Shown here: positions 1 through 40,589 of the stretch, piece by piece
Position numbering within the stretch: the stretch's first letter is position 1
Layout: each line of letters opens with the position of its first letter
Source of the DNA: a virus
Taxonomy: Duplodnaviria > Heunggongvirae > Uroviricota > Caudoviricetes
DNA: 40,589 bases
Reading direction: 5' to 3' (one strand)
Virus record (IMG/VR): IMGVR_UViG_2718217867_000004
Span: 1 to 40,589 of that record
Made by a program: the position numbers and the translations under genes
The notes under the pieces: model-generated
What the model saw: only the letters and a program-made list of their open reading frames with translations
The model's database searches: none
What the model was told of the DNA's origin: nothing

Positions 1-8
1 CCTGTTCC

Positions 9-1163
9 TCATGTTGCCCAGGTTATCGTTCCGGTCACCGGCAGCTCTCCCTGCGACAGCGTGATGTTGCTGTCAGGAGACACCAGAATGAACCCGTCTG
101 TCCCCTCTGTGTCCGCAATGGCGTACCAGAGGTCTGAAAGGTGAATCACCCCGCTGCCGTCCGGTTCACCCACGTTGTACAGCACCTCGCTGATGGCACT
201 CTCCACCCGTGCCTTCAGTGCCGCCGTGGCACTGCTCAGCCCCTGTATCTCAAAATCAATGCTTCTGGCCACCGGCGACATCACGTACACCACCGCCGTG
301 ACCGGCTGGTACTGCCGGATATGGTCCGCCACCGTCAGCTGCACCCCCGTGGCTTTCCGGTCCGTCCAGTCCTCATCCGTTGCCACCCCGTCCGTGCCGT
401 CAGGAAAGCCCCCGGCGTTGTCTTCATCATCTCCGTCCGTCATGATGTAAACACCCACCGTCCCGAACCCCAGTGCACGGTTCACACACCATGCACGGGT
501 CACACCGGGAACTTCCAGCGCCCACTGCACATAGTCCGCCGCCGCCCCGCCCTGAGGCGGGTTCTGGTACGCATACAGCACGCGCTGGCGGTACGCTTCC
601 TCATCCTCAGTGTCACTGCCGCCGGTGGCGGCACTCACCATCGTCACCGTTGAGTCGATGCCTGACCAGGTGACATCCGGTGTCAGGGTCGTTCCGGCAT
701 CCGCGTTACCGTCATCACCACCGCCGGTGCGGTCATCCGTCGGGTCCGGCAGCACCGCCGTGATGCTCCCCGTGCCGCTGCCGTCACTGTCAATGCTCAC
801 ATCCTCATCCAGCGTGTACTGATACCCGTCCGCACGGTTCAGCACCGCCTCCGCGCTCACCGTGCTGCCCGGTGTGCCAGTAAAGCGCACCGCCTCACAG
901 GTGGCCGCCACTGCTGCCCTGCGGATGATGCCCTTCAGTGCCCCCCACGCCGCCAGATATTCCCCGGTGGCCGTGGCCGGTGTGCACTGCTGCGCTATCC
1001 AGTCAAGATAGCCGTAATGCAGATGCGTCATGCCCGCCACGGCATCCGCCAGAATCCCCAGCGTGGAAAACCGCAGCAGGGCACCGGCCTCATCCAGCTG
1101 GCCGGTCACATACGACCGGCTTTTCTCACGCAGTTCGCTTAATCCGGGACGCTCAAACGGCAT
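9..1163 (-). CDS. Baseplate J-like protein (Mu gp47-like)
   Basis: Long minus-strand ORF with Thr/Gly/Asp-rich central region typical of baseplate J proteins; sits downstream of gp46/gp45-like genes in Mu gene order. Start moved to the internal ATG (MPFERPG...) that overlaps the upstream stop; the stop at 9-11 overlaps the ATG of a further gene truncated by the window edge. Confidence 0.8.
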   Translation of the reverse strand: MPFERPGLSELREKSRSYVTGQLDEAGALLRFSTLGILADAVAGMTHLHYGYLDWIAQQCTPATATGEYLAAWGALKGIIRRAAVAATCEAVRFTGTPGSTVSAEAVLNRADGYQYTLDEDVSIDSDGSGTGSITAVLPDPTDDRTGGGDDGNADAGTTLTPDVTWSGIDSTVTMVSAATGGSDTEDEEAYRQRVLYAYQNPPQGGAAADYVQWALEVPGVTRAWCVNRALGFGTVGVYIMTDGDDEDNAGGFPDGTDGVATDEDWTDRKATGVQLTVADHIRQYQPVTAVVYVMSPVARSIDFEIQGLSSATAALKARVESAISEVLYNVGEPDGSGVIHLSDLWYAIADTEGTDGFILVSPDSNITLSQGELPVTGTITWAT

Positions 1164-1164
1164 C

Positions 1165-1602
1165 TCATACCTCCCACACCCGGTAAAATTTCTGGTATTC
1201 CGTCGTGTCCGCATCCGGACGCTGGTATGCAATGGTCATGTACAGCCGGTCTGGCGGCACTATCCACGCCTCCACATCCAGCGAGGCCACCACGCCGTCA
1301 TCCTTCAGCCACTGCAGCGCCTCCCGGGCGTATGCCTCCGCCTTAAGCGCCACCTGTGTGGTCAGTTTCTGCCTGCGCAGCAGCCACAGCCGGGAGCCGA
1401 CCCGGTAGTCCTGCTCAAGGTCACCCCACCATCCGCGCCGGTTTCCGTCATCCGTCTCATCTGATGCATCCGCCAGCCTGTCCGTGAACAGGCTGATGAG
1501 AATGGCCGTCTGCAAATCATTTCCGCAGACAATGTCACCTGTGCCCACGGACCAGTCGCACCGCAGCGCCTCTTCATCGTACAAAAGCGTGATATCGCTC
1601 AT
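1165..1602 (-). CDS. Baseplate protein, phage GP46 family (Mu gp46-like)
   Basis: 145 aa; sequence and size typical of the GP46 family; conserved position between spike and J-like genes. Confidence 0.75.
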   Translation of the reverse strand: MSDITLLYDEEALRCDWSVGTGDIVCGNDLQTAILISLFTDRLADASDETDDGNRRGWWGDLEQDYRVGSRLWLLRRQKLTTQVALKAEAYAREALQWLKDDGVVASLDVEAWIVPPDRLYMTIAYQRPDADTTEYQKFYRVWEV

Positions 1603-1603
1603 C

Positions 1604-2185
1604 TCACACCGTCCCCGTGGTTGCCTGACTTGTCACCGTGCTGCCGCCGCTCTCCACACCGCTGACCGGGTGGGTGTGGATGTTGTATGCCTCCCGCAGC
1701 GCCTTCAGCGTGGTGCTGTTGGTTTCACAGTTGTCCGTGATATCCCCCGTCACCTTCAGCGACGGCGTTTCAAGGGTGACCCCGTCCGTCGCCGTTACCT
1801 TCAGCGTGGTGGCCCTGTTCACCGTCACCGGCTGCCCGGAGGCCTCCACCACAATCCCGTCCTCACCCAGACGGACGAACTGCCCCCACTGGTTGTAGAC
1901 CACCACCTCACCGCTGCTCAGACCGTTAATCCGGTATGACTGATGGCCGGACGCCACCACCACCGCGCTGCTGCGGTTACCGGCAAGACTCATCACCACC
2001 ACATCCGTTCCGTCGGGCAGCACCGAGGAAAAACCAAACTGCTGAAGAACCGGCGTGTCGCTGCGTACCTCTGACGGACTCTGCACCTGCACGGTCTGCA
2101 CCACACCGCTGTCATCACCCGCCGTCACGCGCCCCACGCTCAGCAGTGACACCAGACGGCGAAAAAGCACCTGTACAGGATTCAT
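1604..2185 (-). CDS. Baseplate spike / assembly protein V (Mu gp45-like)
   Basis: 193 aa, N-terminal OB-fold-like region and Gly/Val/Thr-rich C-terminus typical of gpV spike proteins; gene order. Confidence 0.75.
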   Translation of the reverse strand: MNPVQVLFRRLVSLLSVGRVTAGDDSGVVQTVQVQSPSEVRSDTPVLQQFGFSSVLPDGTDVVVMSLAGNRSSAVVVASGHQSYRINGLSSGEVVVYNQWGQFVRLGEDGIVVEASGQPVTVNRATTLKVTATDGVTLETPSLKVTGDITDNCETNSTTLKALREAYNIHTHPVSGVESGGSTVTSQATTGTV

Positions 2186-3270
2186 GACGACACATCCCTT
2201 CCGGCCACGCCGGAATAAAAACGGTACGGCTGCACGCTGAACGCCTCCGGCGGCATCAGGACCAGCGATGCCGTGGTCCCCGTCTCATCGTCACGGCTGA
2301 ACGTCACCTCAGAGACCAGCCAGTTCAGACTGTCCGCCCCCAGTGCCGGTATGCTCACCGGCACAAAGGTGTTGGGCTGCCACAGCGTTCCCGCACTGTC
2401 ACGCCAGCTGTCCACCGTGACGTTCACTGCCATGGAACGCCCGTAGCGCCGGTTCATTTCCCAGTTCACCGCCTGCTGTGCACACCCCGTCGTCATCAGC
2501 GTGCTCTCCACTATCGTCACGTGACGACGGGTGCGCATACCGGCGGCTTCCGGGTCACGGGCCGTCGCCAGCAGCACGCTGTCATAACCGGATGCCGGTG
2601 ACAGCTCGCTGAGGCTGTTCACCGACACCGACAGCCCGGTGTATTCCGAAAACCGTTCATTCATGCTTCGTGTGTACTCCGCCTTCTGCAGGTTCACCCC
2701 CTGCGTCACCCCGCTGGCTGCCGACGCCGTTCCTGCCCGCGTCAGGAACAGGCTGCCATCCGGCAGGTCGTAATACAGCAGCCCCTCATACCGGCAGATG
2801 CGGTCAATGATTTGCTGCGACGACTCCCCCCAGTTGATGACAAAATCCGGCACCGTGGTGAAACTGTCGATGTCTGTCGTCACCGTGATGCCGTACACCG
2901 ACGCCAGTTTTCTGATGATGGCCAGCGCATCGCCGCCCTTTATCATGTTGTTCTCCCACCAGGCGGCGCAGTCCACAAGGTCCTGGCACATTCCCCTGCC
3001 CGTCACCCGGATATCATGCGACTGCGGCGTCAGGGTGTTCACCCACTGGTCGACATAGCCGGTCATCACCCGGTCATCACCAATGGATATCGTGCAGTTG
3101 CTCCCCGGCGGGGCCAGCTGAAAGCCCTCCTGCGGATACCAGTCCGTCAGCGAAAGCTCAAAATCCGACGGCAGGCGCTCAATACCCCGCGTCACCCGGA
3201 TATGGCTCCATCCCGACATGACGGTGTTGTTCACCTTCAGCGTCAGGGTGTCATCTGTGGTTGTACTCAT
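2182..3270 (-). CDS. Baseplate hub / tail protein (Mu gp44-like, phage late control D family)
   Basis: 362 aa ORF translationally overlapping its neighbours, in the position of Mu P (gp44). Confidence 0.7.
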   Translation of the reverse strand: MSTTTDDTLTLKVNNTVMSGWSHIRVTRGIERLPSDFELSLTDWYPQEGFQLAPPGSNCTISIGDDRVMTGYVDQWVNTLTPQSHDIRVTGRGMCQDLVDCAAWWENNMIKGGDALAIIRKLASVYGITVTTDIDSFTTVPDFVINWGESSQQIIDRICRYEGLLYYDLPDGSLFLTRAGTASAASGVTQGVNLQKAEYTRSMNERFSEYTGLSVSVNSLSELSPASGYDSVLLATARDPEAAGMRTRRHVTIVESTLMTTGCAQQAVNWEMNRRYGRSMAVNVTVDSWRDSAGTLWQPNTFVPVSIPALGADSLNWLVSEVTFSRDDETGTTASLVLMPPEAFSVQPYRFYSGVAGRDVSS

Positions 3271-4691
3271 GTGTTTCTCGCTGTGAAGGAAAGCGGCATG
3301 AACGCCGGATGGACGGGAGAGACCGCCTGTACCAGTTCGTCCGCACGCGAGGCGTCCTGATACAGCCGGTTTGCCAGCGCCAGCGACGGCTGCGGTGAGC
3401 GGCTGGTCACCTTCATCACGTCCTGTTGTGACAGATAATTCGTCTGCCAGTGGGTGACAAACTGCGTGTACTGCGCATTCAGCGCGTCATAACTGTCGTC
3501 ATCCGTACGGTCAGCCAGTAACAGCAGGACGGTTTCCGTCACCGTGCGGGCCTTCCGCATCACCAACACCGCGTCGTCGTGACCACGGGGGGAATACTGC
3601 ATCAGCCGCCACAGCATCGCTCCGGCCCCCAGTGTGCGGATAAGGGCCTGCACCGCCGCAGAGATGGCATTTGCCGCCTCCCCTTCGTAATACGTCCCGT
3701 CTTCCGCCGACGCAATCTCAGCCATGACGCGGATTTTCTCCGTGTCGCTGCCCGTGGCCTCCGCCAGAGTGATAATGACCGCCTGTATCGCGGACACGGC
3801 ACCGGACACGGATGTGATATCCTCCAGCACCGCTGTCGCCGACTCCGCCGCCGACCGGTCCTGCACGGAGCAGGCCTGAATGGTTTCCAGGATACTGTCA
3901 TCATCCGCATCCGTGGTGGCAAGCCACGTTGCAAGCGACGAGGCCGTGCTGCCCGACGGCGTATCACTGCCCCGACAGTAACGCCCGTAACTGTCAGGCG
4001 AATACAGGGATGACACCGTGCTGGTCATGCTGGTCACCGACGTCACCGCCCGCGAAAATATCGTCTTCCACGCGCTCACCGTGCTCTTTATCGTTTTTAC
4101 CGCGCCGGTGACACTGTTCATCTCACCGGTAATCGCCGCCAGCGTCACGGTGGCCGTTGTGGTCAGCGTCTGATACCACGTCTCCGATGACGTGGAGGTT
4201 GTCCCCGTCACCAGTGAAAACGCTTTTTCCCCTGACTCAATGACGGTCAGCGTGAACGAAAACACACGCCCGGACTCCACGCCCTCTTCAATACGCAGAC
4301 CTCCGTCCGGGACATACACCGTCATCTCACCCAGCGTCGGATGGACCAGCAGACCTCCGCCGGATGTTTCACAGGCCGCCACCAGGGCATCCCGCTGACT
4401 GAACACATCCCCCGCGCTGTACACCAGACTGTCCTGTATCAGGAACCCGCGCAGTGTGAACTTCCGGGCGCTGCGCCCCAGGTCTTCCACCCAGACCGTA
4501 TCGCGGTACGGGTATTCATGCACCGCCACCCGGCGACCATATACCCCCTCTCCGGCAATCACGCCAAACGGCACGCCACAAAATGACGCCTGGTGAATAT
4601 GCGACTGCCACTCCCACCCGCCGGAGGAAGACAGCCCCAGGGCGGATGACACCGCGTCTGTGATAATGCCCATCTTCTGCTCCTCACACAT
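3267..4691 (-). CDS. DNA circulation protein-like tail protein (Mu gp43-like)
   Basis: 474 aa ORF directly downstream of the tape measure gene; Ser/Thr-rich central region; gene order matches Mu N. Confidence 0.65.
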   Translation of the reverse strand: MCEEQKMGIITDAVSSALGLSSSGGWEWQSHIHQASFCGVPFGVIAGEGVYGRRVAVHEYPYRDTVWVEDLGRSARKFTLRGFLIQDSLVYSAGDVFSQRDALVAACETSGGGLLVHPTLGEMTVYVPDGGLRIEEGVESGRVFSFTLTVIESGEKAFSLVTGTTSTSSETWYQTLTTTATVTLAAITGEMNSVTGAVKTIKSTVSAWKTIFSRAVTSVTSMTSTVSSLYSPDSYGRYCRGSDTPSGSTASSLATWLATTDADDDSILETIQACSVQDRSAAESATAVLEDITSVSGAVSAIQAVIITLAEATGSDTEKIRVMAEIASAEDGTYYEGEAANAISAAVQALIRTLGAGAMLWRLMQYSPRGHDDAVLVMRKARTVTETVLLLLADRTDDDSYDALNAQYTQFVTHWQTNYLSQQDVMKVTSRSPQPSLALANRLYQDASRADELVQAVSPVHPAFMPLSFTARNT

Positions 4692-6642
4692 CCATCGCCG
4701 TGACCACCGCGCCCCCCTTCACCGTCCGTCGGGTTGTCTGCCCCGTGGCGGTGTTGGTGACGTTAATGTCCAGCCGGATTTTGTTTTCGCTGAAACCGCG
4801 ACTGATTTCATCCCGCACGTCAGTCCCTGAACTGCCGGACTGCGGCATGATGATGCTGCCGCCGGATACCTGTGACATGTGCCTGAACACCTTCAGCGCG
4901 TAGGTCTGTGTCTCCTGCGGCATCCCCTTCTGTCCGCGAAGCCAGGCGCTCATATTGCCTTCGCCCCAGTTGTACGCCTGAAAGGCGCGCTGCATGTCAC
5001 CACCATACTGCGCCATCAGCCCCGCCAGTTTTCTGGCGGCTGCCTCCGAGGCCCGGTAAGGGTTGAATACATCCATACCGGAAAGACCATACTCCCGGGC
5101 CGTCGGGTCAATGAACTGAAACATCCCCTTTGCCGTGCCGTAACGGGTGAGCGGCCCGACAGCATCCGCCCGCCCGGACGACTCCGTCATGGCCAGACCG
5201 TACAGCGTGTTTTCCGGCAGGTTGTACTGCTTCTCCAGTGCCGCAAAATGCGCCCGCAGTTCAGGGGTGATATCACGACCACCGGCACCGTTTTTTTGTG
5301 GTGACGTGATCTGTGACAGGGCCGGAGACACCATAACTTTCGACAGATCGTCATTCAGCATCGTGGTAAGCGCATTCAGTCTGTCGGACCGCTGACCGGA
5401 CAGACGCGTGTGCATCTCCAGGAGATCTGATGTCGCGATATTGTTATCGAGATTGTATCTTTGCCGGGACGTCAGTGATTTCAGTTGCTCCGGATGGGCA
5501 TACAGATAACCGCGCAGCTCTGACAGACGGTCCCCCGTTTTCTGCTGACTGCTGCGCTGACCGGTCAGGACATCGGTCGCCCAGTCCACGGAGGCGGTGA
5601 CAGCATCACTGCCCAGTACCTTCGCCTTCATCCTGCCGGTGAAACCATCCCACGCGGCTGACAGACGGTTCAGGTTGCTGTTCGCCTGAACCAGCTTCGC
5701 ATTCAGACTGTCCGGCATCGACAGCCCCAGACGATCGGACTCCGCCAGCGCCGCATTCAGGTTTTTCGTTCCCCGCAGCAGCGCCAGTTGTGCATCCGAC
5801 AGCCCCAGCGCGTCTGCCACCACCTTCTGCGACGAACTGTTCAGTCGCCCGAAGGCATCAATCAGGTTCTGCGTGCTCTTTTCCAGGTTCACCGTGTGGT
5901 CGCTATTCTCCGCCAGCTTCACACCAAACTGGTTAAGAATGCCCGTGACCTCCGGTGAACGGGTGTTCAGCGCATCGTTCAGTGTCGTGAACAGTGCACC
6001 GGTCTCCGCCTGTGCCTGATCTGCCGACAGGCTCATCAGACGGAACACCCCGGCAAAGCGGCTGAACGCACTCACGCGCATTCCGGCGTTCCTTGCGTTC
6101 ACATCCAGGCTGTATGCCGCTTTCGAGGCATCATAAAGATTACTGACGACCGCCTTCACCGCCATGCCACCGCCAGCGACCACAAGCCCCGCAAGACCTC
6201 CGCGCCCCAGCGCACTGAACAACTCTGATGACAGTGCCCCGACATTGCGCAGCGGCGGCACAATATCCCCGAAATGCTGTGACGTGTCCTTCCCCAGCCG
6301 GGACAGCCGTTCAAAATATCCGGACATCCTGTCCGCATTCTCCTGACTCTCCCTTCCCAGCGCCCTGTTACCCGCCCTGTCTGTGGCCAGCAGCGCGTTC
6401 ATCAGTAGCGTAACCGAATCGTGGATCTGCGTTATCTTCCCGCCCAGCGCATCCGCCGCACCGGATGCCCCGTTCAGGGACGTGTCATTTACTTCACCCA
6501 GCTCCTCAGACAGACCTGACACGCTGGCCGCCGCCTGCTCTGCGTTACCTGCCAGCAGTCCTGCAGCCTCTGAGGCTCTCAGTAAAAGCGCATCCGCGTT
6601 ACCCTTTGCATTCAGCTCAAAAACAAAAGCATTACCCGCCAT
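4684..6642 (-). CDS. Tail tape measure protein with C-terminal lytic transglycosylase (SLT) domain
   Basis: About 650 aa, Ala/Leu-rich alpha-helical N-terminal two-thirds; C-terminal motif LAMTESSGRADAVGP...GMFQF...AYNWG matches the SLT catalytic signature. Start placed at the ATG with a GGAG SD (the track uses an upstream GTG at 6648). Confidence 0.85.
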   Translation of the reverse strand: MAGNAFVFELNAKGNADALLLRASEAAGLLAGNAEQAAASVSGLSEELGEVNDTSLNGASGAADALGGKITQIHDSVTLLMNALLATDRAGNRALGRESQENADRMSGYFERLSRLGKDTSQHFGDIVPPLRNVGALSSELFSALGRGGLAGLVVAGGGMAVKAVVSNLYDASKAAYSLDVNARNAGMRVSAFSRFAGVFRLMSLSADQAQAETGALFTTLNDALNTRSPEVTGILNQFGVKLAENSDHTVNLEKSTQNLIDAFGRLNSSSQKVVADALGLSDAQLALLRGTKNLNAALAESDRLGLSMPDSLNAKLVQANSNLNRLSAAWDGFTGRMKAKVLGSDAVTASVDWATDVLTGQRSSQQKTGDRLSELRGYLYAHPEQLKSLTSRQRYNLDNNIATSDLLEMHTRLSGQRSDRLNALTTMLNDDLSKVMVSPALSQITSPQKNGAGGRDITPELRAHFAALEKQYNLPENTLYGLAMTESSGRADAVGPLTRYGTAKGMFQFIDPTAREYGLSGMDVFNPYRASEAAARKLAGLMAQYGGDMQRAFQAYNWGEGNMSAWLRGQKGMPQETQTYALKVFRHMSQVSGGSIIMPQSGSSGTDVRDEISRGFSENKIRLDINVTNTATGQTTRRTVKGGAVVTAMDV

Positions 6643-6777
6643 CGCCACTCCTCAGCCTGTTGATCCGCTCTGCCTGTGACAACCACCAGAGAATTTCCCC
6701 TGACGTCAGCCCCCACGCCTCGCGCGGGGACCAGTGAAAGAACCACGTCAGTTCAGCCGCCCTCGCCTGCCACTGGC

Positions 6778-7056
6778 TCAGGCCTCTAGGAAAAAACCCG
6801 TCAGGAACCGCTCACACTTTTTGTAATCGGACACCGCCATGAATTTCAGCGGGGCAGACGGCACGCCCGCCACTGCCGCAATCAGCTCACGCATGGCCGC
6901 CATTGCGCCCAGTGAGGCGGTATTGCGGTGAAAGTCCTCCGCCTGGAACAGCACCGGCTCTTTCAGTCGCAGCTCACGGAACTCGGTCCTGGTATCCGGA
7001 TCCTTCACCGGACGTTTCAGCGTCACCACCAGTTCTTCGGTCTGTTTCTCATTCAT
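6778..7056 (-). CDS. Tail assembly chaperone (G-like); probable -1 frameshift extension continues to about 6632
   Basis: 92 aa ORF between tail tube and tape measure; a slippery TTTTTTC heptamer three codons before the stop; the -1 frame stays open across the whole 135-nt gap to the tape measure start. Confidence 0.7.
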   Translation of the reverse strand: MNEKQTEELVVTLKRPVKDPDTRTEFRELRLKEPVLFQAEDFHRNTASLGAMAAMRELIAAVAGVPSAPLKFMAVSDYKKCERFLTGFFLEA

Positions 7057-7058
7057 TG

Positions 7059-7424
7059 TCAGCTCTCCGTCACTTCCCGCCCCTCAAAACGGGCCGTAAA
7101 GGTTGCATCGTTGTTGTCTGTCTCAATCCGGCCAGTCAGCCACATGTTCTGACCGAGAATGGTCTTGCCGTTCACCAGATAGGCCGCCACCGTCACATCC
7201 GTATATGCCGCAAAATCCTTCAGTGACAGTGAACCGGAATCACGCACCGTCATCTCGATAAACGGCGCTTTGTACGACTCCTTAAAGCCATGTATGCCGC
7301 TCATCCCCGTGAGCGTTTCACGCTCGATTTCACCCACGGAATATCTGAACGTTCCGGCCACATTGACCGACACGCCGTCAATCGTCACGGTACAGGTGCC
7401 CGCTAACGCGTTCTGACTCATCAT
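7059..7424 (-). CDS. Tail tube protein (Mu gpM-like)
   Basis: 121 aa, immediately downstream of the sheath gene; size and order typical of contractile tail tubes. Confidence 0.75.
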   Translation of the reverse strand: MMSQNALAGTCTVTIDGVSVNVAGTFRYSVGEIERETLTGMSGIHGFKESYKAPFIEMTVRDSGSLSLKDFAAYTDVTVAAYLVNGKTILGQNMWLTGRIETDNNDATFTARFEGREVTES

Positions 7425-7463
7425 CGTCTCCCGTAAAAAAGCCGCCCGCAGGCGGCATCATGG

Positions 7464-8966
7464 TTAATCGCTGCGGCTGTTCAGCCTGAACTGGTTCAGC
7501 ACCGCAAAGATGCGTAACTGGTTCATCAGGCGGCCCGGCCACACCACGTTCACGCGGTTCGGGTTGTCACTGTCACGCTCAACCACCAGTTGCTCCGCAA
7601 ACGCATCCGCATTCTGCACGTAGCCGTTGCTCGCCAGCGTCCGGAACCGGGCGATCAGCTCAGCACGAATAATCGCAGGTGTGGCTATCGCAGCCCCTGC
7701 CGGAATATTCGCGTCGTCATCTGCCAGCTTCATCCGTCCAAACTTCGAGGTCACCTGTGTGCGCATGTCGCGGCATACATACATCAGCGTGTACATCGTC
7801 TCGATCTGCAGGTAGCTGTCGTCTGTCGCACCGTATCGGTTGGTCTGGTACGTGGTGATGGTATTCTCAAGCGTCACCGTATCGTCGGCCGACACCGTGA
7901 AGGTTGAGATACCGCTGTAGAGAAGCGTGTTCCGCTCCGTCAGGGTGAAACGGCTTGCCAGCGGCGGGGCCAGCACACCGGATACCGGCAGCGTCTGGGT
8001 GGGTCTCGCCGGATCGTTGCGGACCGACTGCGCCAGCGCCCCCACCATCGCGGCGGCATAGTCATATGAGGTGTTCGGACCGTCATACACTCCCCAGAGT
8101 GTCATGTGCTGGTCGTTGCGGCGCTCTCCCTTGTCTGCCAGCTCGCCATAGCTGCCGTTTACCGCCGTGAAGGCATGGCCGTAAATTTGTTTGTCCCACG
8201 CCCAGCGACCTTCGTCATCCGACAGAAAATCCTTCATGTCGTTGAGCGATGTGGTGTCGGAATACGCCAGGACAATGAAATCAAACGTGCGGTCGCCCAG
8301 AGAGGCGAGCGCATCCGCAAGGTCCGGCGCACCCTCCCCGCCACTCATCGCCGTGATGGTCAGCGTCAGGCCGTCCGGGGTGGACTCGCCGCCGGATGAC
8401 CCGAGATAGTTCAGCCGGATATCAATGGTGTTTCCCGTCTCACCGGCATTTCTGGCCGTAAGCTCAACGGTCGTGCCATCACGGGGCACGGAGGCCGTCA
8501 CCGGCAGCCCGGAGGTGGCGTTGATTCTGTCTGCCAGCAGACTGGCAATCTCTGCCCGCGTGTACGCTGGCTTCACCGTCAGGCGCACGCGGGTGCCTGC
8601 GATGTACAGGTAAATAACGCCGGATGCCGTCGGCACACTGTCAACAGATATACTGCCTGTGGCCGTCGTCATGCTGCTGTCATCATCTGCCAGCGGCAGC
8701 AGCCAGGTCTCTCCGTAGCTGTCATTTTTAAGGTAGGCCATCAGCATGGTATGCAGCATGGAGCCTTCCCCGCACAGCCCGGCAGCCATGGAGGCCGATG
8801 AACAGCGGTATGCCGTCCCTGCCGTGGCCGTTCCCGCAGCCGTCATCTGACCAATCAGCAGGGTGCGCTGCGTCTCCGTGGCGCTGTTCGCCATTGAGTT
8901 GTCCACTTCAACATAGAACAGTGGCACACGGAGATTTGACGGGATATTGCTGAACGATACCGTCAT
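7464..8966 (-). CDS. Tail sheath protein
   Basis: 500 aa ORF with a sequence typical of contractile tail sheath proteins; followed by tube and chaperone genes. Confidence 0.9.
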   Translation of the reverse strand: MTVSFSNIPSNLRVPLFYVEVDNSMANSATETQRTLLIGQMTAAGTATAGTAYRCSSASMAAGLCGEGSMLHTMLMAYLKNDSYGETWLLPLADDDSSMTTATGSISVDSVPTASGVIYLYIAGTRVRLTVKPAYTRAEIASLLADRINATSGLPVTASVPRDGTTVELTARNAGETGNTIDIRLNYLGSSGGESTPDGLTLTITAMSGGEGAPDLADALASLGDRTFDFIVLAYSDTTSLNDMKDFLSDDEGRWAWDKQIYGHAFTAVNGSYGELADKGERRNDQHMTLWGVYDGPNTSYDYAAAMVGALAQSVRNDPARPTQTLPVSGVLAPPLASRFTLTERNTLLYSGISTFTVSADDTVTLENTITTYQTNRYGATDDSYLQIETMYTLMYVCRDMRTQVTSKFGRMKLADDDANIPAGAAIATPAIIRAELIARFRTLASNGYVQNADAFAEQLVVERDSDNPNRVNVVWPGRLMNQLRIFAVLNQFRLNSRSD

Positions 8967-9199
8967 GCATCACCCCCTTTCGCCGTGCTGGCAGACGTGC
9001 TGCCTGTTGCTGTCGTGGACGCGGTCACTTTGCCGGTGGCTGCCGTGGTGGCCCTGTCAGCCAGTACCACATCCCCCTGCTTCAGGCGGCGTCGCCAGAA
9101 CAAATCACGATCCGGCACCTCCGCCCCCTCATCAGGCAGCAGACGTGACGGGTCGCCGGGGTAGCGCACCCTGCGCCCCGGTACAGGTTTCACAAACAT
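8963..9199 (-). CDS. Small virion-associated protein (DUF2635-like), hypothetical
   Basis: Start placed at an ATG with an AGGAG SD 7 nt upstream, after the stop of the upstream gene; Thr/Ala-rich C-terminus. Confidence 0.45.
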   Translation of the reverse strand: MFVKPVPGRRVRYPGDPSRLLPDEGAEVPDRDLFWRRRLKQGDVVLADRATTAATGKVTASTTATGSTSASTAKGGDA

Positions 9200-9212
9200 G
9201 GAATTTCTCCTG

Positions 9213-9776
9213 TCAGGTTTCACTGCCGGTTTCATCACCGGCAGACAAATCAAAATGCAGGCGGAATGACGGATACACGCCGCGCACGTTCACCTCACGC
9301 AGCGGGACAATCTCAGACGGGAAGAAATCCTCCGGCCCCTGGTAGTACTCCAGATCCAGCTCCAGCACCACAATACCGGTGTGCGCTTCACCGTCGGAAT
9401 CCACGCCGATATGCGACCGGATCCTGCTGATTTGCTGAAACTTCATGCGGACGTCCGGATTACCGATGACGGCACGCTCTATCGCCTCCTTCATCGCCTC
9501 CGCCTCTTCCCACGCCACGCCTGCTGCATTTTCCGTCTCGTCCCCGCTGTCATACGCCAGCACGCGACCGTCGATACGCAGGGTCGTGGTGGTGGTGAAC
9601 TGCGGCACATGCCGCCCCTGTGACACCTTGTGTTCGGACTGCACGGACACAATGATGAGCGGGTACTGGTCCGGCATCACCGGCAGGGTGCGCGGGGAAT
9701 ACACCCGACCGCCAAAACCGGAACAGTCGTTCAGTGCCCGGGTGACAATTTTTCTGGCTTCTGCGGTATTCATCAC
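9213..9776 (-). CDS. Tail completion / neck protein (Mu gp37-like), hypothetical
   Basis: 187 aa ORF between head-completion genes and the tail sheath; function assigned from position only. Confidence 0.5.
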   Translation of the reverse strand: MMNTAEARKIVTRALNDCSGFGGRVYSPRTLPVMPDQYPLIIVSVQSEHKVSQGRHVPQFTTTTTLRIDGRVLAYDSGDETENAAGVAWEEAEAMKEAIERAVIGNPDVRMKFQQISRIRSHIGVDSDGEAHTGIVVLELDLEYYQGPEDFFPSEIVPLREVNVRGVYPSFRLHFDLSAGDETGSET

Positions 9777-10108
9777 TTCACCCTGTTCAGTTCAAGTCGC
9801 GTGCCGCCGTGGCTGTCCGGTTGCACATCCCGCACGATATACAGCTCCCCCGTGCGCACGATGAGGAAAATATCGCCCTGCTTCGGCTTCACGCGACACG
9901 CCGCATCCCGCACGCCCAGCACGGGCAGCGTGGAGTTTGATTCCGTGCCCCCGTCCTCGCCGACAAGCTGCTGCGTGTACGCCCGGTCAAAAATCCCGGT
10001 CAGCCGGTACGCCTCACCGCCACGCGGGCGGTGTTCGCATTCCTCACCAAACACCCCGAACAACGGGGACAACAGATTTTTGTCCCAGTCAACCGGTCCG
10101 GCCATCAC
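9773..10108 (-). CDS. Head-tail connector / head completion protein, hypothetical
   Basis: 111 aa ORF, start overlaps the preceding gene; function assigned from position between capsid and tail genes. Confidence 0.45.
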   Translation of the reverse strand: MMAGPVDWDKNLLSPLFGVFGEECEHRPRGGEAYRLTGIFDRAYTQQLVGEDGGTESNSTLPVLGVRDAACRVKPKQGDIFLIVRTGELYIVRDVQPDSHGGTRLELNRVK

Positions 10109-10274
10109 CCTTCATCTCCGCCAGTGGAACAATCACCCCCAGACGCAGAAGACGCTGCGCCTCGCTTTCGCTCAGGGTGATCACATTACCCTGCGCCACC
10201 CGTTGTCCGTTGTGCTGCACACAACCGCGCAGCACAACATAGTCAACCGGCGCGCCCTTTTTGCCGGACGCCAT
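10089..10274 (-). CDS. Small head-associated protein, hypothetical
   Basis: Start placed at the internal ATG (MASGKKG...) just after the capsid gene stop; 61 aa. Confidence 0.35.
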   Translation of the reverse strand: MASGKKGAPVDYVVLRGCVQHNGQRVAQGNVITLSESEAQRLLRLGVIVPLAEMKGDGRTG

Positions 10275-10275
10275 C

Positions 10276-11331
10276 TCACACCACCGACGCGCACAGGCAC
10301 GCATTGACACGGGACGGGATGACAATCGGTGCCGACTGCATCATCAGGAAACGCTGTGCCGGATCCTGCTGATCCCACATTTTCGGGGCATAGGCCATCT
10401 GGCCGTAATTAAACGCCGGATCCATGATACAGCCGAACGCGCGGGTCCCCATCAGGGCCGCCCCGGTCAGAATGACGTTGCCGTCATCCAGCATCGGTTT
10501 TTCGGTTCCGTCATCCGGATCGATGAACCAGTCGTTATACAGCCAGAGGTTGAAGTTCCCCCACCTGCCCTTGTACACCGCACCGGTGTTGATCTGCGTC
10601 CCCGGGTTCACCACGTTGCTGGTCGGGTTCAGGGCGGGCATGTTGATGGCGTTCTCACGAATGAAACTGTCGTTCATGAACGCTGTCCAGGCTGACGGCG
10701 TGAAAATCACCTCGGTCGGGTACGCACCGGATTTTTTCAGCATCAGCGTCGCCCACGCCTCAAGGCAGGAGGTCGGGATCGTGCTGCTTTCCTCAGAAGG
10801 CCAGACATCATCCCCGCTCAGTGTCACCGTCAGGTCGCTGTCACGACGAAAATCCACTTCCGTGGTCGGGTAGCCCTCACCGGCGATCGTCACCTTCGCG
10901 TACTGGAGCGCCTGTGCCGCCATCCATTCAAGACGACGGTTCAGCATGTTGATCTGGTCGGCCATCTCGTACTGGAGGTTCAGCATTGCACGCTCTGCTG
11001 GCGTGTACTCACGCCCGCCCAGGCGTTCGCCGATCATACGGCGCACCGGACGAAGCAAATCGGGAACGCGCTTATCCTTGATGTAGGCCGGTCTGAAGGT
11101 GTTGGTCTGGTACGGCAGGGCCTCAACCATTGGTCCTTCCACCAGAGGGGAGCAGAACGGTGACATACGGCGTGCGCCCACTTCCACATCAATGGCCACA
11201 TACTCCGTATCGCTCAGCACGATATTCGGGAAGAAACTGTCCAGCAGCCAGTTCTGAGCCACAAACAGGTTCGGCACCACCTGCGCCAGAAACGCGGTGT
11301 CGTACAGCAGATTAAAGTCTTTTTCGCTCAT
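10276..11331 (-). CDS. Major capsid protein, lambda gpE family
   Basis: 351 aa; C-terminal GTRAFGCIMD...YAPKMW...DPAQRFLMMQSAPIV parallels the lambda E C-terminus (TYGCIQD...YPKNW...DPAREFTMIQSAPLM). Confidence 0.9.
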   Translation of the reverse strand: MSEKDFNLLYDTAFLAQVVPNLFVAQNWLLDSFFPNIVLSDTEYVAIDVEVGARRMSPFCSPLVEGPMVEALPYQTNTFRPAYIKDKRVPDLLRPVRRMIGERLGGREYTPAERAMLNLQYEMADQINMLNRRLEWMAAQALQYAKVTIAGEGYPTTEVDFRRDSDLTVTLSGDDVWPSEESSTIPTSCLEAWATLMLKKSGAYPTEVIFTPSAWTAFMNDSFIRENAINMPALNPTSNVVNPGTQINTGAVYKGRWGNFNLWLYNDWFIDPDDGTEKPMLDDGNVILTGAALMGTRAFGCIMDPAFNYGQMAYAPKMWDQQDPAQRFLMMQSAPIVIPSRVNACLCASVV

Positions 11332-11341
11332 AAAAATCCCA

Positions 11342-11366
11342 TAAAAAAAGCCGCATCATGCGGCTG
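11342..11366 (-). terminator. Rho-independent terminator between decoration and capsid genes
   Basis: Minus-strand hairpin AGCCGCATGATGCGGCT followed by a T7 run. Confidence 0.5.
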
Positions 11367-11386
11367 TCAGGCTGTCAGAGGGGAGA

Positions 11387-11788
11387 TCACGGTACCGTGA
11401 CCGGATTGCGCAGAAAGATTTTCTCTTTCTCCAGCGCCACGCTCAGATCATCAATGTCCCAGCTTTCATCAAAAATCACCCGGTTTGCGTTGAACTCACC
11501 CATCAGGTAGACACCGGCCAGCACATCACCGGACGAGGCATCCGCCATGTCCGCCAGAATCGCCACCGGCGTTTCGCTGCCGTCCGTCACGCCTGCCCCC
11601 TGCTTGCAGAGGGTGTACGCCCCACTTTCCGTCATGCGCCCCAGCACCGTACCTCGCTGATACACCTCGCCACCAGTGATGGTCACAGTTTTTGTGACCA
11701 CCTGAAGCGGTCCGCACAGCAGCTGGTCCGGCTGGTATGCACCGGACCAGTAACCCGGTACCGACGGGTTGTTTCCGTATGTGCTCAT
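11387..11788 (-). CDS. Head decoration protein (lambda gpD-like)
   Basis: 133 aa ORF immediately upstream of the major capsid gene, in the gpD position; size matches. Confidence 0.7.
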   Translation of the reverse strand: MSTYGNNPSVPGYWSGAYQPDQLLCGPLQVVTKTVTITGGEVYQRGTVLGRMTESGAYTLCKQGAGVTDGSETPVAILADMADASSGDVLAGVYLMGEFNANRVIFDESWDIDDLSVALEKEKIFLRNPVTVP

Positions 11789-12366
11789 TGCGCTTTACCT
11801 CCCGTCGCCTCGTTGTACAGTTTCATGGCGTGCTGTGCCATCGCGTGCGCCTCCGTCGGTGCAGGGCGGACATCACGTCCGGTTCCCGGCTGTGGTACAT
11901 GCTGCATACGGGCAGTCAGTCCGCCTTTCTGGCCTGCGCCCCCTGCCACCGCCGCTTTCATCACGGCTCTGGCCTGTTTCACACTCATGCGGGTGTTGAA
12001 GGCCAGCTCTGCGGCAAGGGCCGGATTTTTCGCTGCATACGGCGTGGCGAAGATGGCTGCGCAGCGATGACGTTCGCTGGCGCGGGCCTTTTCTTCGTCA
12101 TCGTCGTCTTCTGCGTTTTCATCGTCGTCGTTATCGTCATCATCCGCACGGGAGCGCGCCTTACGGCTTTCGCGGCGGTCATCGTCGTCATCCGCCTGCC
12201 CGTCGTCGTCGTTATCGTCGTCATCCGCACGGGAGCGCGCCTTACGGCTTTCGCGACGGTCCTCGTCATCCTCCGCATTCTCCCCGTCGCGTTTGTCCTC
12301 CGGATCGTCATCCATTCGCGAACGACCGCCCATGCCTACCAGGTGCATGAAAGAAAATTTACCCAT
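11785..12366 (-). CDS. Acidic repeat-containing protein, probable scaffold (Nu3 position)
   Basis: 193 aa; N-terminal half is extremely Asp/Glu-rich with the unit DRRESRKARSRADDDDNDDD duplicated; lies between prohead protease and decoration gene, where lambda has Nu3. Confidence 0.55.
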   Translation of the reverse strand: MGKFSFMHLVGMGGRSRMDDDPEDKRDGENAEDDEDRRESRKARSRADDDDNDDDGQADDDDDRRESRKARSRADDDDNDDDENAEDDDDEEKARASERHRCAAIFATPYAAKNPALAAELAFNTRMSVKQARAVMKAAVAGGAGQKGGLTARMQHVPQPGTGRDVRPAPTEAHAMAQHAMKLYNEATGGKAQ

Positions 12367-13219
12367 TGTTTGCTGTCTCCTTTAACAGAAAAGAAAAGGC
12401 CTCATCCGGCGACATCACGTCGTCGGCAAGCCCTGCCTGCACCCCTTCGTCAGCCCGCAACGTCCGGGCCTCAAGTGCACGCACCGCATCCGCGCTGATG
12501 CCACGGTTGCGGGCAACGGTTTCGATAAAAAGCGTGCCTGCAGCGTCAGTGTCCGCCTGAAGTGCCGCCTGTGCCGCCTCACTCAGCGGACGCAGCGGAC
12601 TGGTCTCCGCCTTCCGGCTGCCGCAGGTGATGATGGTCACGTTCAGCCCCTCATCCTTCATCTGGCGCGACATGTCACAGTGCACGTAGATGACACCGAC
12701 GGATCCCACGCCGCCCGTGCGGGGGACCAGGATCCGGTCTGCGGCACTGGCAAGGGCATAGGCCGCCGAGTACGCCGACTCCGAGAGAATGGCGTGCACC
12801 GGTTTCTGCCCGCGACAGGCAAAAATCGTGTCCACCAGATCAAAACACCCGGCCACTTCTCCGCCGGGTGAATCGATATCAAGACAGATGCCCTTCACAT
12901 CAGGGTCGTTAAGCGCCGTCAGAAAATTTCGCCGGATGCCGTCATACCCCGTCATGCCGGAGTAAGGCCGTAGCGTCCCCAGTTTCTGTACCAGGGTGCC
13001 GTGCACGGGAATGATGGCGATCCCCTCCAGAATGTCGTACCCGCTTTCACGGGCGGGACGGCAGAAATCGTCTTCATCATCGTCATACCAGGCCCCCGTT
13101 TTTATCCGGGTGATCCCGAGTCGTTCTGCCAGTGCCGTAACAATGATTTCCGCTTTTCGCGGATGAATGGCCAGCGGCGTGTTCAGCAGGCGCTGGCTTA
13201 ACAGTGCAAGTTGATTCAT
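12359..13219 (-). CDS. Prohead protease, S49 (SppA/ClpP-like) family (lambda gpC-like)
   Basis: 286 aa; IDSPGGEV motif and overall sequence typical of S49 peptidases; directly downstream of the portal gene. Confidence 0.9.
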   Translation of the reverse strand: MNQLALLSQRLLNTPLAIHPRKAEIIVTALAERLGITRIKTGAWYDDDEDDFCRPARESGYDILEGIAIIPVHGTLVQKLGTLRPYSGMTGYDGIRRNFLTALNDPDVKGICLDIDSPGGEVAGCFDLVDTIFACRGQKPVHAILSESAYSAAYALASAADRILVPRTGGVGSVGVIYVHCDMSRQMKDEGLNVTIITCGSRKAETSPLRPLSEAAQAALQADTDAAGTLFIETVARNRGISADAVRALEARTLRADEGVQAGLADDVMSPDEAFSFLLKETANNG

Positions 13220-14856
13220 GAAACATCAGGCTCCTTCGGCTCTGCCGGGTCACTGCCCGTCGGTGTGGAGGCAAACTGCTCTGCCTGAAACCAGGAAGGC
13301 GGTGTCAGGCCTCTTTCCTTAAAGGCCCGCTCTTCTCGCGCCCGCTGATCGAGAATGTCCTCGAAATCTTCCCCCACGTTCTCAGCCACTTCGATTTCCA
13401 GCGTGGACATGCCGGCCTCCATCGCCAGAATCGCCCCTTTTTTCTCCGCGACCGGATCCACCCAGCCACGCCCCGGTCCCATCCAGTGGGCACGGGTGTA
13501 AGCGGCCCGCGCCGCCAGAAAATCCGGTGCGTCTGCAGGCAGCGGCAAATCCTCTTCTTCGTGCAGCTCTTCCAGAAACGCCGTCAGCACCGGCTGGGCA
13601 AAGCCAACCGCAAACTCATCACGACGGCGGGTCAGTGTTTTCCACGCCTCAAGGAGTGCCGCGCGGGCAGAGCTGTAGTTAACGTCCGACCAGTCCTGTG
13701 TCACCTGCTGGGTGGACAGACCCAGTGCAGCGGCAATATTCCTGAGCACCGTGCCCTCGAACTCCTTAAAGTTACTGACCGGGCGGGCGGCGCTCACGGC
13801 TTTTGGCTCTTCGCCGGGGAACGTAATGGGAATACGCACGCCCGACATCGAAATCCGGTTAGTATCGTGATACTTCATGCGCGCATCCTGGTAGCCATTA
13901 ATCACCTCCGCGTCACTCATCAGATCTTCTGTCAGTTTCGGGTCATAGGGCGACGTGATGAAAAAACCGAACATGGCATTGATGATGGCGGCTTCCAGCT
14001 CCACCTGGTCGTACTTGATAAGCATTTTCAGACGCTGAACCACGGGATTGAGAATACCGACACCACGATGCTGGCCCGCACGGTCATGATCAAAGTCATG
14101 CACCACCACCGGCCTTCCCCACGACGTTTCACGCGGCACGCGTTCCCAGTGCATCGTGTCACTGCCGCTCCACCAGTCCCCCATGTGTGCGGACCGGATG
14201 TGATAGGCTACCGGCACCCCGTCCGCGTCAATTTCCACACCGCCACGAATATGCGGCATGTCAAACGCATCGTTCGGGTTACTCAGCCGGTCGGGGTCAA
14301 TCACCTGTACCACCGTACCGTAACGCCCGCGACCGGGGGCTATTCTGTCCGGTCGCCAGTGGATGACCGCCAGCGCATCGCCGTCGATCATCTTGTGGCG
14401 GAATGCCAGCCGGAAAAGCTGCGACAGGGTCTGTCTGCGTTCAAGGTCGCAGTAACACCCGGCATCACTGGCCCAGTTGCGCCAGTGTGCCTCCACACAG
14501 CGCCCGTACTCATCCGCCCAGTCTGCATCAAATGCCCGGTTGCCGCTCATCTCTGCCAGCATCCGGTAGTCAGGCTTCATCCTCGGGCGAAAAACCACCC
14601 CCATGGCATTGTCCAGCAGACGGGTGATACTGCCATTCGCCCAGCCGTCATTGCGGACAAGGTCGCGCATTCTGGCAACCATACGGTTACGCCAGATATT
14701 CACTTCATTGTCCGGTGACCACAGTACCGGGTTCCAGCCCGCCACCGAACCGTGCGAGAAACCGGCAGAGTCGTAGGGGATCCGCCCGCTGTCATTCAGT
14801 GCGCGTTTTTTTTCCGTCTGTTGCGGAAAAGGTCTGCCATTTTTATCGACTATCAT
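13216..14856 (-). CDS. Portal protein (lambda gpB family)
   Basis: 546 aa ORF between gpW-like and protease genes, overlapping both; size and position of a lambda-type portal. Confidence 0.9.
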   Translation of the reverse strand: MIVDKNGRPFPQQTEKKRALNDSGRIPYDSAGFSHGSVAGWNPVLWSPDNEVNIWRNRMVARMRDLVRNDGWANGSITRLLDNAMGVVFRPRMKPDYRMLAEMSGNRAFDADWADEYGRCVEAHWRNWASDAGCYCDLERRQTLSQLFRLAFRHKMIDGDALAVIHWRPDRIAPGRGRYGTVVQVIDPDRLSNPNDAFDMPHIRGGVEIDADGVPVAYHIRSAHMGDWWSGSDTMHWERVPRETSWGRPVVVHDFDHDRAGQHRGVGILNPVVQRLKMLIKYDQVELEAAIINAMFGFFITSPYDPKLTEDLMSDAEVINGYQDARMKYHDTNRISMSGVRIPITFPGEEPKAVSAARPVSNFKEFEGTVLRNIAAALGLSTQQVTQDWSDVNYSSARAALLEAWKTLTRRRDEFAVGFAQPVLTAFLEELHEEEDLPLPADAPDFLAARAAYTRAHWMGPGRGWVDPVAEKKGAILAMEAGMSTLEIEVAENVGEDFEDILDQRAREERAFKERGLTPPSWFQAEQFASTPTGSDPAEPKEPDVS

Positions 14857-14864
14857 CGCTCACC

Positions 14865-15116
14865 TCAGTAACGCACGCTCAGAGACCTTCTCGTCCTTAT
14901 CCCCAGCGCCCGCTGGAGCGTCGCGATCAGCGCCAGCAAATCAGCACTGCTGGCCTGTGAATAAGTCACGGTGCGCGTGCCGTCTCCCTGTGCATAGGAG
15001 AAACTCACGCCACGCCGCCCTGAAAGCAGCTCAATATAGGCCGCCTGAGCTTCATTCAGTGCCGTCTTCAGTTGTTCTTTTGACATTCCGGCAAACACGC
15101 CGGGGGTATTCATCAT
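14865..15116 (-). CDS. Head-tail joining protein gpW-like
   Basis: 83 aa ORF between terminase large subunit and portal, the conserved gpW position. Confidence 0.7.
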   Translation of the reverse strand: MMNTPGVFAGMSKEQLKTALNEAQAAYIELLSGRRGVSFSYAQGDGTRTVTYSQASSADLLALIATLQRALGIRTRRSLSVRY

Positions 15117-17092
15117 CGTCTCACTCCTGCAAGCCTCATATGCAGCGGTATTTTCTTACGGGGTATCTCCGGTGCTTTTGCGCCCGGCATACTTAAACTG
15201 ATTTTTTCTTCCGGCTGCGCGGGAGGCGGCTCCAGGAATGACAGATCCTGCGCCGCCCGTTCAGCCAGACGGTTCAGTTTCAGACCGTGATGCAGCAGCC
15301 CCTTCAGGGCCGCGTAACCGTACACCATGCAGTCCAGCGCCTCATTCGCCCGTCCGGCAGACAGCTCCCAGACACGGTACACCTGCCCGCCGTTCTCCTT
15401 ACGCACCAGACGCTCAGAGAGCAGCTGACTGAAATAATGCAAATCCAGAAACGACGGAAAATGGATACAGCCTGCGGCAGGCGCGCCTGCCGGATCCGGC
15501 TCAATATGGAGCCGGTGCCTGATGTCGTCCTTCGCGGAGTTCACCCCCAGAATGACGGGGCGAAAGGATTTCCGGTTGCGGGAAGAAACACTGCGCGTCG
15601 GCCAGACGGGATTACGTTTGCCGCCAGTGGCGGACTCACCTTTTGTCGCCCAGATACGACGCCCGATACGCGCCTTCGAGAACTCATACACTTTGTTGGT
15701 GTGATGACCGCCCGAGTCATGGCAGACCGCCGAGAGCGTCAGCCCGAAACCGTCAGCCCGCCGCCAGACCTGCTTCAGATACGCATCAAGGCGCTCCCAC
15801 GGCTCTTCTGTTTCAAGGTCACCAAAAATCACGTCATGCGCAATCACCCAGCATTCTTCGTTCATGCCCCAGCCGAGAACGGTGATTTCGAAGCGGTCAT
15901 CCTGCGTATCCACCCCGGCGGTCAGCAGGAGCACGCCATACGGCACCTCCGCTCCCCAGACCTCGACACGGGCAATCAGCCGCTGTTCACTCATCGCAAA
16001 CTCGCCTGCATCCTCGTAAGGCTCGCCCAGCGTGGTATTGATGAATGTCTGGCGCATCAGCGGATCGTCCTTCACCCTCAGCCATTCGGCGACCAGATTC
16101 GGCCAGGAGGCATTTGAGTTCGGGCTGTAGCCCGTCCAGATATGAAAACCGGCATGCCCCCTGAATGGTGCACCGGCACGCCATTCGCCTTTTGCCAGCA
16201 TCCCGGGCAGTTCACTGTGCACAATCACACAGCCGTGGTGACGGCACAGATAGTAAGCGGTCTCCGGCAGCCCGTTACCTTCGCTGTCCTTTTCCCACTT
16301 GATGCCGTAAGGGGTGCTTTTGCTGCCCCACTCCAGCACCTGATATTCACCGCAGTGAGGACAGGGCACGAAGTAGCGGCGCTGATCGCTTTCCAGCCAG
16401 GCTTTTTCAATACGGCTCACGCCTTTCACGGTTGGCGTTGAGCCGAGAACAATCTTGCGGTTCCAGAAGGTTTCGGAACGTTTTGTTCCCAGCGCAATCT
16501 GATCCCCTTCGGACCCTGCGCCCCCTGCCGGATACCCGTCCACCTCATCAAAAAGGATGATGCGGCATGTGATACGGCGAAAACCGCCGGGGGAGTTGGC
16601 CCCGACCAGCGTGAGGTTTGCGCCGTTGGAAAAGGTTTTGCGAAGAATGGTCTGGTTGCTGTTTTTTGCCTTCGGGTCGCCGCTGATGGCTGCCAGCACC
16701 GGCGTGTCGCGCAACATCGGGGCAATTTCGATTTTACTGTAGTCTTCGGCATCCTCCACCCTCGGCTGAACCACCAGGATGGAGGACGGATCATGTGCCA
16801 GGTAATAGCCCACCACATGGTCAAGAATTTTCGTGTATCCCACACGGGCTGATTTCATCACAGACACATACGTGACTGACGGGTCGGTGATGGCATCCAT
16901 TATGCCGTCCTGATAGGGATAGGAGCGGAATTTCCCCGTCTGGGCACTGGTCTCACGGGACAGTACAGCGAAGGTGTTGGCCCACTGGCTTAAGGATAAT
17001 GGCGGCGGAGGCGCAAGATAACGCGGACACGAAAGCAGCGCCTCCTCAAACTGTATCTCCGTGGGTTTCGCGCCTGTCAAATGCAAGTTCAT
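15113..17092 (-). CDS. Terminase large subunit (lambda gpA family)
   Basis: 659 aa; overall sequence typical of gpA-type terminases; overlaps the small subunit gene. Confidence 0.95.
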   Translation of the reverse strand: MNLHLTGAKPTEIQFEEALLSCPRYLAPPPPLSLSQWANTFAVLSRETSAQTGKFRSYPYQDGIMDAITDPSVTYVSVMKSARVGYTKILDHVVGYYLAHDPSSILVVQPRVEDAEDYSKIEIAPMLRDTPVLAAISGDPKAKNSNQTILRKTFSNGANLTLVGANSPGGFRRITCRIILFDEVDGYPAGGAGSEGDQIALGTKRSETFWNRKIVLGSTPTVKGVSRIEKAWLESDQRRYFVPCPHCGEYQVLEWGSKSTPYGIKWEKDSEGNGLPETAYYLCRHHGCVIVHSELPGMLAKGEWRAGAPFRGHAGFHIWTGYSPNSNASWPNLVAEWLRVKDDPLMRQTFINTTLGEPYEDAGEFAMSEQRLIARVEVWGAEVPYGVLLLTAGVDTQDDRFEITVLGWGMNEECWVIAHDVIFGDLETEEPWERLDAYLKQVWRRADGFGLTLSAVCHDSGGHHTNKVYEFSKARIGRRIWATKGESATGGKRNPVWPTRSVSSRNRKSFRPVILGVNSAKDDIRHRLHIEPDPAGAPAAGCIHFPSFLDLHYFSQLLSERLVRKENGGQVYRVWELSAGRANEALDCMVYGYAALKGLLHHGLKLNRLAERAAQDLSFLEPPPAQPEEKISLSMPGAKAPEIPRKKIPLHMRLAGVRR

Positions 17093-17663
17093 TCAGCGCC
17101 TCGTAAATCAGTTCCTGCAATGCCGCCGTGAATCCCTGATCGTCTGTCATCCCCGCCAGCGCCCGCAGACGGGGACCATGTTCCGGCGCAAGGGCAACAA
17201 GGCGCGTCCTCACCCGGGTATACTCCGCCCCGACCCGCTCAATGATGGGTTTCCAGGGAAGCAGTGTTCCTTTCTTTTCGTCATACTCGAGTTTTGCCAG
17301 CAGCGCGAAGTAGTTCTCTTTCATGGTTCTGGCTTCATCGAGCGTCATCATGGCTCCGTGGCTGGCAATGAACTGTTCGACCCGTGCTTCTTTCGATACA
17401 TCAGAGGAGTCATCGTACAGGGCAATGCTGTTACCTTCGTTGTTACCCGGAGTGTTACCTTCGGATGTTACCCTGTTACCTAAAGTGTTACCTTTTTGCT
17501 CATTTTTTATTCGGGTAACAGTTTTCCGGTAACGCCGGATCCGCTCGTTTGAGGCATCAACATCGATGTCCTCACCGTCCAGAACCAGCCAGCCACGGGC
17601 CTTCCACGCCGTTACCGTCTTGCGACTGACACCGTGAAGTTTTGCGAATTCCGCCTGATTCAT
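17046..17663 (-). CDS. Terminase small subunit (Nu1-like, N-terminal HTH)
   Basis: 205 aa starting MNQAEFAKLHGVSRKTVTAWKARGW (HTH comparable to lambda Nu1); contains a GNT-type peptide repeat encoded by GGTAACA nucleotide repeats. Confidence 0.8.
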   Translation of the reverse strand: MNQAEFAKLHGVSRKTVTAWKARGWLVLDGEDIDVDASNERIRRYRKTVTRIKNEQKGNTLGNRVTSEGNTPGNNEGNSIALYDDSSDVSKEARVEQFIASHGAMMTLDEARTMKENYFALLAKLEYDEKKGTLLPWKPIIERVGAEYTRVRTRLVALAPEHGPRLRALAGMTDDQGFTAALQELIYEALNELAFDRRETHGDTV

Positions 17664-17690
17664 CTGTTACCCTCTGTTACCTGTTACCCA
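17664..17690 (-). repeat. Three tandem GGTAACAG repeats immediately upstream of the Nu1 start (candidate cosB/terminase-binding sites)
   Basis: Minus strand reads GGGTAACAGGTAACAGAGGGTAACAG-ATG; six more copies of GGTAACA(N) lie inside Nu1 at about 17440-17500. Confidence 0.5.
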
Positions 17691-17766
17691 AATTTCAAAA
17701 TTTTATAGCTAGCGAAACACCGCGCTCGCGCAATGCCCGTGCAATAAGGTCTCCAGGAAGGACCCG

Positions 17767-17886
17767 TTACCCTGCCAGGCGACAGTGTCGACACCCGCTT
17801 GCGGTTTCAAAAATCTCAAGATAACGATAAATCACAATGCCATCACAAAACCCTGTGATGATTTTTTCACGACTGATGGTTTTCAT
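17767..17886 (-). CDS. Small hypothetical protein (39 aa)
   Basis: ATG with a GAGGAA SD 6 nt upstream, directly after the stop of the upstream 67-aa gene; not in the ORF track (below the size cutoff). Confidence 0.25.
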   Translation of the reverse strand: MKTISREKIITGFCDGIVIYRYLEIFETASGCRHCRLAG

Positions 17887-17894
17887 ATATTTCC

Positions 17895-18098
17895 TCACGT
17901 TTCATCAGACAATAACGCAACCAGATGGCAGGTCGCCTCCTTATTGAGAGGGAACACGAGCGTTTCACCTCCTGTGCGGTGGATATACAATGTCCTGCCC
18001 CCGGATTCATCTCTTTCAACATCAAGATATGAAACAACGGGGCGGCATATCGCTATGCCGCGTTCGCTAATGTGAGTTTTGTTTATGAGGTTATTCAT
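17895..18098 (-). CDS. Hypothetical protein (67 aa)
   Basis: ORF whose ATG overlaps the stop of the upstream ORF (ATGA). Confidence 0.4.
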   Translation of the reverse strand: MNNLINKTHISERGIAICRPVVSYLDVERDESGGRTLYIHRTGGETLVFPLNKEATCHLVALLSDET

Positions 18099-18427
18099 GG
18101 GAATACTCTCCGAATTAAATACACTTCTGGAAAAGATACCACTCTGAAAAAAACTTCAGTCAGTCCCACAGGAAATAGAAGATTTGAAGCGAAGAGTTGC
18201 TGAACTGGAATCGAACCATTGTTCTGCAACCAGCGCACAATTCTGTCCCAAATGCCAAAAAGCGTCTTTTCAGCTCGACAGAACTGAAAATGATCCAACG
18301 TTTGGAGTATTAGGCCTTCAGCGGGACATTTATGTTTGCAGAGAGTGTGGTTACTCTCGCCATGAATCACGTTAATAAAAACGCTGCTGGCACGTTCTTT
18401 CTTCAGGGCAACAATGCCCTGCATCAC
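18095..18427 (-). CDS. Hypothetical protein (110 aa)
   Basis: ATGA overlaps at both ends with flanking same-strand genes support translation; composition is unremarkable; an antisense zinc-ribbon-like ORF (18184-18375, +) competes for this locus. Confidence 0.35.
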   Translation of the reverse strand: MMQGIVALKKERASSVFINVIHGESNHTLCKHKCPAEGLILQTLDHFQFCRAEKTLFGIWDRIVRWLQNNGSIPVQQLFASNLLFPVGLTEVFFRVVSFPEVYLIRRVFP

Positions 18428-19089
18428 TTCGCCGTCTTTAAAGCCTGTTCAAGCGCCACACTCAGCTCCGTCTTCATGAGACGCGATGCCATGTTGTGTG
18501 CCAGCGCCTGATAACCCAGTACCGGCGTGACCGGCAGTGCATCACCAAAACGTATCAACAGCTTTGGTGAGCGGCTTTTTTTGCGGGGAGCGCGTGTGCC
18601 ATTGGGGGAGCGTTTTCTCCGCTTCCTGGTTTTTGCCACTTTTTTCGCTTTCTTACGCTGCCAGACGCCACCAACATCCTCACCATAGTTGTTCGTCACC
18701 TTACCGATGAACACATCCGGTCTGGCCTTCAGCTGTTGCAGTTTTGCCTTTGGCAGGTTGCCGTATTTGTTCAGCCGGATATTTTTCGGGTTCAGTACAG
18801 CTTTCTGCCCCTCACCGAGATAATGCAGCCCGCCCACCTCAAAGGGTTCAAGGTAAGGCACGGCGGTATCCATGATGAACACCCGACCGGTCAGATTGTC
18901 CCTTGTTGCCCCTTTTGAGCGCACCGAGTTCACGGTGAACGGCGTCGGGTTATCCAGCTTCCGGCGAAGGTTTTCTTTCTCTGCCGCTTCAATTTTTCTC
19001 ACCGTGGCAGTGATGGCGCGCGCAGTGGCAAAACGCACCTGCTTCTGCATTCCCAGAAGCTGTCTGTGAAGGTCGTTAAGGTCAGCCAT
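18424..19089 (-). CDS. Basic hypothetical protein (about 221 aa)
   Basis: Start placed at MADLNDL (AGGTGG SD); Lys/Arg-rich segment KKAKKVAKTRKRRKRSPNGTRAPRKKSRSPK suggests nucleic-acid binding; no recognisable catalytic motif. Confidence 0.5.
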   Translation of the reverse strand: MADLNDLHRQLLGMQKQVRFATARAITATVRKIEAAEKENLRRKLDNPTPFTVNSVRSKGATRDNLTGRVFIMDTAVPYLEPFEVGGLHYLGEGQKAVLNPKNIRLNKYGNLPKAKLQQLKARPDVFIGKVTNNYGEDVGGVWQRKKAKKVAKTRKRRKRSPNGTRAPRKKSRSPKLLIRFGDALPVTPVLGYQALAHNMASRLMKTELSVALEQALKTAK

Positions 19090-19148
19090 ATTCCACCTTC
19101 TCATGCTGCATTATCGCAGCCCCTCACTGAAGGGCTGCTGTAATGCTG

Positions 19149-19448
19149 TTACTCAGTAACTACCGCACCTTCCGGTAATTCCATACCGGCAAATACCGGA
19201 CAACCAGGATGACGCTTATCTTCTGTTGCTTCCAGCATTGACTCACCAAACCACTCCGTCGTGGCGCGACCATCAGCTGCTTTGTAGTGGATCAGGTACT
19301 GGTTTTCGCCATCCGCATACTGCGCGCGGGCTTTAATCTCACCCCATTCATCACTGATGCGCATCTCCACCAGTTGAGACAACTCAAACTTAAACGGAGC
19401 AGCATCAGCACCAATTACAAACGGTTTGTTTTCTGTTTTTTCCATCAT
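19149..19448 (-). CDS. Hypothetical protein (about 100 aa)
   Basis: Start at MMEKTENK with a CAGGAG SD; acidic soluble protein, no recognisable motif. Confidence 0.45.
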   Translation of the reverse strand: MMEKTENKPFVIGADAAPFKFELSQLVEMRISDEWGEIKARAQYADGENQYLIHYKAADGRATTEWFGESMLEATEDKRHPGCPVFAGMELPEGAVVTE

Positions 19449-19618
19449 CGTCTCCTGATATCTAAGCCCGTCGCCGCACCGGATACTGATCAACATTTGA
19501 GTATTCGCGGCGACATAAAGAATTTATTTTATTGAATAACCACAAACTCAGAATTTCATGCTTTCCGGTCGCTGACGCACCCTTCATTTTCAGCAAAATG
19601 TTCTGCTCTTACAGGCAA

Positions 19619-19801
19619 TCAGTTCTGCAGACACTGCCGAACATCGTCGACAATTTCACAGACCTGAGAAGCTGTATCGAAAAGCTGGCGCGCTTTATCC
19701 AGGCTGACGCATCCCACCAGGAAAAAAGGCACCAGTATCGCTACCAGTGCCCATTTCACCGCCGCTCGCGGCATTCTGTGTGTCCAGTGTTTTCTGCTCA
19801 T
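19619..19801 (-). CDS. Putative lipoprotein (spanin-like / Bor-like)
   Basis: Start at MSRKHW (AGGTGG SD); signal peptide with lipobox LVGC; directly downstream of the endolysin. Confidence 0.4.
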   Translation of the reverse strand: MSRKHWTHRMPRAAVKWALVAILVPFFLVGCVSLDKARQLFDTASQVCEIVDDVRQCLQN

Positions 19802-19815
19802 AACCCACCTGGTTA

Positions 19816-20199
19816 TCAGCGTTTCAACTGAAAATGAGGTCCGTCTTTCAGTGTTTTCCAGTCGCCGCCCCATTCGATGGCAGTTCCCAGCTCTGCGGCA
19901 GCCTGCTTAAATGCCTGCGCGATTTTCTCGTACAGAGGCCAGTCCCATGACACCTGGCTGCCAATGTAGGCCACAACATCCACCGCATCACCGGTCAGGT
20001 GGCGGCTGTTCATGGTCTGGCTTTTTCCTTCCGCGACCAGTTGTTTCTGGCGCTCTTTCGTGCGCAGACCTTCCGTAATACCAAAATCAACCTCCGTCAG
20101 TTCAAGGGCACGGCGAACTACAGCAACCAGCTGTGGTCTGACACCCTCCAGATTTTTCTCGCTCCGGCGGCTGAATCTGAATTTACCCGACATATTCAC
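19816..20199 (-). CDS. Endolysin, peptidase M15 family (L-alanyl-D-glutamate endopeptidase-like)
   Basis: 127 aa; SRHLTGDAVD and WGGDW motifs typical of zinc-dependent M15 cell-wall peptidases; sits in the lysis cassette. Confidence 0.85.
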   Translation of the reverse strand: MNMSGKFRFSRRSEKNLEGVRPQLVAVVRRALELTEVDFGITEGLRTKERQKQLVAEGKSQTMNSRHLTGDAVDVVAYIGSQVSWDWPLYEKIAQAFKQAAAELGTAIEWGGDWKTLKDGPHFQLKR

Positions 20200-20471
20200 C
20201 TCAACAATGGAAAGATTCTTGTGACGTTCCCGCGTGCGCGTATCACCAGCACGCAGAACAGCAGATTAAAAAACACCTCCAGCCAGCCCGTTGCTAACGA
20301 GCGACCACACAGATAGCTGAGGGGGGCAAAGGCATACAGCAGCATCAGCAGCCAGGCCAGCCATGACATCAGCGGTTTGTGCCTGGAGTCACGACGACGA
20401 TAAAAAAAGAGCGTCAGCACGATAACCGTGCATAACGCCACATTCAGCAATCCGGGAAGGTTACTTAACAT
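20196..20471 (-). CDS. Membrane protein of lysis cassette (holin/antiholin-like)
   Basis: 91 aa, strongly hydrophobic with several predicted TM helices; between holin and endolysin. Confidence 0.5.
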   Translation of the reverse strand: MLSNLPGLLNVALCTVIVLTLFFYRRRDSRHKPLMSWLAWLLMLLYAFAPLSYLCGRSLATGWLEVFFNLLFCVLVIRARGNVTRIFPLLR

Positions 20472-20856
20472 TGCCGCCTCCTCCGCCCCGCAGGCGCGAG
20501 AACAGACCAGACACCAGTGATGCGATATCCTGCTGGTGGATGAATGACATAATCTTTACCGACACCAGCGATACCAGCACCGCACACAATGCATCTGCAG
20601 ACGTGCCGTCATAACCAGTTTTTGATGCCACCCAGGCTGAAAGCAAACGCGCACCCAGTACGCCGACGATAAATGACACAAGAAAATGTGCCGCCACCCG
20701 CCATGCTGAAAGCGCCTGCGGTATCGTTGCAACAAACAACGCCCCCGCAAATGCGCCAAACACAATCCCGAAATCCGTTCCGGTAAACAGCCCGAAAACA
20801 GTCGCCCCACCGAGCGCAGCAGCTGTGCCGGAACCGGATAAGGGTTCAGACATACT
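20461..20856 (-). CDS. Holin-like membrane protein
   Basis: Start at MSEPLSG (CAGGAG SD); Gly/Ala-rich multi-TM protein; first gene after a strong terminator. Confidence 0.6.
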   Translation of the reverse strand, partial: SMSEPLSGSGTAAALGGATVFGLFTGTDFGIVFGAFAGALFVATIPQALSAWRVAAHFLVSFIVGVLGARLLSAWVASKTGYDGTSADALCAVLVSLVSVKIMSFIHQQDIASLVSGLFSRLRGGGGGNVK

Positions 20857-20892
20857 TTTTCTCCTGTAAATTAAAAAAGGCCACCAGCGGAC

Positions 20893-20942
20893 CAAAAAAA
20901 ACACCACACCAAAGACATCCGCAGATGCCTTTGTGTGGTGTT
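20893..20942 (-). terminator. Rho-independent terminator upstream of the lysis cassette
   Basis: Minus-strand hairpin with 14-bp arms (ACACCACACAAAGG / CTTTGGTGTGGTGT) followed by T8. Confidence 0.6.
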
Positions 20943-21653
20943 ATTCAGATTTGATATGTATGGGACGTGGAGCGAATACAACAAAGCCCGTCAGAACAGG
21001 CCTCAAAAAAAAGCCAGCTCTGGGGAGGCTGGCAGGAATGAAAAATGACTCTCGAGATTATTCATCACAAAACGGATTACTTTGCGCTGAACAGAATGCT
21101 CCTTCATCGTATATTTCTCAACTGGAGAGACTCATTTTCAGATTTTGTTATCTGTCATATTGACAGTCCCCACTTCTCCGGGGTAGTGAAGTAAGTGGCG
21201 TTTGCTTCCTGTAAATACCCGAGGGTTATCCATGATCTCTTGTATAAGGCATTCCTCAGTGGACTAATTTCGGAGTTATCATCCCGTTCAATTTCATCCA
21301 GGATCCCCTACTAAATAAGTTCACCATTCTTCAGGTGGCAGTTTCTTTCAGCCAGCCGTGCACTCAACAGCATATTCTTGTCGGACTCAGAATAACTCCT
21401 GCAAATGCAACAATGATGGCCGTCGCCCCAATAACCTTGTGCTGCCCGCATCTGTAAAAAGCGAAGGCCCCAAATTACCAGAATAAAACTGAGCAGATAT
21501 CCGACCTTCGTTACCGCATTGACTTCATTGTCTCATACACCAGGAGCAGCGAATTGCAAAGGATGAAGCACGCCCCATGAAGATTCTCCCAAAAACTATA
21601 ATTGTAAAAACCAAAGTAGCGGAAGCGAGCACTTGTAACCCCGAACTTTGAAT

Positions 21654-21680
21654 AAAAAAAAACCGCCTGGAGCGGCGGTT
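21654..21680 (-). terminator. Rho-independent terminator downstream of the tRNA pair
   Basis: Minus-strand hairpin ACCGCCGCTCCAGGCGGT followed by T9. Confidence 0.6.
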
Positions 21681-22032
21681 AATGGCATATAAAAACGCAT
21701 GATTTAATTTTATTCAGAAGTGTCGGGTGCCACCCGAAGCATCCAGCCCCACAAGGATACTGTGGTTTCCCGCTAAACCGACTCTTTAAACCACCCTCGC
21801 ACTGAGGAACACCTCTGTAGTGTTTTTACAACACCGGGATAGTGCATCATCAGCCCTGCCAGGAAATACTAAATCTCCACCGATAATGCACCATTCCATT
21901 GTTGTAAAAAATCAGCACTGAGGCTATAACCGACCTCAAACCATAGCCTGAGGACCAAAGATGTATTAAAACAACCTGCCCCCACGTAAAAAAACACGCC
22001 AGTGCTGTATAATTCGTGTTGCCAGAATAATG

Positions 22033-22107
<75 letters not shown>

Positions 22108-22110
22108 CAT

Positions 22111-22186
<76 letters not shown>

Positions 22187-22352
22187 CATTGGTTCCTCAG
22201 GTGTGGATGAGATGCCCGGATACATAAATTACCCTCCCTTGGAACCGACGAAGAATAATAATGAATTCCGCTCCTGTTTCAATACAAACAATGTCAGGTA
22301 TTTAAAACATAATTATACAATATTATAAAAATTAAAAAGTTCGCAAAAAAAG

Positions 22353-23399
22353 TTAACTATTGTTTCTTACTTCATCAACCGTTTGATTAAACCTATCCGT
22401 TTCCAGCTCTACACCAATAGCTCTACGTTCCAGATAGAGCGCAGCCTTTATAGTCGCCCCCGATCCCATAAAAAAGTCTGCAACCAGTTCCCCCGGACGA
22501 CTGCTGGCTGTAATTATCTGCCGCAACATATCTGCTGGCTTCTCACACGGATGTTTACCCGGATAATACTGCACAGGTTTGTGCGTCCAGACATCCGTAT
22601 AAGGAACGGCAGCTGATACGGAAAAATAACGCCGCAAAGATTTATACTCTTCCAGCAGGCTGACATATTGCCGGTTCAGTTCGCTGTATGTGCTGACCAG
22701 ATGGTGGTGTGGCTTTTCCAGTTCTCCGCGTTGATGTTTTTCTGCTGCAACACGCGCAAACAACGCCTGCAGCTTTCTGTAATCAGCTTCGTTCGGTAAC
22801 TGCCACTGGCTGGCACCAAACCAGTGCGAAGCCATGTTTTTCTTTCCGGTGGCTTCCGCTATCTGTTTCGGCGTTATCCCCAGTGATTCACGCGCATCAC
22901 GAAAGTAAGAAATCAGCGGAGCCATGACATGCTGTTTAAGCTCGCGCCCCTTTGCCACATAGCCATCATTTTTTGGCCGATATGGCCCCTGGTAATGTTC
23001 AGCAAACAGTATGTGCTCTGTTGCCGGGAAATATGCCCTCAGGCTTTCCTTCCTGCACCCGTTCCAGCGTCCGGACGGCTTCGCCCAGATGATATGGTTA
23101 AGCACGTTGAAATGTTCACGCAACATGATCTCGATATCAGATGCCAGACGATGCCCACAGAACAGATAAAGACTTCCGGCGGGCTTCAGTACCCGCCAGA
23201 ACTGCGCCAGACACTGGTCCAGCCACTTCAGGTAATCATCGTCACCCTTCCACTGGTTATCCCAGCCCTCGGGCTTCACTTTAAAGTATGGCGGGTCTGT
23301 GACTATCAAATCGACAGAGTTTTCCGGTAAGGTCTGGATAAATCCCAGGCAATCAGCGTTGATTAACTCACAACTGGATATTTTTACAGTGTTAACCAT
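22353..23399 (-). CDS. DNA methyltransferase (N6-adenine/N4-cytosine, beta class), orphan
   Basis: 348 aa; N-terminal DPPY motif (VTDPPYF) and C-terminal FxGxG motif (FFMGSGAT); no adjacent restriction endonuclease gene. Confidence 0.9.
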   Translation of the reverse strand: MVNTVKISSCELINADCLGFIQTLPENSVDLIVTDPPYFKVKPEGWDNQWKGDDDYLKWLDQCLAQFWRVLKPAGSLYLFCGHRLASDIEIMLREHFNVLNHIIWAKPSGRWNGCRKESLRAYFPATEHILFAEHYQGPYRPKNDGYVAKGRELKQHVMAPLISYFRDARESLGITPKQIAEATGKKNMASHWFGASQWQLPNEADYRKLQALFARVAAEKHQRGELEKPHHHLVSTYSELNRQYVSLLEEYKSLRRYFSVSAAVPYTDVWTHKPVQYYPGKHPCEKPADMLRQIITASSRPGELVADFFMGSGATIKAALYLERRAIGVELETDRFNQTVDEVRNNS

Positions 23400-23620
23400 A
23401 GATCAATAAGCACTTCTCTGATAGGCTCATTCCGCTTTTGCGCAAAGCAGATGGGCCTGAGGTTTGCTTGTGACCCCAACGCATGAGCAGATGGCTGGCA
23501 GGTGCCGCTAACACCCACCAGCCGCCCATTACCACAAATAAAAAAGCCTTCACTGCGGAAGGCGTCTGTAACAACCGAACTGATAATCAGCCAGGCCCGC
23601 CATAACAAGCTGGGTCAGTA

Positions 23621-23740
23621 TTAGCGCTCGCGTGAAAGGTAAGTATTCTGCGCAATCTCCCCGACGGTCGCCGGTTCGGTGACGCTTAATTCATTAAACA
23701 CAACTCTGGCGGTTTCGGTCATATCCTGCTGTTTTAGCAT
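23621..23740 (-). CDS. Small hypothetical protein (39 aa)
   Basis: Start at MLKQQDM with a weak AAGGGA SD; the longer track ORF needs a GTG start. Confidence 0.25.
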   Translation of the reverse strand: MLKQQDMTETARVVFNELSVTEPATVGEIAQNTYLSRER

Positions 23741-23861
23741 GTCTTTTTCCCTTTTCTGGTTAACGTGACATACCAATAACTCATGTCGAAAAAGCCAGCA
23801 AGCAGAAAGACCAGTATTAATAACCACAGCACATTTAACGCACTGCGCTACTTTGCGAGCA

Positions 23862-23885
23862 CAAAAAACCCGCTCAGAGGCGGGT
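23862..23885 (-). terminator. Rho-independent terminator downstream of the CPBP gene
   Basis: Minus-strand hairpin CCCGCCTCTGAGCGGG followed by T6. Confidence 0.6.
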
Positions 23886-24025
23886 TCAGGCTATGCAGTG
23901 AAATAACCACTCTTAAAAGCATACATGATTTTTTACGTACGTAAATACTTTGCCGTGCATATTTCTCATGCAAATGTCACATCCTGCTATTTTTCAGTGT
24001 TATAAATTTAAGGCCATAGAAAAAA

Positions 24026-24850
24026 TCAATTATGTTTTAAGAATGGATAGGTAAAGAATAACAAGTGACACAGATTCAGACCAAAATGGAAAAGGGTTGC
24101 CACCCACAAGCGCCCACTCCACATCCATGACAATCCATACACAACACCAGATAACGTGGCAAATAATACAAGTAAAGCACCACCTGAATAGTGAAAAAGA
24201 CCAAACAACAAAGACGCCACAATTAACGCAATCAATGGAGACGTTACTTCTGATAGCCGTGATTGAATATACCCTCTAAATAATGATTCCTCTGCCAGAG
24301 ACACAAAAAACAAATTAGCCAATATAAACTCTGGCAACCACTCAGGAAAATGAATCTCTGGCTTTAACCCACCAAAAAAAACAGCCCAAAAAAGGATAAG
24401 AGGAACAGAGAGCAACAGAGCCCCCCATTTCCACAAAGACACTTCTGATTTCACTTCTTTTTTAAACAAAGAAGCTGTACACAGGACTAACAAAAATGGC
24501 ACCAGCGCTTTATCAAAATTAAAATACATTGTATAGGGAGTGCTTTGAGGTCCGACAGTAACAGACTTTAGCACTACAGGATTGTGAAACCCTGGCCATA
24601 AATGGAAAGATAATGCTATGGCTGATAAAACTATGCCAGCTTCATATATGGATTTAGCCCAGGCGTTATATTTCCAGTTGAACTTCAAAATAATAAAAAA
24701 AACGATTGTAGCAACAAAAAACAACACAGGCCAATCAATAATATCATTAAGCACAGCCAGGACAACAGACACCGTCAACAATGAAAAAGCCACTACCTTA
24801 TGCCAACTGAGAGTTGACAGTGACAGTGCTAACACAATCCACATAAACAC
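24026..24850 (-). CDS. CPBP family intramembrane metalloprotease (CAAX protease / Abi family)
   Basis: 274 aa polytopic membrane protein with EExxxR (LAEESLFRGY), FxxxH (FGLFHYS) and a second His motif (LFHFGLN); strong AAGGAG SD; markedly low GC; first gene downstream of Q. Confidence 0.85.
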   Translation of the reverse strand: MFMWIVLALSLSTLSWHKVVAFSLLTVSVVLAVLNDIIDWPVLFFVATIVFFIILKFNWKYNAWAKSIYEAGIVLSAIALSFHLWPGFHNPVVLKSVTVGPQSTPYTMYFNFDKALVPFLLVLCTASLFKKEVKSEVSLWKWGALLLSVPLILFWAVFFGGLKPEIHFPEWLPEFILANLFFVSLAEESLFRGYIQSRLSEVTSPLIALIVASLLFGLFHYSGGALLVLFATLSGVVYGLSWMWSGRLWVATLFHFGLNLCHLLFFTYPFLKHN

Positions 24851-24994
24851 TCCTTTTATTTAATGATGAAGATTGATTATCAATATTTTCAATTCACCTG
24901 GCAACATTTTGTTTACTTTCCATAAAATTCACGACCACAAAATAAACACATTGATTATAAACATAGGAAACATAACCATAGTCACTATATATCC

Positions 24995-25369
24995 CTACCG
25001 CATATCCATATCTAACCTGACATTCAGAGCCATAAGCATTCCTTCAATAATACCTTCTGCTTTATAAAGTCTTTTACCAATAAGCCCATCAGAACATCTA
25101 TGCTTACGTGCAAGAGCCATAAATGTCATTCCACCTACGTAATAATCCACCAACAAATTGTGCAAATACTGATTATTCTTGTTTAATCGTGCCATACAGC
25201 CACAAATTATCATGGCGTCATCATCAGAACACTGAGGACGTGATTTCACTTTAGCCGGGATTAATCCTTTAAAACCAGCAGCTATCGAGGGCCATGTTAC
25301 ATCTTCATGATTATTTGCTGCCCATGCTCCCCACCGCTCCATAACCAGCTGAATATCACGCAACATCAT
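24995..25369 (-). CDS. Late-gene antiterminator Q (933W-type Q family)
   Basis: 124 aa; closely matches the Stx-phage 933W Q sequence as I recall it (RDIQ...[16 protein letters not shown]...IICGCMARL...GMLMAL). Confidence 0.9.
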
Positions 25370-25727
25370 TACATCCTCTTATTACGAATATATTCACACC
25401 CAGTCGCCCACCGCAAACAGGCAGACCACGCACAATATTGATTTCATCAAACTGCTCGTCGTCTATGAGTAGTCCGGCATGCGTCAGCGCATCCAGTGGT
25501 GCTTTCAGGATATTGTCCAGGTCACGACGGCGCTTATCCGGTGGCTCTGCAATAATCTTTATCGCCAGCCTTCCGGACAGGTTTAATTTCAACCGCTGCT
25601 GGCAAACAATTAGCGCCACATCACGGCGATAACGCTTTCCGGCTTCTGAGATGAAATACGTATTGCCATGACGTCGCCAGTAGGTATTCACCGTCGGCGG
25701 GTAAGGCAAAACAAACTCTATACGCAT
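25356..25727 (-). CDS. rusA: Holliday junction resolvase RusA
   Basis: 123 aa; [20 protein letters not shown] motif matches the RusA active-site region. Confidence 0.9.
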
Positions 25728-25739
25728 CAGTAACCTCTT

Positions 25740-26789
25740 TTACCCAAGCACGCCGGTTGCAAAGGCGTGATCAAGAAAACGAAAAATTAAATCAACCTGG
25801 GAACCATGCTTTTCTTCGAACGCCTGCGGATCTGCATGAAGTTCGTTGTGATGTTCCCGACACAGCGGCAACGTAAAAATATCGTGGGCTTTTGTCCCCA
25901 TCCCGCCCTGACCGTGACCAATCAGGTGATGGGGATCGTCTGCTGGCTTACCACAACACGTACACGGCTGTGTCTTCACCCAGCGCGTATATTTCTCATT
26001 TACCCAACGGCGACGTTTAGGCCGCCTCATGAAAGATTCCGGTGACTCCGGATCAACGGTGATGCTGACCACCGTCTTTTCCTGTGGTGGGTTTTGTTGC
26101 TGGTGGGCGTGAGATGGCTGCACAAGATTTTTTGTGCGCTGCTTCAGTACGCTGGTGGCTGTCTGCTCTCCCGGTATGATGTCGCTTTCGCGGTACACCG
26201 AGCGGATTTTTTCCGCACGCAATCCCAGAGAACGACGTAATACTGCCTCCGGAAGCGCGTCCGCCACTTGATTGCAGACCGCCCACCAAGATAATTCAGC
26301 TAGCGATAACTCTCGCTCCTGTGTGCCATTCATTGCGTGACGGATGACGTCAATCATCCATGCTGACAAGTTTTGGTGAGCTAGTAGCCCGAGTGATTCG
26401 GAGGTCTGGTCACGCAACTGGTTGTCGCAGTGCCAGCACAACACCATCGCGCCAGAGTCATAACGGTGAATGACGGTTTCACTGTGGTGATAATCGCCGT
26501 GTGGCCACTGGCAGGATTTAACATGGCGCAGTAACCAGTGAGACAATGCGCCAGCGCCACCAGCAGCACGAATCACTCGTTCGTCGCTGAAAAATGACAG
26601 TAATGATTTATCCTCCGCCAGCGGCTGGCGAACGGCAGGGACGACTCCGGACGGCAGACCGAGCATGCTTTTCGGTTCCGGCTCCACCAGCACTCGAGGA
26701 TTGTGAAATACCTGCATGGATTCACGACCTGGTTTAAGGACCACCAGCCCGAGTTCCGGTACCAGAACAGGTCGAAGTAATACCCGCAC
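25740..26789 (-). CDS. DUF968-like protein with C-terminal HNH-type zinc-binding motif
   Basis: 349 aa; C-terminal CTCCGKPADDPHHLIGHG...CREHHNELH; nin-region position upstream of rusA; start codon uncertain (GTG in the track). Confidence 0.7.
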   Translation of the reverse strand: MRVLLRPVLVPELGLVVLKPGRESMQVFHNPRVLVEPEPKSMLGLPSGVVPAVRQPLAEDKSLLSFFSDERVIRAAGGAGALSHWLLRHVKSCQWPHGDYHHSETVIHRYDSGAMVLCWHCDNQLRDQTSESLGLLAHQNLSAWMIDVIRHAMNGTQERELSLAELSWWAVCNQVADALPEAVLRRSLGLRAEKIRSVYRESDIIPGEQTATSVLKQRTKNLVQPSHAHQQQNPPQEKTVVSITVDPESPESFMRRPKRRRWVNEKYTRWVKTQPCTCCGKPADDPHHLIGHGQGGMGTKAHDIFTLPLCREHHNELHADPQAFEEKHGSQVDLIFRFLDHAFATGVLG

Positions 26790-26790
26790 G

Positions 26791-27063
26791 TTACCTCCAG
26801 ATCCGTTGCTGGAATGTGCGGGACGGACGCGGTGGGCGTTCGGAGTAAGGAAGCCTGACGGAGATTATCCAGTGACGATAATCGAGGCTGAGGGCTTTCT
26901 TAATCTCGTATCCGTGTCTGCGGTAGCACTGAATTAGCCATTCAGCTTGTTCTTCAGTACATGGGGGATGCTGGTACCAATCAGATTTAAATGCGCGAGA
27001 GCGCCGCCCGTGCCTGCTGGCAAGGTCGGTATCAGAATTGTGATGTTTGGTATTGTGCGCCAT
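26791..27063 (-). CDS. Hypothetical nin-region protein
   Basis: Start placed at the first ATG (MAHNTKHH); the track's longer ORF needs a TTG start. Confidence 0.45.
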   Translation of the reverse strand: MAHNTKHHNSDTDLASRHGRRSRAFKSDWYQHPPCTEEQAEWLIQCYRRHGYEIKKALSLDYRHWIISVRLPYSERPPRPSRTFQQRIWR

Positions 27064-27249
27064 CTGTTTTCTCTGCAGGCGCAGCAGGTGCCAGTTGTTC
27101 AGGCTGGCGTGCGGCAATATTGTCTCTGATTTCTGTTGTCGTCAACCGCTTCTGCGCTTACTCACTTGATGAGTGAGGCGATTAACTTTACTATTTACTT
27201 AACAGGTTTTTCCTGTACCACAATTCCCCAATACAGGAGGCCATCATGA

Positions 27250-27582
27250 GTGACGACAAAAAAATTGAGTTCAGCACCAGCTGATGTGTTGAATGCTTTA
27301 CTCCATCGCCATCAGAATATGCAACATCTTGCAACACAGGAAAGCGTTGATAACTTACGTCGCGAGATTGATAGTCGATTTAATGCTTCACAAGAAAACG
27401 TTGATAATCTGCGTCGGGAAGTCGATAGTCGCTTTAACTCTTTGCAAAATCAGTTAATGTCGGTTGATAAGCGTCTGGATAAACTGGAAACCAAGTTTGA
27501 CCGACTCCAGTGGTTTATCGTTGCCGCTGCTCTGGCACTCATCTTTAAAGATTACATCCTCAGGTTTATGGGTGCTTTATAA
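27250..27582 (+). CDS. Coiled-coil protein with C-terminal transmembrane helix (membrane-anchored)
   Basis: 110 aa; internal repeat (SVDNLRREIDSRFNASQ / NVDNLRREVDSRFNSLQ), C-terminal hydrophobic helix; GTG start 10 nt after an AGGAGG SD, with an ATG four bases upstream in another frame; convergent with hok. Confidence 0.55.
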   Translation: MTTKKLSSAPADVLNALLHRHQNMQHLATQESVDNLRREIDSRFNASQENVDNLRREVDSRFNSLQNQLMSVDKRLDKLETKFDRLQWFIVAAALALIFKDYILRFMGAL

Positions 27583-27585
27583 AAC

Positions 27586-27609
27586 CATAAAAAACCCGCC
27601 GAAGCGGGT
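27586..27609. terminator. Bidirectional terminator between the coiled-coil gene and hok
   Basis: Hairpin CCCGCCGAAGCGGG flanked by an A-run upstream and TT downstream on the plus strand; strong T-run on the minus strand. Confidence 0.6.
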
Positions 27610-27678
27610 TAAGTGCGGGTGCGTTGAGGATGCCTGACACATCAGAGGTGGCGAGGGATTTCTCCCCCGCCTGGTCTC

Positions 27679-27834
27679 TTACTCCTCAGGTTCGTAAGCT
27701 GTGAAGACAGCGACCTCCGTCTGGCCGGTTCGGATTCGTACCTCGCAGAGGTCTTTCCTCGTTACCAGTGCCGTCACTATGACGGTTAAACAGATGACGA
27801 TCAGGGCGATTAACATCGCCTTTTGCTGCTTCAT
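27679..27834 (-). CDS. hokD: Hok/Gef family type I toxin (HokD/RelF-like)
   Basis: 51 aa MKQQKAMLIALIVICLTVIVTALVTRKDLCEVRIRTGQTEVAVFTAYEPEE: single TM helix plus the conserved Hok motif; matches the HokD sequence as I recall it. Confidence 0.9.
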   Translation of the reverse strand: MKQQKAMLIALIVICLTVIVTALVTRKDLCEVRIRTGQTEVAVFTAYEPEE

Positions 27835-27892
27835 AGCCTGCTTCTCCTTGCCTTTCGGCACGTAAGAGGCTAATCTTCAGTTGTCGAGACAT
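27686..27892 (-). CDS. mok-like overlapping reading frame (modulator of killing)
   Basis: 68-codon ORF starting upstream of hok and overlapping it in another frame, as in hok/mok/sok loci. Confidence 0.45.
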   Translation of the reverse strand: MSRQLKISLLRAERQGEAGYEAAKGDVNRPDRHLFNRHSDGTGNEERPLRGTNPNRPDGGRCLHSLRT

Positions 27893-28264
27893 AAGACTGG
27901 CCTCACTTCGATTTATAGTCGGGTGGGGCTTTTCTCTATCTGCCGTTGGTGTTCATGCCCGAGGCAGATAGCCTCAAGCACCCGCAGCAATTCTACTTAA
28001 CTCCCATCACCTCGCCAATATGAAATCAATCAGAAAGGTGATCCATGAGAACAATAACAAGACAATAAATTGCCATTACAGCCACAATAGCCAGCGCGCA
28101 TTTCAGAACCAGCACGATAACCTCCCACATTTAGCGTGCACGTGCATGATAAATATGTGTCCGTGTTATCACAGCAGCAATAGAAGATAAGATTTCGTTA
28201 TGTCGATATTTAACTCTGTGCGTTAAGCGCCCTGCTTATGTACACAAGGCGCGTTCTTAATGCC

Positions 28265-28348
28265 TTACCCCCAGCGGCAAATCGAATACACCACCAGCGC
28301 CACCGCCATCGCAATTCCTGCCGTTGCAAATGCTTCAGGCCAGCTCAT
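28265..28348 (-). CDS. Small hydrophobic peptide (27 aa), hypothetical
   Basis: ATG overlapping the DUF551 stop (ATGA) with a GGAGGTGA SD; peptide MSWPEAFATAGIAMAVALVVYSICRWG is one TM helix; below the ORF-track cutoff. Confidence 0.35.
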   Translation of the reverse strand: MSWPEAFATAGIAMAVALVVYSICRWG

Positions 28349-28725
28349 TGACTCACCTCCTGCGGCGGTTCCGGTAGCTGCATCCAGTGAGTTGCTTGCT
28401 CAATACCATTACCCGGCTTAATCGTTGCATCTCCGCGCCGAAAGGTGCTTCCGGTATAGCGTGCGGAGCATATTAGCGGTTCAACCAGAGAGCTATCGAA
28501 ATTCACTGAAATAAGCACGTTCTCGCCCTTTTCAGGCATTCGCGCACTACAGCTTATCCAACCATCCGGAGTTACCGGATAGTTGCGCATTGCGATCTTA
28601 AATACCTCATAGAAGCAACCTTTCAGATTATTGAACTGACGCCCGTTCAGAGGGCCATGTTCTGTCAATATGTTGTGTAATTTCCATGCCGCGTCGTTAA
28701 CTTCGTTGGATGACATGGGAGGCAA
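28345..28725 (-). CDS. DUF551-like phage protein
   Basis: 126 aa ORF in the nin region; family assigned from memory of the sequence type. Confidence 0.7.
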   Translation of the reverse strand: MPPMSSNEVNDAAWKLHNILTEHGPLNGRQFNNLKGCFYEVFKIAMRNYPVTPDGWISCSARMPEKGENVLISVNFDSSLVEPLICSARYTGSTFRRGDATIKPGNGIEQATHWMQLPEPPQEVSQ

Positions 28726-28746
28726 CTTGCAAGTTTGGCTTACAGG

Positions 28747-28869
28747 TTATGCTTCCAGCGAGGCTAACGCTATTTCATAAGCTCGGCGCTCAATATTGTC
28801 TCTCACGTCCAGGCTGCCTATGCGCTCTTTGATTTCTTTAATCATTTCTTTGTCGGTAAAAGTGCTCAT
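28747..28869 (-). CDS. Small hypothetical protein (40 aa)
   Basis: MSTFTDKEMIKEIKERIGSLDVRDNIERRAYEIALASLEA with an AGGAG SD 7 nt upstream; below the track cutoff. Confidence 0.4.
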   Translation of the reverse strand: MSTFTDKEMIKEIKERIGSLDVRDNIERRAYEIALASLEA

Positions 28870-28870
28870 A

Positions 28871-29470
28871 TCAATCTCCTTTGGTACCAATGTTTACAGC
28901 CTGGCAAGCCTCTTTGAGTACCCAATCAACAGCGTCTTTCCATGCTCCGGTTTCGACTGGCGGATTTTCACGCTTAACCTGTTCATAGAAGCGCACTGCT
29001 TTAACCAGTCCTTTCGGTACTACTGGCGATGGCTGTTTGGCTTCCAAATCAGCAATTCTGTCAACCACGGCATCGACGGCATCTGAAAAGCCGAACCAGT
29101 TACTCCACTCCGGCCTGTTACCGGTTGCTGCAAAGTACATATCATCTAAAGCAGACTCAGCATGGTCACGCTCATTGATGAGTTGTTCTTCGCTTTTCTC
29201 CAGTTCTGCTATGCGCTTGTTTTGGGTTTCCCGTTCATCCAGCAACTCCTGCGCTACTTCTGGGTTGAAAGCTGCGATATAACGAGCGTTGTTCTCTGCG
29301 TTTTTCTGTTCGTCGAATCCAGGCCAGTCGACAATATCTCCGTGATGATTATCTCCTGGTGTGTGCACGGCGTACGTGCCGTGTTTGCCCGGCGAAATAA
29401 ATGCGCCCCATTCGCCCTGTGTTGCCTGTTTTGCTATCTCACGCAGTGCCTGATAGTTAATTTCTCTCAC
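28871..29470 (-). CDS. Ead/Ea22-like protein
   Basis: 199 aa; N-terminus (INYQALREIAKQATQGEWGAF) typical of the Ead/Ea22 family; GTG start overlapping the upstream stop. Confidence 0.75.
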   Translation of the reverse strand: MREINYQALREIAKQATQGEWGAFISPGKHGTYAVHTPGDNHHGDIVDWPGFDEQKNAENNARYIAAFNPEVAQELLDERETQNKRIAELEKSEEQLINERDHAESALDDMYFAATGNRPEWSNWFGFSDAVDAVVDRIADLEAKQPSPVVPKGLVKAVRFYEQVKRENPPVETGAWKDAVDWVLKEACQAVNIGTKGD

Positions 29471-29687
29471 TTCGAACCTCTCTGTTTACTGATAAGCTCC
29501 AGATCCTCCTGGCAACTGGTACAAGTCCGGCCCCCCTTAACGGCCAGTCGCCGCCGTTTATCTATCGGCTCGCCACACTCACAACAATGAGTGGAGGATA
29601 CGGAACGAAAATTTGTCTGGTATTTTGCAGGGCACTATTGCGCTGAAGTTCTTCGATCTCTGATGCCTGATCGGCAATATCAGCCAT
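29467..29687 (-). pseudogene. TraR/DksA-family C4 zinc-finger gene, frameshifted
   Basis: N-terminal frame MADIADQASEIEELQRNSALQNTRQ... stops after 41 codons; the -1 frame encodes the zinc finger ...HCCECGEPIDKRRRLAVKGGRTCTSCQEDLELISKQRGSK up to a stop overlapping the Ea22 start; frames meet near a T4 run at about 29606-29613. Confidence 0.6.
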
Positions 29688-29862
29688 TTTGTTCTTCCTC
29701 TTCGTCTTTTATTTCGTAATATGAGTAATTGCAGTAGTTAAAGAAAATTTCTTTTGCTTCGTCATTTATTTCATCAGGTGTCGCATCATCGTCCACTTCG
29801 AATACATCCTCAAAATTTCCACCAGCTATTCCCGTTTCAATAATTATTTTGAACTTTCGCAT
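29680..29862 (-). CDS. Small acidic hypothetical protein (60 aa)
   Basis: ATG with an AAGGA SD; AT-rich; stop overlaps the start of the TraR-like gene. Confidence 0.4.
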   Translation of the reverse strand: MRKFKIIIETGIAGGNFEDVFEVDDDATPDEINDEAKEIFFNYCNYSYYEIKDEEEEQNG

Positions 29863-29957
29863 ATTGCTACCGTCCTTTCGGGCAGCCTCCTGATGTTCTG
29901 AGGGTGCAGAAATCCCTCCGGTTAAGGATTAAATTAAATTTGCTGTGCTAAATTTAA

Positions 29958-30413
29958 TTATTCAGTTTTTATTCCCGTTCTCAAAACAGCCTCTGCCATT
30001 CTGATATCCGGATTTTCTGAAATCATCTTTTCTGGCGAATCGCAGTCACCACCACATTCAGTTATGCGTTCATGACCCAAACGAATTGTGGTTTTATGCG
30101 CATTAATCATTTGTGTAAGCGCGTCTGTCAATTCTGCAATGCGATTTTTTGCTGCATCCAGCTCGTCCAGCAGTGACAGTACGTCAGGATCGCTAACATC
30201 AACGACGGTTACACGCGATTTCAGGTAATGCTCATCCGCAAAAGTTCGACCAAACTTTAAATATCCATCATCCCCCTCGCCTGTGCAGGCATACACAATA
30301 TGCGTTCCGGAAGATATGCGCTGCATCGACATTTCCTCGCCACAAACAGAGCATTCAGGTACTGGCTTAGGTGAATAACGTTCCCGTAGCGCCTGATAAT
30401 CAGTCTTGCTCAC
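29958..30413 (-). CDS. Zinc-ribbon-containing hypothetical protein
   Basis: GTG start with a perfect AGGAGG SD 6 nt upstream, overlapping the DUF4406 gene end; N-terminal CSVCGEEM...YACTGEG and C-terminal ECGGDC cysteine clusters. Confidence 0.5.
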   Translation of the reverse strand: MSKTDYQALRERYSPKPVPECSVCGEEMSMQRISSGTHIVYACTGEGDDGYLKFGRTFADEHYLKSRVTVVDVSDPDVLSLLDELDAAKNRIAELTDALTQMINAHKTTIRLGHERITECGGDCDSPEKMISENPDIRMAEAVLRTGIKTE

Positions 30414-30705
30414 TGGCTGCCTCCTGAAAAATAACCGCATGTCCCAGTTTCTCCGCCAGCGCCAGTTCTGCCTTAGCGCCTGCCGACCGCTGCCAGCCTT
30501 TCAGCATGTAAATCGCATCCACGCAACGAATCATTGCCATACAGATATCCATGTAATGCGGCTGTGTCAGCCCGTCCGGAAGCACTGCCGGATTCAGGAC
30601 GGTATGCCCTTCCCGTTTCAGTTCCTCTTCCGCCTTGTGAAATGCCTCACGGTTGAAATTTTCATACCCCGTCATTGGACCGGCGATAGAAACCCTCACT
30701 CTCAC
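30400..30705 (-). CDS. DUF4406-like protein (nucleoside 2-deoxyribosyltransferase-like fold)
   Basis: 101 aa starting MRVRVSIAGPMTGYENFNREAF, the signature N-terminus of this family. Confidence 0.75.
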   Translation of the reverse strand: MRVRVSIAGPMTGYENFNREAFHKAEEELKREGHTVLNPAVLPDGLTQPHYMDICMAMIRCVDAIYMLKGWQRSAGAKAELALAEKLGHAVIFQEAASEQD

Positions 30706-31019
30706 TCCTGAACCCTCCTGTCGAAATAAACATAGTTATTCACCGTGCGCAGCGGCATTTCGAATTTTTCCGCTATCTCGCGACGTGAAATGCCCTGCTC
30801 ATGTAGCTGTCGTATCACCTCAACGCTGCTCCGGGGCATTTTTACCGACTGGTGAAAATCACCCCGCAACATCAGACTGATACCCAGTTCCCGCGCTTTT
30901 GTTCTTACTGCCGCCTCCGTACGCCCCGTCAGCTTCCCGATGTCTTTCACCCGCATGGTTCCCGCACACTGCCGGAGTATCAGGGTTTCAGCCCTGCACC
31001 ACGTCTTCCGGTTGCCCAC
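30702..31019 (-). CDS. Putative HTH DNA-binding protein (NinH-like C-terminus)
   Basis: Two HTH-like segments (DIGKLTGRTEAAVRTKARELGI; ISRREIAEKFEMPLRTVNNYV); start uncertain (GTG at 31019, GTG at 31106 or ATG at 30956). Confidence 0.45.
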   Translation of the reverse strand: MGNRKTWCRAETLILRQCAGTMRVKDIGKLTGRTEAAVRTKARELGISLMLRGDFHQSVKMPRSSVEVIRQLHEQGISRREIAEKFEMPLRTVNNYVYFDRRVQE

Positions 31020-31021
31020 TG

Positions 31022-31768
31022 CTATTGTTCTCCGGTAGCTGCAATCTTCCGGAGAATATCCCTGTGTTTGTTCAGCTCCCGCAGCGCAGCACAGACACGC
31101 TCCCACTTCCGGATATCACTTTTCACCCTACGCAGCTCGCGGTTTGCCTGTCGCAGCGATGGCAGAACCAGATTATCCACTCGCTTTTCCGTTACCGATG
31201 ACTGCGACTGTACAATGTCCGCCACAGTTTCTGTTTTAATATCTTCCTGTGCTGCAGCTTCCTGTACTGGTAACGCAACACCTGCTGGCTGAGGAAAGGC
31301 TTTACCATTGGTTTCCGCTACCGATTCAACTTTCGGCTCTACTGGTAAATTATCACCCGGTATGCAGTAACGAAATTTACCGTTCTGATTTACGCGAATC
31401 AGGCGTCCTTTGCTGATTGCCATAGCCAGCGTTGAAGCCACTTTGCGTGATGTGGTACCGAACAACGTAGCCAGTTCATCCGCAGTTAGTGGACCACGTT
31501 GTTCAATCGTCGCGGTTAAATCGCACTCCGGTATTTTCGCGACTGTTGCCGTGGTGGTTTCTTCCGGCGGTTCTGCCTGCTCTGGCTGTTCCTGCTGAGC
31601 GTTGTTATCAGCCACACGCCAGGTGTATACGCTTTTATCAACGAAACCAGCCTTTTTCAGCTCCCACAGCTCGTTCAGCACTTCTTCACGACTGATATCA
31701 AGTCGCGCAGCCAGCTCTACCGACGTGGCTTTGCCCATTGCTTTCAGTGCGTCAAAAACGGTTTCCAT
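31022..31768 (-). CDS. Winged-helix-like protein (DUF1627-like), hypothetical
   Basis: Start placed at [13 protein letters not shown] (GGGAGA SD); central Pro/Glu/Gln-rich linker; sits between the DnaC-like gene and the nin region. A 1-nt mismatch between my stop reading and the track coordinates is unresolved. Confidence 0.55.
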
Positions 31769-31790
31769 AAAATTTTTCTCCCGGTAAAAA

Positions 31791-32537
31791 TTACTTCTCT
31801 GTTCCTGGCTGACCGACATTCGAACGCCAGCTTTCCCAGTTAAAATTCACCCAGCGACCACCGTTCATGGTCATGCGGTCCATCACTCGCTCTCCCAGAA
31901 GGGTGCTCATCGCGGTATGGTTCAGGTTCGTCAGCATCCCGACACTGCGCATCGAAGCCGTTCTGCGGTCGACTATCTGGTTCAGAGTGACCTGTTCATT
32001 GCGTGTATCACGCTGCATGCCAATCTCATCCAGAACCAGCAGGTCAACGTTGCACAATCCCTGCAAAAACTTTTCACCCGAGTTTTTGTTGTCGTAGCTG
32101 CCGTGCAACGCCAGCATCACATCAGCCACAGTGACCACAATCACACTCCGCCCCTTCGCCAGAAGATGGTTGCCGATGGCTGCCGCAAGGTGATTTTTTC
32201 CGGTACCCGGCTTACCGCTGAACACGAAATTTGTGCACCTGGTCATAAGTTCGTCCGCGATGGATTTTGCATGACTCAGCGCGTGGCGTTGCCCGTCGTT
32301 CTGCACCCGGTAATTCGCAAACGAACACTTCTGGTGCAACGGCTGGATACCCGAACGGTTCAGAATTTTTTCCGCATGAATCTTGTTATTCAGGCGATTA
32401 ATCTCCTCACTACGTTTTCGCCCTTCAGCAAGCCACCACTCGTACCACTCTTCCCGTGTCCGGTACGGCGCGGTTACATGCTGTGGGGCCAGTCTGCGGA
32501 TACGTTCAAGAACACCGCTTGCCGCAATATTTTTCAT
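31791..32537 (-). CDS. DnaC-like helicase loader (IstB-type AAA+ ATPase)
   Basis: 248 aa; Walker [18 protein letters not shown] and Walker B LLVLDEIG. Confidence 0.9.
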
Positions 32538-32543
32538 GGTCAG

Positions 32544-33350
32544 TTACCCCCTGAAGCCTGGCGGGATCGCACTATCCGGTAACGAGACGGTGTTAACCTG
32601 TCGGAGTAACGTCTCAGGTCGAACACCTTTCGGCGCGAACAAGCCCTGGTATTCATTGGCGATGCTGTGTCGAATCACCTGCTCAGGTGAAAAACCCTGC
32701 TGGCGGAATTTTTCCAGCTCCCGTATCGCCCCGTTAGCGCCCTGCTCCGTTCGAATCGGTTTTCGCAATGCCTGGCGAAATTCAACCCACTCACGCCAAA
32801 GCGAGACAGAAATCCAGTTCGGCAAAGCAATATCCAGAGGGTCAAACTTTTTGACACCTCGATTCCCCCGGGGGGGATTTAGGGGGGGATCTGTTTTTAG
32901 ATCTTTATCTGTATCTTTATTAGTTGCCTTTGTGTTCGCGCCATGTTCAAACACCATTTCAACGTCTGTTTGAACACCTGTTAAATTTCGCTCGTGTTTT
33001 GTTTGAGCATATGATTCCTTTCTGTTTCTCCTGGCCTGAACAGATGCTTTTCCCGCAGCCGATTTTTTTATTGATTTTTCCCTGACTGATGCCAGATCTT
33101 CCTCAATCCGAAGGTGCATCCATTCATCGCCGTTATCGCAAAAAAACTCCCGCAAGGATGGTTCAACATCAGCCCATCGCTCGTTAGTCAGACGGGCAAT
33201 TTTTGCCAGCCTGTTTTTAGGTATTGGCTTTCCTGTTTGCCAGTAATTGAACATCAGTAACAAATACGCACCATGCTCCTCTGCTGACAAATGCATGGTG
33301 TCGGCCAGGTAATCAGCTATGTACAGTTGCATGTATGGTAATGCGGCCAT
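32544..33350 (-). CDS. Replication initiation protein (YdaU-like N-terminus, DnaT-like C-terminal domain)
   Basis: 268 aa; N-terminus MAALPYMQLYIADYLADTMHLSAEEHGAYLLLMFNYWQ, basic linker, C-terminal DnaT-like region; sits upstream of the DnaC-like gene as in the Rac ydaU-ydaV arrangement. Confidence 0.75.
   Translation of the reverse strand: MAALPYMQLYIADYLADTMHLSAEEHGAYLLLMFNYWQTGKPIPKNRLAKIARLTNERWADVEPSLREFFCDNGDEWMHLRIEEDLASVREKSIKKSAAGKASVQARRNRKESYAQTKHERNLTGVQTDVEMVFEHGANTKATNKDTDKDLKTDPPLNPPRGNRGVKKFDPLDIALPNWISVSLWREWVEFRQALRKPIRTEQGANGAIRELEKFRQQGFSPEQVIRHSIANEYQGLFAPKGVRPETLLRQVNTVSLPDSAIPPGFRG
32841..32940. promoter_or_regulatory. Candidate replication origin inside the initiator gene
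   Basis: GTCAAACTTTTTGAC palindrome, CCCCCGGGGGGG and GGGGGGG tracts, two GATCT units (Dam sites) and an A/T-rich stretch, all within the linker-coding region. Confidence 0.4.
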
Positions 33351-33420
33351 AATTGCCTCTTCTGATACCGAATCTCTTAATCACGCACTACCGGAAGCGA
33401 TCCAGTATAAATATTGCCAG

Positions 33421-33845
33421 TCAATGCACCGCCACGGCATTTCCTGCCGGACCACCGCGATTCATCTGGTCGAACAGAACGATCGCTGATGCAACGAACT
33501 CATCGATATCTTTCACCAGCCGATCCCGTCGCTCGACAATCTCCCGGTGATACTCCGAACTGTGACTACGCATTCGGGCCACCAGCGGTGGCGGCATTGC
33601 CTTTTCGATCGCTGGTAACAACGCCTGAATTTTTTAACCGCATCAGGAGTATCTTTCTCCACCCAGCGGAAAATTTTCTGAGTATTGCGAGCCAGGGCTT
33701 CTGGGTGTGAATCGTCGTACAGTTCCGGAAACGTCATACCCAGCTCAAAATAAGCCCGGGTTATTTCAGCCGCCGGAACTTTTTCACCGTCCGGATACGC
33801 CCAGGCATTCATCGCCATGCGGATGTGTTCATGCTTGATTTTCAT
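33421..33845 (-). pseudogene. YdaT-like gene split by a frameshift in an A6 tract
   Basis: N-terminal ORF (33513-33845, MKIKHEHI...) and a +1-frame ORF (33421-33621) overlap; inserting one A in the AAAAAA run at about 33628-33633 joins them into a single ORF of about 140 aa. Confidence 0.55.
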
Positions 33846-34057
33846 GAATCATTCTTTCCTTCGTTCGAGGTGTTATCCTGCTTCTTGTAAAGTTCTGGAT
33901 TGTATTTCAATTCACCGTTAGTAATTTCATCCAGCTCCATTGCGCGAAGTTTGGGAATAACTGCTTTCCACCGCACAACAGCCACATGTGAAATTCCAAG
34001 AGCCTCAGCTACTAGTCGCTTTTTTTTGAAATAGCGCAGAACATCATCTTTGAACAT
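33842..34057 (-). CDS. Cro-like HTH regulator (YdaS/Cro family)
   Basis: 71 aa with HTH KKKRLVAEALGISHVAVVRWK; divergent from cI across an operator-bearing gap; ATGA overlap with the YdaT-like gene. Confidence 0.8.
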   Translation of the reverse strand: MFKDDVLRYFKKKRLVAEALGISHVAVVRWKAVIPKLRAMELDEITNGELKYNPELYKKQDNTSNEGKNDS

Positions 34058-34085
34058 AAAACTCTCCTGTTATTTCGAACAAGAG

Positions 34086-34150
34086 GGTAACAATAGTTAC
34101 ATAATGATGTCAACCATAGTAACATTACTTGGTAGTAACATTGGTTACAT
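34086..34150. promoter_or_regulatory. OR-like operator cluster between cro and cI
   Basis: Three sites with inverted GTAAC/GTTAC half-sites (GGTAACAATAGTTAC, GTAACATTACTTGG, GTAACATTGGTTAC) in the divergent promoter region. Confidence 0.6.
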
Positions 34151-34823
34151 GAAAAACACTATCAGCGAACGTATTCGGAATCGTCGAAAAGACGTTGGAC
34201 TAACTCAACAGCAGGTTGCGAAAGCAATCGGCATATCTCGCGTATCCGTAACAAAATGGGAAAATGGCTCTTCAAAACCTGACGGTGAGAATTTGCATCT
34301 GCTGTCAAAATTGCTTTCCAAATCTCCTGAATGGATTCTTTATGGAAAGGATGGTCACGATAAAACCGACGATCTGCGTCTGAATCAGCACCTTTACATT
34401 AGTGACAACATCGCCCGGTTGCCCGTTTTAACGTGGGAACAGGCTGGTTATTGGGATATGAGTTGCCCAGTAACCGAGATTCCTGGTATTAAGAATTGGG
34501 TTGATGTCATGACAAAAACCGCTGAAAACTCTTTTTTATTGCGCGTTGAGGGAGATGCGATGACGAACTCTAACGGCCTCCCAACCATCCCCGACGGATC
34601 TACCGTGCTGATCACTCCATGCTCAAGTAACATTAGAGAACTGGTGGGAAAAATAATCTTAATCCAATTGGAAGGAACGCCGAACGTAACACTAAAAAAA
34701 GTTGCGATTGACGGACCAAACATCTATCTGCTGTCACTGAATCCGCTTTACAAACCCATTGAACTGAATGGTGGTTACACTATTAAAGGTAAAGTTTCAC
34801 AAATACATCAATATTTAGACTGA
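34149..34823 (+). CDS. cI-like repressor (N-terminal HTH, C-terminal S24 LexA-like peptidase domain)
   Basis: HTH (LTQQQVAKAIGISRVSVTKWENG) and S24 autocleavage domain (VEGDAMT...KGK); start chosen at MKNTIS just after the operators; the track ORF begins at 34050. Confidence 0.85.
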   Translation: MKNTISERIRNRRKDVGLTQQQVAKAIGISRVSVTKWENGSSKPDGENLHLLSKLLSKSPEWILYGKDGHDKTDDLRLNQHLYISDNIARLPVLTWEQAGYWDMSCPVTEIPGIKNWVDVMTKTAENSFLLRVEGDAMTNSNGLPTIPDGSTVLITPCSSNIRELVGKIILIQLEGTPNVTLKKVAIDGPNIYLLSLNPLYKPIELNGGYTIKGKVSQIHQYLD

Positions 34824-34828
34824 GTCAG

Positions 34829-34855
34829 AACCCGCATTCATTGCGGGTTTTTTTG
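34829..34855 (+). terminator. Rho-independent terminator after cI
   Basis: Hairpin CCCGCATTCATTGCGGG followed by T7. Confidence 0.6.
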
Positions 34856-34874
34856 CGGCCCTATATGTACCTTT

Positions 34875-34915
34875 TGCAACATCATGTTGACTTTGCTGGT
34901 AACTCTTGTTACCTT
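34875..34915. promoter_or_regulatory. OL-like operator sites / early promoter region
   Basis: Palindromes CAACATCATGTTG and GGTAACTCTTGTTACC (same GTAAC half-site as OR) upstream of the rightward early operon. Confidence 0.5.
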
Positions 34916-35095
34916 GACAACATACCAACCCACCCCGCCCCACAGAACGCCGGGCAATACTTCGAGTTACCAGGCAGGTGATCAGGGGTCAATGTAGCCA
35001 GCCCGAGGCATTCGAAAGTGACGGCAGGGTTCAACTTTTAACTATGCAGCAGGTTTTTGTTCCGCTACCCCGGCGATAAGGGGAAATGAGGTCAA

Positions 35096-35248
35096 CATGG
35101 AAACTATCGATCTTGGCAACAACGAATCTCTGGTGTGCGGCGTGTTTCCCAACCAGGACGGAACGTTCACGGCGATGACGTATACAAAAAGCAAAACGTT
35201 TAAAACCGAATCTGGCGCGCGTCGTTGGTTGGTAAGACATTCAGGTGA
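35096..35248 (+). CDS. Small protein, YdfA-like (50 aa)
   Basis: METIDLGNNESLVCGVFPNQDGTFTAMTYTKSKTFKTESGARSLVGKTFR with a GAGG SD; position and size match ydfA of the Qin dicB operon; below the track cutoff. Confidence 0.45.
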
Positions 35249-35253
35249 ATAAA

Positions 35254-35400
35254 ATGAACGAAACAGAATTAAAACACGTTATCGCTCTGCTTCTGGAGGA
35301 TGCAAAACGCCTCCAGCAACTGGAACCAAATGCAGGCACTGAAGCCCGCATCTGGCTGGCATTGCACGCTATTGAGTCAGGTCGTGATGATGAAGGTTAA
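35254..35400 (+). CDS. Small protein, YdfB-like (48 aa)
   Basis: MNETELKHVIALLLEDAKRLQQLEPNAGTEARIWLALHAIESGRDDEG with an AGGTGA SD 5 nt upstream. Confidence 0.45.
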   Translation: MNETELKHVIALLLEDAKRLQQLEPNAGTEARIWLALHAIESGRDDEG

Positions 35401-35598
35401 GCATCATCTAAGTTTTTTACATAGCGCCCATTAGATTCGGTAACAAGAACTCCGGGATTTTTCTTAACTTTTGAGGCCACTGATTCAGCAAGGTCAGCAA
35501 CAGATTCTTTGTCTTCATTCTTGCTTGAATATATATATTCGGCATTAGGAAGACGGTAGGTGTTCCCTAAAGAGGTTGTAATCGTTCTGGAGAATCCC

Positions 35599-35760
35599 AT
35601 GAAGCTTATCGTAATCAGCGGAACTGGAATCGCGAAGTTCGATCCTGACTGTAAATTTTGCCATTTTATCCTCCATTTAGGTTCTGGGTTAGAAATGGAG
35701 ACCAATACGGGGCTACGTGTGGTCGTGCGCCGGACACGGATAAGAATCCGGCACTGACAG
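35599..35760 (+). CDS. Small hypothetical protein (53 aa), possible ydfC-position gene
   Basis: ATG with a GGAG SD 6 nt upstream, on the operon strand; an antisense 67-aa ORF (35397-35600) competes for the adjacent AT-rich segment. Confidence 0.3.
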
Positions 35761-36000
35761 TTTACTGAAAGGATATATCCCTGAAAAGTCAGGGCATAAC
35801 ACGAAAGCGTACGGCGAAGGCCTTCACCTATGAGGTTTGTCGTTAAATTACTTCGACCGTGCGCTTCCGGTTGTGGCAATCCGCGAAATGGCGCGGCGGT
35901 AAGTATGGCGGGGTTATTCCTTCCCCCGTTGAGGACACCGGGTTGTCAGGTTGACCATACGCTTAAGTGACAACCTCGCTGCAACGCCCTCTGTTATCAA

Positions 36001-36058
36001 TTTTCTGGTGACGTTTGGCGGTATCAGTTTTACTCCGTGACTGCTCTGCCGCCCTTTT
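36001..36058 (+). ncRNA. dicF: DicF small RNA
   Basis: TTTCTGGTGACGTTTGGCGGTATCAGTTTTACTCCGTGACTGCTCTGCCGCCCTTTTT matches the DicF sequence as I recall it, with its intrinsic terminator; lies upstream of dicB. Confidence 0.85.
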
Positions 36059-36228
36059 TAAAGTGAATTTTGTGATGTGGTGAATGCGGCTAAGCGCACG
36101 CGGAACAGTTAAAACCAAAAACAGTGTTATGGGTGGATTCTCTGTATCCGGCGTTAATTGTTAACTGGTTAACGTCACCTGGAGGCACCAGGCACCGCAT
36201 CACAAAATTCATTGTTGAGGACGCGATA

Positions 36229-36411
36229 ATGGAAACGTTATTACCAAACGTTAATACGTCTGAAGGTTGTTTTGAAATTGGTGTCAGAATCAGTAACCCT
36301 GTATTTACTGAAGATGCCATTAATAAGAGAAAACACGAACGGGAGTTATTAAATAAAATATGCATTGTTTCAATGCTGGCCCGTTTACGCCTGATGCAAA
36401 AAGGACGCTGA
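36229..36411 (+). CDS. dicB: Cell division inhibitor DicB
   Basis: 60 aa METLLPNVNTSEGCFEIGVRISNPVFTEDAINKRKHERELLNKICIVSMLARLRLMQKGR; GAGGA SD; closely matches DicB as I recall it. Confidence 0.85.
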   Translation: METLLPNVNTSEGCFEIGVRISNPVFTEDAINKRKHERELLNKICIVSMLARLRLMQKGR

Positions 36412-36413
36412 CA

Positions 36414-36617
36414 ATGAATACAGCATTTGCACTCGTTCTGACAGTTTTTCTTAATACAGGCGAACCAGTCGATCTTGTTATTGGTATACATGACTCAATG
36501 AAAGAATGCATGGCTGCCGCAGCGGAACAGAAAATTCCCGGCAACTGTTATCCGGTTGATAAAGTTATTCGCATGGACAATAACGAAATCCCGGCAGGAC
36601 TTAAAGCAGCACCGTAA
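36414..36617 (+). CDS. ydfD: YdfD-like small membrane (lysis-associated) protein
   Basis: 67 aa MNTAFALVLTVFLNTGEPVDLVIG... with an N-terminal hydrophobic helix; AAGGA SD; immediately after dicB as in Qin. Confidence 0.75.
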   Translation: MNTAFALVLTVFLNTGEPVDLVIGIHDSMKECMAAAAEQKIPGNCYPVDKVIRMDNNEIPAGLKAAP

Positions 36618-36697
36618 TTAATATCCGGTTTCATTTTTAGATGCCAGCAATGGCAGGGATTTGTTCACCCTTAAATCTGTAATGAGGTTAAAACAAA

Positions 36698-39169
36698 ATG
36701 AGTAAAGTCTTTATTTGCGCCGCCATTCCGGACGAACAGGCAATAAAGGAAGAAGGTGCAGTTGCTGTAGCCACTGCCATTGAAGCCGGTGACGAACGCC
36801 GCGCCCGTGCCAAATTTACCTGGCAATTCCTGGAGCAATATCCGGCTGCTCAGGACTGCGCTTATAAATTTCTTGTCTGCGAGGATAAACCCGGCATGCC
36901 CCGCCCTGCTATCGACTCCTGGGATACCGAATATATGCAGGAAAACCGCTGGGATGAGGAATCCGCTTCCTTTATTCCGGTCGAACCAGAATCCGATCCG
37001 ATGAACGTCAATTTTGACAAGCTGTCCCTTGAAGTACAGAACGCGGTCCTGGTTAAGTTCGGTACATGTGAAAACATCACCGTTGATATGGTGATTAGTG
37101 CTCAGGAATTACTGCAGGAAGACATGGCAACATTCGATGGGCATATCGTTGAGGCATTGATGAAAATGCCTGAAGTTAACGTCATGTATTCAGAGCTTAA
37201 GCTGCTCGCCATCGGGTGGGTTAAACATAAATGTAAGCCGGGTGCAAAATGGCCTGAGATCCAGACAGAATTACGCACCTGGAAAAAACGTCGCGAAGCC
37301 GAACGCAAAGAAACCGGGAAATACATGTCTGTTGTTGATCTTGCCCGCGCCAGAGTCAACCGGCAGAACACTGAAAACTCAGTAGCGAAAATCCCCCCAG
37401 CCACTGCCACCATTCGTCGCGAATACAAGCAGACATGGAAAACACTGGATGATGAACTGGCCTACGCTCTGTGGCCTGATGACATTGATGCCGGAAACAT
37501 TGACGGCAGCATCCATCGCTGGGCAAAAAATGAAGTTATCGACAACGACCGCGAAGACTGGAAGCGTATCTCGGCATCAATGCGCAAACAGCCTGATGCC
37601 CTTCGCTACGACCGCCAGACTATTTTTGGCCTTGTCCGTGAACGTCCGATCGACATTCACAAAGACCCTGTGGCACTGAACAAATACATTACTGAATACC
37701 TGACTACAAAGGGCGTGTTTGAAGATGAAGGAACAAATCAGAGCGCAACTGATACTCTCTCGTCGCCAGTACCAGAAACTGATGCAGTGGAAACGGCAAT
37801 TCCGGACAACGAAAAAACCGAATGCAAAGTGGAAGTCGAACCATCTGTAGAGCGTGAGGGGCCGTTCTACTTCCTCTTCACAGATAAAGATGGCGAAAAA
37901 TATGGTCGTGCAAACAAACTTTCTGGTCTGAATAAGGCGCTGACTGCAGGGGCTACTGAAATCACGAAAGAAGAATATTTTGCCCGCAAAAACGGTACAT
38001 ACTCAGGCTCACAACAAAATACTGGTGCATCTGACACGACCGCACAACCAGAGCCGGTAAAAGTTACCGCTGAAGAAGTAAACAAAATTATGCAGGCAGC
38101 CAATATCAGCCAGCCTGACGCCGATAAGTTGCTTGCTGCCTCTCGCGGAGAATTTGTTGCAGGGATTAGCGACCCGAATGATCCGAAATGGGTGAAGGGG
38201 ATTGAAACCCGCGATTCTGTAAACCAGAACCAGCAAGAATCGGAACAGAACGACCAAAAAGCGGAACAAAACAGCCCAAATGCGTTACAAAACGAGCCAG
38301 AAACGAAACAATCCGAACCAGTAGCGCAACAGGAACCGGAAAAAGTCTGCACCGCCTGCGGTCAGAGCTGTGGCGGCAACTGCCCTGATTGTGGCGCGGT
38401 GATGGGCGACGCAACATACCAGGAAACATTCGATGAAGAGAATCAGGTTGAAGTTCAGGAAAATGATCCGGAGGAAATGGAAGGCGCTGAACATCCACAC
38501 AAGGAGAACCCTGGCGGCAATCAGCATCACGCCAGCGATAATAAAACTGGCGAGGCGACAGATCCCTTAATTGAGGTGAACGGTCATCATAAGCTCACAT
38601 CCACCAGCAGAGCGGGGATTCATCTGATGATCGACCTTGAAACCATGGGAAAAAATCCCGATGCCCCGATTATCTCAATAGGCGCAATATTTTTCGATCC
38701 ACAAACCGGAGATATGGGACCGGAATTTAGCAAGACCATCGATCTGGATACTGCTGGCGGAGTCATTGATCGTGACGTCATTAAATGGTGGCTGAAGCAA
38801 TCACGTGAGGCGCAATCTGCCATTCTGACCGATGAAATTCCGTTAGATGATGCACTACTGCAATTGCGGGAATTTATCGACGAAAACTCCGGTGAATTTT
38901 TTGTTCAGGTCTGGGGAAATGGAGCCAACTTCGACAACGTGATTTTACGCCGTTCATATAAACGGCAGGGTATCCCCTGCCCGTGGCGCTACTACAACGA
39001 TCGCGATGTACGCACAATCATTGAACTGGGAAAATCCATAGACTTCGATGCCAGGACGCCTATTCAATTCGAAGGCATACGCCACAATGCGCTGGATGAT
39101 GCCCGTCACCAGGCGAAATACGTTTCAGCAATCTGGCAAAAACTGATCCCGAATCAGTCTGATTTTTAA
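36698..39169 (+). CDS. Large multidomain protein with C-terminal DEDDh 3'-5' exonuclease domain (YdfE-like)
   Basis: 823 aa; C-terminal IDLETMG (Exo I), WGNGANFD (Exo II), RHNALDDARH (Exo III); central Cys4 cluster CTACGQSCGGNCPDCG; acidic/Gln-rich linkers; position corresponds to ydfE in Qin. Confidence 0.85.
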   Translation: MSKVFICAAIPDEQAIKEEGAVAVATAIEAGDERRARAKFTWQFLEQYPAAQDCAYKFLVCEDKPGMPRPAIDSWDTEYMQENRWDEESASFIPVEPESDPMNVNFDKLSLEVQNAVLVKFGTCENITVDMVISAQELLQEDMATFDGHIVEALMKMPEVNVMYSELKLLAIGWVKHKCKPGAKWPEIQTELRTWKKRREAERKETGKYMSVVDLARARVNRQNTENSVAKIPPATATIRREYKQTWKTLDDELAYALWPDDIDAGNIDGSIHRWAKNEVIDNDREDWKRISASMRKQPDALRYDRQTIFGLVRERPIDIHKDPVALNKYITEYLTTKGVFEDEGTNQSATDTLSSPVPETDAVETAIPDNEKTECKVEVEPSVEREGPFYFLFTDKDGEKYGRANKLSGLNKALTAGATEITKEEYFARKNGTYSGSQQNTGASDTTAQPEPVKVTAEEVNKIMQAANISQPDADKLLAASRGEFVAGISDPNDPKWVKGIETRDSVNQNQQESEQNDQKAEQNSPNALQNEPETKQSEPVAQQEPEKVCTACGQSCGGNCPDCGAVMGDATYQETFDEENQVEVQENDPEEMEGAEHPHKENPGGNQHHASDNKTGEATDPLIEVNGHHKLTSTSRAGIHLMIDLETMGKNPDAPIISIGAIFFDPQTGDMGPEFSKTIDLDTAGGVIDRDVIKWWLKQSREAQSAILTDEIPLDDALLQLREFIDENSGEFFVQVWGNGANFDNVILRRSYKRQGIPCPWRYYNDRDVRTIIELGKSIDFDARTPIQFEGIRHNALDDARHQAKYVSAIWQKLIPNQSDF

Positions 39170-39232
39170 TGTTCAACCCCGGTCGTCGCCCCCAGCTATA
39201 GTGGCGGCGACCATGATTAGCGAACGATACTC

Positions 39233-39481
39233 ATGGCAAGACTTATTCTGCTCACTGAGTGGGCAAAAGAGGAATTCAGCGATCCGGTCCCTACTCCGGG
39301 CACGTTAAGTAAATACGCTAAAGCCGGAATGATATTTCCTCTCCCCAAAAAAGTTGGAAGACACTGGCGAGTGGATCCGCGAGCTCGCTTTGTCGGAATG
39401 GTAAACAAGCCGGAGGTGATCGCCACAGATCACCCTGCTTTAAAGAGGATACTGGAAGATGGCACGCCCGCGAAAATATAA
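39233..39481 (+). CDS. xis: Excisionase (Xis-like DNA-binding protein)
   Basis: 82 aa starting MARLILLTEWAKEEF; immediately upstream of and overlapping the integrase gene. Confidence 0.7.
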   Translation: MARLILLTEWAKEEFSDPVPTPGTLSKYAKAGMIFPLPKKVGRHWRVDPRARFVGMVNKPEVIATDHPALKRILEDGTPAKI

Positions 39482-40589
39482 AACCGCTGTTCCGGGATTA
39501 TCTCCGTATTTTGACAAAAGAAATAACAAAGTTTACTGGCGTTACAGGCATCCCATCACAGGTAAAAATCATGGACTCGGCAGTATTGACCAGAAACTGG
39601 CGGAAACCATTGCAGCAGAAGCGAACAGCCGTCTTGCCAGACAACAAATGGAGCAAATGCTCAGTCTGCAGGAGAAAATTATTAATGATACCGGCGGTTC
39701 ATCAACCGTTTCCATTTTTCTGAATAATTACAGAAAAATTCAACAGGAAAGATATGAAAACGGAGAAATCAAACTCAACACGCTGAAACAGAAAGCGGCC
39801 CCTCTCAGGGTTTTTGATGAACGTTTTGGCACCAGACCGTTAGATGCCATAACCGTAAAGGATGTGGTATCGGTGCTGGAAGAGTACAAGTCCAGAGGAC
39901 ATAACAGAATGGGACAAATTTTCAGGAAGGTACTGATCGATGTTTTCCGGGAGGCTCAGCAAACGGGCGATGTCCCGCCAGGCTTTAACCCTGCAGAATC
40001 GGCAAAAAAACCACAGGTGCGGATATCAAGACAGCGACTGACTTTTGATGAGTGGACGATGATTTATAACGCAGCGGAAAAGGATGGTTACTTTTTACAG
40101 CGCGGTATGCTGCTGGCACTGATGACAGGCCAGCGCCTTTCAGATATTTGCAAAATGCAATTTTCGGATATCCGGGATGGTTATCTTCATGTCGAACAGC
40201 AAAAAACAGGAACCCGGATTGCCATCCCTCTGGCTCTGCGTTGCGATAAATTAAATCTCACCCTGGATGATGTGGTGTCATCCTGTCGCGATTGCGTTCT
40301 TAGTCCGTGGCTATTGCACCATCATCACGCGAAAGGGACAGCTAAGCGCGGCGGGATGGTTAAGCCAGCAACGTTAACCGTTGCATTTAAAAAAGCGCGG
40401 GATTCTGTGGATTACAACTGGCGTGCTAATGGCACCCCACCCTCTTTCCATGAGCAGAGATCTTTATCAGAGCGATTGTTCAGAGAGCAGGGAATTGATA
40501 CCCAAATTTTGCTGGGTCATTCGAATCAAAAAATGACCGATATTTACAACGATGCACGCGGCAAGGAGTGGAAAAAACTGGTCATTTGA
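39459..40589 (+). CDS. int: Tyrosine integrase, lambda Int family
   Basis: 376 aa; C-terminus ...FHEQRSLSERLFREQGIDTQILLGHSNQKMTDIYNDARGKEWKKLVI parallels the lambda Int catalytic region (HELRSLSARLY...LLGHKSDTMASQYRDDRGREWDKIEI); stop is the last codon of the window. Confidence 0.95.
   Translation: MARPRKYKTAVPGLSPYFDKRNNKVYWRYRHPITGKNHGLGSIDQKLAETIAAEANSRLARQQMEQMLSLQEKIINDTGGSSTVSIFLNNYRKIQQERYENGEIKLNTLKQKAAPLRVFDERFGTRPLDAITVKDVVSVLEEYKSRGHNRMGQIFRKVLIDVFREAQQTGDVPPGFNPAESAKKPQVRISRQRLTFDEWTMIYNAAEKDGYFLQRGMLLALMTGQRLSDICKMQFSDIRDGYLHVEQQKTGTRIAIPLALRCDKLNLTLDDVVSSCRDCVLSPWLLHHHHAKGTAKRGGMVKPATLTVAFKKARDSVDYNWRANGTPPSFHEQRSLSERLFREQGIDTQILLGHSNQKMTDIYNDARGKEWKKLVI

Follow-up and report, generated by a model that had tools for sequence, protein, structure and literature searches.

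Human DNPH1, the 2'-deoxynucleoside 5'-phosphate N-hydrolase (5-hydroxymethyl-dUMP N-hydrolase) also known as Rcl, holds the 5'-phosphate through four backbone amides (Ile29, Arg30, Gly31, Gly100) together with the hydroxyl of Ser98 (PMC10483697). Its nucleophile is Glu104, to which Tyr24 is hydrogen-bonded, Asp80 is the proposed general acid, and the site is completed by Ser128 from the partner subunit; in rat DNPH1, a Tyr-to-Phe substitution caused a 280-fold loss in kcat/KM (PMC10483697). The Ea22 proteins of lambda and Stx phages, which are tetrameric and pro-lysogenic, consist of an N-terminal domain, a coiled coil, and a variable C-terminal domain (PMC10834534, PMC7093339). Here, we compared two adjoining prophage genes with these systems, one encoding a 101-aa DUF4406 protein and the other a 151-aa Ead/Ea22-like protein. 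Neither DNPH1/Rcl nor MilB shows detectable pairwise sequence similarity to DUF4406, and where DNPH1 has Asp80, Tyr24, and a C-terminal third with Ser128, the DUF4406 protein studied here has Cys, Ser, and no counterpart, respectively. The 151-aa protein shares with lambda Ea22, P22 Ead, and PF13935 the layout of an N-terminal domain, a coiled coil, and a variable C-terminal end, as well as extreme mosaicism. While lambda ea22 belongs to the exo-xis, early-left region, the gene studied here follows replication genes in a rightward operon, on the same strand as the cro-like, YdaU, and DnaC-like genes. Its C-terminal module, a short helical hairpin, is unrelated to the solved C-terminal domain of lambda Ea22 (no PDB sequence match).

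The window, that is, the whole 40,589-nt stretch of DNA analyzed, is an E. coli prophage of Rac/lambda-like type, and over 1.6 kb around the gene pair it was 99.9% identical to the E. coli PapM-36-2 chromosome. Every gene in this part of the window was carried on the minus strand according to the ORF list (Table 1). In PapM-36-2, the RefSeq gene order began with a Cro/CI-type regulator, YdaT, YdaU, a DnaC-like ATP-binding protein, and DUF1627, followed by a small DNA-binding protein, DUF4406, the ead/Ea22-like protein, and DUF7167. Beyond DUF7167 came a frameshifted TraR/DksA gene, a second ead/Ea22-like protein, DUF551 fragments, and an integrase-core pseudogene, and the series ended with hokD, DUF968, RusA, and the antiterminator Q. 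The locus is an accessory ('nin-like') block of the early rightward operon, located between the replication genes (YdaU, DnaC-like) and RusA/Q. Both genes of the pair were present in RefSeq/PGAP with identical boundaries (PapM-36-2), and the identical DUF4406 protein was already listed under the same family name in RefSeq and NCBI. The gene pair is ordinary, previously annotated prophage cargo in a standard lambdoid mosaic architecture.

Table 1. Features of the gene pair and its surroundings, in positions of the window
Feature	Position	Strand	Basis or remark
Second Ead/Ea22-like gene	28871-29470		No DUF4406 directly upstream
AT-rich inverted repeat, AATTAAATTT-N8-AAATTTAATT	29932..29959 (arms 29932-29941 / 29950-29959)	.	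Repeat scan, I10
Ead/Ea22-like gene, 151 aa, WP_073533567.1	29958..30413	-	PF13935, PGAP
C129-x3-C133 of the 151-aa protein	30015..30029	-	Full-length relatives keep C133 only; C129 is Leu
N-terminal module of the Ead/Ea22-like protein, residues 1-95	30129..30413	-	Alignments; also on proteins with other C-termini
DUF4406 gene, 101 aa, GTG start	30400-30705	-	ORF list and Pfam PF14359
AGGAGG (30425-30420), spacer CAGCCA (30419-30414), GTG (30413-30411)	30411..30425	-	Within the last DUF4406 codons
DUF4406 codons 74-80, S-A-G-A-K-A-E	30466..30486	-	S74/G76/E80 align with DNPH1 Ser98/Gly100/Glu104
DUF4406 codon 6, TCT (Ser)	30688..30690	-	Aligned with Tyr24 of human DNPH1, a catalytic residue
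Upstream helix-turn-helix DNA-binding gene	30702..30956	-	ORF list, Pfam, RefSeq annotation

Residues 4-93 of the DUF4406 protein matched positions 2-91 of the 91 in the PF14359 profile (E 1.1e-35; 122.3 bits against a cut-off of 22), and the protein was also matched by phrog_355, labelled nucleoside 2-deoxyribosyltransferase, at E 1e-45. The family-invariant residues N18, F22, P39, P43, Y51, S74, G76, A77, and E80 were all present. PF05014 was not matched at E <= 0.01, and the only other Pfam match was a sub-threshold one to DUF1937 (21.2 vs. 23 bits). Like the PF14359 proteins of other temperate phages and prophages, e.g., WP_049595161.1 and orf89 of phage D6, the window protein is a full-length family match far above threshold, and many of these relatives are likewise found among early or replication-associated phage genes. 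The family is large, with 10,256 clusters at 50% identity reaching E <= 0.001, and DUF4406 genes were carried by 848 of 5426 complete E. coli genomes. Some relatives possess an extra C-terminal half, giving proteins of ~200 aa, and among approximately 35 longer DUF4406 proteins there was no informative partner domain in fusion, with a single helix-turn-helix case. PADLOC and NCBIfam scans returned no match for either the DUF4406 or the Ead/Ea22-like protein. A search of the literature for DUF4406, PF14359, DUF1937, and phage deoxyribosyltransferases in anti-defence yielded incidental annotations only, with no DUF4406 experiment found. The same search also turned up one preprint, which deals with PF05014 enzymes of phages that use diaminopurine. 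DUF4406 is a stand-alone and very widespread accessory protein of temperate phages.

The structural model of DUF4406, a confident prediction, consisted of a minimal four strands and three helices, ending after strand 4 at about residue 96, with a parallel sheet flanked by helices and the nucleophile opening the helix after strand 3. Its best solved fold matches were 1t1j, the CMP hydrolase MilB, deoxyribosyltransferases, and Rcl/DNPH1. The sequence-only reading of this DNA had related the fold to nucleoside 2-deoxyribosyltransferases and N-hydrolases, and this is supported in part, the family having a Glu and a Ser, both invariant, at the positions of the DNPH1 nucleophile and phosphate-binding Ser. 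DUF4406 very probably has a deoxyribosyltransferase/DNPH1-like fold in a cut-down version.

At the sequence level, searches of solved structures with the single DUF4406 sequence and with a 54-sequence profile gave no relevant match, and hhalign of a shallow DUF4406 profile against the single DNPH1 sequence produced no alignment, broader profiles being needed on both sides. The human DNPH1 sequence was confirmed against PDB chains, and a DNPH1 profile was then aligned to a 244-sequence DUF4406 profile. This hhalign comparison covered the full length of DUF4406 and template positions 1-107 of the 144 in DNPH1 at E about 1e-3, with a probability <10% that leaves residue mapping within helix 2 uncertain. 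Despite the low probability, the S-x-G-x3-E motif was in register between the two proteins: VYIAGPMTG of DUF4406 aligned to LYFCGSIRGG of DNPH1, and SAGAKAE to SLGVGYE. Within the 244 DUF4406 sequences, Ser74 occurred in 244, Gly76 in 241-243, and Glu80 in 243, and Tyr6 of the DUF4406 consensus aligned with human Tyr24. The position aligned with the general-acid Asp80 was Cys55 (Cys in 198/244, Asp in 19/244), with Asp53 two residues upstream present in 167/244, and DUF4406 ended without a counterpart of the C-terminal third of DNPH1 (Ser128). Retention of the catalytic residues, on which the earlier reading had staked its assignment, was therefore partial: Glu80 and Ser74 are kept, whereas Cys occupies the general-acid Asp position and, in the window allele, Ser the Tyr position. 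Taken from alignment, this residue pattern argues for a phosphorylated nucleotide as ligand and for chemistry based on Glu, in a truncated site whose putative acid is non-canonical; action on a 5'-phosphorylated nucleotide is proposed tentatively, with somewhat less than even confidence.

At position 6, 213 of the 244 family sequences have Tyr and a further 22 have Phe. The window protein has Ser, the only one to do so, and its nearest homologs all read MRVRVYIAGP. The exact Ser6 allele was found on 101 contigs adjoining the exact Ead allele, itself on 90 contigs, and hence represents a lineage allele rather than a sequencing error. Given that the aromatic residue at this position tunes the nucleophile in DNPH1, the window copy of DUF4406 is probably weakened or inactive through Tyr6-to-Ser. 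The presence of Phe in 22 members suggests that the Tyr hydroxyl is not universally needed, and the persistence of Ser6 on 101 contigs argues against strong counter-selection.

The second gene encodes an Ead/Ea22-like modular protein of PF13935 (E 5.1e-22; 79.4 bits against a cut-off of 27; residues 2-119) that occupies a hypervariable slot, and PGAP names the product ead/Ea22-like family protein. A homolog search with the 151-aa protein recovered >1300 relatives, of which the best 120 were named ead/Ea22-like or carried PF13935. In alignments, relatives share residues 1-95 and then continue into unrelated C-terminal modules; the Cys-type N-terminal module was also found on P1-like phage-plasmids. 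The AlphaFold2 model (pLDDT 86) comprised a short helix and small beta elements, a 44-residue helix (76-119), and a helical hairpin. An alternative start at the ATG at 30440 (ORF 29958-30440, 160 aa) was rejected, as family N-termini align from the GTG and PGAP takes the GTG in nearly all records.

The 151-aa product had been read as a zinc-ribbon protein with two cysteine clusters; its cysteines are at C21, C24, and C43 and at C129 and C133. The first cluster stands, with C21, C24, and C43, along with H62, invariant in a 58-sequence alignment, while the second is not conserved beyond C133, relatives P0131, P0144, P0149, and P0153 reading ELSGEC or DLGGDC there. The zinc ribbon itself was not upheld. 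Only a single CxxC (C21/C24) is present rather than the two CxxC knuckles of a zinc ribbon, the family is Ead/Ea22-like, and fold searches with the 151-aa protein gave nothing significant, the non-significant local matches being to serine-integrase entries and to RNA polymerase II chain I (the zinc-ribbon subunit Rpb9). C21/C24/C43/H62 may form a zinc site, as a candidate Cys3His set. The second Ead/Ea22 copy of the window lacks this N-terminal subtype.

As the sequence-only reading had described, the 151-aa gene has an overlapping AGGAGG-GTG start at the end of DUF4406, and this arrangement was conserved in a close set of 80 viral-contig loci with DUF4406 at >=90% identity, in which CAGGAGG-N6-GTG/ATG was found in all junction variants. 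The start codon of the slot gene lies 8 nt before the DUF4406 TGA (30402-30400) and not on it, so that the two ORFs overlap by 14 nt. The conserved 3' end of DUF4406 thus supplies both the ribosome-binding site and the start codon of whichever gene fills the slot, and we infer from the sequence that this gene is probably translated in coupling with DUF4406. Overlaps are the rule in this operon and not special to the DUF4406/Ead pair, however: the upstream DNA-binding gene ends within the DUF4406 start, the two genes sharing 4 nt (GTGA), and the frameshifted TraR/DksA and second Ead/Ea22 genes also overlap their neighbors (RefSeq annotation). The junction reflects operon architecture and a recombination joint, not a two-protein machine.

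A palindrome with 10-nt arms separated by N8 had also been reported after the pair. The repeat exists, at 29932-29959 rather than at about 29927-29955, and its right arm overlaps the TAA stop (29958-29960) of the 151-aa gene, but it is not conserved. It forms part of the conserved leader of the next gene, DUF7167, and relatives carry AAATAAAATT as the right arm, with no change that compensates for it. Eleven short inverted repeats were detected in the 40.6-kb window, four with perfect 10-nt arms, against a chance expectation of about one such repeat in a uniform-composition estimate. The hairpin would have a weak, AT-only 10-bp stem in a region with a z-score of -1.8, and the terminator scan called no terminator at the repeat. 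A role as terminator or regulatory site was rejected on the grounds of this weak stem, the lack of a called terminator, and its loss as a palindrome in relatives, and the repeat, at near-chance frequency, is treated as a chance feature.

The sequence-only reading had presented the two genes as a translationally coupled pair and had set co-conservation as a test beforehand. A dedicated, co-evolving two-gene system of DUF4406 and a Cys-rich protein, acting in nucleotide processing or DNA modification, would fit the 14-nt overlap with its embedded ribosome-binding site, and the next gene belonged to the Ead/Ea22-related cluster in 60/80 close loci, about three quarters. Moreover, P1-like phage D6 and related plasmids carry both genes in one operon, in which two small genes separate a 203-aa DUF4406 from the Cys-type Ead gene that follows, all within about 1 kb in D6. 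However, the partner itself was not constant. Only 10/80 close loci had the Cys-type partner, and at least eight different downstream cassettes followed the constant junction, including at least four Ead/Ea22 N-terminal types, an unrelated NQWRPDICP-type N-terminus joined to Ead-type C-terminal modules, DUF4752, small unrelated ORFs, and a 16-codon Ead remnant fused to the DUF7167 leader. In a second set of 80 loci, each from a different species, an Ead-like ORF was directly downstream in 3, within 3 kb in 11, and absent within 3 kb in 69, so that co-conservation fails outside enterobacterial prophages. Those 11 loci were from Enterobacterales, except for two metagenome bins labelled Collinsella and Actinomycetes in which DUF4406 was Escherichia-like. 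Across the 79-80 loci of other species, DUF4406 had heterogeneous immediate neighbors, among them replication proteins, SNF2 and DnaB helicases, four kinds of DNA methylase, exonucleases, VRR-NUC, Lar, dUTPase, and holins, and no constant partner. The window's Ead allele was present in 28 of the 5426 complete E. coli genomes, compared with 848 for DUF4406, while the Cys N-terminal module was found in 126, with 44 of its 129 matching places on plasmids. The window also contains a second Ead/Ea22-like gene without DUF4406 directly upstream, and ea22 and ead of lambda and P22 belong to a leftward operon without DUF4406. We consider a dedicated two-gene system very unlikely. DUF4406 and Ead-type genes are members of the same enterobacterial accessory-gene pool that tend to be located in the same block, and neither requires the other; a loose functional link may exist, because three quarters of E. 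coli-type prophage DUF4406 genes are followed by an Ead/Ea22-like gene and D6 has both.

For DUF4406 itself, the PHROG label implies a true nucleoside 2-deoxyribosyltransferase that swaps bases among free deoxynucleosides for salvage. That name is an annotation, and PF05014, the family of these enzymes, was not reached. The deoxyribosyltransferases, as in the Lactobacillus enzyme, have Asp where the motif Ser of DUF4406 stands; this Ser is shared with phosphate-binding DNPH1 and suggests a phosphorylated ligand, and the glycine-rich loop likewise resembles the DNPH1 phosphate loop. In addition, at 101 aa as against about 150-165 aa, DUF4406 lacks the C-terminal elements with which transferases complete their active site, and base exchange of this kind is distinctly unlikely. 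It is also unlikely, if less so, that DUF4406 binds a nucleotide without cutting it, sequestering or sensing, for example, a host immune signal, or that it acts on NAD derivatives like the structurally similar TIR and SLOG domains and so serves the phage as counter-defence. Neither the PADLOC and NCBIfam scans nor the literature searched lent this support, the best fold matches were N-glycosidases and transferases and not TIR domains, and invariance of a Glu and a Ser at enzyme positions is seen more typically in catalysts than in proteins that only bind. A different possibility, doubtful but more substantial than these, is that the pair is decaying cargo in a defective prophage with the DUF4406 copy a dead allele, which would be compatible with the explanation that we prefer. 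Tyr6-to-Ser is unique among the 244 homologs, and the frameshifted TraR/DksA gene, truncated DUF551 fragments, and integrase-core (IS) pseudogene lie a few kb away; against decay, both ORFs are intact, their exact alleles recur on 101 and 90 contigs, and one substitution is no proof of loss of function.

The explanation that we prefer, and regard as moderately probable, is a stand-alone DUF4406 N-glycosidase-like protein followed by a swappable Ead/Ea22 slot gene across an operon joint. The glycine-rich loop (GPMTG) and the invariant Ser and Glu of DUF4406 would occupy the DNPH1 positions for holding the 5'-phosphate and attacking C1', from which we infer that family members may bind a nucleoside 5'-monophosphate-like ligand. 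The base would then be cleaved or exchanged via a covalent Glu80-sugar intermediate, and the nucleotide pool would be trimmed or reshaped during phage replication. The downstream slot would hold an interchangeable Ead/Ea22-type modular protein built of an N-domain (here a Cys3His type with possible zinc binding), a coiled coil, and a variable C-module, and the embedded ribosome-binding site and start would couple translation of whichever cassette is present to that of DUF4406. In a more elaborate proposal, to which we give little credence, DUF4406 would represent a minimal class of nucleotide 5'-phosphate N-glycosidase with a Tyr/Cys/Glu site that temperate phages use to destroy a non-canonical or signalling nucleotide at an early stage of infection. 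Its output would, in enterobacterial prophages, be read or complemented by the coupled Ead/Ea22-type protein, with a zinc-binding N-domain and a swappable C-module targeting different host factors.

For the window itself, the gene pair matters little. For the family, the residue map provides concrete mutant targets, with Ser74, Gly76, and Glu80 kept, Cys55 where the canonical Asp would stand, and Tyr6-to-Ser occurring as a natural allele, and a biochemical assignment of DUF4406 would annotate thousands of phage genes at once.

The prophage carries a second Ead/Ea22-like gene in the same operon as the first and therefore holds two paralogous cassettes. The two encoded proteins share only 28% identity, and the N-terminal domain of the second lacks the Cys3His residues (C21, C24, C43, and H62) that form the candidate zinc site of the first. 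In five loci of the close prophage set (L012, L014, L025, L033, and L048), the Ead/Ea22 gene has shrunk to a 16-codon remnant, VSEINYQELRQVKEKA, located just downstream of the DUF4406 stop codon and fused to the leader of the DUF7167 gene, near the position at which the window has the Ead stop codon and the AT-rich repeat. This junction marks a deletion or recombination joint.

Within the DUF7167 leader, a hairpin is placed between an AGGAGG motif (29890-29885) and the ATG. It is conserved across nine leader variants of other prophages, in which one change is compensatory and several are of the G-U kind, and may bring a distant ribosome-binding site beside the start codon or allow translation to be regulated. 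Signs of prophage decay, read off the RefSeq annotation of the identical PapM-36-2 prophage (locus L001), comprise a frameshifted TraR/DksA gene, an integrase-core pseudogene, and DUF551 fragments. Upstream of DUF4406, the small DNA-binding gene in its longest form would share 85 nt with the 3' end of the DUF1627 gene; the form annotated by PGAP is shorter (84 aa), starting at 30956.

Coordinates of neighboring features in the window and of the related phage-plasmid loci
Feature	Position	Strand	Remarks
Small DNA-binding gene	30702-31106	minus	longest ORF, 134 aa from 31106
DUF1627 gene	31022-31819	minus	
Hairpin	29868-29890	minus	GC-rich, 7 bp, GAAA or GGCA loop; just upstream of DUF7167 start at 29862
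TraR/DksA gene	29467-29687		frameshifted
Second Ead/Ea22-like gene	28871-29470	minus	199 aa; PF13935, E 1.4e-23
DUF551 fragments	28345-28584		truncated
Integrase-core pseudogene	26805-27839		incomplete, IS-type
DUF4406 + Cys-type Ead/Ea22-like gene, phage D6 (L164)	NC_050154.1 76131-80357		
DUF4406 + Cys-type Ead/Ea22-like gene, plasmid (L165)	NZ_CP135715.1		

DUF4406 and an Ead/Ea22-like gene of the Cys type also occur together on two P1-like phage-plasmids. There, the DUF4406 protein is longer (about 203-207 aa), its gene adjoins ref, and the Cys-type gene lies two genes downstream. Thus, one accessory block is common to lambdoid prophages and P1-like elements.

Follow-up and report, generated by a model that had tools for sequence, protein, structure and literature searches.

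A probable lambda-style replication origin in the coding sequence of the initiator YdaU from a Rac-like lambdoid prophage

The replication origin of phage lambda lies in the middle of its initiator gene, O, where an array of dyad sites in the linker-coding part is followed directly by an A/T-rich stretch (PMC7466680). In the annotated lambda genome (NC_001416), the iterons could be read as 18-bp ATCCCTCAAAACGAGGGA units at O nt 349-433 in frames 0, 2, 2, and 1, and nt 436-475 form the least stable 40-mer (-44.4 kcal/mol). An active origin, oriJ, has also been reported for the Rac prophage (PMC3945230), and PMC11014345 cites Potrykus et al. 2000 for it. A literature search on the position of oriJ and on ydaU, ydaV, and DUF1376 found nothing at the sequence level. 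In iteron plasmids, the repeats are usually 17-22 bp direct repeats located outside the rep gene, often together with DnaA boxes.

The stretch of DNA analysed here, 40,589 nucleotides of a tailed-phage record (the window), contains a tract at 32841-32940 that an initial annotation had proposed to be origin-like. Its host element is a Rac-like lambdoid E. coli prophage with the gene order cI / cro / cII-like / DUF1376 initiator / DnaC-like loader, and the tract is part of the Rac replication region (ydaS-ydaT-ydaU-ydaV; Table 1). DUF1376 (PF07120) is the sole Pfam match of YdaU (91.3 bits against a gathering cut-off of 30.1, residues 5-87), and Phage_rep_O, the family of the lambda O homologue, does not match it. 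The PHROG 'O-like' family 678 covers the linker and C-terminal part only (residues 91-242). The AF2 model predicts a winged-helix N-domain (1-79), a long basic helix (80-123), a disordered linker (124-170), and a helical C-domain (171-235) ending in a DnaT-like tail. The winged-helix likeness of the N-domain includes the RepA structure 4pta, and a sequence search of the PDB with this domain gave no meaningful match. The assignment of YdaV is based on Pfam IstB_IS21 and Bac_DnaA, NCBIfam PRK12377 (476 bits) and DnaC, and PHROG 50. The first protein-homologue and viral scans gave only relatives of 94-100% identity, which served for allele variation alone; the 40-row alignment used below comprises the window and 39 related alleles. 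Strong constraint at the DNA level was evident from comparison with approximately 30 divergent relatives.

Table 1. Coordinates of the genes, candidate origin elements, and other features in and around ydaU
Feature	Position	Strand	Remarks
ydaU	32544-33350	-	DUF1376-family replication initiator, 268 aa
ydaV	31791-32537	-	DnaC-like helicase loader, directly downstream of ydaU
Repeat cluster A	33147-33185	-	Inside the DUF1376-coding part
Repeat B1	33000-33009	-	TGCTCAAACA; T-to-C at 33007 unique to the window
Repeat B2	32967-32976	-	TGTTCAAACA; 10-bp near-palindrome, invariant in the 40-row alignment
Repeat B3	32944-32953	+	TGTTCAAACA, inverted; 13 bp from B2, invariant among alleles
A/T-rich stretch	32891-32925		GC 23%
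A/T-rich family element (proposed unwinding element)	32889-32924		Window version of (GATACA)n-GATCTAAAAGA; contains both GATC sites; coding strand ACT AAT AAA GAT ACA GAT AAA GAT CTA AAA ACA GAT
Mosaic joint	32896-32907		Query end points 353/364 and 362; loci L082-L085
GATCT units	32888 and 32900
G/C-rich boundary	32863-32888		Plus strand TTCCCCCGGGGGGGATTTAGGGGGGG; encodes PPLNPPRGN, start of the C-terminal module
G/C runs	32865-32876 and 32882-32888		C5G7; second G7
Short palindrome	32841-32855		GTCAAActtTTTGAC; GTCAAA-ctt-TTTGAC

Every feature listed in the initial annotation could be located in the sequence, and the tract does encode linker (residues 137-170). As judged from the sequence and by analogy with lambda, ydaU probably contains a replication origin of the lambda style (probability about 0.7), and the tract would form its right-hand half, the one that melts easily. 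In ori-lambda (phage lambda and Stx phages) as in ydaU, the site lies mid-gene in the linker-coding part of the initiator, dyad sites in differing frames are directly followed by the least stable A/T-rich stretch, the A-rich coding strand yields a D/T/K-rich peptide, and the two halves of the initiator have separate partners, the sites for the N-terminal half and the loader for the C-terminal half. The positions also agree: the ydaU repeats occupy nt 342-407 and its least stable 40-mer nt 426-465 (-45.1 kcal/mol), a match that would make the tract the unwinding half together with a G/C-rich boundary. The central idea of an ori-lambda-like arrangement inside an initiator gene thus holds up, whereas the proposed feature list and boundaries need correction on four points: the candidate initiator-binding repeats fall outside the tract (32944-33009 and 33161-33167), and the palindrome, the Dam sites, and the poly-C/poly-G part are to be read differently (see below).

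Several differences from lambda are evident. The initiator is DUF1376/YdaU rather than Phage_rep_O, the loader is DnaC-like rather than P, and the sites are of 9-10 bp (TGTTCAAACA or CGTTSAACG) at 11-bp multiples. Moreover, ydaU differs from lambda in having a second repeat cluster approximately 170-180 bp upstream, inside the part encoding the DNA-binding domain, and a downstream (GATACA)n repeat common to several initiator families. An ori-lambda proper with 18-19 bp iterons was rejected, as the repeats of the window are unrelated 10-mers, and Eru-type Stx phage replication modules were rejected as a counterpart because their proteins differ. The probable ydaU origin has a layout of the known lambda kind (linker-coding location, dyad-site array, and A/T-rich region directly downstream) with a different initiator family and different binding repeats. 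The ydaU site also resembles iteron plasmid origins in its winged-helix initiator and in the helically phased short repeats beside an A/T-rich unwinding region, but its sites are shorter, palindromic, inside coding sequence, and without a DnaA box nearby.

The dyad repeats form two clusters, are spaced at 11-bp multiples, and occur in all three reading frames (family consensus CGTTSAACG). The B repeats encode residues 114-136 of YdaU. The B1 site reads TGTTCAAACA in the 39 related alleles of the 40-row alignment, K-12 included. In K-12, the 10-mer is present in three exact copies, all inside 66 bp. The 13-bp spacer between B2 and B3 has four variable sites among alleles, in contrast to the invariant repeats on either side. 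Cluster A has a family consensus of three 11-bp units, AACGAcCGTTGG-acgga-CGTTGAACGgtCGTTGAACGAGTT, and its conserved positions recur as isolated points every 11 bp, with raised conservation at third codon positions; in relatives, the cluster corresponds to a peak of the motif histogram at gene nt 150-200. This cluster is degenerate in the Rac lineage, and the window retains a single core copy (GTTGAAC, 33161-33167), giving only three or four repeat copies in total, including the altered B1. Among 24 diverse loci, the density of the GTTSAAC/GTTCAAA core is 8.7 per kb at gene nt 280-480 and 0.55 per kb elsewhere, a 16-fold enrichment. In a 22-locus subset, core copies cluster around nt 183-194 and around nt 342-400 and are spaced 11, 22, or 33 bp apart, and copies in frames 0, 1, and 2 encode different peptides (RST, VQR, PLN, and VER).

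Different N-terminal modules were found to carry different repeats at equivalent positions. In the L083-type N-module, both positions are occupied by GGTAACGC-N3-5-GCGTTAC, which is kept in relatives of 41-44% identity; variants with a T5orf172 insertion (two different N-domains) have CTAC(N0-1)GTAG repeats; and L191 has GTAACGCAGG units. Counting the DUF1376 type, four N-module types thus have four repeat motifs, showing covariation of site and initiator, and all four end in the common (GATACA)n-GATCTAAAAGA element. In the T5orf172-insertion variants, the repeats change while DUF1376 stays, and the winged-helix domain may therefore not set the specificity. An hhalign comparison between DUF1376 and the L083-type N-modules detected no homology; the two may share a fold. 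On the other side of the element, the kind of C-terminal module goes together with the kind of loader, either DnaC-like or lambda-P-like. N-terminal modules would be origin-specific and C-terminal modules loader-specific.

The same region is a site of mosaicism. Among E. coli relatives, those sharing the N-terminal module alone match from 32896-32907 upward, and for those sharing the C-terminal module alone the match extends as far as 32905, so that their homology breakpoints fall exactly at 32896-32907. In addition, (GATACA)n-GATCTAAAAGA connects several kinds of C-module with four or more kinds of N-module. Both observations are expected if the conserved DNA serves chiefly as a recombination cassette at the module boundary, for exchanging N- and C-modules, with no role in initiation. 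Such an explanation is unlikely, as it does not account for the type-specific upstream dyads, their 11-bp phasing in three frames, and the second cluster approximately 170-180 bp away, nor for the presence of the least stable duplex at the gene position of the lambda A/T-rich region; the conservation is also punctate rather than block-like, which argues against recent block transfer. Moreover, the roles of recombination joint and origin are not mutually exclusive: if the origin lies within the linker-coding part, this conserved DNA would also be the place where phages exchange N- and C-terminal modules.

Dyad repeats within an operon can also serve as operators, and two clusters approximately 170 bp apart could loop together. 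The repeats might accordingly be initiator sites for autoregulation, operon roadblocking, or replication control (handcuffing or incompatibility), with the true origin elsewhere. This appears quite improbable, because no further repeat cluster and no comparable A/T-rich stretch could be found in the replication module and because repeats abutting the least stable segment represent the canonical origin layout, as in lambda. No DnaA box was detected within 32500-33400 and no IHF site near the tract, which fits a lambda-like origin yet takes away a possible independent marker.

The A/T-rich stretch noted in the initial annotation proved to exceed chance, with 32886-32925 at the 99.6th percentile of the window for low duplex stability. 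This segment is the least stable 40-mer in ydaU, and its only equal in the replication module (31000-34100) is the cI/cro operator region. Codon usage in the corresponding TD tract is highly restricted: Asp is encoded by GAT in 79/79 cases (132/294 elsewhere), also in high-GC Pseudomonas, Thr by ACA in 46/62, and Leu by CTA in 13/14 cases in enterobacterial loci (18/324 elsewhere); the codon patterns are likewise seen in Pseudomonas. At amino-acid-conserved columns, the major-codon fraction rises from 0.57 up to residue 104 to 0.91 beyond it (P = 3e-6, although P values overstate independence here since the compared sequences are related and tandem GATACA units copy one another), and single-codon columns include Arg CGT, Ser TCA, and Val GTT. 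Close alleles have four variable sites in 32865-32937, compared with 10.4 expected. By these sequence measures, few elements in the entire protein family are under as much DNA-level constraint as the A/T-rich half with the GATC sites. The alternative that the region has no DNA-level function and simply encodes a low-complexity T/D/K/P-rich linker, with the repeats being peptide repeats, could draw on the predicted disorder of this linker, on the chance-level palindrome and GATC pair (see below), and on PLNPPxG as a conserved peptide motif (kept in P0123, P0135, and P0263). It is strongly disfavoured by synonymous codons fixed across relatives of 40-65% identity, including those from high-GC hosts, by the reading of one DNA motif in three frames as different peptides, and by the almost exclusive use of the rare codons CCC and CTA.

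The poly-C/poly-G tracts are also beyond chance, the two G7 runs being the only homopolymers of at least 7 in the 40.6 kb and lying 12 bp apart. The runs are part of the C-terminal module rather than of the initiator-specific part. Pro codons in the runs are CCC in 4/4 cases and in 10/11 across three N-module contexts, compared with 10% in neighbouring genes, and the boundary holds the sole plus-strand G-quadruplex motif of the window. On a tentative reading, this rare-codon run (G7-ATTTA-G7) might serve as a further functional site that goes with the C-terminal module. Its TCCCC/GGGGA arms merely resemble the arms of lambda iterons. An RNA-level element, in the form of mRNA structure or of slippage at the C7 runs yielding a truncated N-terminal protein, is hardly probable: C7 runs are slippage-prone in principle, and a shift of +1 would run directly into TAA and one of -1 would end 14 codons later, but the fold of 32841-33201 is no more stable than shuffled sequences (z = -0.79), no Rfam match was obtained at E ≤ 1, the 76 full-length matches among the related loci are all 807 nt without length variation, hairpins are not possible within CGTTSAACG units, and cluster A and cluster B spacers lack complementarity, which also speaks against their pairing as a cruciform or through long-range RNA.

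By analogy with lambda, the proposed ydaU origin would work as follows. Transcription from the cro-side promoter would provide YdaU, whose N-terminal module (winged helix and basic helix) would bind the TGTTCAAACA sites B1, B2, and B3 and also GTTGAAC in cluster A, all phased at roughly 11-bp multiples. The resulting nucleoprotein complex would melt the adjacent least stable stretch, the window version of the family-wide element, and the G/C run at 32863-32888 would limit the bubble. The DnaT-like C-terminal domain of YdaU may then recruit the DnaC-like YdaV with host DnaB. A broader possibility can be put forward only tentatively, namely that (GATACA)n-GATCTAAAAGA is a portable, initiator-independent cassette for unwinding and helicase loading. 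Four or more N-terminal types of initiator share the element, across a range that takes in Enterobacteria, Pseudomonas, and Methylococcaceae, and an exact 17-mer of it was found in at least 120 viral contigs, attached to several initiator types. If so, each initiator type may supply its own phased dyad sites in two clusters within its own coding sequence, part of the Pfam DUF1376 conservation (NxRW..VE..L.EFF) may really be origin DNA, and the cassette may double as a joint at which recombination reassorts origin and loader specificities.

With regard to Rac, the ydaU gene of K-12 is 96.8% identical, its flanking genes are the same (L001), and K-12 has the same architecture. The prophage of the window differs in its immunity genes and in the changed B1 repeat. 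On this sequence correspondence, the ydaU site is probably oriJ of Rac-type prophages. If the proposed lambda-style origin is correct, it would give the origin of these prophages a base-level position and anatomy and provide a working origin model for the DUF1376 initiators, a family whose function is unknown and whose size is very large (17,333 cluster representatives at E ≤ 0.001). It would also explain the TDTDTD motif and part of the DUF1376 'protein' conservation as origin DNA, and it would identify the shared cassette as the place where origin and helicase-loader specificity recombine; its predictions are directly testable. Moreover, an origin embedded in a gene can mislead protein-family and selection models. 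As for plasmid evidence of an autonomous replicon, the only small 'plasmid' match (L180) was rejected because it is a linear 4.6-kb prophage fragment, which makes it uninformative on autonomous replication.

The remaining features proposed for the tract are present but do not stand out as origin features. The window contains 122 comparable palindromes with 6-bp arms, the palindrome has four variable sites among close alleles (2.1 expected), and the sequence is not palindromic in L083 and L084; it is probably incidental. GATC pairs at most 12 bp apart occur three times in the window, so the Dam-site pair is not unusual by itself, and it is not conserved: several relatives read GATATAAAA or GAACTAAAA instead, and GATC is absent at the equivalent place in three Pseudomonas loci (L109, L114, and L117) and in Propionivibrio (L112). 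An unwinding element of the oriC type was rejected, as the 13-mer GATCTnTTnTTTT, confirmed in E. coli genomes, has one match with at most two mismatches in the tract and its window-wide count equals chance. A resemblance only, given the lack of GATC conservation in ydaU relatives, can be seen on the plus strand, where GATCTGTTTTTA / GATCTTTATCTG / TATCTTTATTAG form three 12-bp units starting with (G/T)ATCT.

The initial annotation had likened the tract at 32841-32940, within the initiator gene ydaU, to the lambda origin inside gene O; this holds for the unwinding half, which would lie in the tract, and fails for the initiator sites, whose candidates lie outside it, at 32944-33009 and 33161-33167. 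Judging from sequence comparisons, the tract would represent the unwinding half, together with the G/C boundary, of a lambda-style origin lying within ydaU, with a probability of roughly 0.7 for origin function.

The minus-strand gene set (see the table) makes up the early-right operon of a lambdoid prophage. Its DUF1376 gene is ydaU, with 96.8% DNA identity to the Rac prophage ydaU of E. coli K-12; of 5426 complete E. coli genomes, 1505 contain relatives. The K-12 annotation comprises 285 aa, i.e., 17 additional N-terminal residues (4808-4858 of the K-12 Rac locus, L001), and the window ORF begins at the conserved MAALPYMQ. On the 33351-33512 side, the upstream cII/YdaT-like and repressor genes are unlike K-12 racR-ydaS-ydaT, and the window thus combines the replication module shared with K-12 with another immunity region. 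The PLSDB 'plasmid' record L180 (NZ_CP080357.1; Klebsiella, 4.6 kb) was rejected as an autonomous plasmid; it is a linear piece of the early region (cII, replication protein, ATPase, and ren) of a lambdoid prophage.

Genes of the early region and repeat copies beside the tract
Feature	Position	Strand or orientation	Remarks
S24-peptidase cI-type repressor	34050-34823	divergent from minus-strand operon	
P22-Cro-like gene	33842-34057	minus	upstream end of gene order
YdaT/cII-like gene	33513-33845	minus	between P22-Cro-like and DUF1376 genes
DUF1376 ORF (ydaU)	32544-33350	minus	268 aa; Pfam DUF1376, E = 5e-26, residues 5-87
DnaC-like ATPase gene	31791-32537	minus	after DUF1376 gene
DUF1627 gene		minus	after DnaC-like ATPase gene
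Repeat copy 1, TGCTCAAACA	33000-09		gene-upstream of tract
Repeat copy 2, TGTTCAAACA	32967-76		gene-upstream of tract
Repeat copy 3	32944-53	inverted copy	

On the plus strand, 32841-32940 reads GTCAAActtTTTGAC ACCTCGATT CCCCCGGGGGGG ATTTA GGGGGGG ATCTGTTTTTAGATCTTTATCTGTATCTTTATTAG TTGCC..., and all features initially listed for it (palindrome, poly-C/poly-G, GATCT units, and A/T-rich stretch) were found. The palindrome is at chance level, with 122 palindromes of 6-bp arms and short loops in the window and 4 variable sites among close alleles versus 2.1 expected, and so is the GATC pair, one of 3 in the window no more than 12 bp apart. Above chance level are the two G7 runs, which lie 12 bp apart and are the only homopolymer runs of at least 7 in 40.6 kb, the G-quadruplex-type motif and the CCC codons that belong to them (below), and the low stability of 32886-32925. 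This segment is the least stable 40-mer of ydaU in terms of nearest-neighbour energies; it ranks at the window's 99.6th percentile for instability, and it is equalled within the replication module (31000-34100) only by the cI/cro operator region.

The lambda origin consists of iterons and an A/T-rich tract, located centrally in the O gene, and two iterons plus the A/T-rich region suffice for unwinding (PMC7466680); for Rac, an active origin, oriJ, has been reported (PMC3945230). In the annotated lambda record, four iterons occupy nt 349-433 of the O gene in frames 0, 2, 2, and 1, and the least stable 40-mer comes next (nt 436-475, -44.4 kcal/mol; coding for DTKDTITKEKRKDY). In ydaU the repeats lie at gene nt 342-407 and the least stable 40-mer at nt 426-465 (-45.1 kcal/mol; coding for TNKDTDKDLKTD). 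In the proposed mechanism, YdaU would bind phased dyad sites, the (GATACA)-type stretch would melt, and the DnaT-like C-domain of YdaU would recruit YdaV-DnaB, YdaV being the DnaC-like loader.

The repeats consist of a 10-bp near-palindrome that occurs three times (B repeats), just outside the tract and upstream of it in the gene direction; K-12 ydaU has 3 exact copies. In an alignment of the window with 39 distinct related allele sequences (40 rows), copies 2 and 3 are invariant, and the 13-bp spacer between them has 4 variable sites. Position 33007 in the first B repeat is C only in the window and T in the 39 related alleles, K-12 included, and this C may weaken the candidate first B site in the window's prophage. 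In E. coli ECMA0423 (L089) and Shigella flexneri SFBU1023 (L090), ydaU turns into unrelated sequence from about codon 138, directly after the third B repeat (..VFEHDAGFAPIF..), so that the gene is interrupted at the proposed origin, perhaps through insertion or deletion.

Searching with a profile and scanning a single genome for each species yielded distant relatives with 40-65% protein identity, belonging to Citrobacter, Enterobacter, Kluyvera, Pantoea, Serratia, Rahnella, Klebsiella, Pseudomonas, Propionivibrio, and a Methylococcaceae genome. Downstream of the basic AGKAS..ARK stretch, 2-4 copies of CGTTCAACG or CGTTGAACG are found in the DNA of these relatives, followed by the element ACT AAT AAA (GAT ACA)n GAT CTA AAA GA. 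The repeat core reaches 8.7 per kb at gene nt 280-480 versus 0.55 per kb outside this interval in about 100 kb of locus sequence. Two clusters are evident, one near nt 183-194 (within the DUF1376-coding part) and one near nt 342-400, with spacings of 11, 22 or 33 bp. Copies occur in all three reading frames and are translated as RST, VQR, PLN or VER; thus, the DNA is conserved, not the peptide.

The E. coli relatives form several mosaic classes. L082 and L085 match only the 5' part of ydaU, down to window 32896 or 32907, beyond which a different DnaT-like C-terminal part and then a lambda-P-like loader gene follow, and L083 and L084 match only its 3' part, up to 32905, with an unrelated N-terminal part and the DnaC-like ydaV kept. 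N- and C-terminal modules are thus swapped at the tract, and the C-terminal module pairs with the loader type. An AlphaFold model of YdaU (from alignment A1, mean pLDDT 82) predicts a compact N-domain for residues 1-79 and a long basic helix for 80-123, then disorder over 124-170 (pLDDT <50 at 131-154) and a helical C-domain after residue 170. The C-terminal tail VNTVSLPDSAIPPGFRG (residues 252-268, window 32544-32594) closely matches its counterpart in E. coli DnaT (RDVNTVSEPDSQIPPGFRG; PDB 2ru8, 9zbt). The alternative C-module of L082/L085, next to the lambda-P-like gene, resembles the DnaT core (PIGKFPM..W.P..DF..RAALWG). Loader recruitment by phage initiators seems to rely on parts borrowed from DnaT.

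In L083/L084, whose N-module is unrelated, the motif is GGTAACGC-N3-5-GCGTTAC; it lies at gene nt ~158-183 and 367-409, the same two positions as the ydaU-type clusters, and is kept in relatives at 41-44% identity. The L191 type has GTAACGCAGG units at both cluster positions. DUF1376 variants with an inserted T5orf172-like domain have CTAC(N0-1)GTAG repeats without GTTSAAC; the exception is L085, which is of Rac type over its first 84 residues and so keeps a GTTGAAC copy in the first cluster (cluster A, 33147-33185 in the window). The same CTAC/GTAG repeats accompany the same kind of insertion in a non-DUF1376 initiator (L253); as the repeats change with the insertion even on this N-domain, the inserted domain may set origin specificity. 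The T5orf172 (GIY-YIG-like) domain follows the winged-helix domain in L085 (1511-2749), L111, L113, L115, L116, and L118, and also in L253. The ydaU, L083/L084, T5orf172-insertion, and L191 types all end in the same (GATACA)n-GATCTAAAAGA element, an exact 17-mer of which is found in at least 120 viral contigs, 58 of the 80 examined being within DUF1376 initiators. Initiator-specific sites beside a common element are the expected signature of an origin. A pure recombination cassette would account for the module joint, but would leave the type-specific phased repeats and the melting minimum unexplained. The proposed origin cassette is also the joint for module exchange.

It is possible that cluster A represents operator or control sites. 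The conserved DUF1376 motif N-[DE]-R-W..V-E..L.E-F-F (around residues 56-70) overlaps this cluster, and third-codon-position conservation is raised there, so part of the Pfam signal may reflect DNA constraint.

The codon data contradict a reading at the protein level alone. In amino-acid-conserved columns, the commonest codon is found in 57% of sequences up to residue 104 (2-6 codons used) and in 91% beyond it (Mann-Whitney P = 3e-6, an optimistic value, as the codon tests count related sequences as independent), with one codon each for Arg (CGT), Ser (TCA), Val (GTT), Asn, and Asp in the latter part. In the TD tract, Asp is GAT in 79/79 codons (132/294 elsewhere), Thr is ACA in 46/62, and Leu in enterobacterial loci is the rare CTA in 13/14 (18/324 elsewhere); these patterns also hold in Pseudomonas, whose usual preference is GAC. 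The apparent DNA-level constraint is punctate, periodic, and independent of reading frame. An RNA-level reading is without support, as there was no Rfam hit at E ≤ 1 and the fold of 32841-33201 was not more stable than those of shuffled sequences (z = -0.79). Origins within initiator genes are already well known, as is the Rac origin; what appears to be new is the base-level origin anatomy for the DUF1376/YdaU family, the 9-10-bp dyad sites spaced at 11-bp multiples in two clusters, of which one is within DNA-binding-domain coding sequence, and the (GATACA)n cassette common to several initiator types; no description of any of these was found in the literature searched.

The G7 pair at 32870-32888, GGGGGGGATTTAGGGGGGG, fits G3N1G3N5G3N1G3 and is the sole plus-strand G-quadruplex-type motif in the 40.6-kb window; it is on the ydaU template strand and directly adjoins the least stable duplex stretch. 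The G/C run goes along with the C-terminal module, at whose start the peptide PLNPP(K/R/Q)G is kept behind four different N-modules, and reads ACC CCC CTT AAT CCC CCC AAG GGG AAT in a relative with ~59% protein identity. The proline codons in the G7 runs are all CCC (4/4), which neighbouring genes use for 10% of prolines. In three contexts, Pro is CCC in 10/11 codons and Gly is the rare GGG, implying that the run is likely under some DNA-level constraint as well; it could act as a bubble boundary, a second binding site, or a G4/i-motif. The segment 32863-32890 (ATCCCCCCCTAAATCCCCCCCGGGGGAAT), with an ATCCCC..TAAA start, recalls the lambda iterons (ATCCCCTAAAACGAGGGA; 39034-39118 of lambda, L301), the TCCCC/GGGGA arms being similar in both as a resemblance only. 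YdaU has a PHROG 678 'O-like' match over residues 91-242. The run could have remained from an O-type origin brought in with the C-module. On the coding strand, it forms two C7 runs in minus-strand codons 155-161; as read from the sequence, slippage in the first would lead to TAA immediately (+1) or to a stop after 14 codons (-1), and either slip would yield an N-module-only protein. The length of ydaU does not vary, all 76 of 76 full-length matches among related loci having 807 nt.

Follow-up and report, generated by a model that had tools for sequence, protein, structure and literature searches.

A single-base frameshift at a homopolymer interrupts a CII-like ydaT gene in a lambdoid prophage

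The window, that is, the whole stretch of 40,589 nt that was analysed, carries a YdaT-family gene whose reading frame is broken at a run of six A's. Judging from the sequence, two small ORFs found there are the halves of this one ydaT gene and no chance pairing, since the restored protein matches the YdaT structures 8BT1 and 3C4R from end to end. The ORFs overlap in adjacent frames of the minus strand, at 33513..33845 (110 aa, starting with ATG) and 33421..33621 (66 aa); the location of ydaT on the minus strand corrects the earlier, sequence-only reading of this DNA. In a three-frame translation of 33421..33845 (minus strand), frame 1 reads MKIKHEHIR...DTPDAVKKF and then unrelated residues until a stop, and the frame at a 2-nt offset reads KIQALLPAIEKAMPPPLVARMRSHSSEYHREIVERRDRLVKDIDEFVASAIVLFDQMNRGGPAGNAVAVH, followed by a stop. 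The junction on the sense strand is GCG GTT AAA AAA TTC AGG, and adding one A to the A6 run produces a continuous ORF of 141 aa (...DAVKK-IQALLPAIEKAM...AVAVH). The sequence-only reading had proposed a YdaT-like gene split by a single-base homopolymer frameshift, from which one extra A would regenerate a protein of about 140 aa. The matches of the repaired frame to 8BT1 and 3C4R bear out the first part of this proposal, and the second is confirmed by a 141-aa product that is 100% identical to WP_089578666.1. The A6 run it described is also present, but it was placed at 33628..33633, two bases off the true site. The features of the region are collected in Table 1.

Table 1. Position and content of the split ydaT gene, its candidate operator and the neighbouring genes in the window
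Feature	Position	Strand	Content
DnaC-like ATPase gene	31791..32537		Follows the YdaU-family gene
YdaU-family gene	32544..33350	-	DUF1376; replication module; downstream of ydaT
ydaT 3' part	33421..33630	-	-1 frame; codons I73..H141 and TGA stop; covers the last part of the POU domain, the hinge and alpha-6, the tetramerisation helix (limits from PMC9986795)
ydaT 5' ORF	33513..33845	-	110 aa: native M1..K72, then 38 residues out of frame (FRRCYQRSKRQC...DGIGW) up to a premature stop
A6 homopolymer	33630..33635	-	T6 on the + strand; one base deleted here relative to A7
Candidate operator	33835..33852		Inverted repeat TTGATTTTCATGAATCAT at the junction of the cro-like stop and the ydaT start
cro-like gene	33842..34057	-	Pfam P22_Cro; directly upstream of ydaT
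CI-like repressor gene	34107..34823	+	Divergent; HTH_3 and Peptidase_S24; LexA family

The restored protein aligned without gaps to PDB 8BT1 over residues 2-141 (E = 3e-84) and over its full length to PDB 3C4R (E = 1.5e-80). Against the Pfam family PF06254 (YdaT_toxin), the restored 141 aa scored 39.1 bits, above the cut-off of 21; the 110-aa ORF alone scored 19.6 bits, below it. Judged by these matches, this copy of ydaT belongs to the YdaT family by ancestry, yet it is disrupted and has no uninterrupted ORF of about 141 aa. [quoted passage not shown] In that prophage, YdaT activates a PRE-like promoter located between ydaS and ydaT and has been called a functional analogue of lambda CII (PMC8630535). 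The two regulators occupy the same slot, after cro and before the replication genes, and both activate an otherwise silent promoter directed back to the repressor gene (PMC8630535). They differ in their target, a direct repeat for lambda CII and an inverted repeat for YdaT, a POU-type protein that tetramerises through a four-helix bundle (PMC9986795), and neither family nor structure searches with the restored YdaT found a sequence match to lambda CII. The N-terminal POU-type HTH domain of YdaT is rigid over residues 3-90, with the recognition helix at 50-63, and is followed by a hinge (96-99) and by helix alpha-6, whose core consists of I103, L110, V111, V114, F117, V118 and A121; the operator bound by the tetramer, TTGATTN6AATCAA, lies where ydaS ends (PMC9986795). 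On this model, YdaT in the window would be the counterpart of lambda CII, a tetrameric POU-type HTH protein that would bind TTGATTN6AATCAA at the cro/ydaT junction and, once bound, would switch on a PRE-like promoter for repressor synthesis.

The surroundings of ydaT are those of a lambdoid prophage immunity region, in the gene order expected for the YdaT family: a divergent CI-like repressor gene (its start, 34107, was adopted from the PapM-36-2 annotation), a cro-like gene, ydaT and the replication genes. The TGA stop of the cro-like gene overlaps the ATG of ydaT (ATGA). The YdaT of CP-933P (E. coli O157:H7; 8BT1) has the same length as the restored protein, 141 aa (PMC9986795, PMC8630535), and its gene likewise occupies the slot between a cro-like gene and replication genes, with the operator at the junction. 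The two proteins differ at the tract, which encodes E71-K72-M73 in CP-933P and K71-K72-I73 in the window, where the gene, unlike that of CP-933P, is interrupted after K72. The repressors differ too, that of the window being CI-like and of the S24/LexA family and that of CP-933P being PaaR2, accompanied by paaA2-parE2 (PMC8630535).

The candidate operator in the window (TTGATTN6AATCAT) departs from the published YdaT operator by one mismatch. Matches with up to two mismatches occur twice in the whole window, with 1.9 expected by chance, so that the support for TTGATTTTCATGAATCAT comes from its position; the OM operator of CP-933P occupies the same position at the cro/ydaT junction (PMC9986795). 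By this measure, a putative operator is still present at the start of the interrupted gene. A sigma-70 consensus scan of 33300..34200, a type of scan that is uninformative for activator-dependent promoters, returned no promoter-like site, and Rfam gave no match within ydaT to an antisense or regulatory RNA such as an OOP-like one. A weak terminator-like pattern is present on the plus strand at 33585..33600. Elsewhere in the region, Rfam gave a weak Trp_leader match at 34763..34856 (plus strand; E = 0.0097), with 27.2 bits where the gathering score is 41. The match overlaps the CI-like repressor gene at its 3' end and is probably due to chance, from a terminator-like hairpin. The YdaU-family gene contains two G7 runs (C7 in the gene sense) located 5 nt apart, at 32870..32876 and 32882..32888. 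Neither run differs in length from its PapM-36-2 counterpart, and although both could be hot spots for slippage, the gene is uninterrupted in the window.

Among 5,426 complete E. coli genomes searched with a 550-nt query, one near-identical relative was found, E. coli PapM-36-2 (99.8% identity over a 551-nt span). Its YdaT (WP_089578666.1; NZ_CP050646.1) has 141 aa and is the protein to which the restored product is identical. At the DNA level, ydaT (33400..33860) is identical between the two across 461 nt except for A6 against A7, and the 3' part of the gene is thus unchanged from its intact PapM-36-2 counterpart. Collinearity with the ompW-adjacent prophage of PapM-36-2 extends over all 40.6 kb of the window, at 99.6-99.9% identity, with 119 substitutions in total and only 6 SNPs in the 12.7 kb around ydaT. 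Six gap events were detected at five places. Two of them form a compensated +1/-1 pair in the terminase, two are single-base indels between genes, and the others are the loss of 7 bp at about 23622 and of one base in ydaT. The 7 bp (AACTGGC) missing at 23622 relative to PapM-36-2 constitute a second disruptive indel in the prophage, one that is not of the homopolymer type; it shortens a small conserved hypothetical ORF (WP_000917767.1; about 23615..23750, minus strand) from 65 to 39 aa (MLKQQDMTE...YLSRER, then a stop). A TraR/DksA-family zinc-finger gene (29467..29687, minus strand) is also frameshifted, with a 41-aa ORF that ends early and the CxxC...CxxC part in another frame. This lesion is common to PapM-36-2, where it is annotated as 'frameshifted', and it is therefore older than the split between the two prophages.

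PapM-36-2 thus differs from the window in having A7 and an intact ydaT, an intact 65-aa ORF and an IS remnant, none of which the window has. The IS remnant, of about 1.1 kb ('integrase core domain', partial), lies at 31000..32096 of the PapM-36-2 segment (L004) and corresponds to window positions 27843..27848; the BLAST segments that flank it overlap by 6 bp, as with a target-site duplication. In the terminase large-subunit gene, the +1 and -1 indels fall within 4 nt (15589..15593), alter one or two residues and keep the frame. The ends of the window coincide with gene boundaries in the PapM-36-2 prophage. At base 1, the window opens just beyond the start of a large leucine-rich-repeat (tail-fibre-like) gene; at base 40589, it closes on the final base of the integrase gene, which adjoins ompW. 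The window looks like a provirus call trimmed at gene boundaries and missing part of the tail region.

In all intact homologues examined, the tract is A7 and is read in frame as GTT AAA AAA ATT (V70-K71-K72-I73). A total of 117 homologous copies were complete enough to evaluate, 114 from IMG/VR and three from species-representative genomes; 115 of these 117 complete A7 copies encode exactly 141 aa, across 50 protein variants, and it is therefore the full-length form that is maintained. Comparison with intact ydaT homologues, which the sequence-only reading had put forward as a check, thus gives A7 and 141 aa as the standard, and not proteins that are naturally short (about 110 aa) and whose downstream frame is unconserved, the pattern that would have spoken against a split gene. 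A 74-nt region around the tract had 5,536 matching sites across 3,061 complete E. coli genomes, none of them at 99% identity or more, and all 60 of the matches listed span 75 nt, that is, A7. The three matches in species-representative genomes (E. albertii, Shigella flexneri and a MAG-labelled contig) were all A7, and A7 with 141 aa likewise occurs in the more distant variants of strain MIN10 and phage vB_EcoS-689R5. Judging from these sequences, the in-frame A7 is the ancestral state and is nearly universal.

Other tract lengths were searched with short probes, and the 34- and 36-mers detect only copies with exact flanks. The 34-mer spanning A6, which A7 copies are unable to seed in megablast, matched a single genome, E. 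coli E3, and the A8 36-mer had zero matches in complete E. coli genomes. In IMG/VR, the A7 35-mer occurred in at least 120 contigs, against no contig with A6 and none with A8. In E3 (NZ_CM130010.1), the gene ACVX3V_RS11215 (segment L129, 2803..3227) has undergone the A7-to-A6 change at the same codons and is annotated by PGAP as 'frameshifted'. A four-sequence alignment showed that it is a different ydaT variant, with many substitutions relative to the window gene, and its repressor, cro and replication genes also differ from those of the window; E3 therefore represents an independent A6 event and not shared ancestry. A metagenome scan for A6 gave a single match, in a 2.3-kb contig of 1.7x coverage that carries another variant and requires 10 gap openings in 411 nt when aligned to the window. 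This A6 is plainly sequencing noise, and we rejected the contig, indel-ridden and of another variant, as confirmation of the allele. Protein data follow the same pattern: 96 contigs are on record for the restored 141-aa protein, the contig index holds no contig encoding the 110-aa product, neither split ORF has an exact match among about 15 billion catalogued proteins, and a search with the out-of-frame tail found it in none of the catalogued proteins.

Loss of one A from an ancestral A7 would make translation leave the native frame after K72. The ribosome would then read 38 unrelated residues and stop 92 nt early, and the product would lack residues 73-141, which comprise the last part of the POU domain (73-90), the hinge and all of alpha-6, including the core I103...A121. 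By analogy with a published truncation, such a product should be unable to oligomerise or to bind DNA; the A6 ydaT would be a null allele, given that a different and longer fragment, YdaT(1-96), is already monomeric and does not bind the operator (PMC9986795). Lacking the oligomerisation helix, the truncated product would likewise not be expected to poison a tetramer of intact YdaT. A strong polar effect on the replication genes seems unlikely, as the normal stop follows the premature one after only 92 nt. By analogy with CII, the prophage would be expected to be stably repressed and inducible, and its progeny to establish lysogeny poorly.

We consider the chances slightly better than even that A6 is a recent real mutation in a decaying prophage. 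It would have originated as a very recent replication-slippage deletion in the resident prophage. A CII-type function is required to establish lysogeny and not to maintain it, so that its loss costs the lysogen nothing. Several observations lead us to infer a biological rather than a technical origin. The other 22 homopolymers of 7 or more bases in the window, including six 8-mers and one A9, have the same lengths as in PapM-36-2, which favours a real mutation over an error. The 7-bp deletion at about 23622 is, in our judgement, untypical of sequencing error. The TraR/DksA frameshift common to both prophages indicates that the element was already decaying, and the independent A7-to-A6 change in E3, itself annotated as 'frameshifted', also counts for a real mutation.

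That the true DNA is A7, with an intact 141-aa ydaT, is a serious possibility that we rate at somewhat under one half. The missing base would then reflect an under-called homopolymer, of the kind produced by long-read, 454 or Ion-type sequencing, or imperfect polishing. The sole difference from an identical intact gene is the loss of one base in a 7-mer, a classic error class, and ydaT shows no downstream decay of any kind. The allele is also absent from the other assemblies and protein catalogues searched; no second independent assembly carrying it was found in the protein catalogues, the contig index, IMG/VR or the species-representative genomes. The same miscall occurs among the many indels of the low-coverage metagenome contig, showing that this tract is miscalled in poor data, and the window contains a second homopolymer difference, from T5 to T4, at an intergenic site (19586). 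Against an artefact, the 22 other runs of 7 or more bases agree with the nearest relative, including the A9 and the six 8-mers, which should be more error-prone, and neither the 7-bp deletion nor the compensated +1/-1 pair is of the homopolymer type; the sequence therefore does not look generally error-prone. The near-identity to PapM-36-2 (461 nt of ydaT and 6 SNPs in 12.7 kb) would fit a recent event and an artefact equally.

Both a pseudogene and a sequencing error, two of the three explanations offered by the sequence-only reading, thus stand. The third, a functional slippage tract, is very improbable, A7 being ancestral and near-universal. Such a tract could act as a phase-variable ON/OFF switch of the lysogeny activator, or it could restore YdaT by programmed -1 frameshifting or transcriptional slippage: a -1 shift on AAA AAA, or an extra A in the mRNA, regenerates the native 141-aa protein. 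The A7-to-A6 change has also arisen at least twice in unrelated ydaT variants, and the tract is therefore the most mutable site of ydaT. The two-frame arrangement is, however, not conserved, as homologues, including those of E. albertii and Shigella, are in frame with A7, and elsewhere A6 is found only in the annotated E3 pseudogene and in one error-laden contig. The zero-frame sequence, T AAA AAA (T), is not a canonical X XXY YYZ heptamer, the RNA fold of the downstream 106 nt is unremarkable (z = -0.88; matched or bettered by 35 of 200 shuffles), and no Rfam family matches within ydaT. Six or seven A's are fewer than the run length needed for efficient slippage of E. coli RNA polymerase. On the unconserved split, the non-canonical heptamer and the unremarkable downstream structure, programmed frameshifting and transcriptional slippage were rejected. 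As the main reading, phase variation of the tract was also rejected: among thousands of copies, A6 and A8 are near-absent and tract-length polymorphism is rare (in complete E. coli genomes, probes that detect only exact flanks found one A6 and no A8, against the 5,536 sites matching the 74-nt region).

It is more improbable still that the A7 tract serves as a heritable, reversible switch or as a leaky slippage site that tunes the amount of a CII-like activator; if it did, the switch or slippage would shift the lysis-lysogeny bias of the prophage lineage, and the independent A7-to-A6 changes in the window and in E3 would be its footprint.

The interruption, a homopolymer frameshift that reflects either a pseudogene or an error, is an event of a known type; it affects a prophage regulator that is well characterised and does not imply a new mechanism. 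The locus is best annotated as a frameshifted ydaT (CII-analogue) pseudogene, or as a repaired ydaT if the reads show A7; annotation as two small hypothetical ORFs or as a 'toxin' would be inappropriate. Should the deletion be real, we predict a prophage that is maintained and inducible yet poor at founding new lysogens, and the loss of ydaT would represent a small step of prophage domestication.

Follow-up and report, generated by a model that had tools for sequence, protein, structure and literature searches.

The stretch of DNA analysed here (hereafter the window, 40,589 nucleotides in full) is a prophage of E. coli PapM-36-2 that resembles Qin and Rac, and the features that lie between its ydfA-like gene and dicB are collected in Table 1. 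In a blastn comparison with K-12, the homology to Qin breaks off at 35256, inside a ydfB-like remnant that PGAP treats as a pseudogene without a C-terminus (35254–35379), and it picks up again at 35724, from where positions 35724–36299 match K-12 1649102–1649679, beyond the ydfC stop, at 93.8%. The DNA in between (35257–35723) gave no blastn match to the ydfB 3' end and ydfC of K-12 and represents a replacement relative to Qin, in keeping with the inserted DNA proposed by an earlier, sequence-only reading of this locus; an intact ydfC colinear with Qin was looked for and, as that reading had expected, was not found. The same reading had taken the structured segment ahead of DicF as probably the dicF precursor and the ydfC-equivalent region. 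By alignment, positions 35724–36002 are homologous to and colinear with the K-12 ydfC–dicF intergenic region, immediately 5' of dicF, and so the segment does form part of the dicF precursor, while nothing here fits a ydfC equivalent. Within the early-left (dicBp) operon, these positions form the untranslated leader. Moreover, the low-GC segment described earlier is real, though the dip is modest (GC of 0.39–0.41 in 35400–35599 against 0.52 just upstream), and GC stands at 0.57–0.61 in 35800–35949.

Table 1. Features of the locus, in window positions
Feature	Positions	Strand	Basis or remark
ydfA-like gene (DUF1391) at the head of the early-left (dicBp/pL-type) operon	35097..35252	+	Pfam DUF1391, 99.9 bits; PGAP WP_000447543.1
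ydfB-like remnant	35254..35400	+	blastn against K-12
GhoS/YmfI-like (DUF2622) cargo pseudogene	35397..35664	-	aligned with intact 94-aa WP_001051723.1 genes (loci L002 and L003)
52-aa ORF on the strand opposite the cargo gene, considered spurious	35599..35757	+	
Shared translation-start block (SD, ATG and 5' leader) of the minus-strand cargo slot	35657..35723	-	
Two lineage-specific leader hairpins (tentative)	35729-35752 and 35779-35794	+	mismatches in K-12 uncompensated in both
Processing stem D0:U1	35795..35877	+	putative RNase III substrate
Conserved structured RNA domain (~116 nt; four-way junction and pseudoknot)	35870..35985	+	alignments A3/A4, model R1, pair counts
Helix P1	35870-77/35978-85	+	
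Helix P2	35881-85/35892-96	+	
Helix P3	35897-900/35937-40	+	
Pseudoknot PK	35903-08/35955-60	+	GUAUGG/CCAUAC
Helix P4	35909-13/35924-28	+	
Helix P5	35941-48/35968-75	+	
Helix P5b	35949-51/35961-63	+	
AU-rich single-stranded linker	35986..36002	+	RNase E cut that makes the DicF 5' end at its 3' edge
DicF sRNA and intrinsic terminator	36003..36059	+	U-run to 36059; terminator hairpin -15.9 kcal/mol
STnc100-like long hairpin between DicF and dicB	36052..36261	+	arms 36063-36082/36193-36212

The minus-strand cargo gene

Judged by sequence comparison, 35257–35723 is a swapped cargo module, in which a minus-strand GhoS/YmfI-like (DUF2622) gene replaces the ydfB 3' end and ydfC of Qin. The gene has its true start at ATG 35664–35662, preceded by the SD GGAGG at 35674–35670, and its colinear alignment with the intact 94-aa gene revealed a 17-bp deletion (CTTTGCTTCCATTCGTT) at 35597/35599 that shifts the frame and leaves a 39-aa N-terminal ORF (35545–35664) and a 67-aa C-terminal ORF (35397–35600), the latter labelled 'DUF2622 domain-containing protein' by PGAP. 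This 67-aa ORF had been noticed before as the tail of a longer ORF without SD; in fact, it is an ATG ORF inside a 160-aa TTG-start ORF (35397..35879) and no SD precedes its ATG at 35600, both the missing SD and the spurious longer ORF arising because the deletion breaks the gene. Likewise, the plus-strand small ORF (ATG at 35599, 52 aa) does have the good SD ascribed to it, with GGAG ~8 nt upstream, though in the intact loci the GGAG lies 25 nt from the ATG of the antisense ORF, and it is the 17-bp deletion that shortened this spacing. The 52-aa ORF found no match in Pfam or NCBIfam, and indels disrupt it in relatives. What had been described as competing ORFs are therefore not competing genes, as the one on the minus strand is a piece of a split gene and the one on the plus strand is antisense to it and without a family match, and no ORF within 35400–35760 is a working gene.

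The likeness to GhoS (a type V antitoxin) and the YmfI family is that of a small protein of ~94 aa, with the intact copies named GhoS by PGAP and the window copy named DUF2622. Unlike these families, the cargo gene stays below the curated cut-offs, lacks a ghoT-like partner and is frameshifted in the window. Here, Pfam GhoS (PF11080) gave 19.2 bits for the intact homologue (cut-off 21), which falls short of membership, and no match to the window fragments of the gene, whereas NCBIfam YmfI_phage (NF051477) gave 51 bits against a cut-off of 140; a sequence search of the PDB with the GhoS-like protein found no match. No ghoT-like small membrane toxin gene lies beside the cargo gene, which ends at 35397, converging on ydfB, with no ORF following on the same strand. 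The cassette is carried by 4 of 5,426 complete E. coli genomes. Its start block is shared: window positions 35657–36300 are homologous to 3650–4291 of a related locus (L004), where a CDS on the minus strand has its start at the position equivalent to 35664, and in O157 prophages a different minus-strand gene, of 61 aa, uses the same block.

Fold and spread of the conserved RNA domain

The structured segment ahead of DicF, pointed out in the sequence-only reading, folds more strongly than its dinucleotide shuffles (z = -3.5 for 35700–36060 on the plus strand; z = -3.9 for 35720–35880 on the plus strand), and the minus strand does so too (z = -3.1), and the three hairpins named there are all present (GCCGGA/TCCGGC at 35729–35752, CCCTGA/TCAGGG at 35779–35794 and GGTTGTCA/TGACAACC at 35941–35975). 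More conspicuously, and missed in that reading, the third of these is one arm of a covarying, pseudoknotted four-way junction. The covariance model R1 scores 163 bits at this domain, which occurs as a single copy in the window, and the minimum free energy (MFE) fold of the isolated domain is the same junction. Paired cells amount to 95.8% in the model-fitted alignment and 94.6% in the MAFFT alignment (against 30–53% in slid controls), pairs changed on both sides number 14 and 12, respectively, and none of 500 shuffles matched the domain on any measure. Examples of compensatory change are GGGTAACCA/TGGTTACCC in P5 of Izhakiella, CAGGTG/CACCTG in P4 of locus L039, CGGC/GCCG in P3 of P7, and GCAUGG/CCAUGC in the pseudoknot of the P1 phage. 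Covariation in the pseudoknot and in P3 concerns one position each (in two and one distinct sequences, respectively), P2 has no double changes in the alignment, and three variant loci (L018, L061 and L142) are without the 5' strand of P1. As the minus strand also folds, single-sequence folding cannot pick the strand; covariation and G-U pairs do, and because G-U pairs occur at several positions (in P5b, for instance, U-G in 42/42 sequences at one pair and G-U in 26/42 at another) the domain was assigned to the plus strand. When the 189-nt RNA comprising the domain and DicF was folded, its MFE structure (-67.7 kcal/mol) paired the domain with DicF, the modular fold without the pseudoknot came to -62.8 kcal/mol, and the z-score was only -1.5.

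With Rfam 15, cmscan found no family over 35870–35985 at E<=10, nor did a scan of four homologues (L152, L154, L148 and L006) at E<=0.1 match on the domain. RF00039 (DicF) was matched at 36003–36054 with 76.7 bits (gathering score 48), which covers DicF only and not the structured segment, and the STnc100-like hairpin reached 37.7 bits with RF02076, under the gathering score of 47. In the window and four distant loci, Rfam thus gave DicF and the sub-threshold STnc100, and elsewhere C4, isrK, STnc150 and tRNAs. A tRNA- or tmRNA-like identity was rejected, as ARAGORN found none in five related loci, including around the T-arm-like hairpins; the Rfam tRNA model matched the window at 22037–22187 only. 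Kissing of L2 and L5 was also discarded, since it lacks conservation (relatives have AACGG or ACAGG as L2), and the L5 loop was dropped as an antisense seed (reverse complement AUGGUCAACC), its CCAUAC being taken by the pseudoknot. The Pas sRNAs (Zhu, Shabalina and Storz 2026) are sited in late regions and are unrelated to the domain.

The domain was found in 4,314 of 5,426 complete E. coli genomes (~80%), at 8,967 places with up to 8 copies per genome, and is never annotated there; it is also in ~500 P1-like plasmids, 61 phage records, and Citrobacter, Trabulsiella, Erwinia, Izhakiella and Serratia, being both more widespread and more conserved than DicF. It always lies downstream of a cI-like repressor, on the same strand, or directly after Pban of P1. 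Moreover, an intrinsic terminator (hairpin and U-run), either DicF or a variant, comes next in 15 of the 16 downstream sequence groups. In P1 and P7, the domain begins ~15–35 nt past the ban promoter start site, and from this start site to P1's own terminator is ~180 nt, a primary transcript; in the P1 phage, the copies start with a 5'-triphosphate, and the helix that closes them is different and weak. Because the P1/P7 copy ends at its own terminator, the conserved unit can be taken as domain plus terminator hairpin.

Just upstream of the domain, D0 (35795–35816, CATAACACGAAAGCGTACGGCG) pairs with U1 (35854–35877, CGACCGTGCGCTTCCGGTTGTGGC), which contains the 5' strand of helix P1, in a ~22-bp stem whose two strands co-change between lineages. 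Among 40 loci tested, most have a predicted duplex energy between -25 and -39 kcal/mol, compared with about -21 ± 2.6 kcal/mol in shuffles; only close to the shuffled values are the variants with a replaced 5' part and those of Serratia and P1/P7. A boxA-like TGCTCTTT in U1 of some relatives was considered as a Nus site and set aside, for it is a strand of the covarying 22-bp duplex and absent from the E. coli type. Flanking stems of this kind recall those of rRNA operons and T7 early RNAs, where a long duplex is likewise cut by RNase III to release a structured RNA, and a second long hairpin (the STnc100-like one) stands 3' of DicF as with RNase III-flanked stable RNAs. Here, in contrast, a strand of the stem is also the 5' strand of the helix that closes the product, and cleavage should consequently trigger refolding.

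Long DicF and the function of the domain

In K-12, DicF occurs as species of 190 nt and 53 nt, of which the longer has an RNase III-dependent 5' end at +813/814 and accumulates once RNase E is inactivated (Faubladier 1990, as cited in Ragunathan 2023). A length of 190 nt measured upstream from the DicF 3' end leads to ~35866 of the window, while +813/814, according to a promoter reading in K-12, falls on the first P1 nucleotide (35869/35870), a mapping that uses a start site deduced from a promoter match and is good to a few nt only. Since this places the RNase III-made end of the 190-nt species at the outset of helix P1, the domain would constitute the 5' part of long DicF. The two share the locus and 93.8% homology, domain plus DicF spans ~186–190 nt, and the published processing positions fall at the two edges of the domain, the RNase III-dependent 5' end at its start and the RNase E site at its end. 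The fold, its covariation and pseudoknot, the processing stem, the independence from DicF, and the spread to P1 and other genera appear undescribed in the literature that we found.

The reading that we favour, and hold to be fairly likely, joins three parts, namely the inactivated cargo module, a conserved leader domain of the ~190-nt long DicF, and processing in which the domain gates RNase E. Here, the domain and the DicF hairpin-terminator that follows would together make up the long DicF RNA. During transcription, the 5' strand of P1 can be held in the conserved, covarying D0:U1 stem, which RNase III would cut at the first P1 nucleotide (a cut published for K-12, with its position mapped as above). 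The freed strand would then close P1, yielding a compactly folded domain whose 5'-monophosphate end is fully base-paired. For its 5'-end sensing, RNase E reportedly requires an unpaired 5'-monophosphate end, and the paired one would deny it this entry, so that the 190-nt RNA would be long-lived and the 53-nt, Hfq-binding DicF freed slowly, in a gated manner, at the AU-rich linker. The domain, then, probably functions as a processing-triggered 5' cap gating RNase E. Yet its loops, invariant across genera, would be needless for a plain stabiliser, and together with conservation above that of the DicF-type hairpins this hints at a more specific function.

A reading that we put forward only tentatively is that of an autonomous functional RNA representing a new class, namely a module that would bind a ligand, a protein or polymerase and, from the nutL/putL position of N-less lambdoid phages and the P1 ban leader, control the terminator behind it, with DicF and the variant hairpins serving as expression platform or terminator and later exapted as trans-acting sRNAs. 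In architecture alone, the domain resembles SAM-I-type riboswitch aptamers, being comparable in size and likewise combining a junction of four helices with a pseudoknot between a loop and an internal loop, directly followed by an intrinsic terminator. As would suit a riboswitch, it stands directly upstream of such a terminator in the 15 of 16 groups above. Complementarity between domain and terminator exists in most copies, though not in those of P1. In contrast to SAM-I-type riboswitches, however, it lies inside a lambdoid phage operon and has no sequence or Rfam similarity to them; no conserved antiterminator alternative was seen, the linker being variable.

Framed more narrowly, the domain could regulate elongation or termination of transcription in cis, sitting where N-less lambdoid phages have nutL/putL and, in P1, in the ban leader. 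Its fold, alone or with a ligand, a protein or RNA polymerase bound, would decide between a stop at the adjacent terminator (giving a DicF-type RNA) and continued transcription of the dicB, kil, recombination, xis-int or ban genes. We regard this as unlikely, notwithstanding that the domain always sits, in sense orientation, between a repressor-controlled early promoter and the early genes, that the strong terminator usually next to it must be read through to reach the downstream genes, and that an architecture combining a four-way junction, a pseudoknot and unpaired bases that do not vary is worthy of an aptamer. Moreover, the 5' strands of the terminators repeat segments of the domain (GGCGGTA; GGCGGGTATTC), and the full-length MFE structure pairs the two, though the P1-phage terminator shares no sequence with the domain and no conserved antiterminator pairing of the P1 3' strand or the variable linker with the terminator 5' strand is found. 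The obvious precedent is putL/putR of HK022, which are protein-independent structured RNAs just past the early promoters of an N-less lambdoid phage, upstream of terminators. However, the put RNAs are ~70 nt long, form two stem-loops and occur twice per genome, while the domain is a ~116-nt pseudoknotted junction found once per prophage; a single copy in the 40.6-kb window leaves it without a rightward-operon partner. Kinship was rejected on these different folds and on the lack of both blastn similarity and an R1 match in the whole HK022 genome. Put also makes RNA polymerase terminator-resistant via the beta' zinc-binding domain, whereas termination just after the domain is efficient in K-12, where, according to Ragunathan 2023, the terminated 53- and 190-nt species dominate and a read-through ydfABC-dicF-dicB transcript was not detected, which argues against a constitutive put-like antiterminator.

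Rather improbable is a role in trans, in which the structured RNA would bind or titrate a conserved factor of the host (protein or RNA), with the 3' hairpin a mere terminator that E. coli has secondarily exapted as DicF, which targets ftsZ. It would accord with a domain that is more conserved than the 3' hairpins in E. coli, Erwinia, Izhakiella, Serratia and P1, that persists where recombination has removed DicF (L002 and L003), and that is flanked, like a stable RNA, by a dedicated covarying RNase III stem. Such an RNA has, however, no known partner and no precedent in Rfam or the literature, and the most conserved loop bases are already explained by the pseudoknot. A 5' fragment of ~135 nt would be expected after RNase E cleavage, but its accumulation in free form is not reported, the published probes covering DicF only. 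Finally, that the segment encodes a protein (either an equivalent of ydfC or the product of the 46-aa ORF at 35830–35970) or is only a promoter or 5' UTR of the minus-strand cargo genes, with incidental hairpins, is very improbable despite ORFs and better-than-shuffle folding on both strands and a block (35657–35723) that does act as SD and start for such genes, since there is no ydfC homology, the 46-aa ORF has no family match and is broken by a 1-nt indel in K-12 and O157, all ORFs across the domain being disrupted in relatives by this indel and by variable P4 loop lengths, the G-U pairs would read A-C on the minus strand, a consensus scan and our own reading of 35665–36000 found no sigma-70-like minus-strand promoter, and K-12, P1 and Citrobacter have the element but no cargo gene on the minus strand.

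Altogether, the annotation of the locus is corrected: the cargo gene is frameshifted, two ORFs are spurious, and ydfC is absent. DicF is among the oldest known bacterial sRNAs, and the 137 nt before it have hitherto been treated, in the literature on long DicF, as mere disposable precursor sequence. The domain instead defines a modular phage RNA gene, composed of the domain and an exchangeable terminator hairpin, that heads the early-left operon. Such a gene offers testable hypotheses for the timing of DicF release, for how dicB and other early genes are reached beyond a strong terminator, and for why prophages so often carry DicF-like sequences.

Replacement of ydfC by a minus-strand cargo gene

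The chromosome of E. coli PapM-36-2 (NZ_CP050646.1) carries a sequence identical to the window, and the region examined here belongs to a lambdoid prophage of the Qin/Rac type, being its immunity and early-left part. There, a cI-like repressor, ydfA, a ydfB-like remnant, the cargo/structured stretch, DicF, dicB, DUF1482 and an exonuclease follow one another. Elsewhere in the prophage window lie two adjoining tRNA genes and a full-length sok antitoxin RNA, the latter implying a hok/sok module. In alignment with K-12 Qin, homology covers 35059-35256 (ydfA), is interrupted, and is taken up again from 35724 (K-12 1649102), so 35257-35723 replaces the 3' part of ydfB and ydfC. Here, the inserted DNA proposed in the sequence-only reading is borne out, and its equation of the structured segment with ydfC is not, since homology resumes 61 nt past the K-12 ydfC stop.

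The same replacement is found in three other E. coli genomes (E24377A, DS26-1 and a pigeon isolate), all with an intact 94-aa minus-strand gene (WP_001051723.1, named GhoS by PGAP) whose protein reads MAKFTVRIELRDSSSADYDKLHERMEAKGFSRTITTS... Aligned with these intact loci, the window shows a gap of 17 bp (CTTTGCTTCCATTCGTT) at 35597/35599; the N-terminal piece of the gene (ATG 35664, SD GGAGG 35674-35670) stops at 35545, and the C-terminal 67 aa are in a different frame. The low GC noticed earlier over 35400-35599 is real (0.39-0.41, up to 0.57-0.61 at 35800-35949), as are the minus-strand 67-aa ATG ORF without an SD inside a longer one (160 aa, TTG start) and the plus-strand small ORF with a good SD (35599-35757, 52 aa, GGAG 8 nt upstream). 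Because of the deletion, the 67-aa ORF is SD-less and the 160-aa ORF is artificial, just running on upstream through non-coding DNA. Moreover, since 25 nt separate the GGAG from the antisense ATG in the intact loci, the good SD is likewise a by-product of the deletion.

The intact protein scores 19.2 bits with Pfam GhoS (cut-off 21) and 51 bits with NCBIfam YmfI_phage (cut-off 140), and we found neither a sequence relative of it in the PDB nor a ghoT-like neighbour of its gene, which is a remote DUF2622/YmfI-like gene and not a demonstrated type V antitoxin. The cassette occurs in four of 5,426 complete E. coli genomes and is broken only in the window copy. The SD/ATG block (35657-35675) is also exactly where another minus-strand gene, of 61 aa, begins in O157 prophages, which identifies the position as a cargo slot. 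Two loci with the intact cargo gene (L002, L003) have a minus-strand DUF1883 gene where DicF would be; the leader is flanked by exchangeable reverse-oriented cargo genes.

Features of the prophage region, the RNA domain and related loci (window coordinates unless a locus is named)
Feature	Position	Strand	Details
tRNA gene	22037-22108	-	
tRNA gene	22115-22187	-	
sok antitoxin RNA	27829-27983	-	Rfam 116.8 bits
LexA-family cI-like repressor	34050-34823	+	
ydfA/DUF1391	35097-35252	+	
ydfB-like remnant	between ydfA and cargo/structured stretch		
D0	35795-35816		upstream strand of processing stem
U1	35854-35877		downstream strand of processing stem
P1			closing helix, 8 bp
P2			hairpin, 5 bp
P3 + P4 arm			4 bp + 5 bp
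P5 arm			8 + 3 bp
Pseudoknot			6 bp, GUAUGG (5' side of P3/P4 internal loop) with CCAUAC (P5 loop)
DicF	36003-36054		Rfam 76.7 bits
STnc100 match	36052-36261	+	37.7 bits, below gathering score 47
Inverted repeat	36063-36082 / 36193-36212		long, between DicF and dicB
dicB	36229-36411		
DUF1482 + exonuclease	after dicB		
61-aa gene WP_001133046.1	L004 3472-3657	-	O157-type prophages

A conserved four-way junction upstream of DicF

Hairpins read from the sequence alone are present at 35729-35752, 35779-35794 and 35941-35975. Both strands of the region fold more stably than their shuffles (z from -3.1 to -3.9), so that single-sequence folding cannot tell which strand matters. RNAalifold and inspection applied to 34 aligned non-redundant representatives gave a four-way junction, which the MFE of the isolated domain reproduces. 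In the model-fitted alignment, 95.8% of cells were paired and 14 pairs changed on both sides (0/500 shuffles; slid controls 31-53%), and the unfitted MAFFT alignment gave 94.6% with 12 such pairs (0/500 shuffles). Support is strong for helices P1, P4 and P5; P3 covaries at one position in one distinct sequence (phage P7, CGGC/GCCG), the pseudoknot at one position in two (phage P1, GCAUGG/CCAUGC), and P2 is conserved without covariation. Abundant G-U pairs fix the plus strand, that of the dicBF transcript. Our covariance model of the domain found exactly one copy per true locus (91-167 bits), including one in the whole 40.6-kb window, and matched neither HK022 nor chance pattern matches. Scanning with the Rfam 15 families left the domain unmatched, both in the window and in four distant loci.

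Across five mosaic contexts, 35866-35990 hardly varies, and its flanks are 89-95% identical or unrelated. Matches occur in viable phages (mEp460, Evi, Tritos, cdtI, Stx2c phages, Ayreon, 2H10 and Salmonella F1055) and in P1/P7, where the match comes straight after the ban promoter, itself under C1 control, and overlaps an annotated 'dicF-like region'. Pattern scans added more than 120 viral contigs and copies in E. albertii, E. ruysiae, Shigella, Citrobacter, Trabulsiella, Erwinia tracheiphila, Izhakiella and Serratia symbiotica. The 125-nt core was matched in 4,314 of 5,426 complete E. coli genomes (8,967 places, at most 8 in any one genome), the matches listed lying over no annotated feature, and in about 500 P1-like plasmids.

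Several variants were also noticed. In Shigella flexneri and relatives (L018, L061, L142), other sequence takes the place of the 5' flank together with the 5' strand of P1, and the remaining domain is intact; these copies seem to be products of recombination between two similar motifs, CGCGAAA(T)GGCG in P2 and ACGCGAAAGCG in D0. A Citrobacter braakii prophage (L148), in which the order is repressor, domain, xis, int, carries adjoining C4 antisense RNA and isrK matches (1630-1815, minus strand), both above their Rfam gathering scores. GGCGGTA occurs at 35895-35901 (P2/P3 boundary) and again at 36037-36043 as the DicF terminator 5' strand, and terminator 5' strands of other variants likewise mimic domain segments. 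This sequence resembles the 5' heptamer of the RfaH ops element (GGCGGTAGnnTG).

Processing stem and downstream terminator

D0 pairs with U1 over about 22 bp, at -25 to -39 kcal/mol in nearly all loci (shuffles about -21), the exceptions being the 5'-replaced, Serratia and P1/P7 copies. The two strands co-vary between types (GAAAGCGCACGG/CCGTGCGCTTC in E. coli versus GATGAGAGCATT/AGTGCTCTCTTC in others). Since U1 contains the 5' strand of helix P1, the D0:U1 stem and P1 are mutually exclusive. In Erwinia, Izhakiella and Salmonella-phage relatives (L152 ~4400-4520, L154 ~2240-2360, L008 ~2370-2486), the stem encloses two T-arm-like hairpins with loop TTCAATT (stems GGCGGG..CCTGCC and GTCCG..CGGAC), at which ARAGORN called no tRNA.

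A GC-rich hairpin with a U-run lies about 20-100 nt 3' of the domain in 15 of 16 sequence groups, as classical DicF or as DicF variants with other loops; it is a short unrelated terminator in phage P1, and long (-27 to -34 kcal/mol) in Erwinia, Izhakiella, Trabulsiella, Serratia and F1055. The exception is L002/L003, where recombination exactly at the P1 3' strand replaced the DicF side and kept P1 pairing. At the DicF position of distant relatives (L150, L152, L154, L139 and L008), the hairpin is long (-27 to -34 kcal/mol) and sequesters an internal SD-like GGAGG with CUUCC, followed by an AUG past which reading frames are not conserved; the Rfam DicF model detected nothing in L152 and L154. 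Downstream of DicF, the published 72-nt DicF 3' end is probably generated at an RNase III stem formed by the inverted repeat, and a weak STnc100 match similar to that of the window recurs in phage P1 (L006 3842-3961). In non-E. coli relatives (L152 4690-4780, L154 2560-2640, L007 ~2690-2800), the terminator is followed by a third complement of U1 (ACACAACAGAAAAGAGCAT) and then by a U1-like copy; the two form another long hairpin and could also pair back to U1, which hints at further alternative structures.

The domain as the 5' part of long DicF

Ragunathan et al. (2023) describe two DicF species of 53 and 190 nt, confirming Faubladier et al. (1990). The 5' end of the longer, at +813/814 of the dicBp transcript, needs RNase III, that of the shorter needs RNase E, and RNase E inactivation makes the 190-nt species accumulate (Ragunathan et al., 2023). 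A length of 190 nt measured upstream from the 3' end of DicF reaches to about 35866, and with the K-12 promoter read as TTGACC-17-TAATCT (start near 1648438), +813/814 would fall at the first nucleotide of helix P1 (35869/35870). The domain is therefore the 5' part of long DicF, which vindicates the dicF precursor proposed earlier, and the D0:U1 stem would be the natural RNase III substrate. The predicted start site in phage P1 is about 15-35 nt ahead of the domain, and the transcript up to the terminator measures about 180 nt; what is conserved is the unit 'domain plus terminator hairpin', which lambdoid phages produce by processing and P1 by initiation.

What the present analysis establishes is the fold and the strand that carries it, the processing stem competing with P1, the link with a terminator and the early-operon position; the dependence on the two RNases is as published. 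As to function, RNase III cleavage would free the P1 5' strand, and P1 could then close into a fully base-paired 5'-monophosphate end. Sensing of 5' ends by RNase E needs an unpaired end, so the 190-nt RNA would be protected and DicF let go slowly at the AU-rich linker 35986-36002. We hold the identity and structure of the domain to be near-certain and its gating role roughly even, and the whole package, processing included, somewhat favoured.

A terminator or elongation regulator would fit the position and architecture, but termination is efficient in K-12, and the domain is in single copy with neither put similarity nor a conserved antiterminator, making this unlikely. Slightly less probable still is an autonomous trans-acting RNA, to which conservation beyond that of its 3' partners and survival without DicF would point, though it has no known partner. 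That the segment is coding, or the UTR of a minus-strand gene, is scarcely credible, since indels and variable loop lengths exclude coding, and the G-U pairs and the occurrence of the domain without cargo genes also speak against it.

Returning to the 5' part of long DicF, the 190-nt species itself is in the literature; its 5' domain was not found described as a conserved structure in literature whose older part is incompletely covered, the main caveat on novelty. A known precursor thus has as its 5' part a distinct, widespread structured RNA module without a family entry.

Follow-up and report, generated by a model that had tools for sequence, protein, structure and literature searches.

An intact DicF-DicB-YdfD cassette in the early left operon of a largely complete lambdoid prophage of Escherichia coli

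We observed that the 617-bp segment at positions 36001-36617 of the window, by which we mean the whole stretch of DNA that was analysed (40,589 nucleotides), carries the small RNA gene dicF, the division-inhibitor gene dicB and a ydfD-like gene. The three genes are intact, they follow one another in this order, and they lie downstream of a CI-type repressor gene and of a promoter-like site. The locus is very probably orthologous to the dicBF module carried by the Qin prophage of E. coli K-12, in the place where this module is usually found, i.e., the PL-type leftward early operon of a lambdoid prophage. The features of the region, with coordinates given on the window, are the following.

34107-34823, plus strand: CI-type repressor gene, with HTH_3 and Peptidase_S24 domains (RefSeq start; the ATG at 34150 is a possible true start)
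34829-34854, plus strand: putative terminator of the repressor gene, a hairpin with a T-run (AACCCGCAttcatTGCGGGTTTTTTT) right after the repressor stop codon, read from the sequence
34887-34915, plus strand: PL-like promoter, TTGACT-17 nt-TACCTT, overlapped by a palindromic operator, GTAACTCTTGTTAC (34899-34912)
35097-35252, plus strand: ydfA homologue (DUF1391), first gene of the operon (PF07151, 99.9 bits; aligns with K-12 ydfA)
35254-35379, plus strand: ORF at the ydfB position, a partial pseudogene (RefSeq: "incomplete; missing C-terminus")
35397-35676, minus strand: antisense GhoS-like (DUF2622) gene, split by a frameshift, in the place of ydfC (RefSeq and Pfam)
35724-36001, plus strand: untranslated leader in common with Qin (K-12 alignment)
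36002-36054, plus strand: DicF small RNA, a 5' single-stranded tail and a terminator hairpin, followed by TTTTT
36057-36212, plus strand: STnc100-related spacer RNA, a closing helix of about 20 bp (36062-36082/36192-36212) around three hairpins
36229-36411, plus strand: dicB, coding for a predicted MinC-dependent division inhibitor of 60 aa (PF05358, K-12 identity)
36414-36617, plus strand: ydfD-like gene, 67 aa, with its start codon 2 nt after the dicB stop codon
36698-39169, plus strand: intact exonuclease gene, 823 aa (RefSeq "exonuclease"; Rv2179c-like 3'-5' exoribonuclease domain, 219 bits in Pfam)
39233-39481, plus strand: excisionase gene, xis (RefSeq)
39459-40589, plus strand: integrase gene, int (RefSeq), ending at the window edge, with attR and intact ompW just beyond

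The DicF sequence matched the Rfam family RF00039 at 36003-36054 of the plus strand with 76.7 bits (gathering score 48, E=2.3e-15), and the alignment covered model positions 1-52 of 52. When compared with K-12 dicF (b1574), all 53 of its 53 bases were identical, those of the 5' and 3' pairing regions included. A T-run (36055-36059) is found directly 3' of the hairpin, which is the layout of an intrinsic terminator. The dicB product gave 128.3 bits with Pfam PF05358 (gathering score 27, E=8.6e-38), its residues 1-59 being aligned to positions 1-59 of the 62 of the family. It is 92% identical to K-12 DicB, from which it differs by five substitutions (four internal and one at the C-terminal residue) and by a stop codon that comes two codons earlier and makes the C-terminus 2 aa shorter. 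A longer dicB with a GTG start (95 aa, 36124-36411) was rejected, because the extension crosses a conserved RNA structure and Pfam matches the 60-aa form only. The ydfD-like product matched DUF1482 (PF07358) over residues 4-61 with 81 bits (gathering score 25, E=5.9e-23) and is 73% identical to K-12 YdfD, with a C-terminal extension of 4 aa. The sequence-only reading of this DNA had placed DicF, DicB and YdfD exactly within 36001-36617, and had named a comparison with Qin as the test that could refute it. That comparison, once carried out, bore the identification out, the gene order and the spacers also being the same in the two loci.

DicF lies in a long untranslated stretch, with dicB starting 175 nt downstream. 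In the alignment with K-12, the Qin homology restarts at about 35724; between about 35853 and the start of dicB, DicF included, it is nearly complete and exceeds that of the coding regions. The near-identity flanking DicF extends for about 150 nt upstream, where the leader from about 35853 onwards shows 1 indel and 1 substitution, and for 175 nt downstream. In K-12, RNase III generates a 190-nt DicF precursor, and RNase E also takes part in the processing (PMC10448788). The last 137 nt or so of the leader (from about 35865) correspond to the 5' part of this precursor, whose 5' end was mapped here by length only. A 46-aa ORF at 35830-35970 was rejected as coding, since the 1-nt indel breaks its frame in K-12.

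The window corresponds to positions 897254-937842 of the chromosome of E. coli PapM-36-2 (NZ_CP050646.1), a strain from baboon stool collected in the Gambia (1.7-kb query, 100% identity), and a search of that genome with the 1.7-kb query showed the cassette region to be single-copy. According to the RefSeq annotation, the prophage is about 50 kb long (887.6-937.9 kb of the same record) and is inserted at the 3' end of ompW. Its left end is a displaced 126-bp fragment of the ompW 3' end (887632-887757 of the record), and its right end is int, which adjoins intact ompW at 937888. When the two ends were aligned, the shared ompW segment was found to make att repeats at both, in the form of an imperfect direct repeat with two exact 23-bp blocks. 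The genes of integration, recombination and replication are annotated as intact (int, xis, exonuclease, immunity, YdaU-type and ATPase genes, RusA and Q), as are two tRNAs, the holins and an M15 endolysin. The same is true of the virion genes, namely terminase, portal, protease, decoration and capsid proteins, sheath, tube, tape measure, baseplate and fibre, which in the annotation make a tail of the contractile type.

With both att sites present and all modules uninterrupted, the prophage has, at the level of annotation only, the gene content of a complete one. RefSeq flags six pseudogenes, all of them in accessory regions: an IS-type integrase-core fragment, a DUF551 fragment, a partial hypothetical gene, a frameshifted TraR/DksA gene, the partial ORF at the ydfB position and a frameshifted ORF6N gene. 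DNA comparison revealed no close relative of the structural module among deposited phages. The annotation therefore describes a prophage that appears largely complete, which differs from one that is inducible. The earlier description of a complete-looking prophage stands as far as the main modules and the two att repeats are concerned, and has to be qualified for the six accessory pseudogenes and for a serine-to-alanine change in the repressor, which is dealt with below.

The repressor was assigned on the basis of its Pfam scores (60 bits for HTH_3 and 62.9 bits for Peptidase_S24), and a P22-Cro-like gene diverges from it. Perfect copies of the palindrome GTAAC-N4-GTTAC occur only three times in the window (at 34087, 34135 and 34899); when one mismatch was allowed, 6 matches were found as compared to 0.56 expected. 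Two of the perfect copies are located between cro and cI, and the third overlaps the -35/-10 region of the PL-like site. We infer from this arrangement that the site at 34887-34915 is probably PL/OL. Its -10 element (TACCTT) is a weak one. The consensus scan for promoters and terminators, run over 33700-36800, was of no use: neither the PL-like site nor the DicF terminator was reported by it, and the hairpin at 34829-34854 is absent from the list of the simple terminator scan. Being downstream of the CI-type repressor gene and of the PL-like site, and ahead of the exonuclease, xis and int genes, the cassette occupies the early operon, as had been proposed.

The part of the operon that precedes DicF is remodelled. 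In the alignment with K-12, the Qin homology of the ORF at the ydfB position ends a few codons in, and no Pfam match was found for this ORF. The ydfC gene is absent; it and most of ydfB have given way to some 330 bp that Qin lacks. In this segment, 35397-35600 is annotated in RefSeq as coding for a DUF2622 protein. The two GhoS-like fragments, when taken separately, gave no match in Pfam, whereas the conceptually fused frame gave 19.4 bits with Pfam GhoS (E=0.0011), just below the cutoff of 21. The earlier claim of an intact cassette in the early operon holds for the three genes, and does not extend to the operon upstream of them, where ydfB is truncated and ydfC is missing. In other genomes, genes for Rha, GhoS and DUF1883 proteins are inserted between ydfA and DicF, with dicB intact downstream. 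Because such varied inserts are found with an intact dicB, the interval between ydfA and DicF looks like a site that tolerates moron genes. The remodelling upstream of DicF could nevertheless alter the stability or the processing of the transcript.

A working model of the cassette can be drawn by analogy with K-12, where the control of the operon by DicA and the processing of DicF have been described (PMC10448788). In the lysogen, the repressor would hold the operon off at PL. Upon derepression, a single transcript would start upstream of ydfA, and RNase III would release from it the 190-nt DicF precursor, with a 5' end which, judging by length, would be near 35865. RNase E would then produce the 5' end of the 53-nt DicF, whose hairpin and U-run would terminate part of the transcripts (PMC10448788). 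Those transcripts that read through would undergo RNase III cleavage within the long helix that directly follows DicF (PMC5069750), and the resulting mRNA would code for DicB, YdfD, the exonuclease, Xis and Int. Both xis and int are located beyond the DicF terminator within this operon, and so some transcripts must read through it in any functional relative of this phage.

As for the products, DicF would block the translation of ftsZ and would also repress xylR and pykA (PMC5069750). K-12 DicB acts through MinC both on division and on ManYZ, and protects cells against lambda; the protein of this prophage would likewise bind MinC, so that no Z-ring is formed, and inhibit ManYZ, with a resulting protection against DNA entry of the lambda type (PMC6832061). 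K-12 YdfD, when overexpressed, lyses cells by inhibiting IspG, and its homologue, if made in quantity, would do the same (PMC8835842). The division-inhibitor activity of this DicB and the lysis activity of this YdfD are thus predictions made from the K-12 proteins. The net effect would be a transient arrest of division, and possibly the exclusion of competing phages, during derepression, and a role of the cassette in host takeover or in phage exclusion is a plausible extrapolation.

Other explanations have to be weighed against an orthologous and working module. There is a negligible chance that the three features are accidental or distant look-alikes of DicF, DicB and YdfD, a view refuted by the Rfam and Pfam scores (with E values from 2.3e-15 for DicF to 5.9e-23 for DUF1482 and 8.6e-38 for DicB) and by the alignments with K-12, in which DicF is identical base for base. 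It might also be that the remodelling cuts DicF off from the promoter of the operon, for instance by antisense transcription, or because transcripts end, within the GhoS-like insert, and that DicF and dicB are silent or transcribed from some other start. The 330 bp or so with an oppositely oriented gene in place of ydfC and most of ydfB would be in keeping with this, all the more as DicF in K-12 comes only from the transcript starting upstream of ydfA (PMC10448788). Uncoupling is improbable, though, considering that no terminator-like site was predicted on the plus strand between 35250 and 36000, that the region of the 190-nt precursor is intact and that xis and int, further downstream, need the same transcript; moreover, the Rha, GhoS and DUF1883 inserts occupy the same position elsewhere with dicB intact downstream.

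More weight is due to the view, which falls only a little short of an even chance, that the cassette is intact and the prophage itself is locked or cryptic. The module would then be a domesticated locus that modulates the host and is expressed rarely or stochastically, as in Qin, rather than part of a productive lytic programme. Alignments with lambda cI and with PDB 3bdn showed that the catalytic-serine position of the repressor, corresponding to Ser149 of lambda cI, is held by alanine (codon GCG, 34557-34559; VEGDAMT vs. VEGNSMT). The Ala-Gly cleavage site and the lysine are kept, so that of these three features of an autocleavable S24 repressor the serine is the one missing. Loss of the nucleophile in LexA or in lambda cI abolishes autocleavage, and therefore the alanine found here makes classical SOS induction, driven by RecA, doubtful for this prophage. 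Serine is present at this position in 72 of 78 repressor homologues, including a cluster at 88% identity; alanine is found only in the nearest clusters (99%, 89% and, in Salmonella, 70% identity), plus one 170-aa fragment. Such a distribution, on the other hand, looks like that of a maintained lineage, which may use another route of induction, as Qin does with the Rem antirepressor (PMC10448788). No LexA box (CTGT-N8-ACAG) was found in the window's early region or ahead of the ORF6N gene near attL, nor did the early region and this ORF6N gene reveal any obvious antirepressor control that might compensate for the alanine. A locked prophage would also be consistent with the six flagged pseudogenes and with the lack, among deposited phages, of close relatives of the structural module at the DNA level. 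However, the pseudogenes are confined to accessory regions, and the genes for integration, immunity, replication, Q, lysis, head and tail are all annotated as intact, with an att repeat at either end.

The orthology with the Qin module, which we consider very probable, is seen in a common order (ydfA, then dicF, spacer, dicB, ydfD and the exonuclease gene, to be compared with ydfABC-dicF-dicB-ydfD-ydfE in K-12), in the identical DicF, and in a precursor region and a dicF-dicB spacer with only a few base differences between the two loci, next to 92% identity for DicB and 73% for YdfD. The differences concern what surrounds the cassette. This prophage has a 238-aa CI repressor that includes an S24 domain, whereas Qin has DicA, a 135-aa HTH-only protein with other operators. 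In place of the ydfB and ydfC of Qin there are a truncated ydfB and the antisense GhoS-like pseudogene. The exonuclease, xis and int genes are intact here, while in Qin ydfE/insD7 is disrupted by IS2 and intQ is also a pseudogene. Lastly, the lysis, head and tail modules are kept in this prophage, unlike in Qin.

The cassette was also found in deposited phages. Eight lambdoid phages, i.e., Tritos (OV696610), mEp460_ev081, HannyBb, PhiR42_1, vB_EcoS-640R1, vB_EcoS-813R8, vB_EcoS-689R5 and vB_EcoM-606R7, cover the entire 617 bp at about 90-91% identity (about 10% divergence), and their structural modules are unrelated to that of this prophage at the DNA level. Tritos has the order cI, three small ORFs, an annotated DicF, dicB, ydfD, a 2472-bp exonuclease gene, xis and int. 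It differs in that an ORF fills each of the three small-ORF positions that separate cI from DicF and correspond to ydfA-ydfC in Qin, and in that its CI repressor is short. The PPompW prophages of EHEC (LC5678xx; Nakamura et al., bioRxiv 10.1101/2020.11.04.367953) are integrated at the same locus, ompW, and resemble this prophage from int to the replication genes, where 45% of the right half of the window aligns at about 91% identity. Within this stretch, DicF and the 5' portion of dicB reach 95% identity, but the match ends inside dicB (positions 1-340 of the query), the ydfD part is different, and so are the structural and cargo genes. A functional parallel is offered by lambda kil, a small product of the early left operon that blocks FtsZ ring formation during induction (PMC3961180); its sequence is unrelated, it is without an sRNA partner, and it acts via ZipA/FtsZ rather than MinC.

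Among 5426 complete E. coli genomes, 3770 (about 70%) have the 617-bp cassette covered for at least 80%, and 4647 show at least a partial match, with a median of two copies per positive genome. Given this prevalence and its presence in sequenced phages, the cassette has to be regarded as ordinary. In 2016, the Vanderpool laboratory reported no DicB/DicF matches in about 2000 phage genomes, and read this as a hint that the operon persists mainly in defective prophages (PMC5069750). This hint is overturned by the eight deposited phage records that carry the whole cassette at about 90% identity. For the same reason, the contrast with the defective Qin prophage that the sequence-only reading implied is no longer new. 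DicB-dependent phage exclusion has been published as well (PMC6832061). The DicF-DicB-YdfD cassette of this prophage is, in short, already known, and is one more instance of a common and well-studied module. What it does offer is a natural dicBF operon that is still joined to intact recombination, integration and virion genes, under a CI-type repressor and not under DicA. The locus could thus serve for tests of the benefit that DicF, DicB and YdfD bring to a phage rather than to a cryptic remnant. What the operon does for the phage was asked when no phage genome carrying it was known (PMC5069750), and the deposited phages now provide an answer to that gap.

The spacer between dicF and dicB is 174 nt long, which is over a quarter of the 36001-36617 span, and is predicted to be structured (MFE z=-4.7). 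When compared with Rfam STnc100 (RF02076), it scored 37.7 bits (E=1.3e-6), without reaching the gathering score of 47; the related elements of K-12 (34.4 bits), P7 (43.0 bits) and Rac-SA53 (43.8 bits) also stay under this value. Hence, we refer to it as STnc100-like, and not as a member of the family. In the covariance-model alignment the spacer displays the STnc100 architecture, with a GGUGAAU...CACC closing helix and several hairpins, the last of which is CCnGGAGGCACCnGG. In an RNAalifold consensus of 18 representatives of this RNA element, obtained independently of that alignment, compensatory changes are seen in 13 of the 32 pairs. In K-12, RNase III yields a 72-nt DicF species from read-through transcripts (PMC5069750), and the published 3' end of this species, once mapped on the window, falls at 36073, in the 5' arm of the closing helix. 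The idea that the region of about 137 nt on the 5' side of DicF might be a second, degenerate element of the same kind, in which case DicF would be the processed 3' end of an STnc100-type RNA, was not supported by three tests. No second match to Rfam STnc100 was found in that region at E<=5; the covariance model built on 18 leaders (R1), run with the filters off, found nothing in it; and local alignment of the region with the full STnc100-like RNA aligned only the terminator hairpin (score 30, shuffle maximum 27, 0/500 shuffles).

The STnc100-like element, with its invariant core (GGTGAATGCGGCTnnGCGCACG ... GGAGGCACCnGGCACCGCA), is also found 10-40 nt upstream of two other genes, i.e., kilR in Rac-type and Stx phages, and tciA in P7 and D6. 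The tciA product is TerB-like and bears the homology annotation [quoted passage not shown]. The Rac-type kilR module has the same layout as the dicB one, in that a DicF-like hairpin RNA (34-41 bits, sub-threshold) precedes the element and a small division-inhibitor gene follows it. However, the 5' tail of that sRNA is different (CAUUGCUGUGUGUAGUCUU as compared to UUUCUGGUGACGUUU in DicF), and KilR is unrelated to DicB. In a scan of IMG/VR for the exact 22-nt core, a seed that biases the sample, at least 100 unique contexts were collected, and the first feature after the element was DicB in at least 44 of them, KilR in at least 18, a TerB-like protein in at least 6, a DicF-like sRNA instead of an ORF in at least 19, and other features in at least 13.

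On this basis we tentatively suggest, while granting that this has clearly the smaller chance of being right, that the spacer may be a mobile cis-acting RNA of the STnc100 kind, which recurs before unrelated phage genes annotated as division inhibitors (dicB, kilR and the P1-family tciA), usually behind DicF or a DicF-like terminator sRNA, and whose closing helix would be the RNase III site that parts the sRNA from the inhibitor mRNA. The element may thereby set the amount of toxic protein that is made. None of the papers searched connects the leader with STnc100, or dicB, kilR and tciA with one another through it. A relationship of Qin and Rac in the dicF region may already have been reported in 1994 by Faubladier and Bouche (J Bacteriol 176:1150). 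The leader that dicB, kilR and tciA have in common is the only part of this locus that might repay further work. If the suggestion is true, an sRNA, an RNase III-cut leader and a division inhibitor would form a conserved and exchangeable three-part module of the early operons of temperate phages.

The spacer between dicF and dicB contains a structured RNA that resembles STnc100 (Rfam RF02076), and the same type of element was found at other loci, outside the window.

36057-36212, plus strand: STnc100-like structured RNA of the dicF-dicB spacer (Rfam STnc100, sub-threshold; conserved fold)
L002 2933-3142, L004 2501-2616, L005 2505-2703 and L006 834-1023: STnc100-like element at comparison loci

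Compensatory changes were observed in 13 of the 32 pairs of the spacer RNA, whose structure is conserved. The published 3' end that RNase III gives to the 72-nt DicF (PMC5069750) falls inside its closing helix. In other phages the element is also located directly 5' of kilR and of tciA/terB-like genes. In Rac-type and Stx phages a DicF-like hairpin RNA just precedes the leader and kilR.

L006 790-844, L007 789-839, L008 752-806 and L009 751-806: DicF-like hairpin RNA (Rfam DicF) of the Rac-type and Stx kilR loci

This RNA scores 34-41 bits with the Rfam DicF model, whose gathering score is 48, and is thus sub-threshold; it differs from DicF in its 5' tail, CAUUGCUGUGUGUAGUCUU. Among the matches listed, 19 IMG/VR contexts carry a similar sRNA 3' of the element instead.

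A weak STnc100-like match and a neighbouring long hairpin lie in the interval from the pair of phage tRNA genes to the holin genes of the window, and Stx phages have stx and a canonical STnc100 at the position of this match. In the nin region, a hok/sok locus adjoins a truncated pseudogene.

21650-21923, minus strand: weak STnc100-like match (20 bits with R1, the covariance model made from 18 leader sequences; Rfam 19 bits, E=0.055) and neighbouring long hairpin
27829-27983, minus strand: hok/sok locus, hokD annotated (Rfam sok, 116.8 bits)
about 26576-27838: truncated IS-type integrase-core pseudogene

With respect to Qin, the ydfC position is occupied here by an inserted antisense gene; in other E. 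coli genomes this slot, between ydfA and DicF, holds Rha, GhoS and DUF1883 genes.

35397-35676, minus strand: antisense GhoS-like (DUF2622) gene, apparently frameshifted
1-19000, minus strand: head and contractile-tail module
L003 10221-11169, outside the window, beside attL: region of cargo genes, two of them encoding ORF6N-domain proteins and one an alpha/beta hydrolase

In the structural module the head genes are lambda-like and the baseplate genes Mu-like. At the DNA level, none of 50,697 phage records was closely related to this module; phiP27 resembles the prophage only in the methylase-lysis region. One of the two ORF6N-domain genes of the attL cargo is frameshifted, and no LexA box was found upstream of the cargo genes.

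The operators of this prophage's immunity type are probably three copies of the palindrome GTAAC-N4-GTTAC, each of them perfect; two lie in the cro-cI interval and the third overlaps the PL-like promoter.

34087-34100, 34135-34148 and 34899-34912: perfect palindromes
34107-34823, plus strand: CI repressor gene
34557-34559, within the CI repressor gene: codon of the S24 catalytic Ser, here Ala

The palindrome at 34135-34148 falls within the start of the repressor ORF annotated in RefSeq, which suggests that the true start is instead the ATG at 34150. At the position of the S24 catalytic Ser the repressor carries Ala; it retains the Lys and the Ala-Gly site. Ser is present at the nucleophile position in 72 of the 78 homologues, and the change to Ala is common to the closest clusters of the repressor, from E. 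coli and Salmonella (70-99% identity). Repressors with this substitution probably represent a non-autocleavable lineage.

Follow-up and report, generated by a model that had tools for sequence, protein, structure and literature searches.

The Rac prophage encodes RecE (exonuclease VIII), a protein with a Cys4 zinc ribbon, an acidic linker and a PD-(D/E)XK nuclease head of 5'-3' polarity. The crystal structure of RecE covers the nuclease domain, which begins after residue 591, and the N-terminal part of the protein has no known function (PMC11611040). A different nuclease class, the DEDDh exonucleases of the DexA family, is known from the stand-alone proteins T4 DexA (exonuclease A; PDB 8KEL/8KEN), a 227-aa enzyme of a lytic phage, and E. 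coli EcD, both of which have been studied biochemically (PMC12153337). EcD-like genes encode stand-alone proteins of ~190 aa in the early region of P2-like prophages, and Sb30 of Salmonella phage ST64B is a stand-alone DEDDh exonuclease of 189 aa encoded directly before xis-int. According to the available text of Zheng et al. (Genome Res 2025, PMC12315714), the Rec modules of lambdoid phages include DnaQ-like 3'-5' nucleases, and in the 'Tritos' module type a nuclease is present, SAP, SSB and anti-RecBCD are absent, and Chi sites are plentiful (21/6 to 7/2), lying mostly on the top strand towards the right end. The same text links Chi richness to the absence of anti-RecBCD and states that 3'-5' DnaQ-type exonucleases usually inhibit homologous recombination. 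The Tritos class is proposed to use host RecBCD-Chi-RecA for recombination-dependent growth.

We analyzed a 40,589-nt stretch of Caudoviricetes DNA (IMG/VR record IMGVR_UViG_2718217867_000004; hereafter the window) for a large gene that occupies the place where recE or exo would be expected. The 823-aa ORF called at 36698-39169 by the first-pass annotation was present in the ORF list, and a 100% identical CDS, labelled 'exonuclease' by PGAP, was found in E. coli PapM-36-2, whose near-identical complete prophage runs from attL to attR at ompW. The possibility that the ORF was an artefact or a two-gene fusion was rejected because the frame is single and unbroken, PGAP and several phage annotations make the identical call, and PHROG 2082 matches the protein end to end (1-823 of 823 positions). 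The RecE/Exo position assigned to the gene earlier was also correct, as it is the last gene of the repressor-proximal early operon and precedes xis-int, as do recE/recT in Rac. The features of the locus are given in the table. Since only 63 bp separate the stop codon of the exonuclease gene from xis, there is no room for a partner gene downstream, whereas in Rac recT, ralR and rcbA follow recE. No promoter-like site was found just upstream of the exonuclease gene, and a scan for promoters and terminators across 34700-39600 gave nothing above chance.

Table. Positions in the window of the exonuclease gene, its predicted modules and neighboring features
Feature	Position	Strand	Basis
cro-like gene, divergent from repressor	33842-34057	-	PGAP, PHROG
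LexA/CI-type prophage repressor, head of operon side	34107-34823	+	PGAP; PHROG 4 'transcriptional repressor'
DicF sRNA, upstream in the same early operon	36003-36054	+	Rfam RF00039, 76.7 bits (gathering score 48)
dicB, directly upstream	36229-36411	+	PGAP on near-identical record, PHROG matches
ydfD-like DUF1482 gene, directly upstream of exonuclease gene	36414-36617	+	PGAP, PHROG matches
Whole gene, 823-aa RecE/YdfE-family scaffold fused to predicted DEDDh exonuclease	36698-39169	+	ORF list; ATG at 36698, stop included at 39169
N1 domain, residues 1-206, small alpha/beta subdomain then helical bundle, YdfE-type N-terminus	36698-37315	+	
N2 helical domain, residues 245-340, homologous to RecE ~278-350	37430-37717	+	BLASTP; PRK09709 partial match; pLDDT 82-88; dN/dS 0.15 (residues 258-345)
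Disordered linker, residues 344-384	37727-37849	+	pLDDT <50; dN/dS 0.76 (residues 346-384)
Conserved mini-domain, residues 385-437, beta-hairpin and helices	37850-38008	+	dN/dS 0.05; pLDDT 79-89
Module D, residues 474-510, LLAASRGEFVAGISDPNDPKWVKG, almost unchanged in Rac RecE	38117-38227	+	BLASTP; dN/dS 0.12
Cys4 zinc ribbon, C551/C554/C562/C565, plus non-conserved C558	38348-38392	+	Cysteine positions; common to RecE
Acidic linker, residues 566-625, last RecE-homologous stretch, head-swap junction at its end	38393-38572	+	BLASTP
Predicted DEDDh (DnaQ-fold) 3'-5' exonuclease domain, Rv2179c/DexA family	38621-39136	+	PF16473, PDB 8KEL, DexA alignment
Excisionase (xis)	39233-39481	+	ORF list, PGAP
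Integrase (int)	39459-40589	+	ORF list, PGAP
Twelve Chi sites (GCTGGTGG)	20532-38608	both (9 on -)	Sequence count

The first-pass annotation had likened the protein to YdfE and had described a zinc ribbon at about 38349-38396 within a long N-terminal part of unknown function. The likeness to ydfE, a pseudogene of the K-12 Qin prophage, was confirmed at 86% identity over residues 1-256. It is the same gene, with ydfA-like, dicF, dicB and ydfD upstream, but IS2 truncates it, and the RecE-like middle region, zinc ribbon and nuclease are all missing from it. The CxxC...CxxC cysteines of the ribbon were also where they had been placed; C551, C554, C562 and C565 were kept in the homologues and in Rac RecE, where the counterpart is CNACGQTGGDNCPDCG, while C558 was not conserved. 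The description of the N-terminal region, on the other hand, did not stand for residues 262-625, which are homologous to RecE. These residues aligned with Rac RecE 278-591 by BLASTP (E=3e-62, 39% identity overall) and were nearly identical to it from residue 474 on, and NCBIfam PRK09709 matched residues 218-625 over profile positions 242-602 of 877, although at 277.8 bits the match did not reach the full-length equivalog cut-off of 1269. The linker that follows the ribbon is acidic, as in RecE, with a net charge of -13 over residues 561-600. The BLASTP alignment stopped at residue 625, equivalent to RecE 591 and just short of the RecE nuclease domain, indicating a RecE-family scaffold whose head has been swapped. 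At the other end the two proteins differ, since Rac RecE begins with the Exonuc_VIII domain PF06630, for which the 823-aa protein gave no match at E<=1, and here a YdfE-type N1 domain is found instead. A further difference is the extra mini-domain, which is absent from Rac RecE and sits in a gapped stretch of the alignment; its motif, GPFYF...GRANKL...EITKEEYFARKNGTY, has nearly invariant columns among 48 homologues, and its dN/dS is the lowest in the protein. On these alignments the gene encodes a modular RecE-family protein, with a non-catalytic scaffold and a predicted DEDDh head in place of the PD-(D/E)XK head. What is new here is that the stretch of residues 262-625, with its zinc ribbon, is homologous to the non-catalytic part of Rac RecE, and this refines the earlier description in that the protein is not an unrelated one that merely occupies the RecE position. 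We modeled residues 1-470 with AF2 using a 48-sequence alignment (pLDDT 78.5), and a Foldseek search of the PDB with this model gave no informative match for the N-terminal fold (best E=1.5). An earlier model of the same residues from a low-diversity 13-sequence alignment had a pLDDT of 57 and returned nothing from the PDB.

The C-terminal domain had been assigned to the DEDDh exonucleases and set apart from the PD-(D/E)XK fold, and this assignment was borne out. PF16473 (Rv2179c-like 3'-5' exoribonuclease domain) matched residues 642-813 over profile positions 2-177 of 177 with E=3.7e-65 and 219.4 bits against a cut-off of 27, and the only PDB sequence match was 8KEL (T4 DexA, E=9.5e-6). RNase_T (PF00929) remained below its cut-off (20.2 bits against 24), and neither Pfam nor the PDB matched the 823-aa protein to a RecE, DUF3799 or YqaJ nuclease domain. 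The predicted catalytic residues are D646 and E648 (ExoI), D746 (ExoII, NGANFD) and H796 and D801 (ExoIII, H-x4-D), which correspond to D7, E9, the ExoII Asp of the SFD motif, H186 and D191 of DexA. All five were invariant in a four-way alignment of this protein, T4 DexA, an EcD-like protein and ST64B Sb30. DexA is 24% identical and has extra loops that are absent here, while the domain is 38% identical (E=2e-39) to the EcD-like protein of 193 aa and 56% identical to Sb30, which differs in having no RecE-like scaffold. The dN/dS of residues 642-823 was 0.15. The enzyme is therefore very probably a DEDDh 3'-5' exonuclease of the DexA/Rv2179c family and of the Mg2+ type. Metal-dependent 3'-to-5' activity would be expected by analogy with DexA and EcD, and the choice of substrate, DNA or RNA and single- or double-stranded, may be judged solely from relatives that are 24-38% identical.

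We then compared the locus with two-component recombinases, which pair an exonuclease of 5'-to-3' polarity with an SSAP (RecT/Redbeta, Erf, Rad52/Sak or Sak4). The earlier statement that no Bet-, RecT- or Erf-like gene is visible in the window held: PHROG scans of the 20 early-region ORFs identified no member of an SSAP family and no SSB, and when RecT, Bet, Exo and Gam were used as tblastn queries, no match in the window had an E below 0.49. An annealase elsewhere in the full prophage, which would have spoken against the first-pass annotation, was also looked for, and the genes that PGAP annotates between attL and attR of the near-identical complete prophage at ompW include none. Gam was found neither in the window nor in the full prophage. 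No annealase was found in the complete mEp460 genome, and the retrieved DNA of 12 loci with a DEDDh head, mEp460 included, gave no RecT, Bet or Erf match at E<=1e-4. These searches used single-sequence tblastn with PHROG and Pfam, which a novel SSAP family could escape. The catalytic domain belongs by sequence to a 3'-5' exonuclease superfamily. Since RecE and lambda Exo have the reverse polarity, and since annealase and Gam are absent, the protein is probably not a recombinase of the two-component or SynExo type (exonuclease plus SSAP).

The prophage instead fits the Tritos-type module, being Chi-rich with a nuclease only. The window has a nuclease, no SAP or Gam, no SSB among its early ORFs, and 12 Chi sites where 2.0 +/- 1.4 were expected, a number reached in none of 100 shuffles. 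All 12 are in the early/late-regulatory half of the window, in the interval bounded by the lysis genes and int. Nine are on the minus strand, the one in which the terminase and head genes read in sense (the packaging-sense strand), and 3 on the other. In mEp460 the top strand carries 7 and the bottom strand 2. The orthologue in phage Tritos has 88.6% DNA identity and the same gene order. The gene class has thus already been catalogued by Zheng et al. (PMC12315714), whose text, as far as it is available, does not describe the RecE-scaffold/DEDDh fusion or a mechanism for it.

Taken as a whole, the locus is best explained as encoding a RecE-scaffold DEDDh enzyme of a nuclease-only prophage that relies on RecBCD and Chi, an account to which we give an even chance of being right. 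After induction or infection the enzyme would act as a tethered trimmer of DNA 3' ends, with the scaffold delivering the head to a common target. Removal of 3' single-strand tails or flaps would leave ends blunt enough for RecBCD loading, or phage replication and recombination intermediates might be tidied in some other way, and recombination of the phage would then proceed through host RecBCD-Chi-RecA. The specific role of feeding the RecBCD pathway is suggested tentatively, as end-blunting is not demanded by the sequence. Several points count against the account as a whole. PF16473 takes its Pfam name from an exoribonuclease, exonucleases of the 3'-5' DnaQ type are, in the available text of PMC12315714, usually inhibitors of recombination, and the gene is dispensable for prophage carriage, as seen from the frameshifted orthologue of the STEC PPompW prophages and the truncated K-12 ydfE. 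The comparison offers a handle on the function of the N-terminal two-thirds of RecE and on how the many 'Rec-less', Chi-rich lambdoid phages exploit host RecBCD.

Relatives of the gene show that scaffold and head are exchanged. Within the window, the stretch 36641-38191 was 87% identical to locus L023 and the stretch 38122-38571 had 76% DNA identity to Rac recE, marking mosaic boundaries. One relative (P0123) combines the RecE N-terminus (PF06630, also present in P0126, P0133 and P0136) with a DEDDh head, while P0141 and L023 combine the YdfE-type N-terminus with a PDDEXK head, and in L023 a RecT-family gene (PF03837, E=2.7e-44) follows 12 bp downstream. L023 came from a scan of genome contigs, which yielded 8 loci, too few for statistics. 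A third head type occurs in P0137, P0145 and P0148; its top Pfam match was PF04098, below threshold (E 0.009 and 0.028), hhalign against an approximate RAD52 sequence gave P=0.014, and a PDB profile search gave nothing. When the P0148 N-terminus was used as the query for homologues, only 3 proteins were recovered. Because the Rad52-like signals are weak, we offer this head as no more than a lead. The set of heads, observed or suspected, comprises PD-(D/E)XK 5'-3' with RecT, DEDDh 3'-5', a possible Rad52-like annealase, a ParB-like domain and a fourth type in P0129. A broader reading, which we consider rather unlikely, would make the YdfE/RecE N-terminal scaffold a general delivery module of lambdoid phages, through which exchangeable heads for the processing of DNA ends reach a single shared target in the cell (for example a DNA end, RecBCD or the replisome), with the DEDDh version turning phage DNA ends into RecBCD substrates and so harnessing the host Chi pathway without a recombinase. 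Were it true, it would provide a function for the RecE N-terminus and a new recombination strategy. The loci form a natural experiment on recombination in lambdoid phages, one scaffold being combined either with a 5'-3' nuclease and RecT or, in a Chi-rich genome that lacks an annealase, with a 3'-5' nuclease, and such head-swapped natural chimeras could guide the engineering of recombineering tools.

The identity of the head to the EcD-like protein (38%, E=2e-39) raises the alternative of a prophage defence nuclease of the 'HREX' type, which, like EcD, would break down the modified (5hmC) DNA of superinfecting T-even phages and leave that of the host intact. Cleavage of the T4 genome by EcD, and protection against T4, have been reported (PMC12153337), and a gene of which 3530 out of 5426 complete E. 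coli genomes (~65%) keep a nearly full-length copy, often in several prophages per genome, would suit a protective role. The residues argue otherwise. The 5hmC-recognition residues W152 and D169 of DexA are Y766 and K779 here, the position of D169 being less certain as the alignment there adjoins a gap, so that the Trp/acidic pair is missing, whereas the EcD-like protein has W and E. The tetramer-forming D90 of DexA is retained as D718 but is Ala in EcD and in the EcD-like protein. The gene also belongs to an early operon that is repressed, and no promoter-like site immediately precedes it, whereas EcD-like genes are short and stand alone in P2-like prophages. We consider this role unlikely. 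Membership in a known defence system was rejected separately, as PADLOC (PADLOC-DB 2.0) gave only a generic CRISPR-associated DEDDh model (E=2.2e-4, 19.9 bits).

Also unlikely is a nuclease for counter-defence or host takeover, which would destroy free-3'-end DNA used or sensed by immunity (retron msDNA, 3' tails recognised by end-sensing systems) or scavenge host DNA for nucleotides, the classical role of T4 DexA (PMC12153337). The gene shares its early operon with the host-takeover genes DicF and dicB, and its scaffold takes many alternative heads, as in rapidly evolving conflict genes. Against this, no match to known anti-defence families was obtained, a temperate phage has little need for bulk breakdown of host DNA, and the dN/dS of the folded domains does not point to positive selection.

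An RNA substrate is quite unlikely. The enzyme would then be an exoribonuclease like Rv2179c, after which its Pfam family is named, or an RNA 3'-end trimmer of the ISG20/TONDO kind, acting for example against RNA phages or in the turnover of host or phage RNA; a preprint (PMC13344964) reports defence against MS2 and Qbeta by prophage DEDDh exonucleases that have auxiliary domains. The TONDOs, however, were chosen from an ISG20-related clade and are <500 aa (PMC13344964), and RNase_T is below its cut-off here. The only solved or characterised phage relatives that we found, DexA and EcD, are DNA exonucleases, and the scaffold is common to proteins of DNA recombination (RecE, and the PDDEXK plus RecT versions).

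A recombination exonuclease served by an annealase in trans, for example RecT from a Rac-type prophage in the same genome or an SSAP that escapes recognition, is very unlikely. The scaffold is shared with RecE, several lambdoid prophages per E. coli genome are common (median 2 matching places), and some sibling heads have weak Rad52-like signals, but 3'-5' polarity would destroy the very 3' tails onto which SSAPs load. Moreover, RecT binds a domain that is absent from the 823-aa protein, and mEp460, free-living and complete, carries no SSAP. The reading that the gene is a decaying remnant, left without function after loss of the RecE nuclease and RecT, could draw on the truncated K-12 ydfE and the frameshifted STEC PPompW copies but is close to refuted by the selection data, as the gene is intact in viable phages and thousands of genomes, all catalytic residues are kept and every folded module has a dN/dS of 0.05-0.15.

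Selection differed along the protein, with dN/dS rising to 0.76-0.83 in the linkers, and all folded parts are under purifying selection. As the first-pass annotation had supposed, our literature searches found no functional study of the intact protein. The gene is nevertheless among the commonest prophage genes in E. coli and is routinely mislabelled 'exodeoxyribonuclease VIII', and annotation pipelines should no longer pass the RecE name and polarity to these proteins.

The 823-aa protein was found in the six-frame ORF list as a single unbroken ORF (36698-39169, + strand, ATG start), and its reading as one intact gene was confirmed by a 100% identical CDS in E. coli PapM-36-2, labelled 'exonuclease' by PGAP, and by PHROG 2082 ('exonuclease'), which covers the protein over its full length (positions 1-823 of 823). 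The first-pass annotation had also placed DEDDh-type motifs at the C-terminus, and this assignment held. PF16473 ('3'-5' exoribonuclease Rv2179c-like') matched residues 642-813 with an E-value of 3.7e-65, while the general RNase_T Pfam model scored slightly under its own cut-off. The catalytic residues were D646 and E648 (MIDLET), D746 (NGANFD), and H796 and D801 (H-x4-D), and alignment indicated that all five were invariant in T4 DexA, the EcD-like DexA-family protein of E. coli and Sb30 of ST64B. The sole PDB sequence match was 8KEL/8KEN (E=9.5e-6), deposited as 'Exodeoxyribonuclease', which we identified as T4 DexA by alignment with the T4 dexA product; structures of RecE or lambda Exo gave no match in this search. 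The domain family was present in 1627 of 50,697 phage records by tblastn, and an exhaustive HMMER search returned 11,549 representative clusters with the domain (E<=1e-3). Listed representatives having this domain alone were mostly stand-alone proteins of about 180-250 aa.

The long N-terminal region had been described as of unknown function. With respect to homology this did not hold, since residues 1-256 belong with ydfE and residues 262-625 with RecE, and the description stands only in part. Residues 1-256 had 86% identity with the K-12 pseudogene ydfE, which is itself cut off by IS2; YdfE is therefore the stump of the 823-aa gene. BLASTP aligned residues 262-625 with residues 278-591 of Rac RecE (E=3e-62), with near-identity beginning at residue 474 and taking in the zinc ribbon (CTACGQSCGGNCPDCG in the 823-aa protein vs CNACGQTGGDNCPDCG in RecE), and the DNA at 38122-38571 was 76% identical to Rac recE. 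The alignment ended at RecE residue 591, just ahead of the PD-(D/E)XK nuclease domain. According to a 2023 review, the nuclease domain of RecE spans 564-866, and the part N-terminal to it is 'of unknown function' (PMC11611040). Against the NCBIfam RecE equivalog, whose cut-off is 1269 bits, the protein scored 278, and the match was confined to residues 218-625 (profile positions 242-602 of 877). We modelled residues 1-440 by AlphaFold2 using an alignment of 48 Enterobacterales homologues (mean pLDDT 78.5). Precomputed matches indicated that newer Pfam releases define two families for the N-terminus, PF27430 and PF27432.

Genes around the 823-aa gene in order, and modules of the protein with predicted structure and selection. 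dN/dS (Nei-Gojobori) is from five full-length phage copies (window, mEp460, Evi, Tritos, PhiR42_1; 85-99% protein identity), and the values are rough owing to this small sample and the mosaic gene.
Feature	Position	Strand	Details
cro-like gene		-	first in gene order
LexA/CI-type repressor		+	after the cro-like gene
DUF1391 gene			between repressor and DicF
DicF sRNA	36003-36054	+	Rfam RF00039, 76.7 bits; upstream of dicB
dicB	36229-36411		between DicF and ydfD-like gene
ydfD-like DUF1482 gene	36414-36617		directly before the 823-aa gene
Spacer, 63 bp			between the 823-aa gene and xis, then int
N1, AlphaFold2 model	residues 1-206		small alpha/beta subdomain and helical bundle, pLDDT about 85-93
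N2, AlphaFold2 model	residues 245-340		helical, pLDDT 82-88
Disordered linker, AlphaFold2 model	residues 344-384
Conserved mini-domain, AlphaFold2 model	residues 385-437		beta-hairpin/helix
N1, selection	residues 1-257		dN/dS 0.13
N2, selection	residues 258-345		dN/dS 0.15
Mini-domain, selection	residues 385-437		dN/dS 0.05
Module D, selection	residues 474-510		dN/dS 0.12
Zinc-ribbon/acidic stretch, selection	residues 549-625		dN/dS 0.65
DEDDh domain, selection	residues 642-823		dN/dS 0.15
Three linker segments, selection			dN/dS 0.75-0.83

Scanning representative relatives with Pfam and PHROG indicated that N-termini and heads are freely combined. The 805-aa protein P0123 joins a Rac RecE N-terminus (PF06630, with first residues as in K-12 RecE) to a DEDDh head at an identical junction, and P0126, P0133 and P0136 are similar to it. 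Conversely, a YdfE-type N-terminus carries a PDDEXK head (DUF3799) in P0141 (921 aa), a third head (PHROG 7838) in P0137, P0145 and P0148 (PHROG 2489), and a ParB-like head in P0270 of Enterobacter cloacae (555 aa), which has an …IVEGHRRHRCY… motif and a precomputed match to PF17762 HTH_ParB; P0129 has a fourth head type. The scaffold is therefore an adaptor for varied DNA-processing heads. The PHROG 7838 head has motifs reminiscent of Rad52/Sak annealases, its top Pfam match being PF04098 at sub-threshold E-values of 0.009 and 0.028. Some 55 relatives of P0137, P0145 and P0148 exist in Enterobacter, Klebsiella, Pantoea and Salmonella (740-790 aa); NCBI labels the whole set 'exodeoxyribonuclease VIII', but no nuclease domain was detectable in it. 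PMC12315714 mentions 'RecE-2' proteins that lack a nuclease fold, and the set may correspond to these.

The absence of a Bet/RecT/Erf-like gene, claimed from the first reading, was borne out both in the window and in the rest of a near-identical complete prophage. The 20 early-region ORFs of the window fell into PHROG families for replication, RusA, HNH/NinG-like, Q, Ea22-like and regulator proteins, and none belonged to the RecT/Redbeta, Erf, Sak or Sak4 families. When Rac RecT and lambda Bet, Exo and Gam were searched against the window by tblastn, nothing was found under E=0.49. In the near-identical complete prophage, the stretch from the left edge of the window to an ompW' remnant contained tail-fibre genes, an alpha/beta hydrolase and ORF6N proteins, and nothing else. 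An annealase was neither annotated nor matched by tblastn in the complete genome of mEp460_ev081, which has an orthologue. The natural counterpart of the DEDDh version is a locus on a MAG contig (L023; JAGTSE010000010.1, 10001-14013), where the gene of a 987-aa protein shares 87% DNA identity with window 36641-38191 and so has the same scaffold. This protein ends in a PDDEXK head (DUF3799), and 12 bp downstream of its gene comes one of the RecT family (PF03837, E=2.7e-44), followed by small ORFs and an integrase. In the fetched DNA of 12 DEDDh-head loci (the window, mEp460, Evi, 606R7, ST64B, Tritos, PhiR42_1, E. ruysiae, two of E. albertii, a MAG contig and Shigella), RecT, Bet, Erf and the candidate Rad52-like head had no match at E<=1e-4. 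The contrast between L023 and these 12 loci indicates that the head swap accompanies annealase loss, and the predicted 3'-5' polarity with no single-strand annealing protein (SSAP) makes it unlikely that the 823-aa protein works as a classical exonuclease-plus-annealase recombinase.

We found 12 Chi sites (GCTGGTGG) in the window, at 20532-38608, vs 2.0 +/- 1.4 expected from dinucleotide-preserving shuffles, none of which reached 12. All lie between the lysis genes and int, with none in the structural half (1-20.5 kb), and 9 of the 12 are on the - strand, which is sense for the terminase and head genes; one is within the exonuclease gene itself (38601-38608, - strand). mEp460 has seven Chi sites on the top strand and two on the bottom strand, one of them inside its orthologue (L011 27009), and Chi is absent from P22 and from the lambda red region. 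This pattern matches Zheng et al. (Genome Res 2025, PMC12315714), where lambdoid phages without anti-RecBCD function are Chi-rich and those without a Rec module are proposed to make packageable concatemers via RecBCD-Chi recombination. Table 1 there lists a 'Tritos' functional type (nuclease present; SAP, SSB and anti-RecBCD absent) with four phages having 21/6 to 7/2 Chi sites. Of the DnaQ-like 3'-5' nucleases in lambdoid Rec modules, the authors observe that they 'curiously, usually inhibit homologous recombination'. Tritos itself has an orthologue of the 823-aa gene in the same gene order. Two weak PHROG matches were noted in the window, one of a small early ORF (27250-27582, +) to a Gp5.9-like RecBCD-inhibitor family (E=9e-4) and one inside the Ea22-like protein (28871-29470, -) to 'host RecBCD nuclease inhibitor' (E=8e-9); if real, they would complicate the classification as lacking anti-RecBCD.

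We propose that the exonuclease would be expressed with the early operon once the prophage is induced, and would trim the 3' ends of DNA intermediates. No promoter-like site was found just upstream of the gene, nor was any in the scanned region above chance. Given the known substrate preference of RecBCD and the roles of host single-strand DNA exonucleases, removal of 3' tails might make the ends acceptable to RecBCD.

An RNA substrate, for an Rv2179c-like or ISG20-like 'TONDO' enzyme (preprint PMC13344964), is compatible with the sequence but improbable, as the scaffold is kin to DNA-recombination proteins and both DexA and EcD act on DNA. A defence nuclease of the HREX type is possible but not favoured. 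T4 DexA and its E. coli homologue EcD are reported to recognise 5hmC DNA, and EcD to protect against T4 (2025 NAR, PMC12153337). Using the published primers of that study we located an EcD-like gene of 193 aa (L006 5989-6570, E. coli S19-651). It belongs to the early region of a prophage of P2-like type, where it is accompanied by genes for an integrase, an HTH repressor, a ParE-like protein, a Dam methylase and the replication endonuclease; the 'bacterial' defence gene EcD thus seems to be of prophage origin. The EcD-like product is 38% identical to our C-terminal domain. W152 and D169 of DexA, reported as essential for 5hmC recognition, correspond to W and E in the EcD-like protein and to Y766 and K779 in the 823-aa protein, an Asp lost in EcD is kept in the 823-aa protein, and PADLOC yielded a generic DEDDh match alone. 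For a role in counter-defence or host takeover the evidence points neither way. Partnership with an annealase supplied in trans has the wrong polarity, since 3'-5' digestion is unsuited to SSAP loading. That the protein is a non-functional relic in decay is contradicted by purifying selection on every folded module.

A truncated copy (K-12 ydfE) and frameshifted copies (STEC PPompW, a prophage type at ompW) do exist, and the gene is therefore dispensable for prophage carriage. The STEC orthologue (L014 1601-4068, Stx2a phage/PPompW_14040, LC567818) carries an annotated frameshift due to a 4-bp deletion and that of phage vB_EcoM-606R7 is in two CDSs (L009 3670-4590 and 4746-6113), so that inactivated copies circulate beside intact ones. 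Intact or not, the gene is very common: of 5426 complete E. coli genomes, 4799 had a match to it (median two matching places per genome) and 3530 had one over at least 80% of its length. Nearly full-length copies were present in 17 phage records. Database names vary between 'exonuclease', '3'-5' exonuclease' and, misleadingly, 'exodeoxyribonuclease VIII'. The Tritos type is an already catalogued module, and the occurrence of DnaQ-like nucleases in lambdoid Rec modules was described in 2025 (PMC12315714). In the available literature we found neither the explicit architecture (a DexA-family head swapped onto a non-catalytic RecE scaffold at the domain boundary of RecE), nor a correlation of head type with RecT presence, nor experiments on the intact protein. 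The gene, already visible in databases, sets up a clear testable question.

The window is a lambdoid prophage of the PPompW type adjoining ompW, and the layout around the 823-aa gene is the mirror image of the lambda early-left (PL) operon. K-12 Qin has the same layout (dicA-ydfA-ydfB-ydfC-dicF-dicB-ydfD-ydfE), and Rac a parallel order (…racC-recE-recT-ralR-rcbA-xisR-intR). The Qin-like early operon carries cell-division inhibitors (DicF, dicB) along with the exonuclease gene. The window is 99.6-99.9% identical to the PapM-36-2 prophage except for a missing 1.1-kb IS; this remnant ('integrase core domain') lies beside hokD in PapM-36-2 (NZ_CP050646.1, L003 32000-33096) and is without counterpart at window 27843-27848. 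GC is 0.57-0.64 in 1-17000 (head, tail, baseplate) vs 0.37-0.54 in 17000-40589 (lambdoid early and lysis half), and the structural genes look Mu/P2-like (sheath, tube, baseplate J/gp47). From this sharp break and the gene content, the prophage is a mosaic that combines a structural module for a contractile tail with a regulatory module of lambdoid type. Two phage-borne tRNA genes, tRNA-Gly(UCC) and tRNA-Thr(UGU), lie at 22034-22187 (-), flanked by the lysis genes on one side and a DNA methyltransferase gene on the other.
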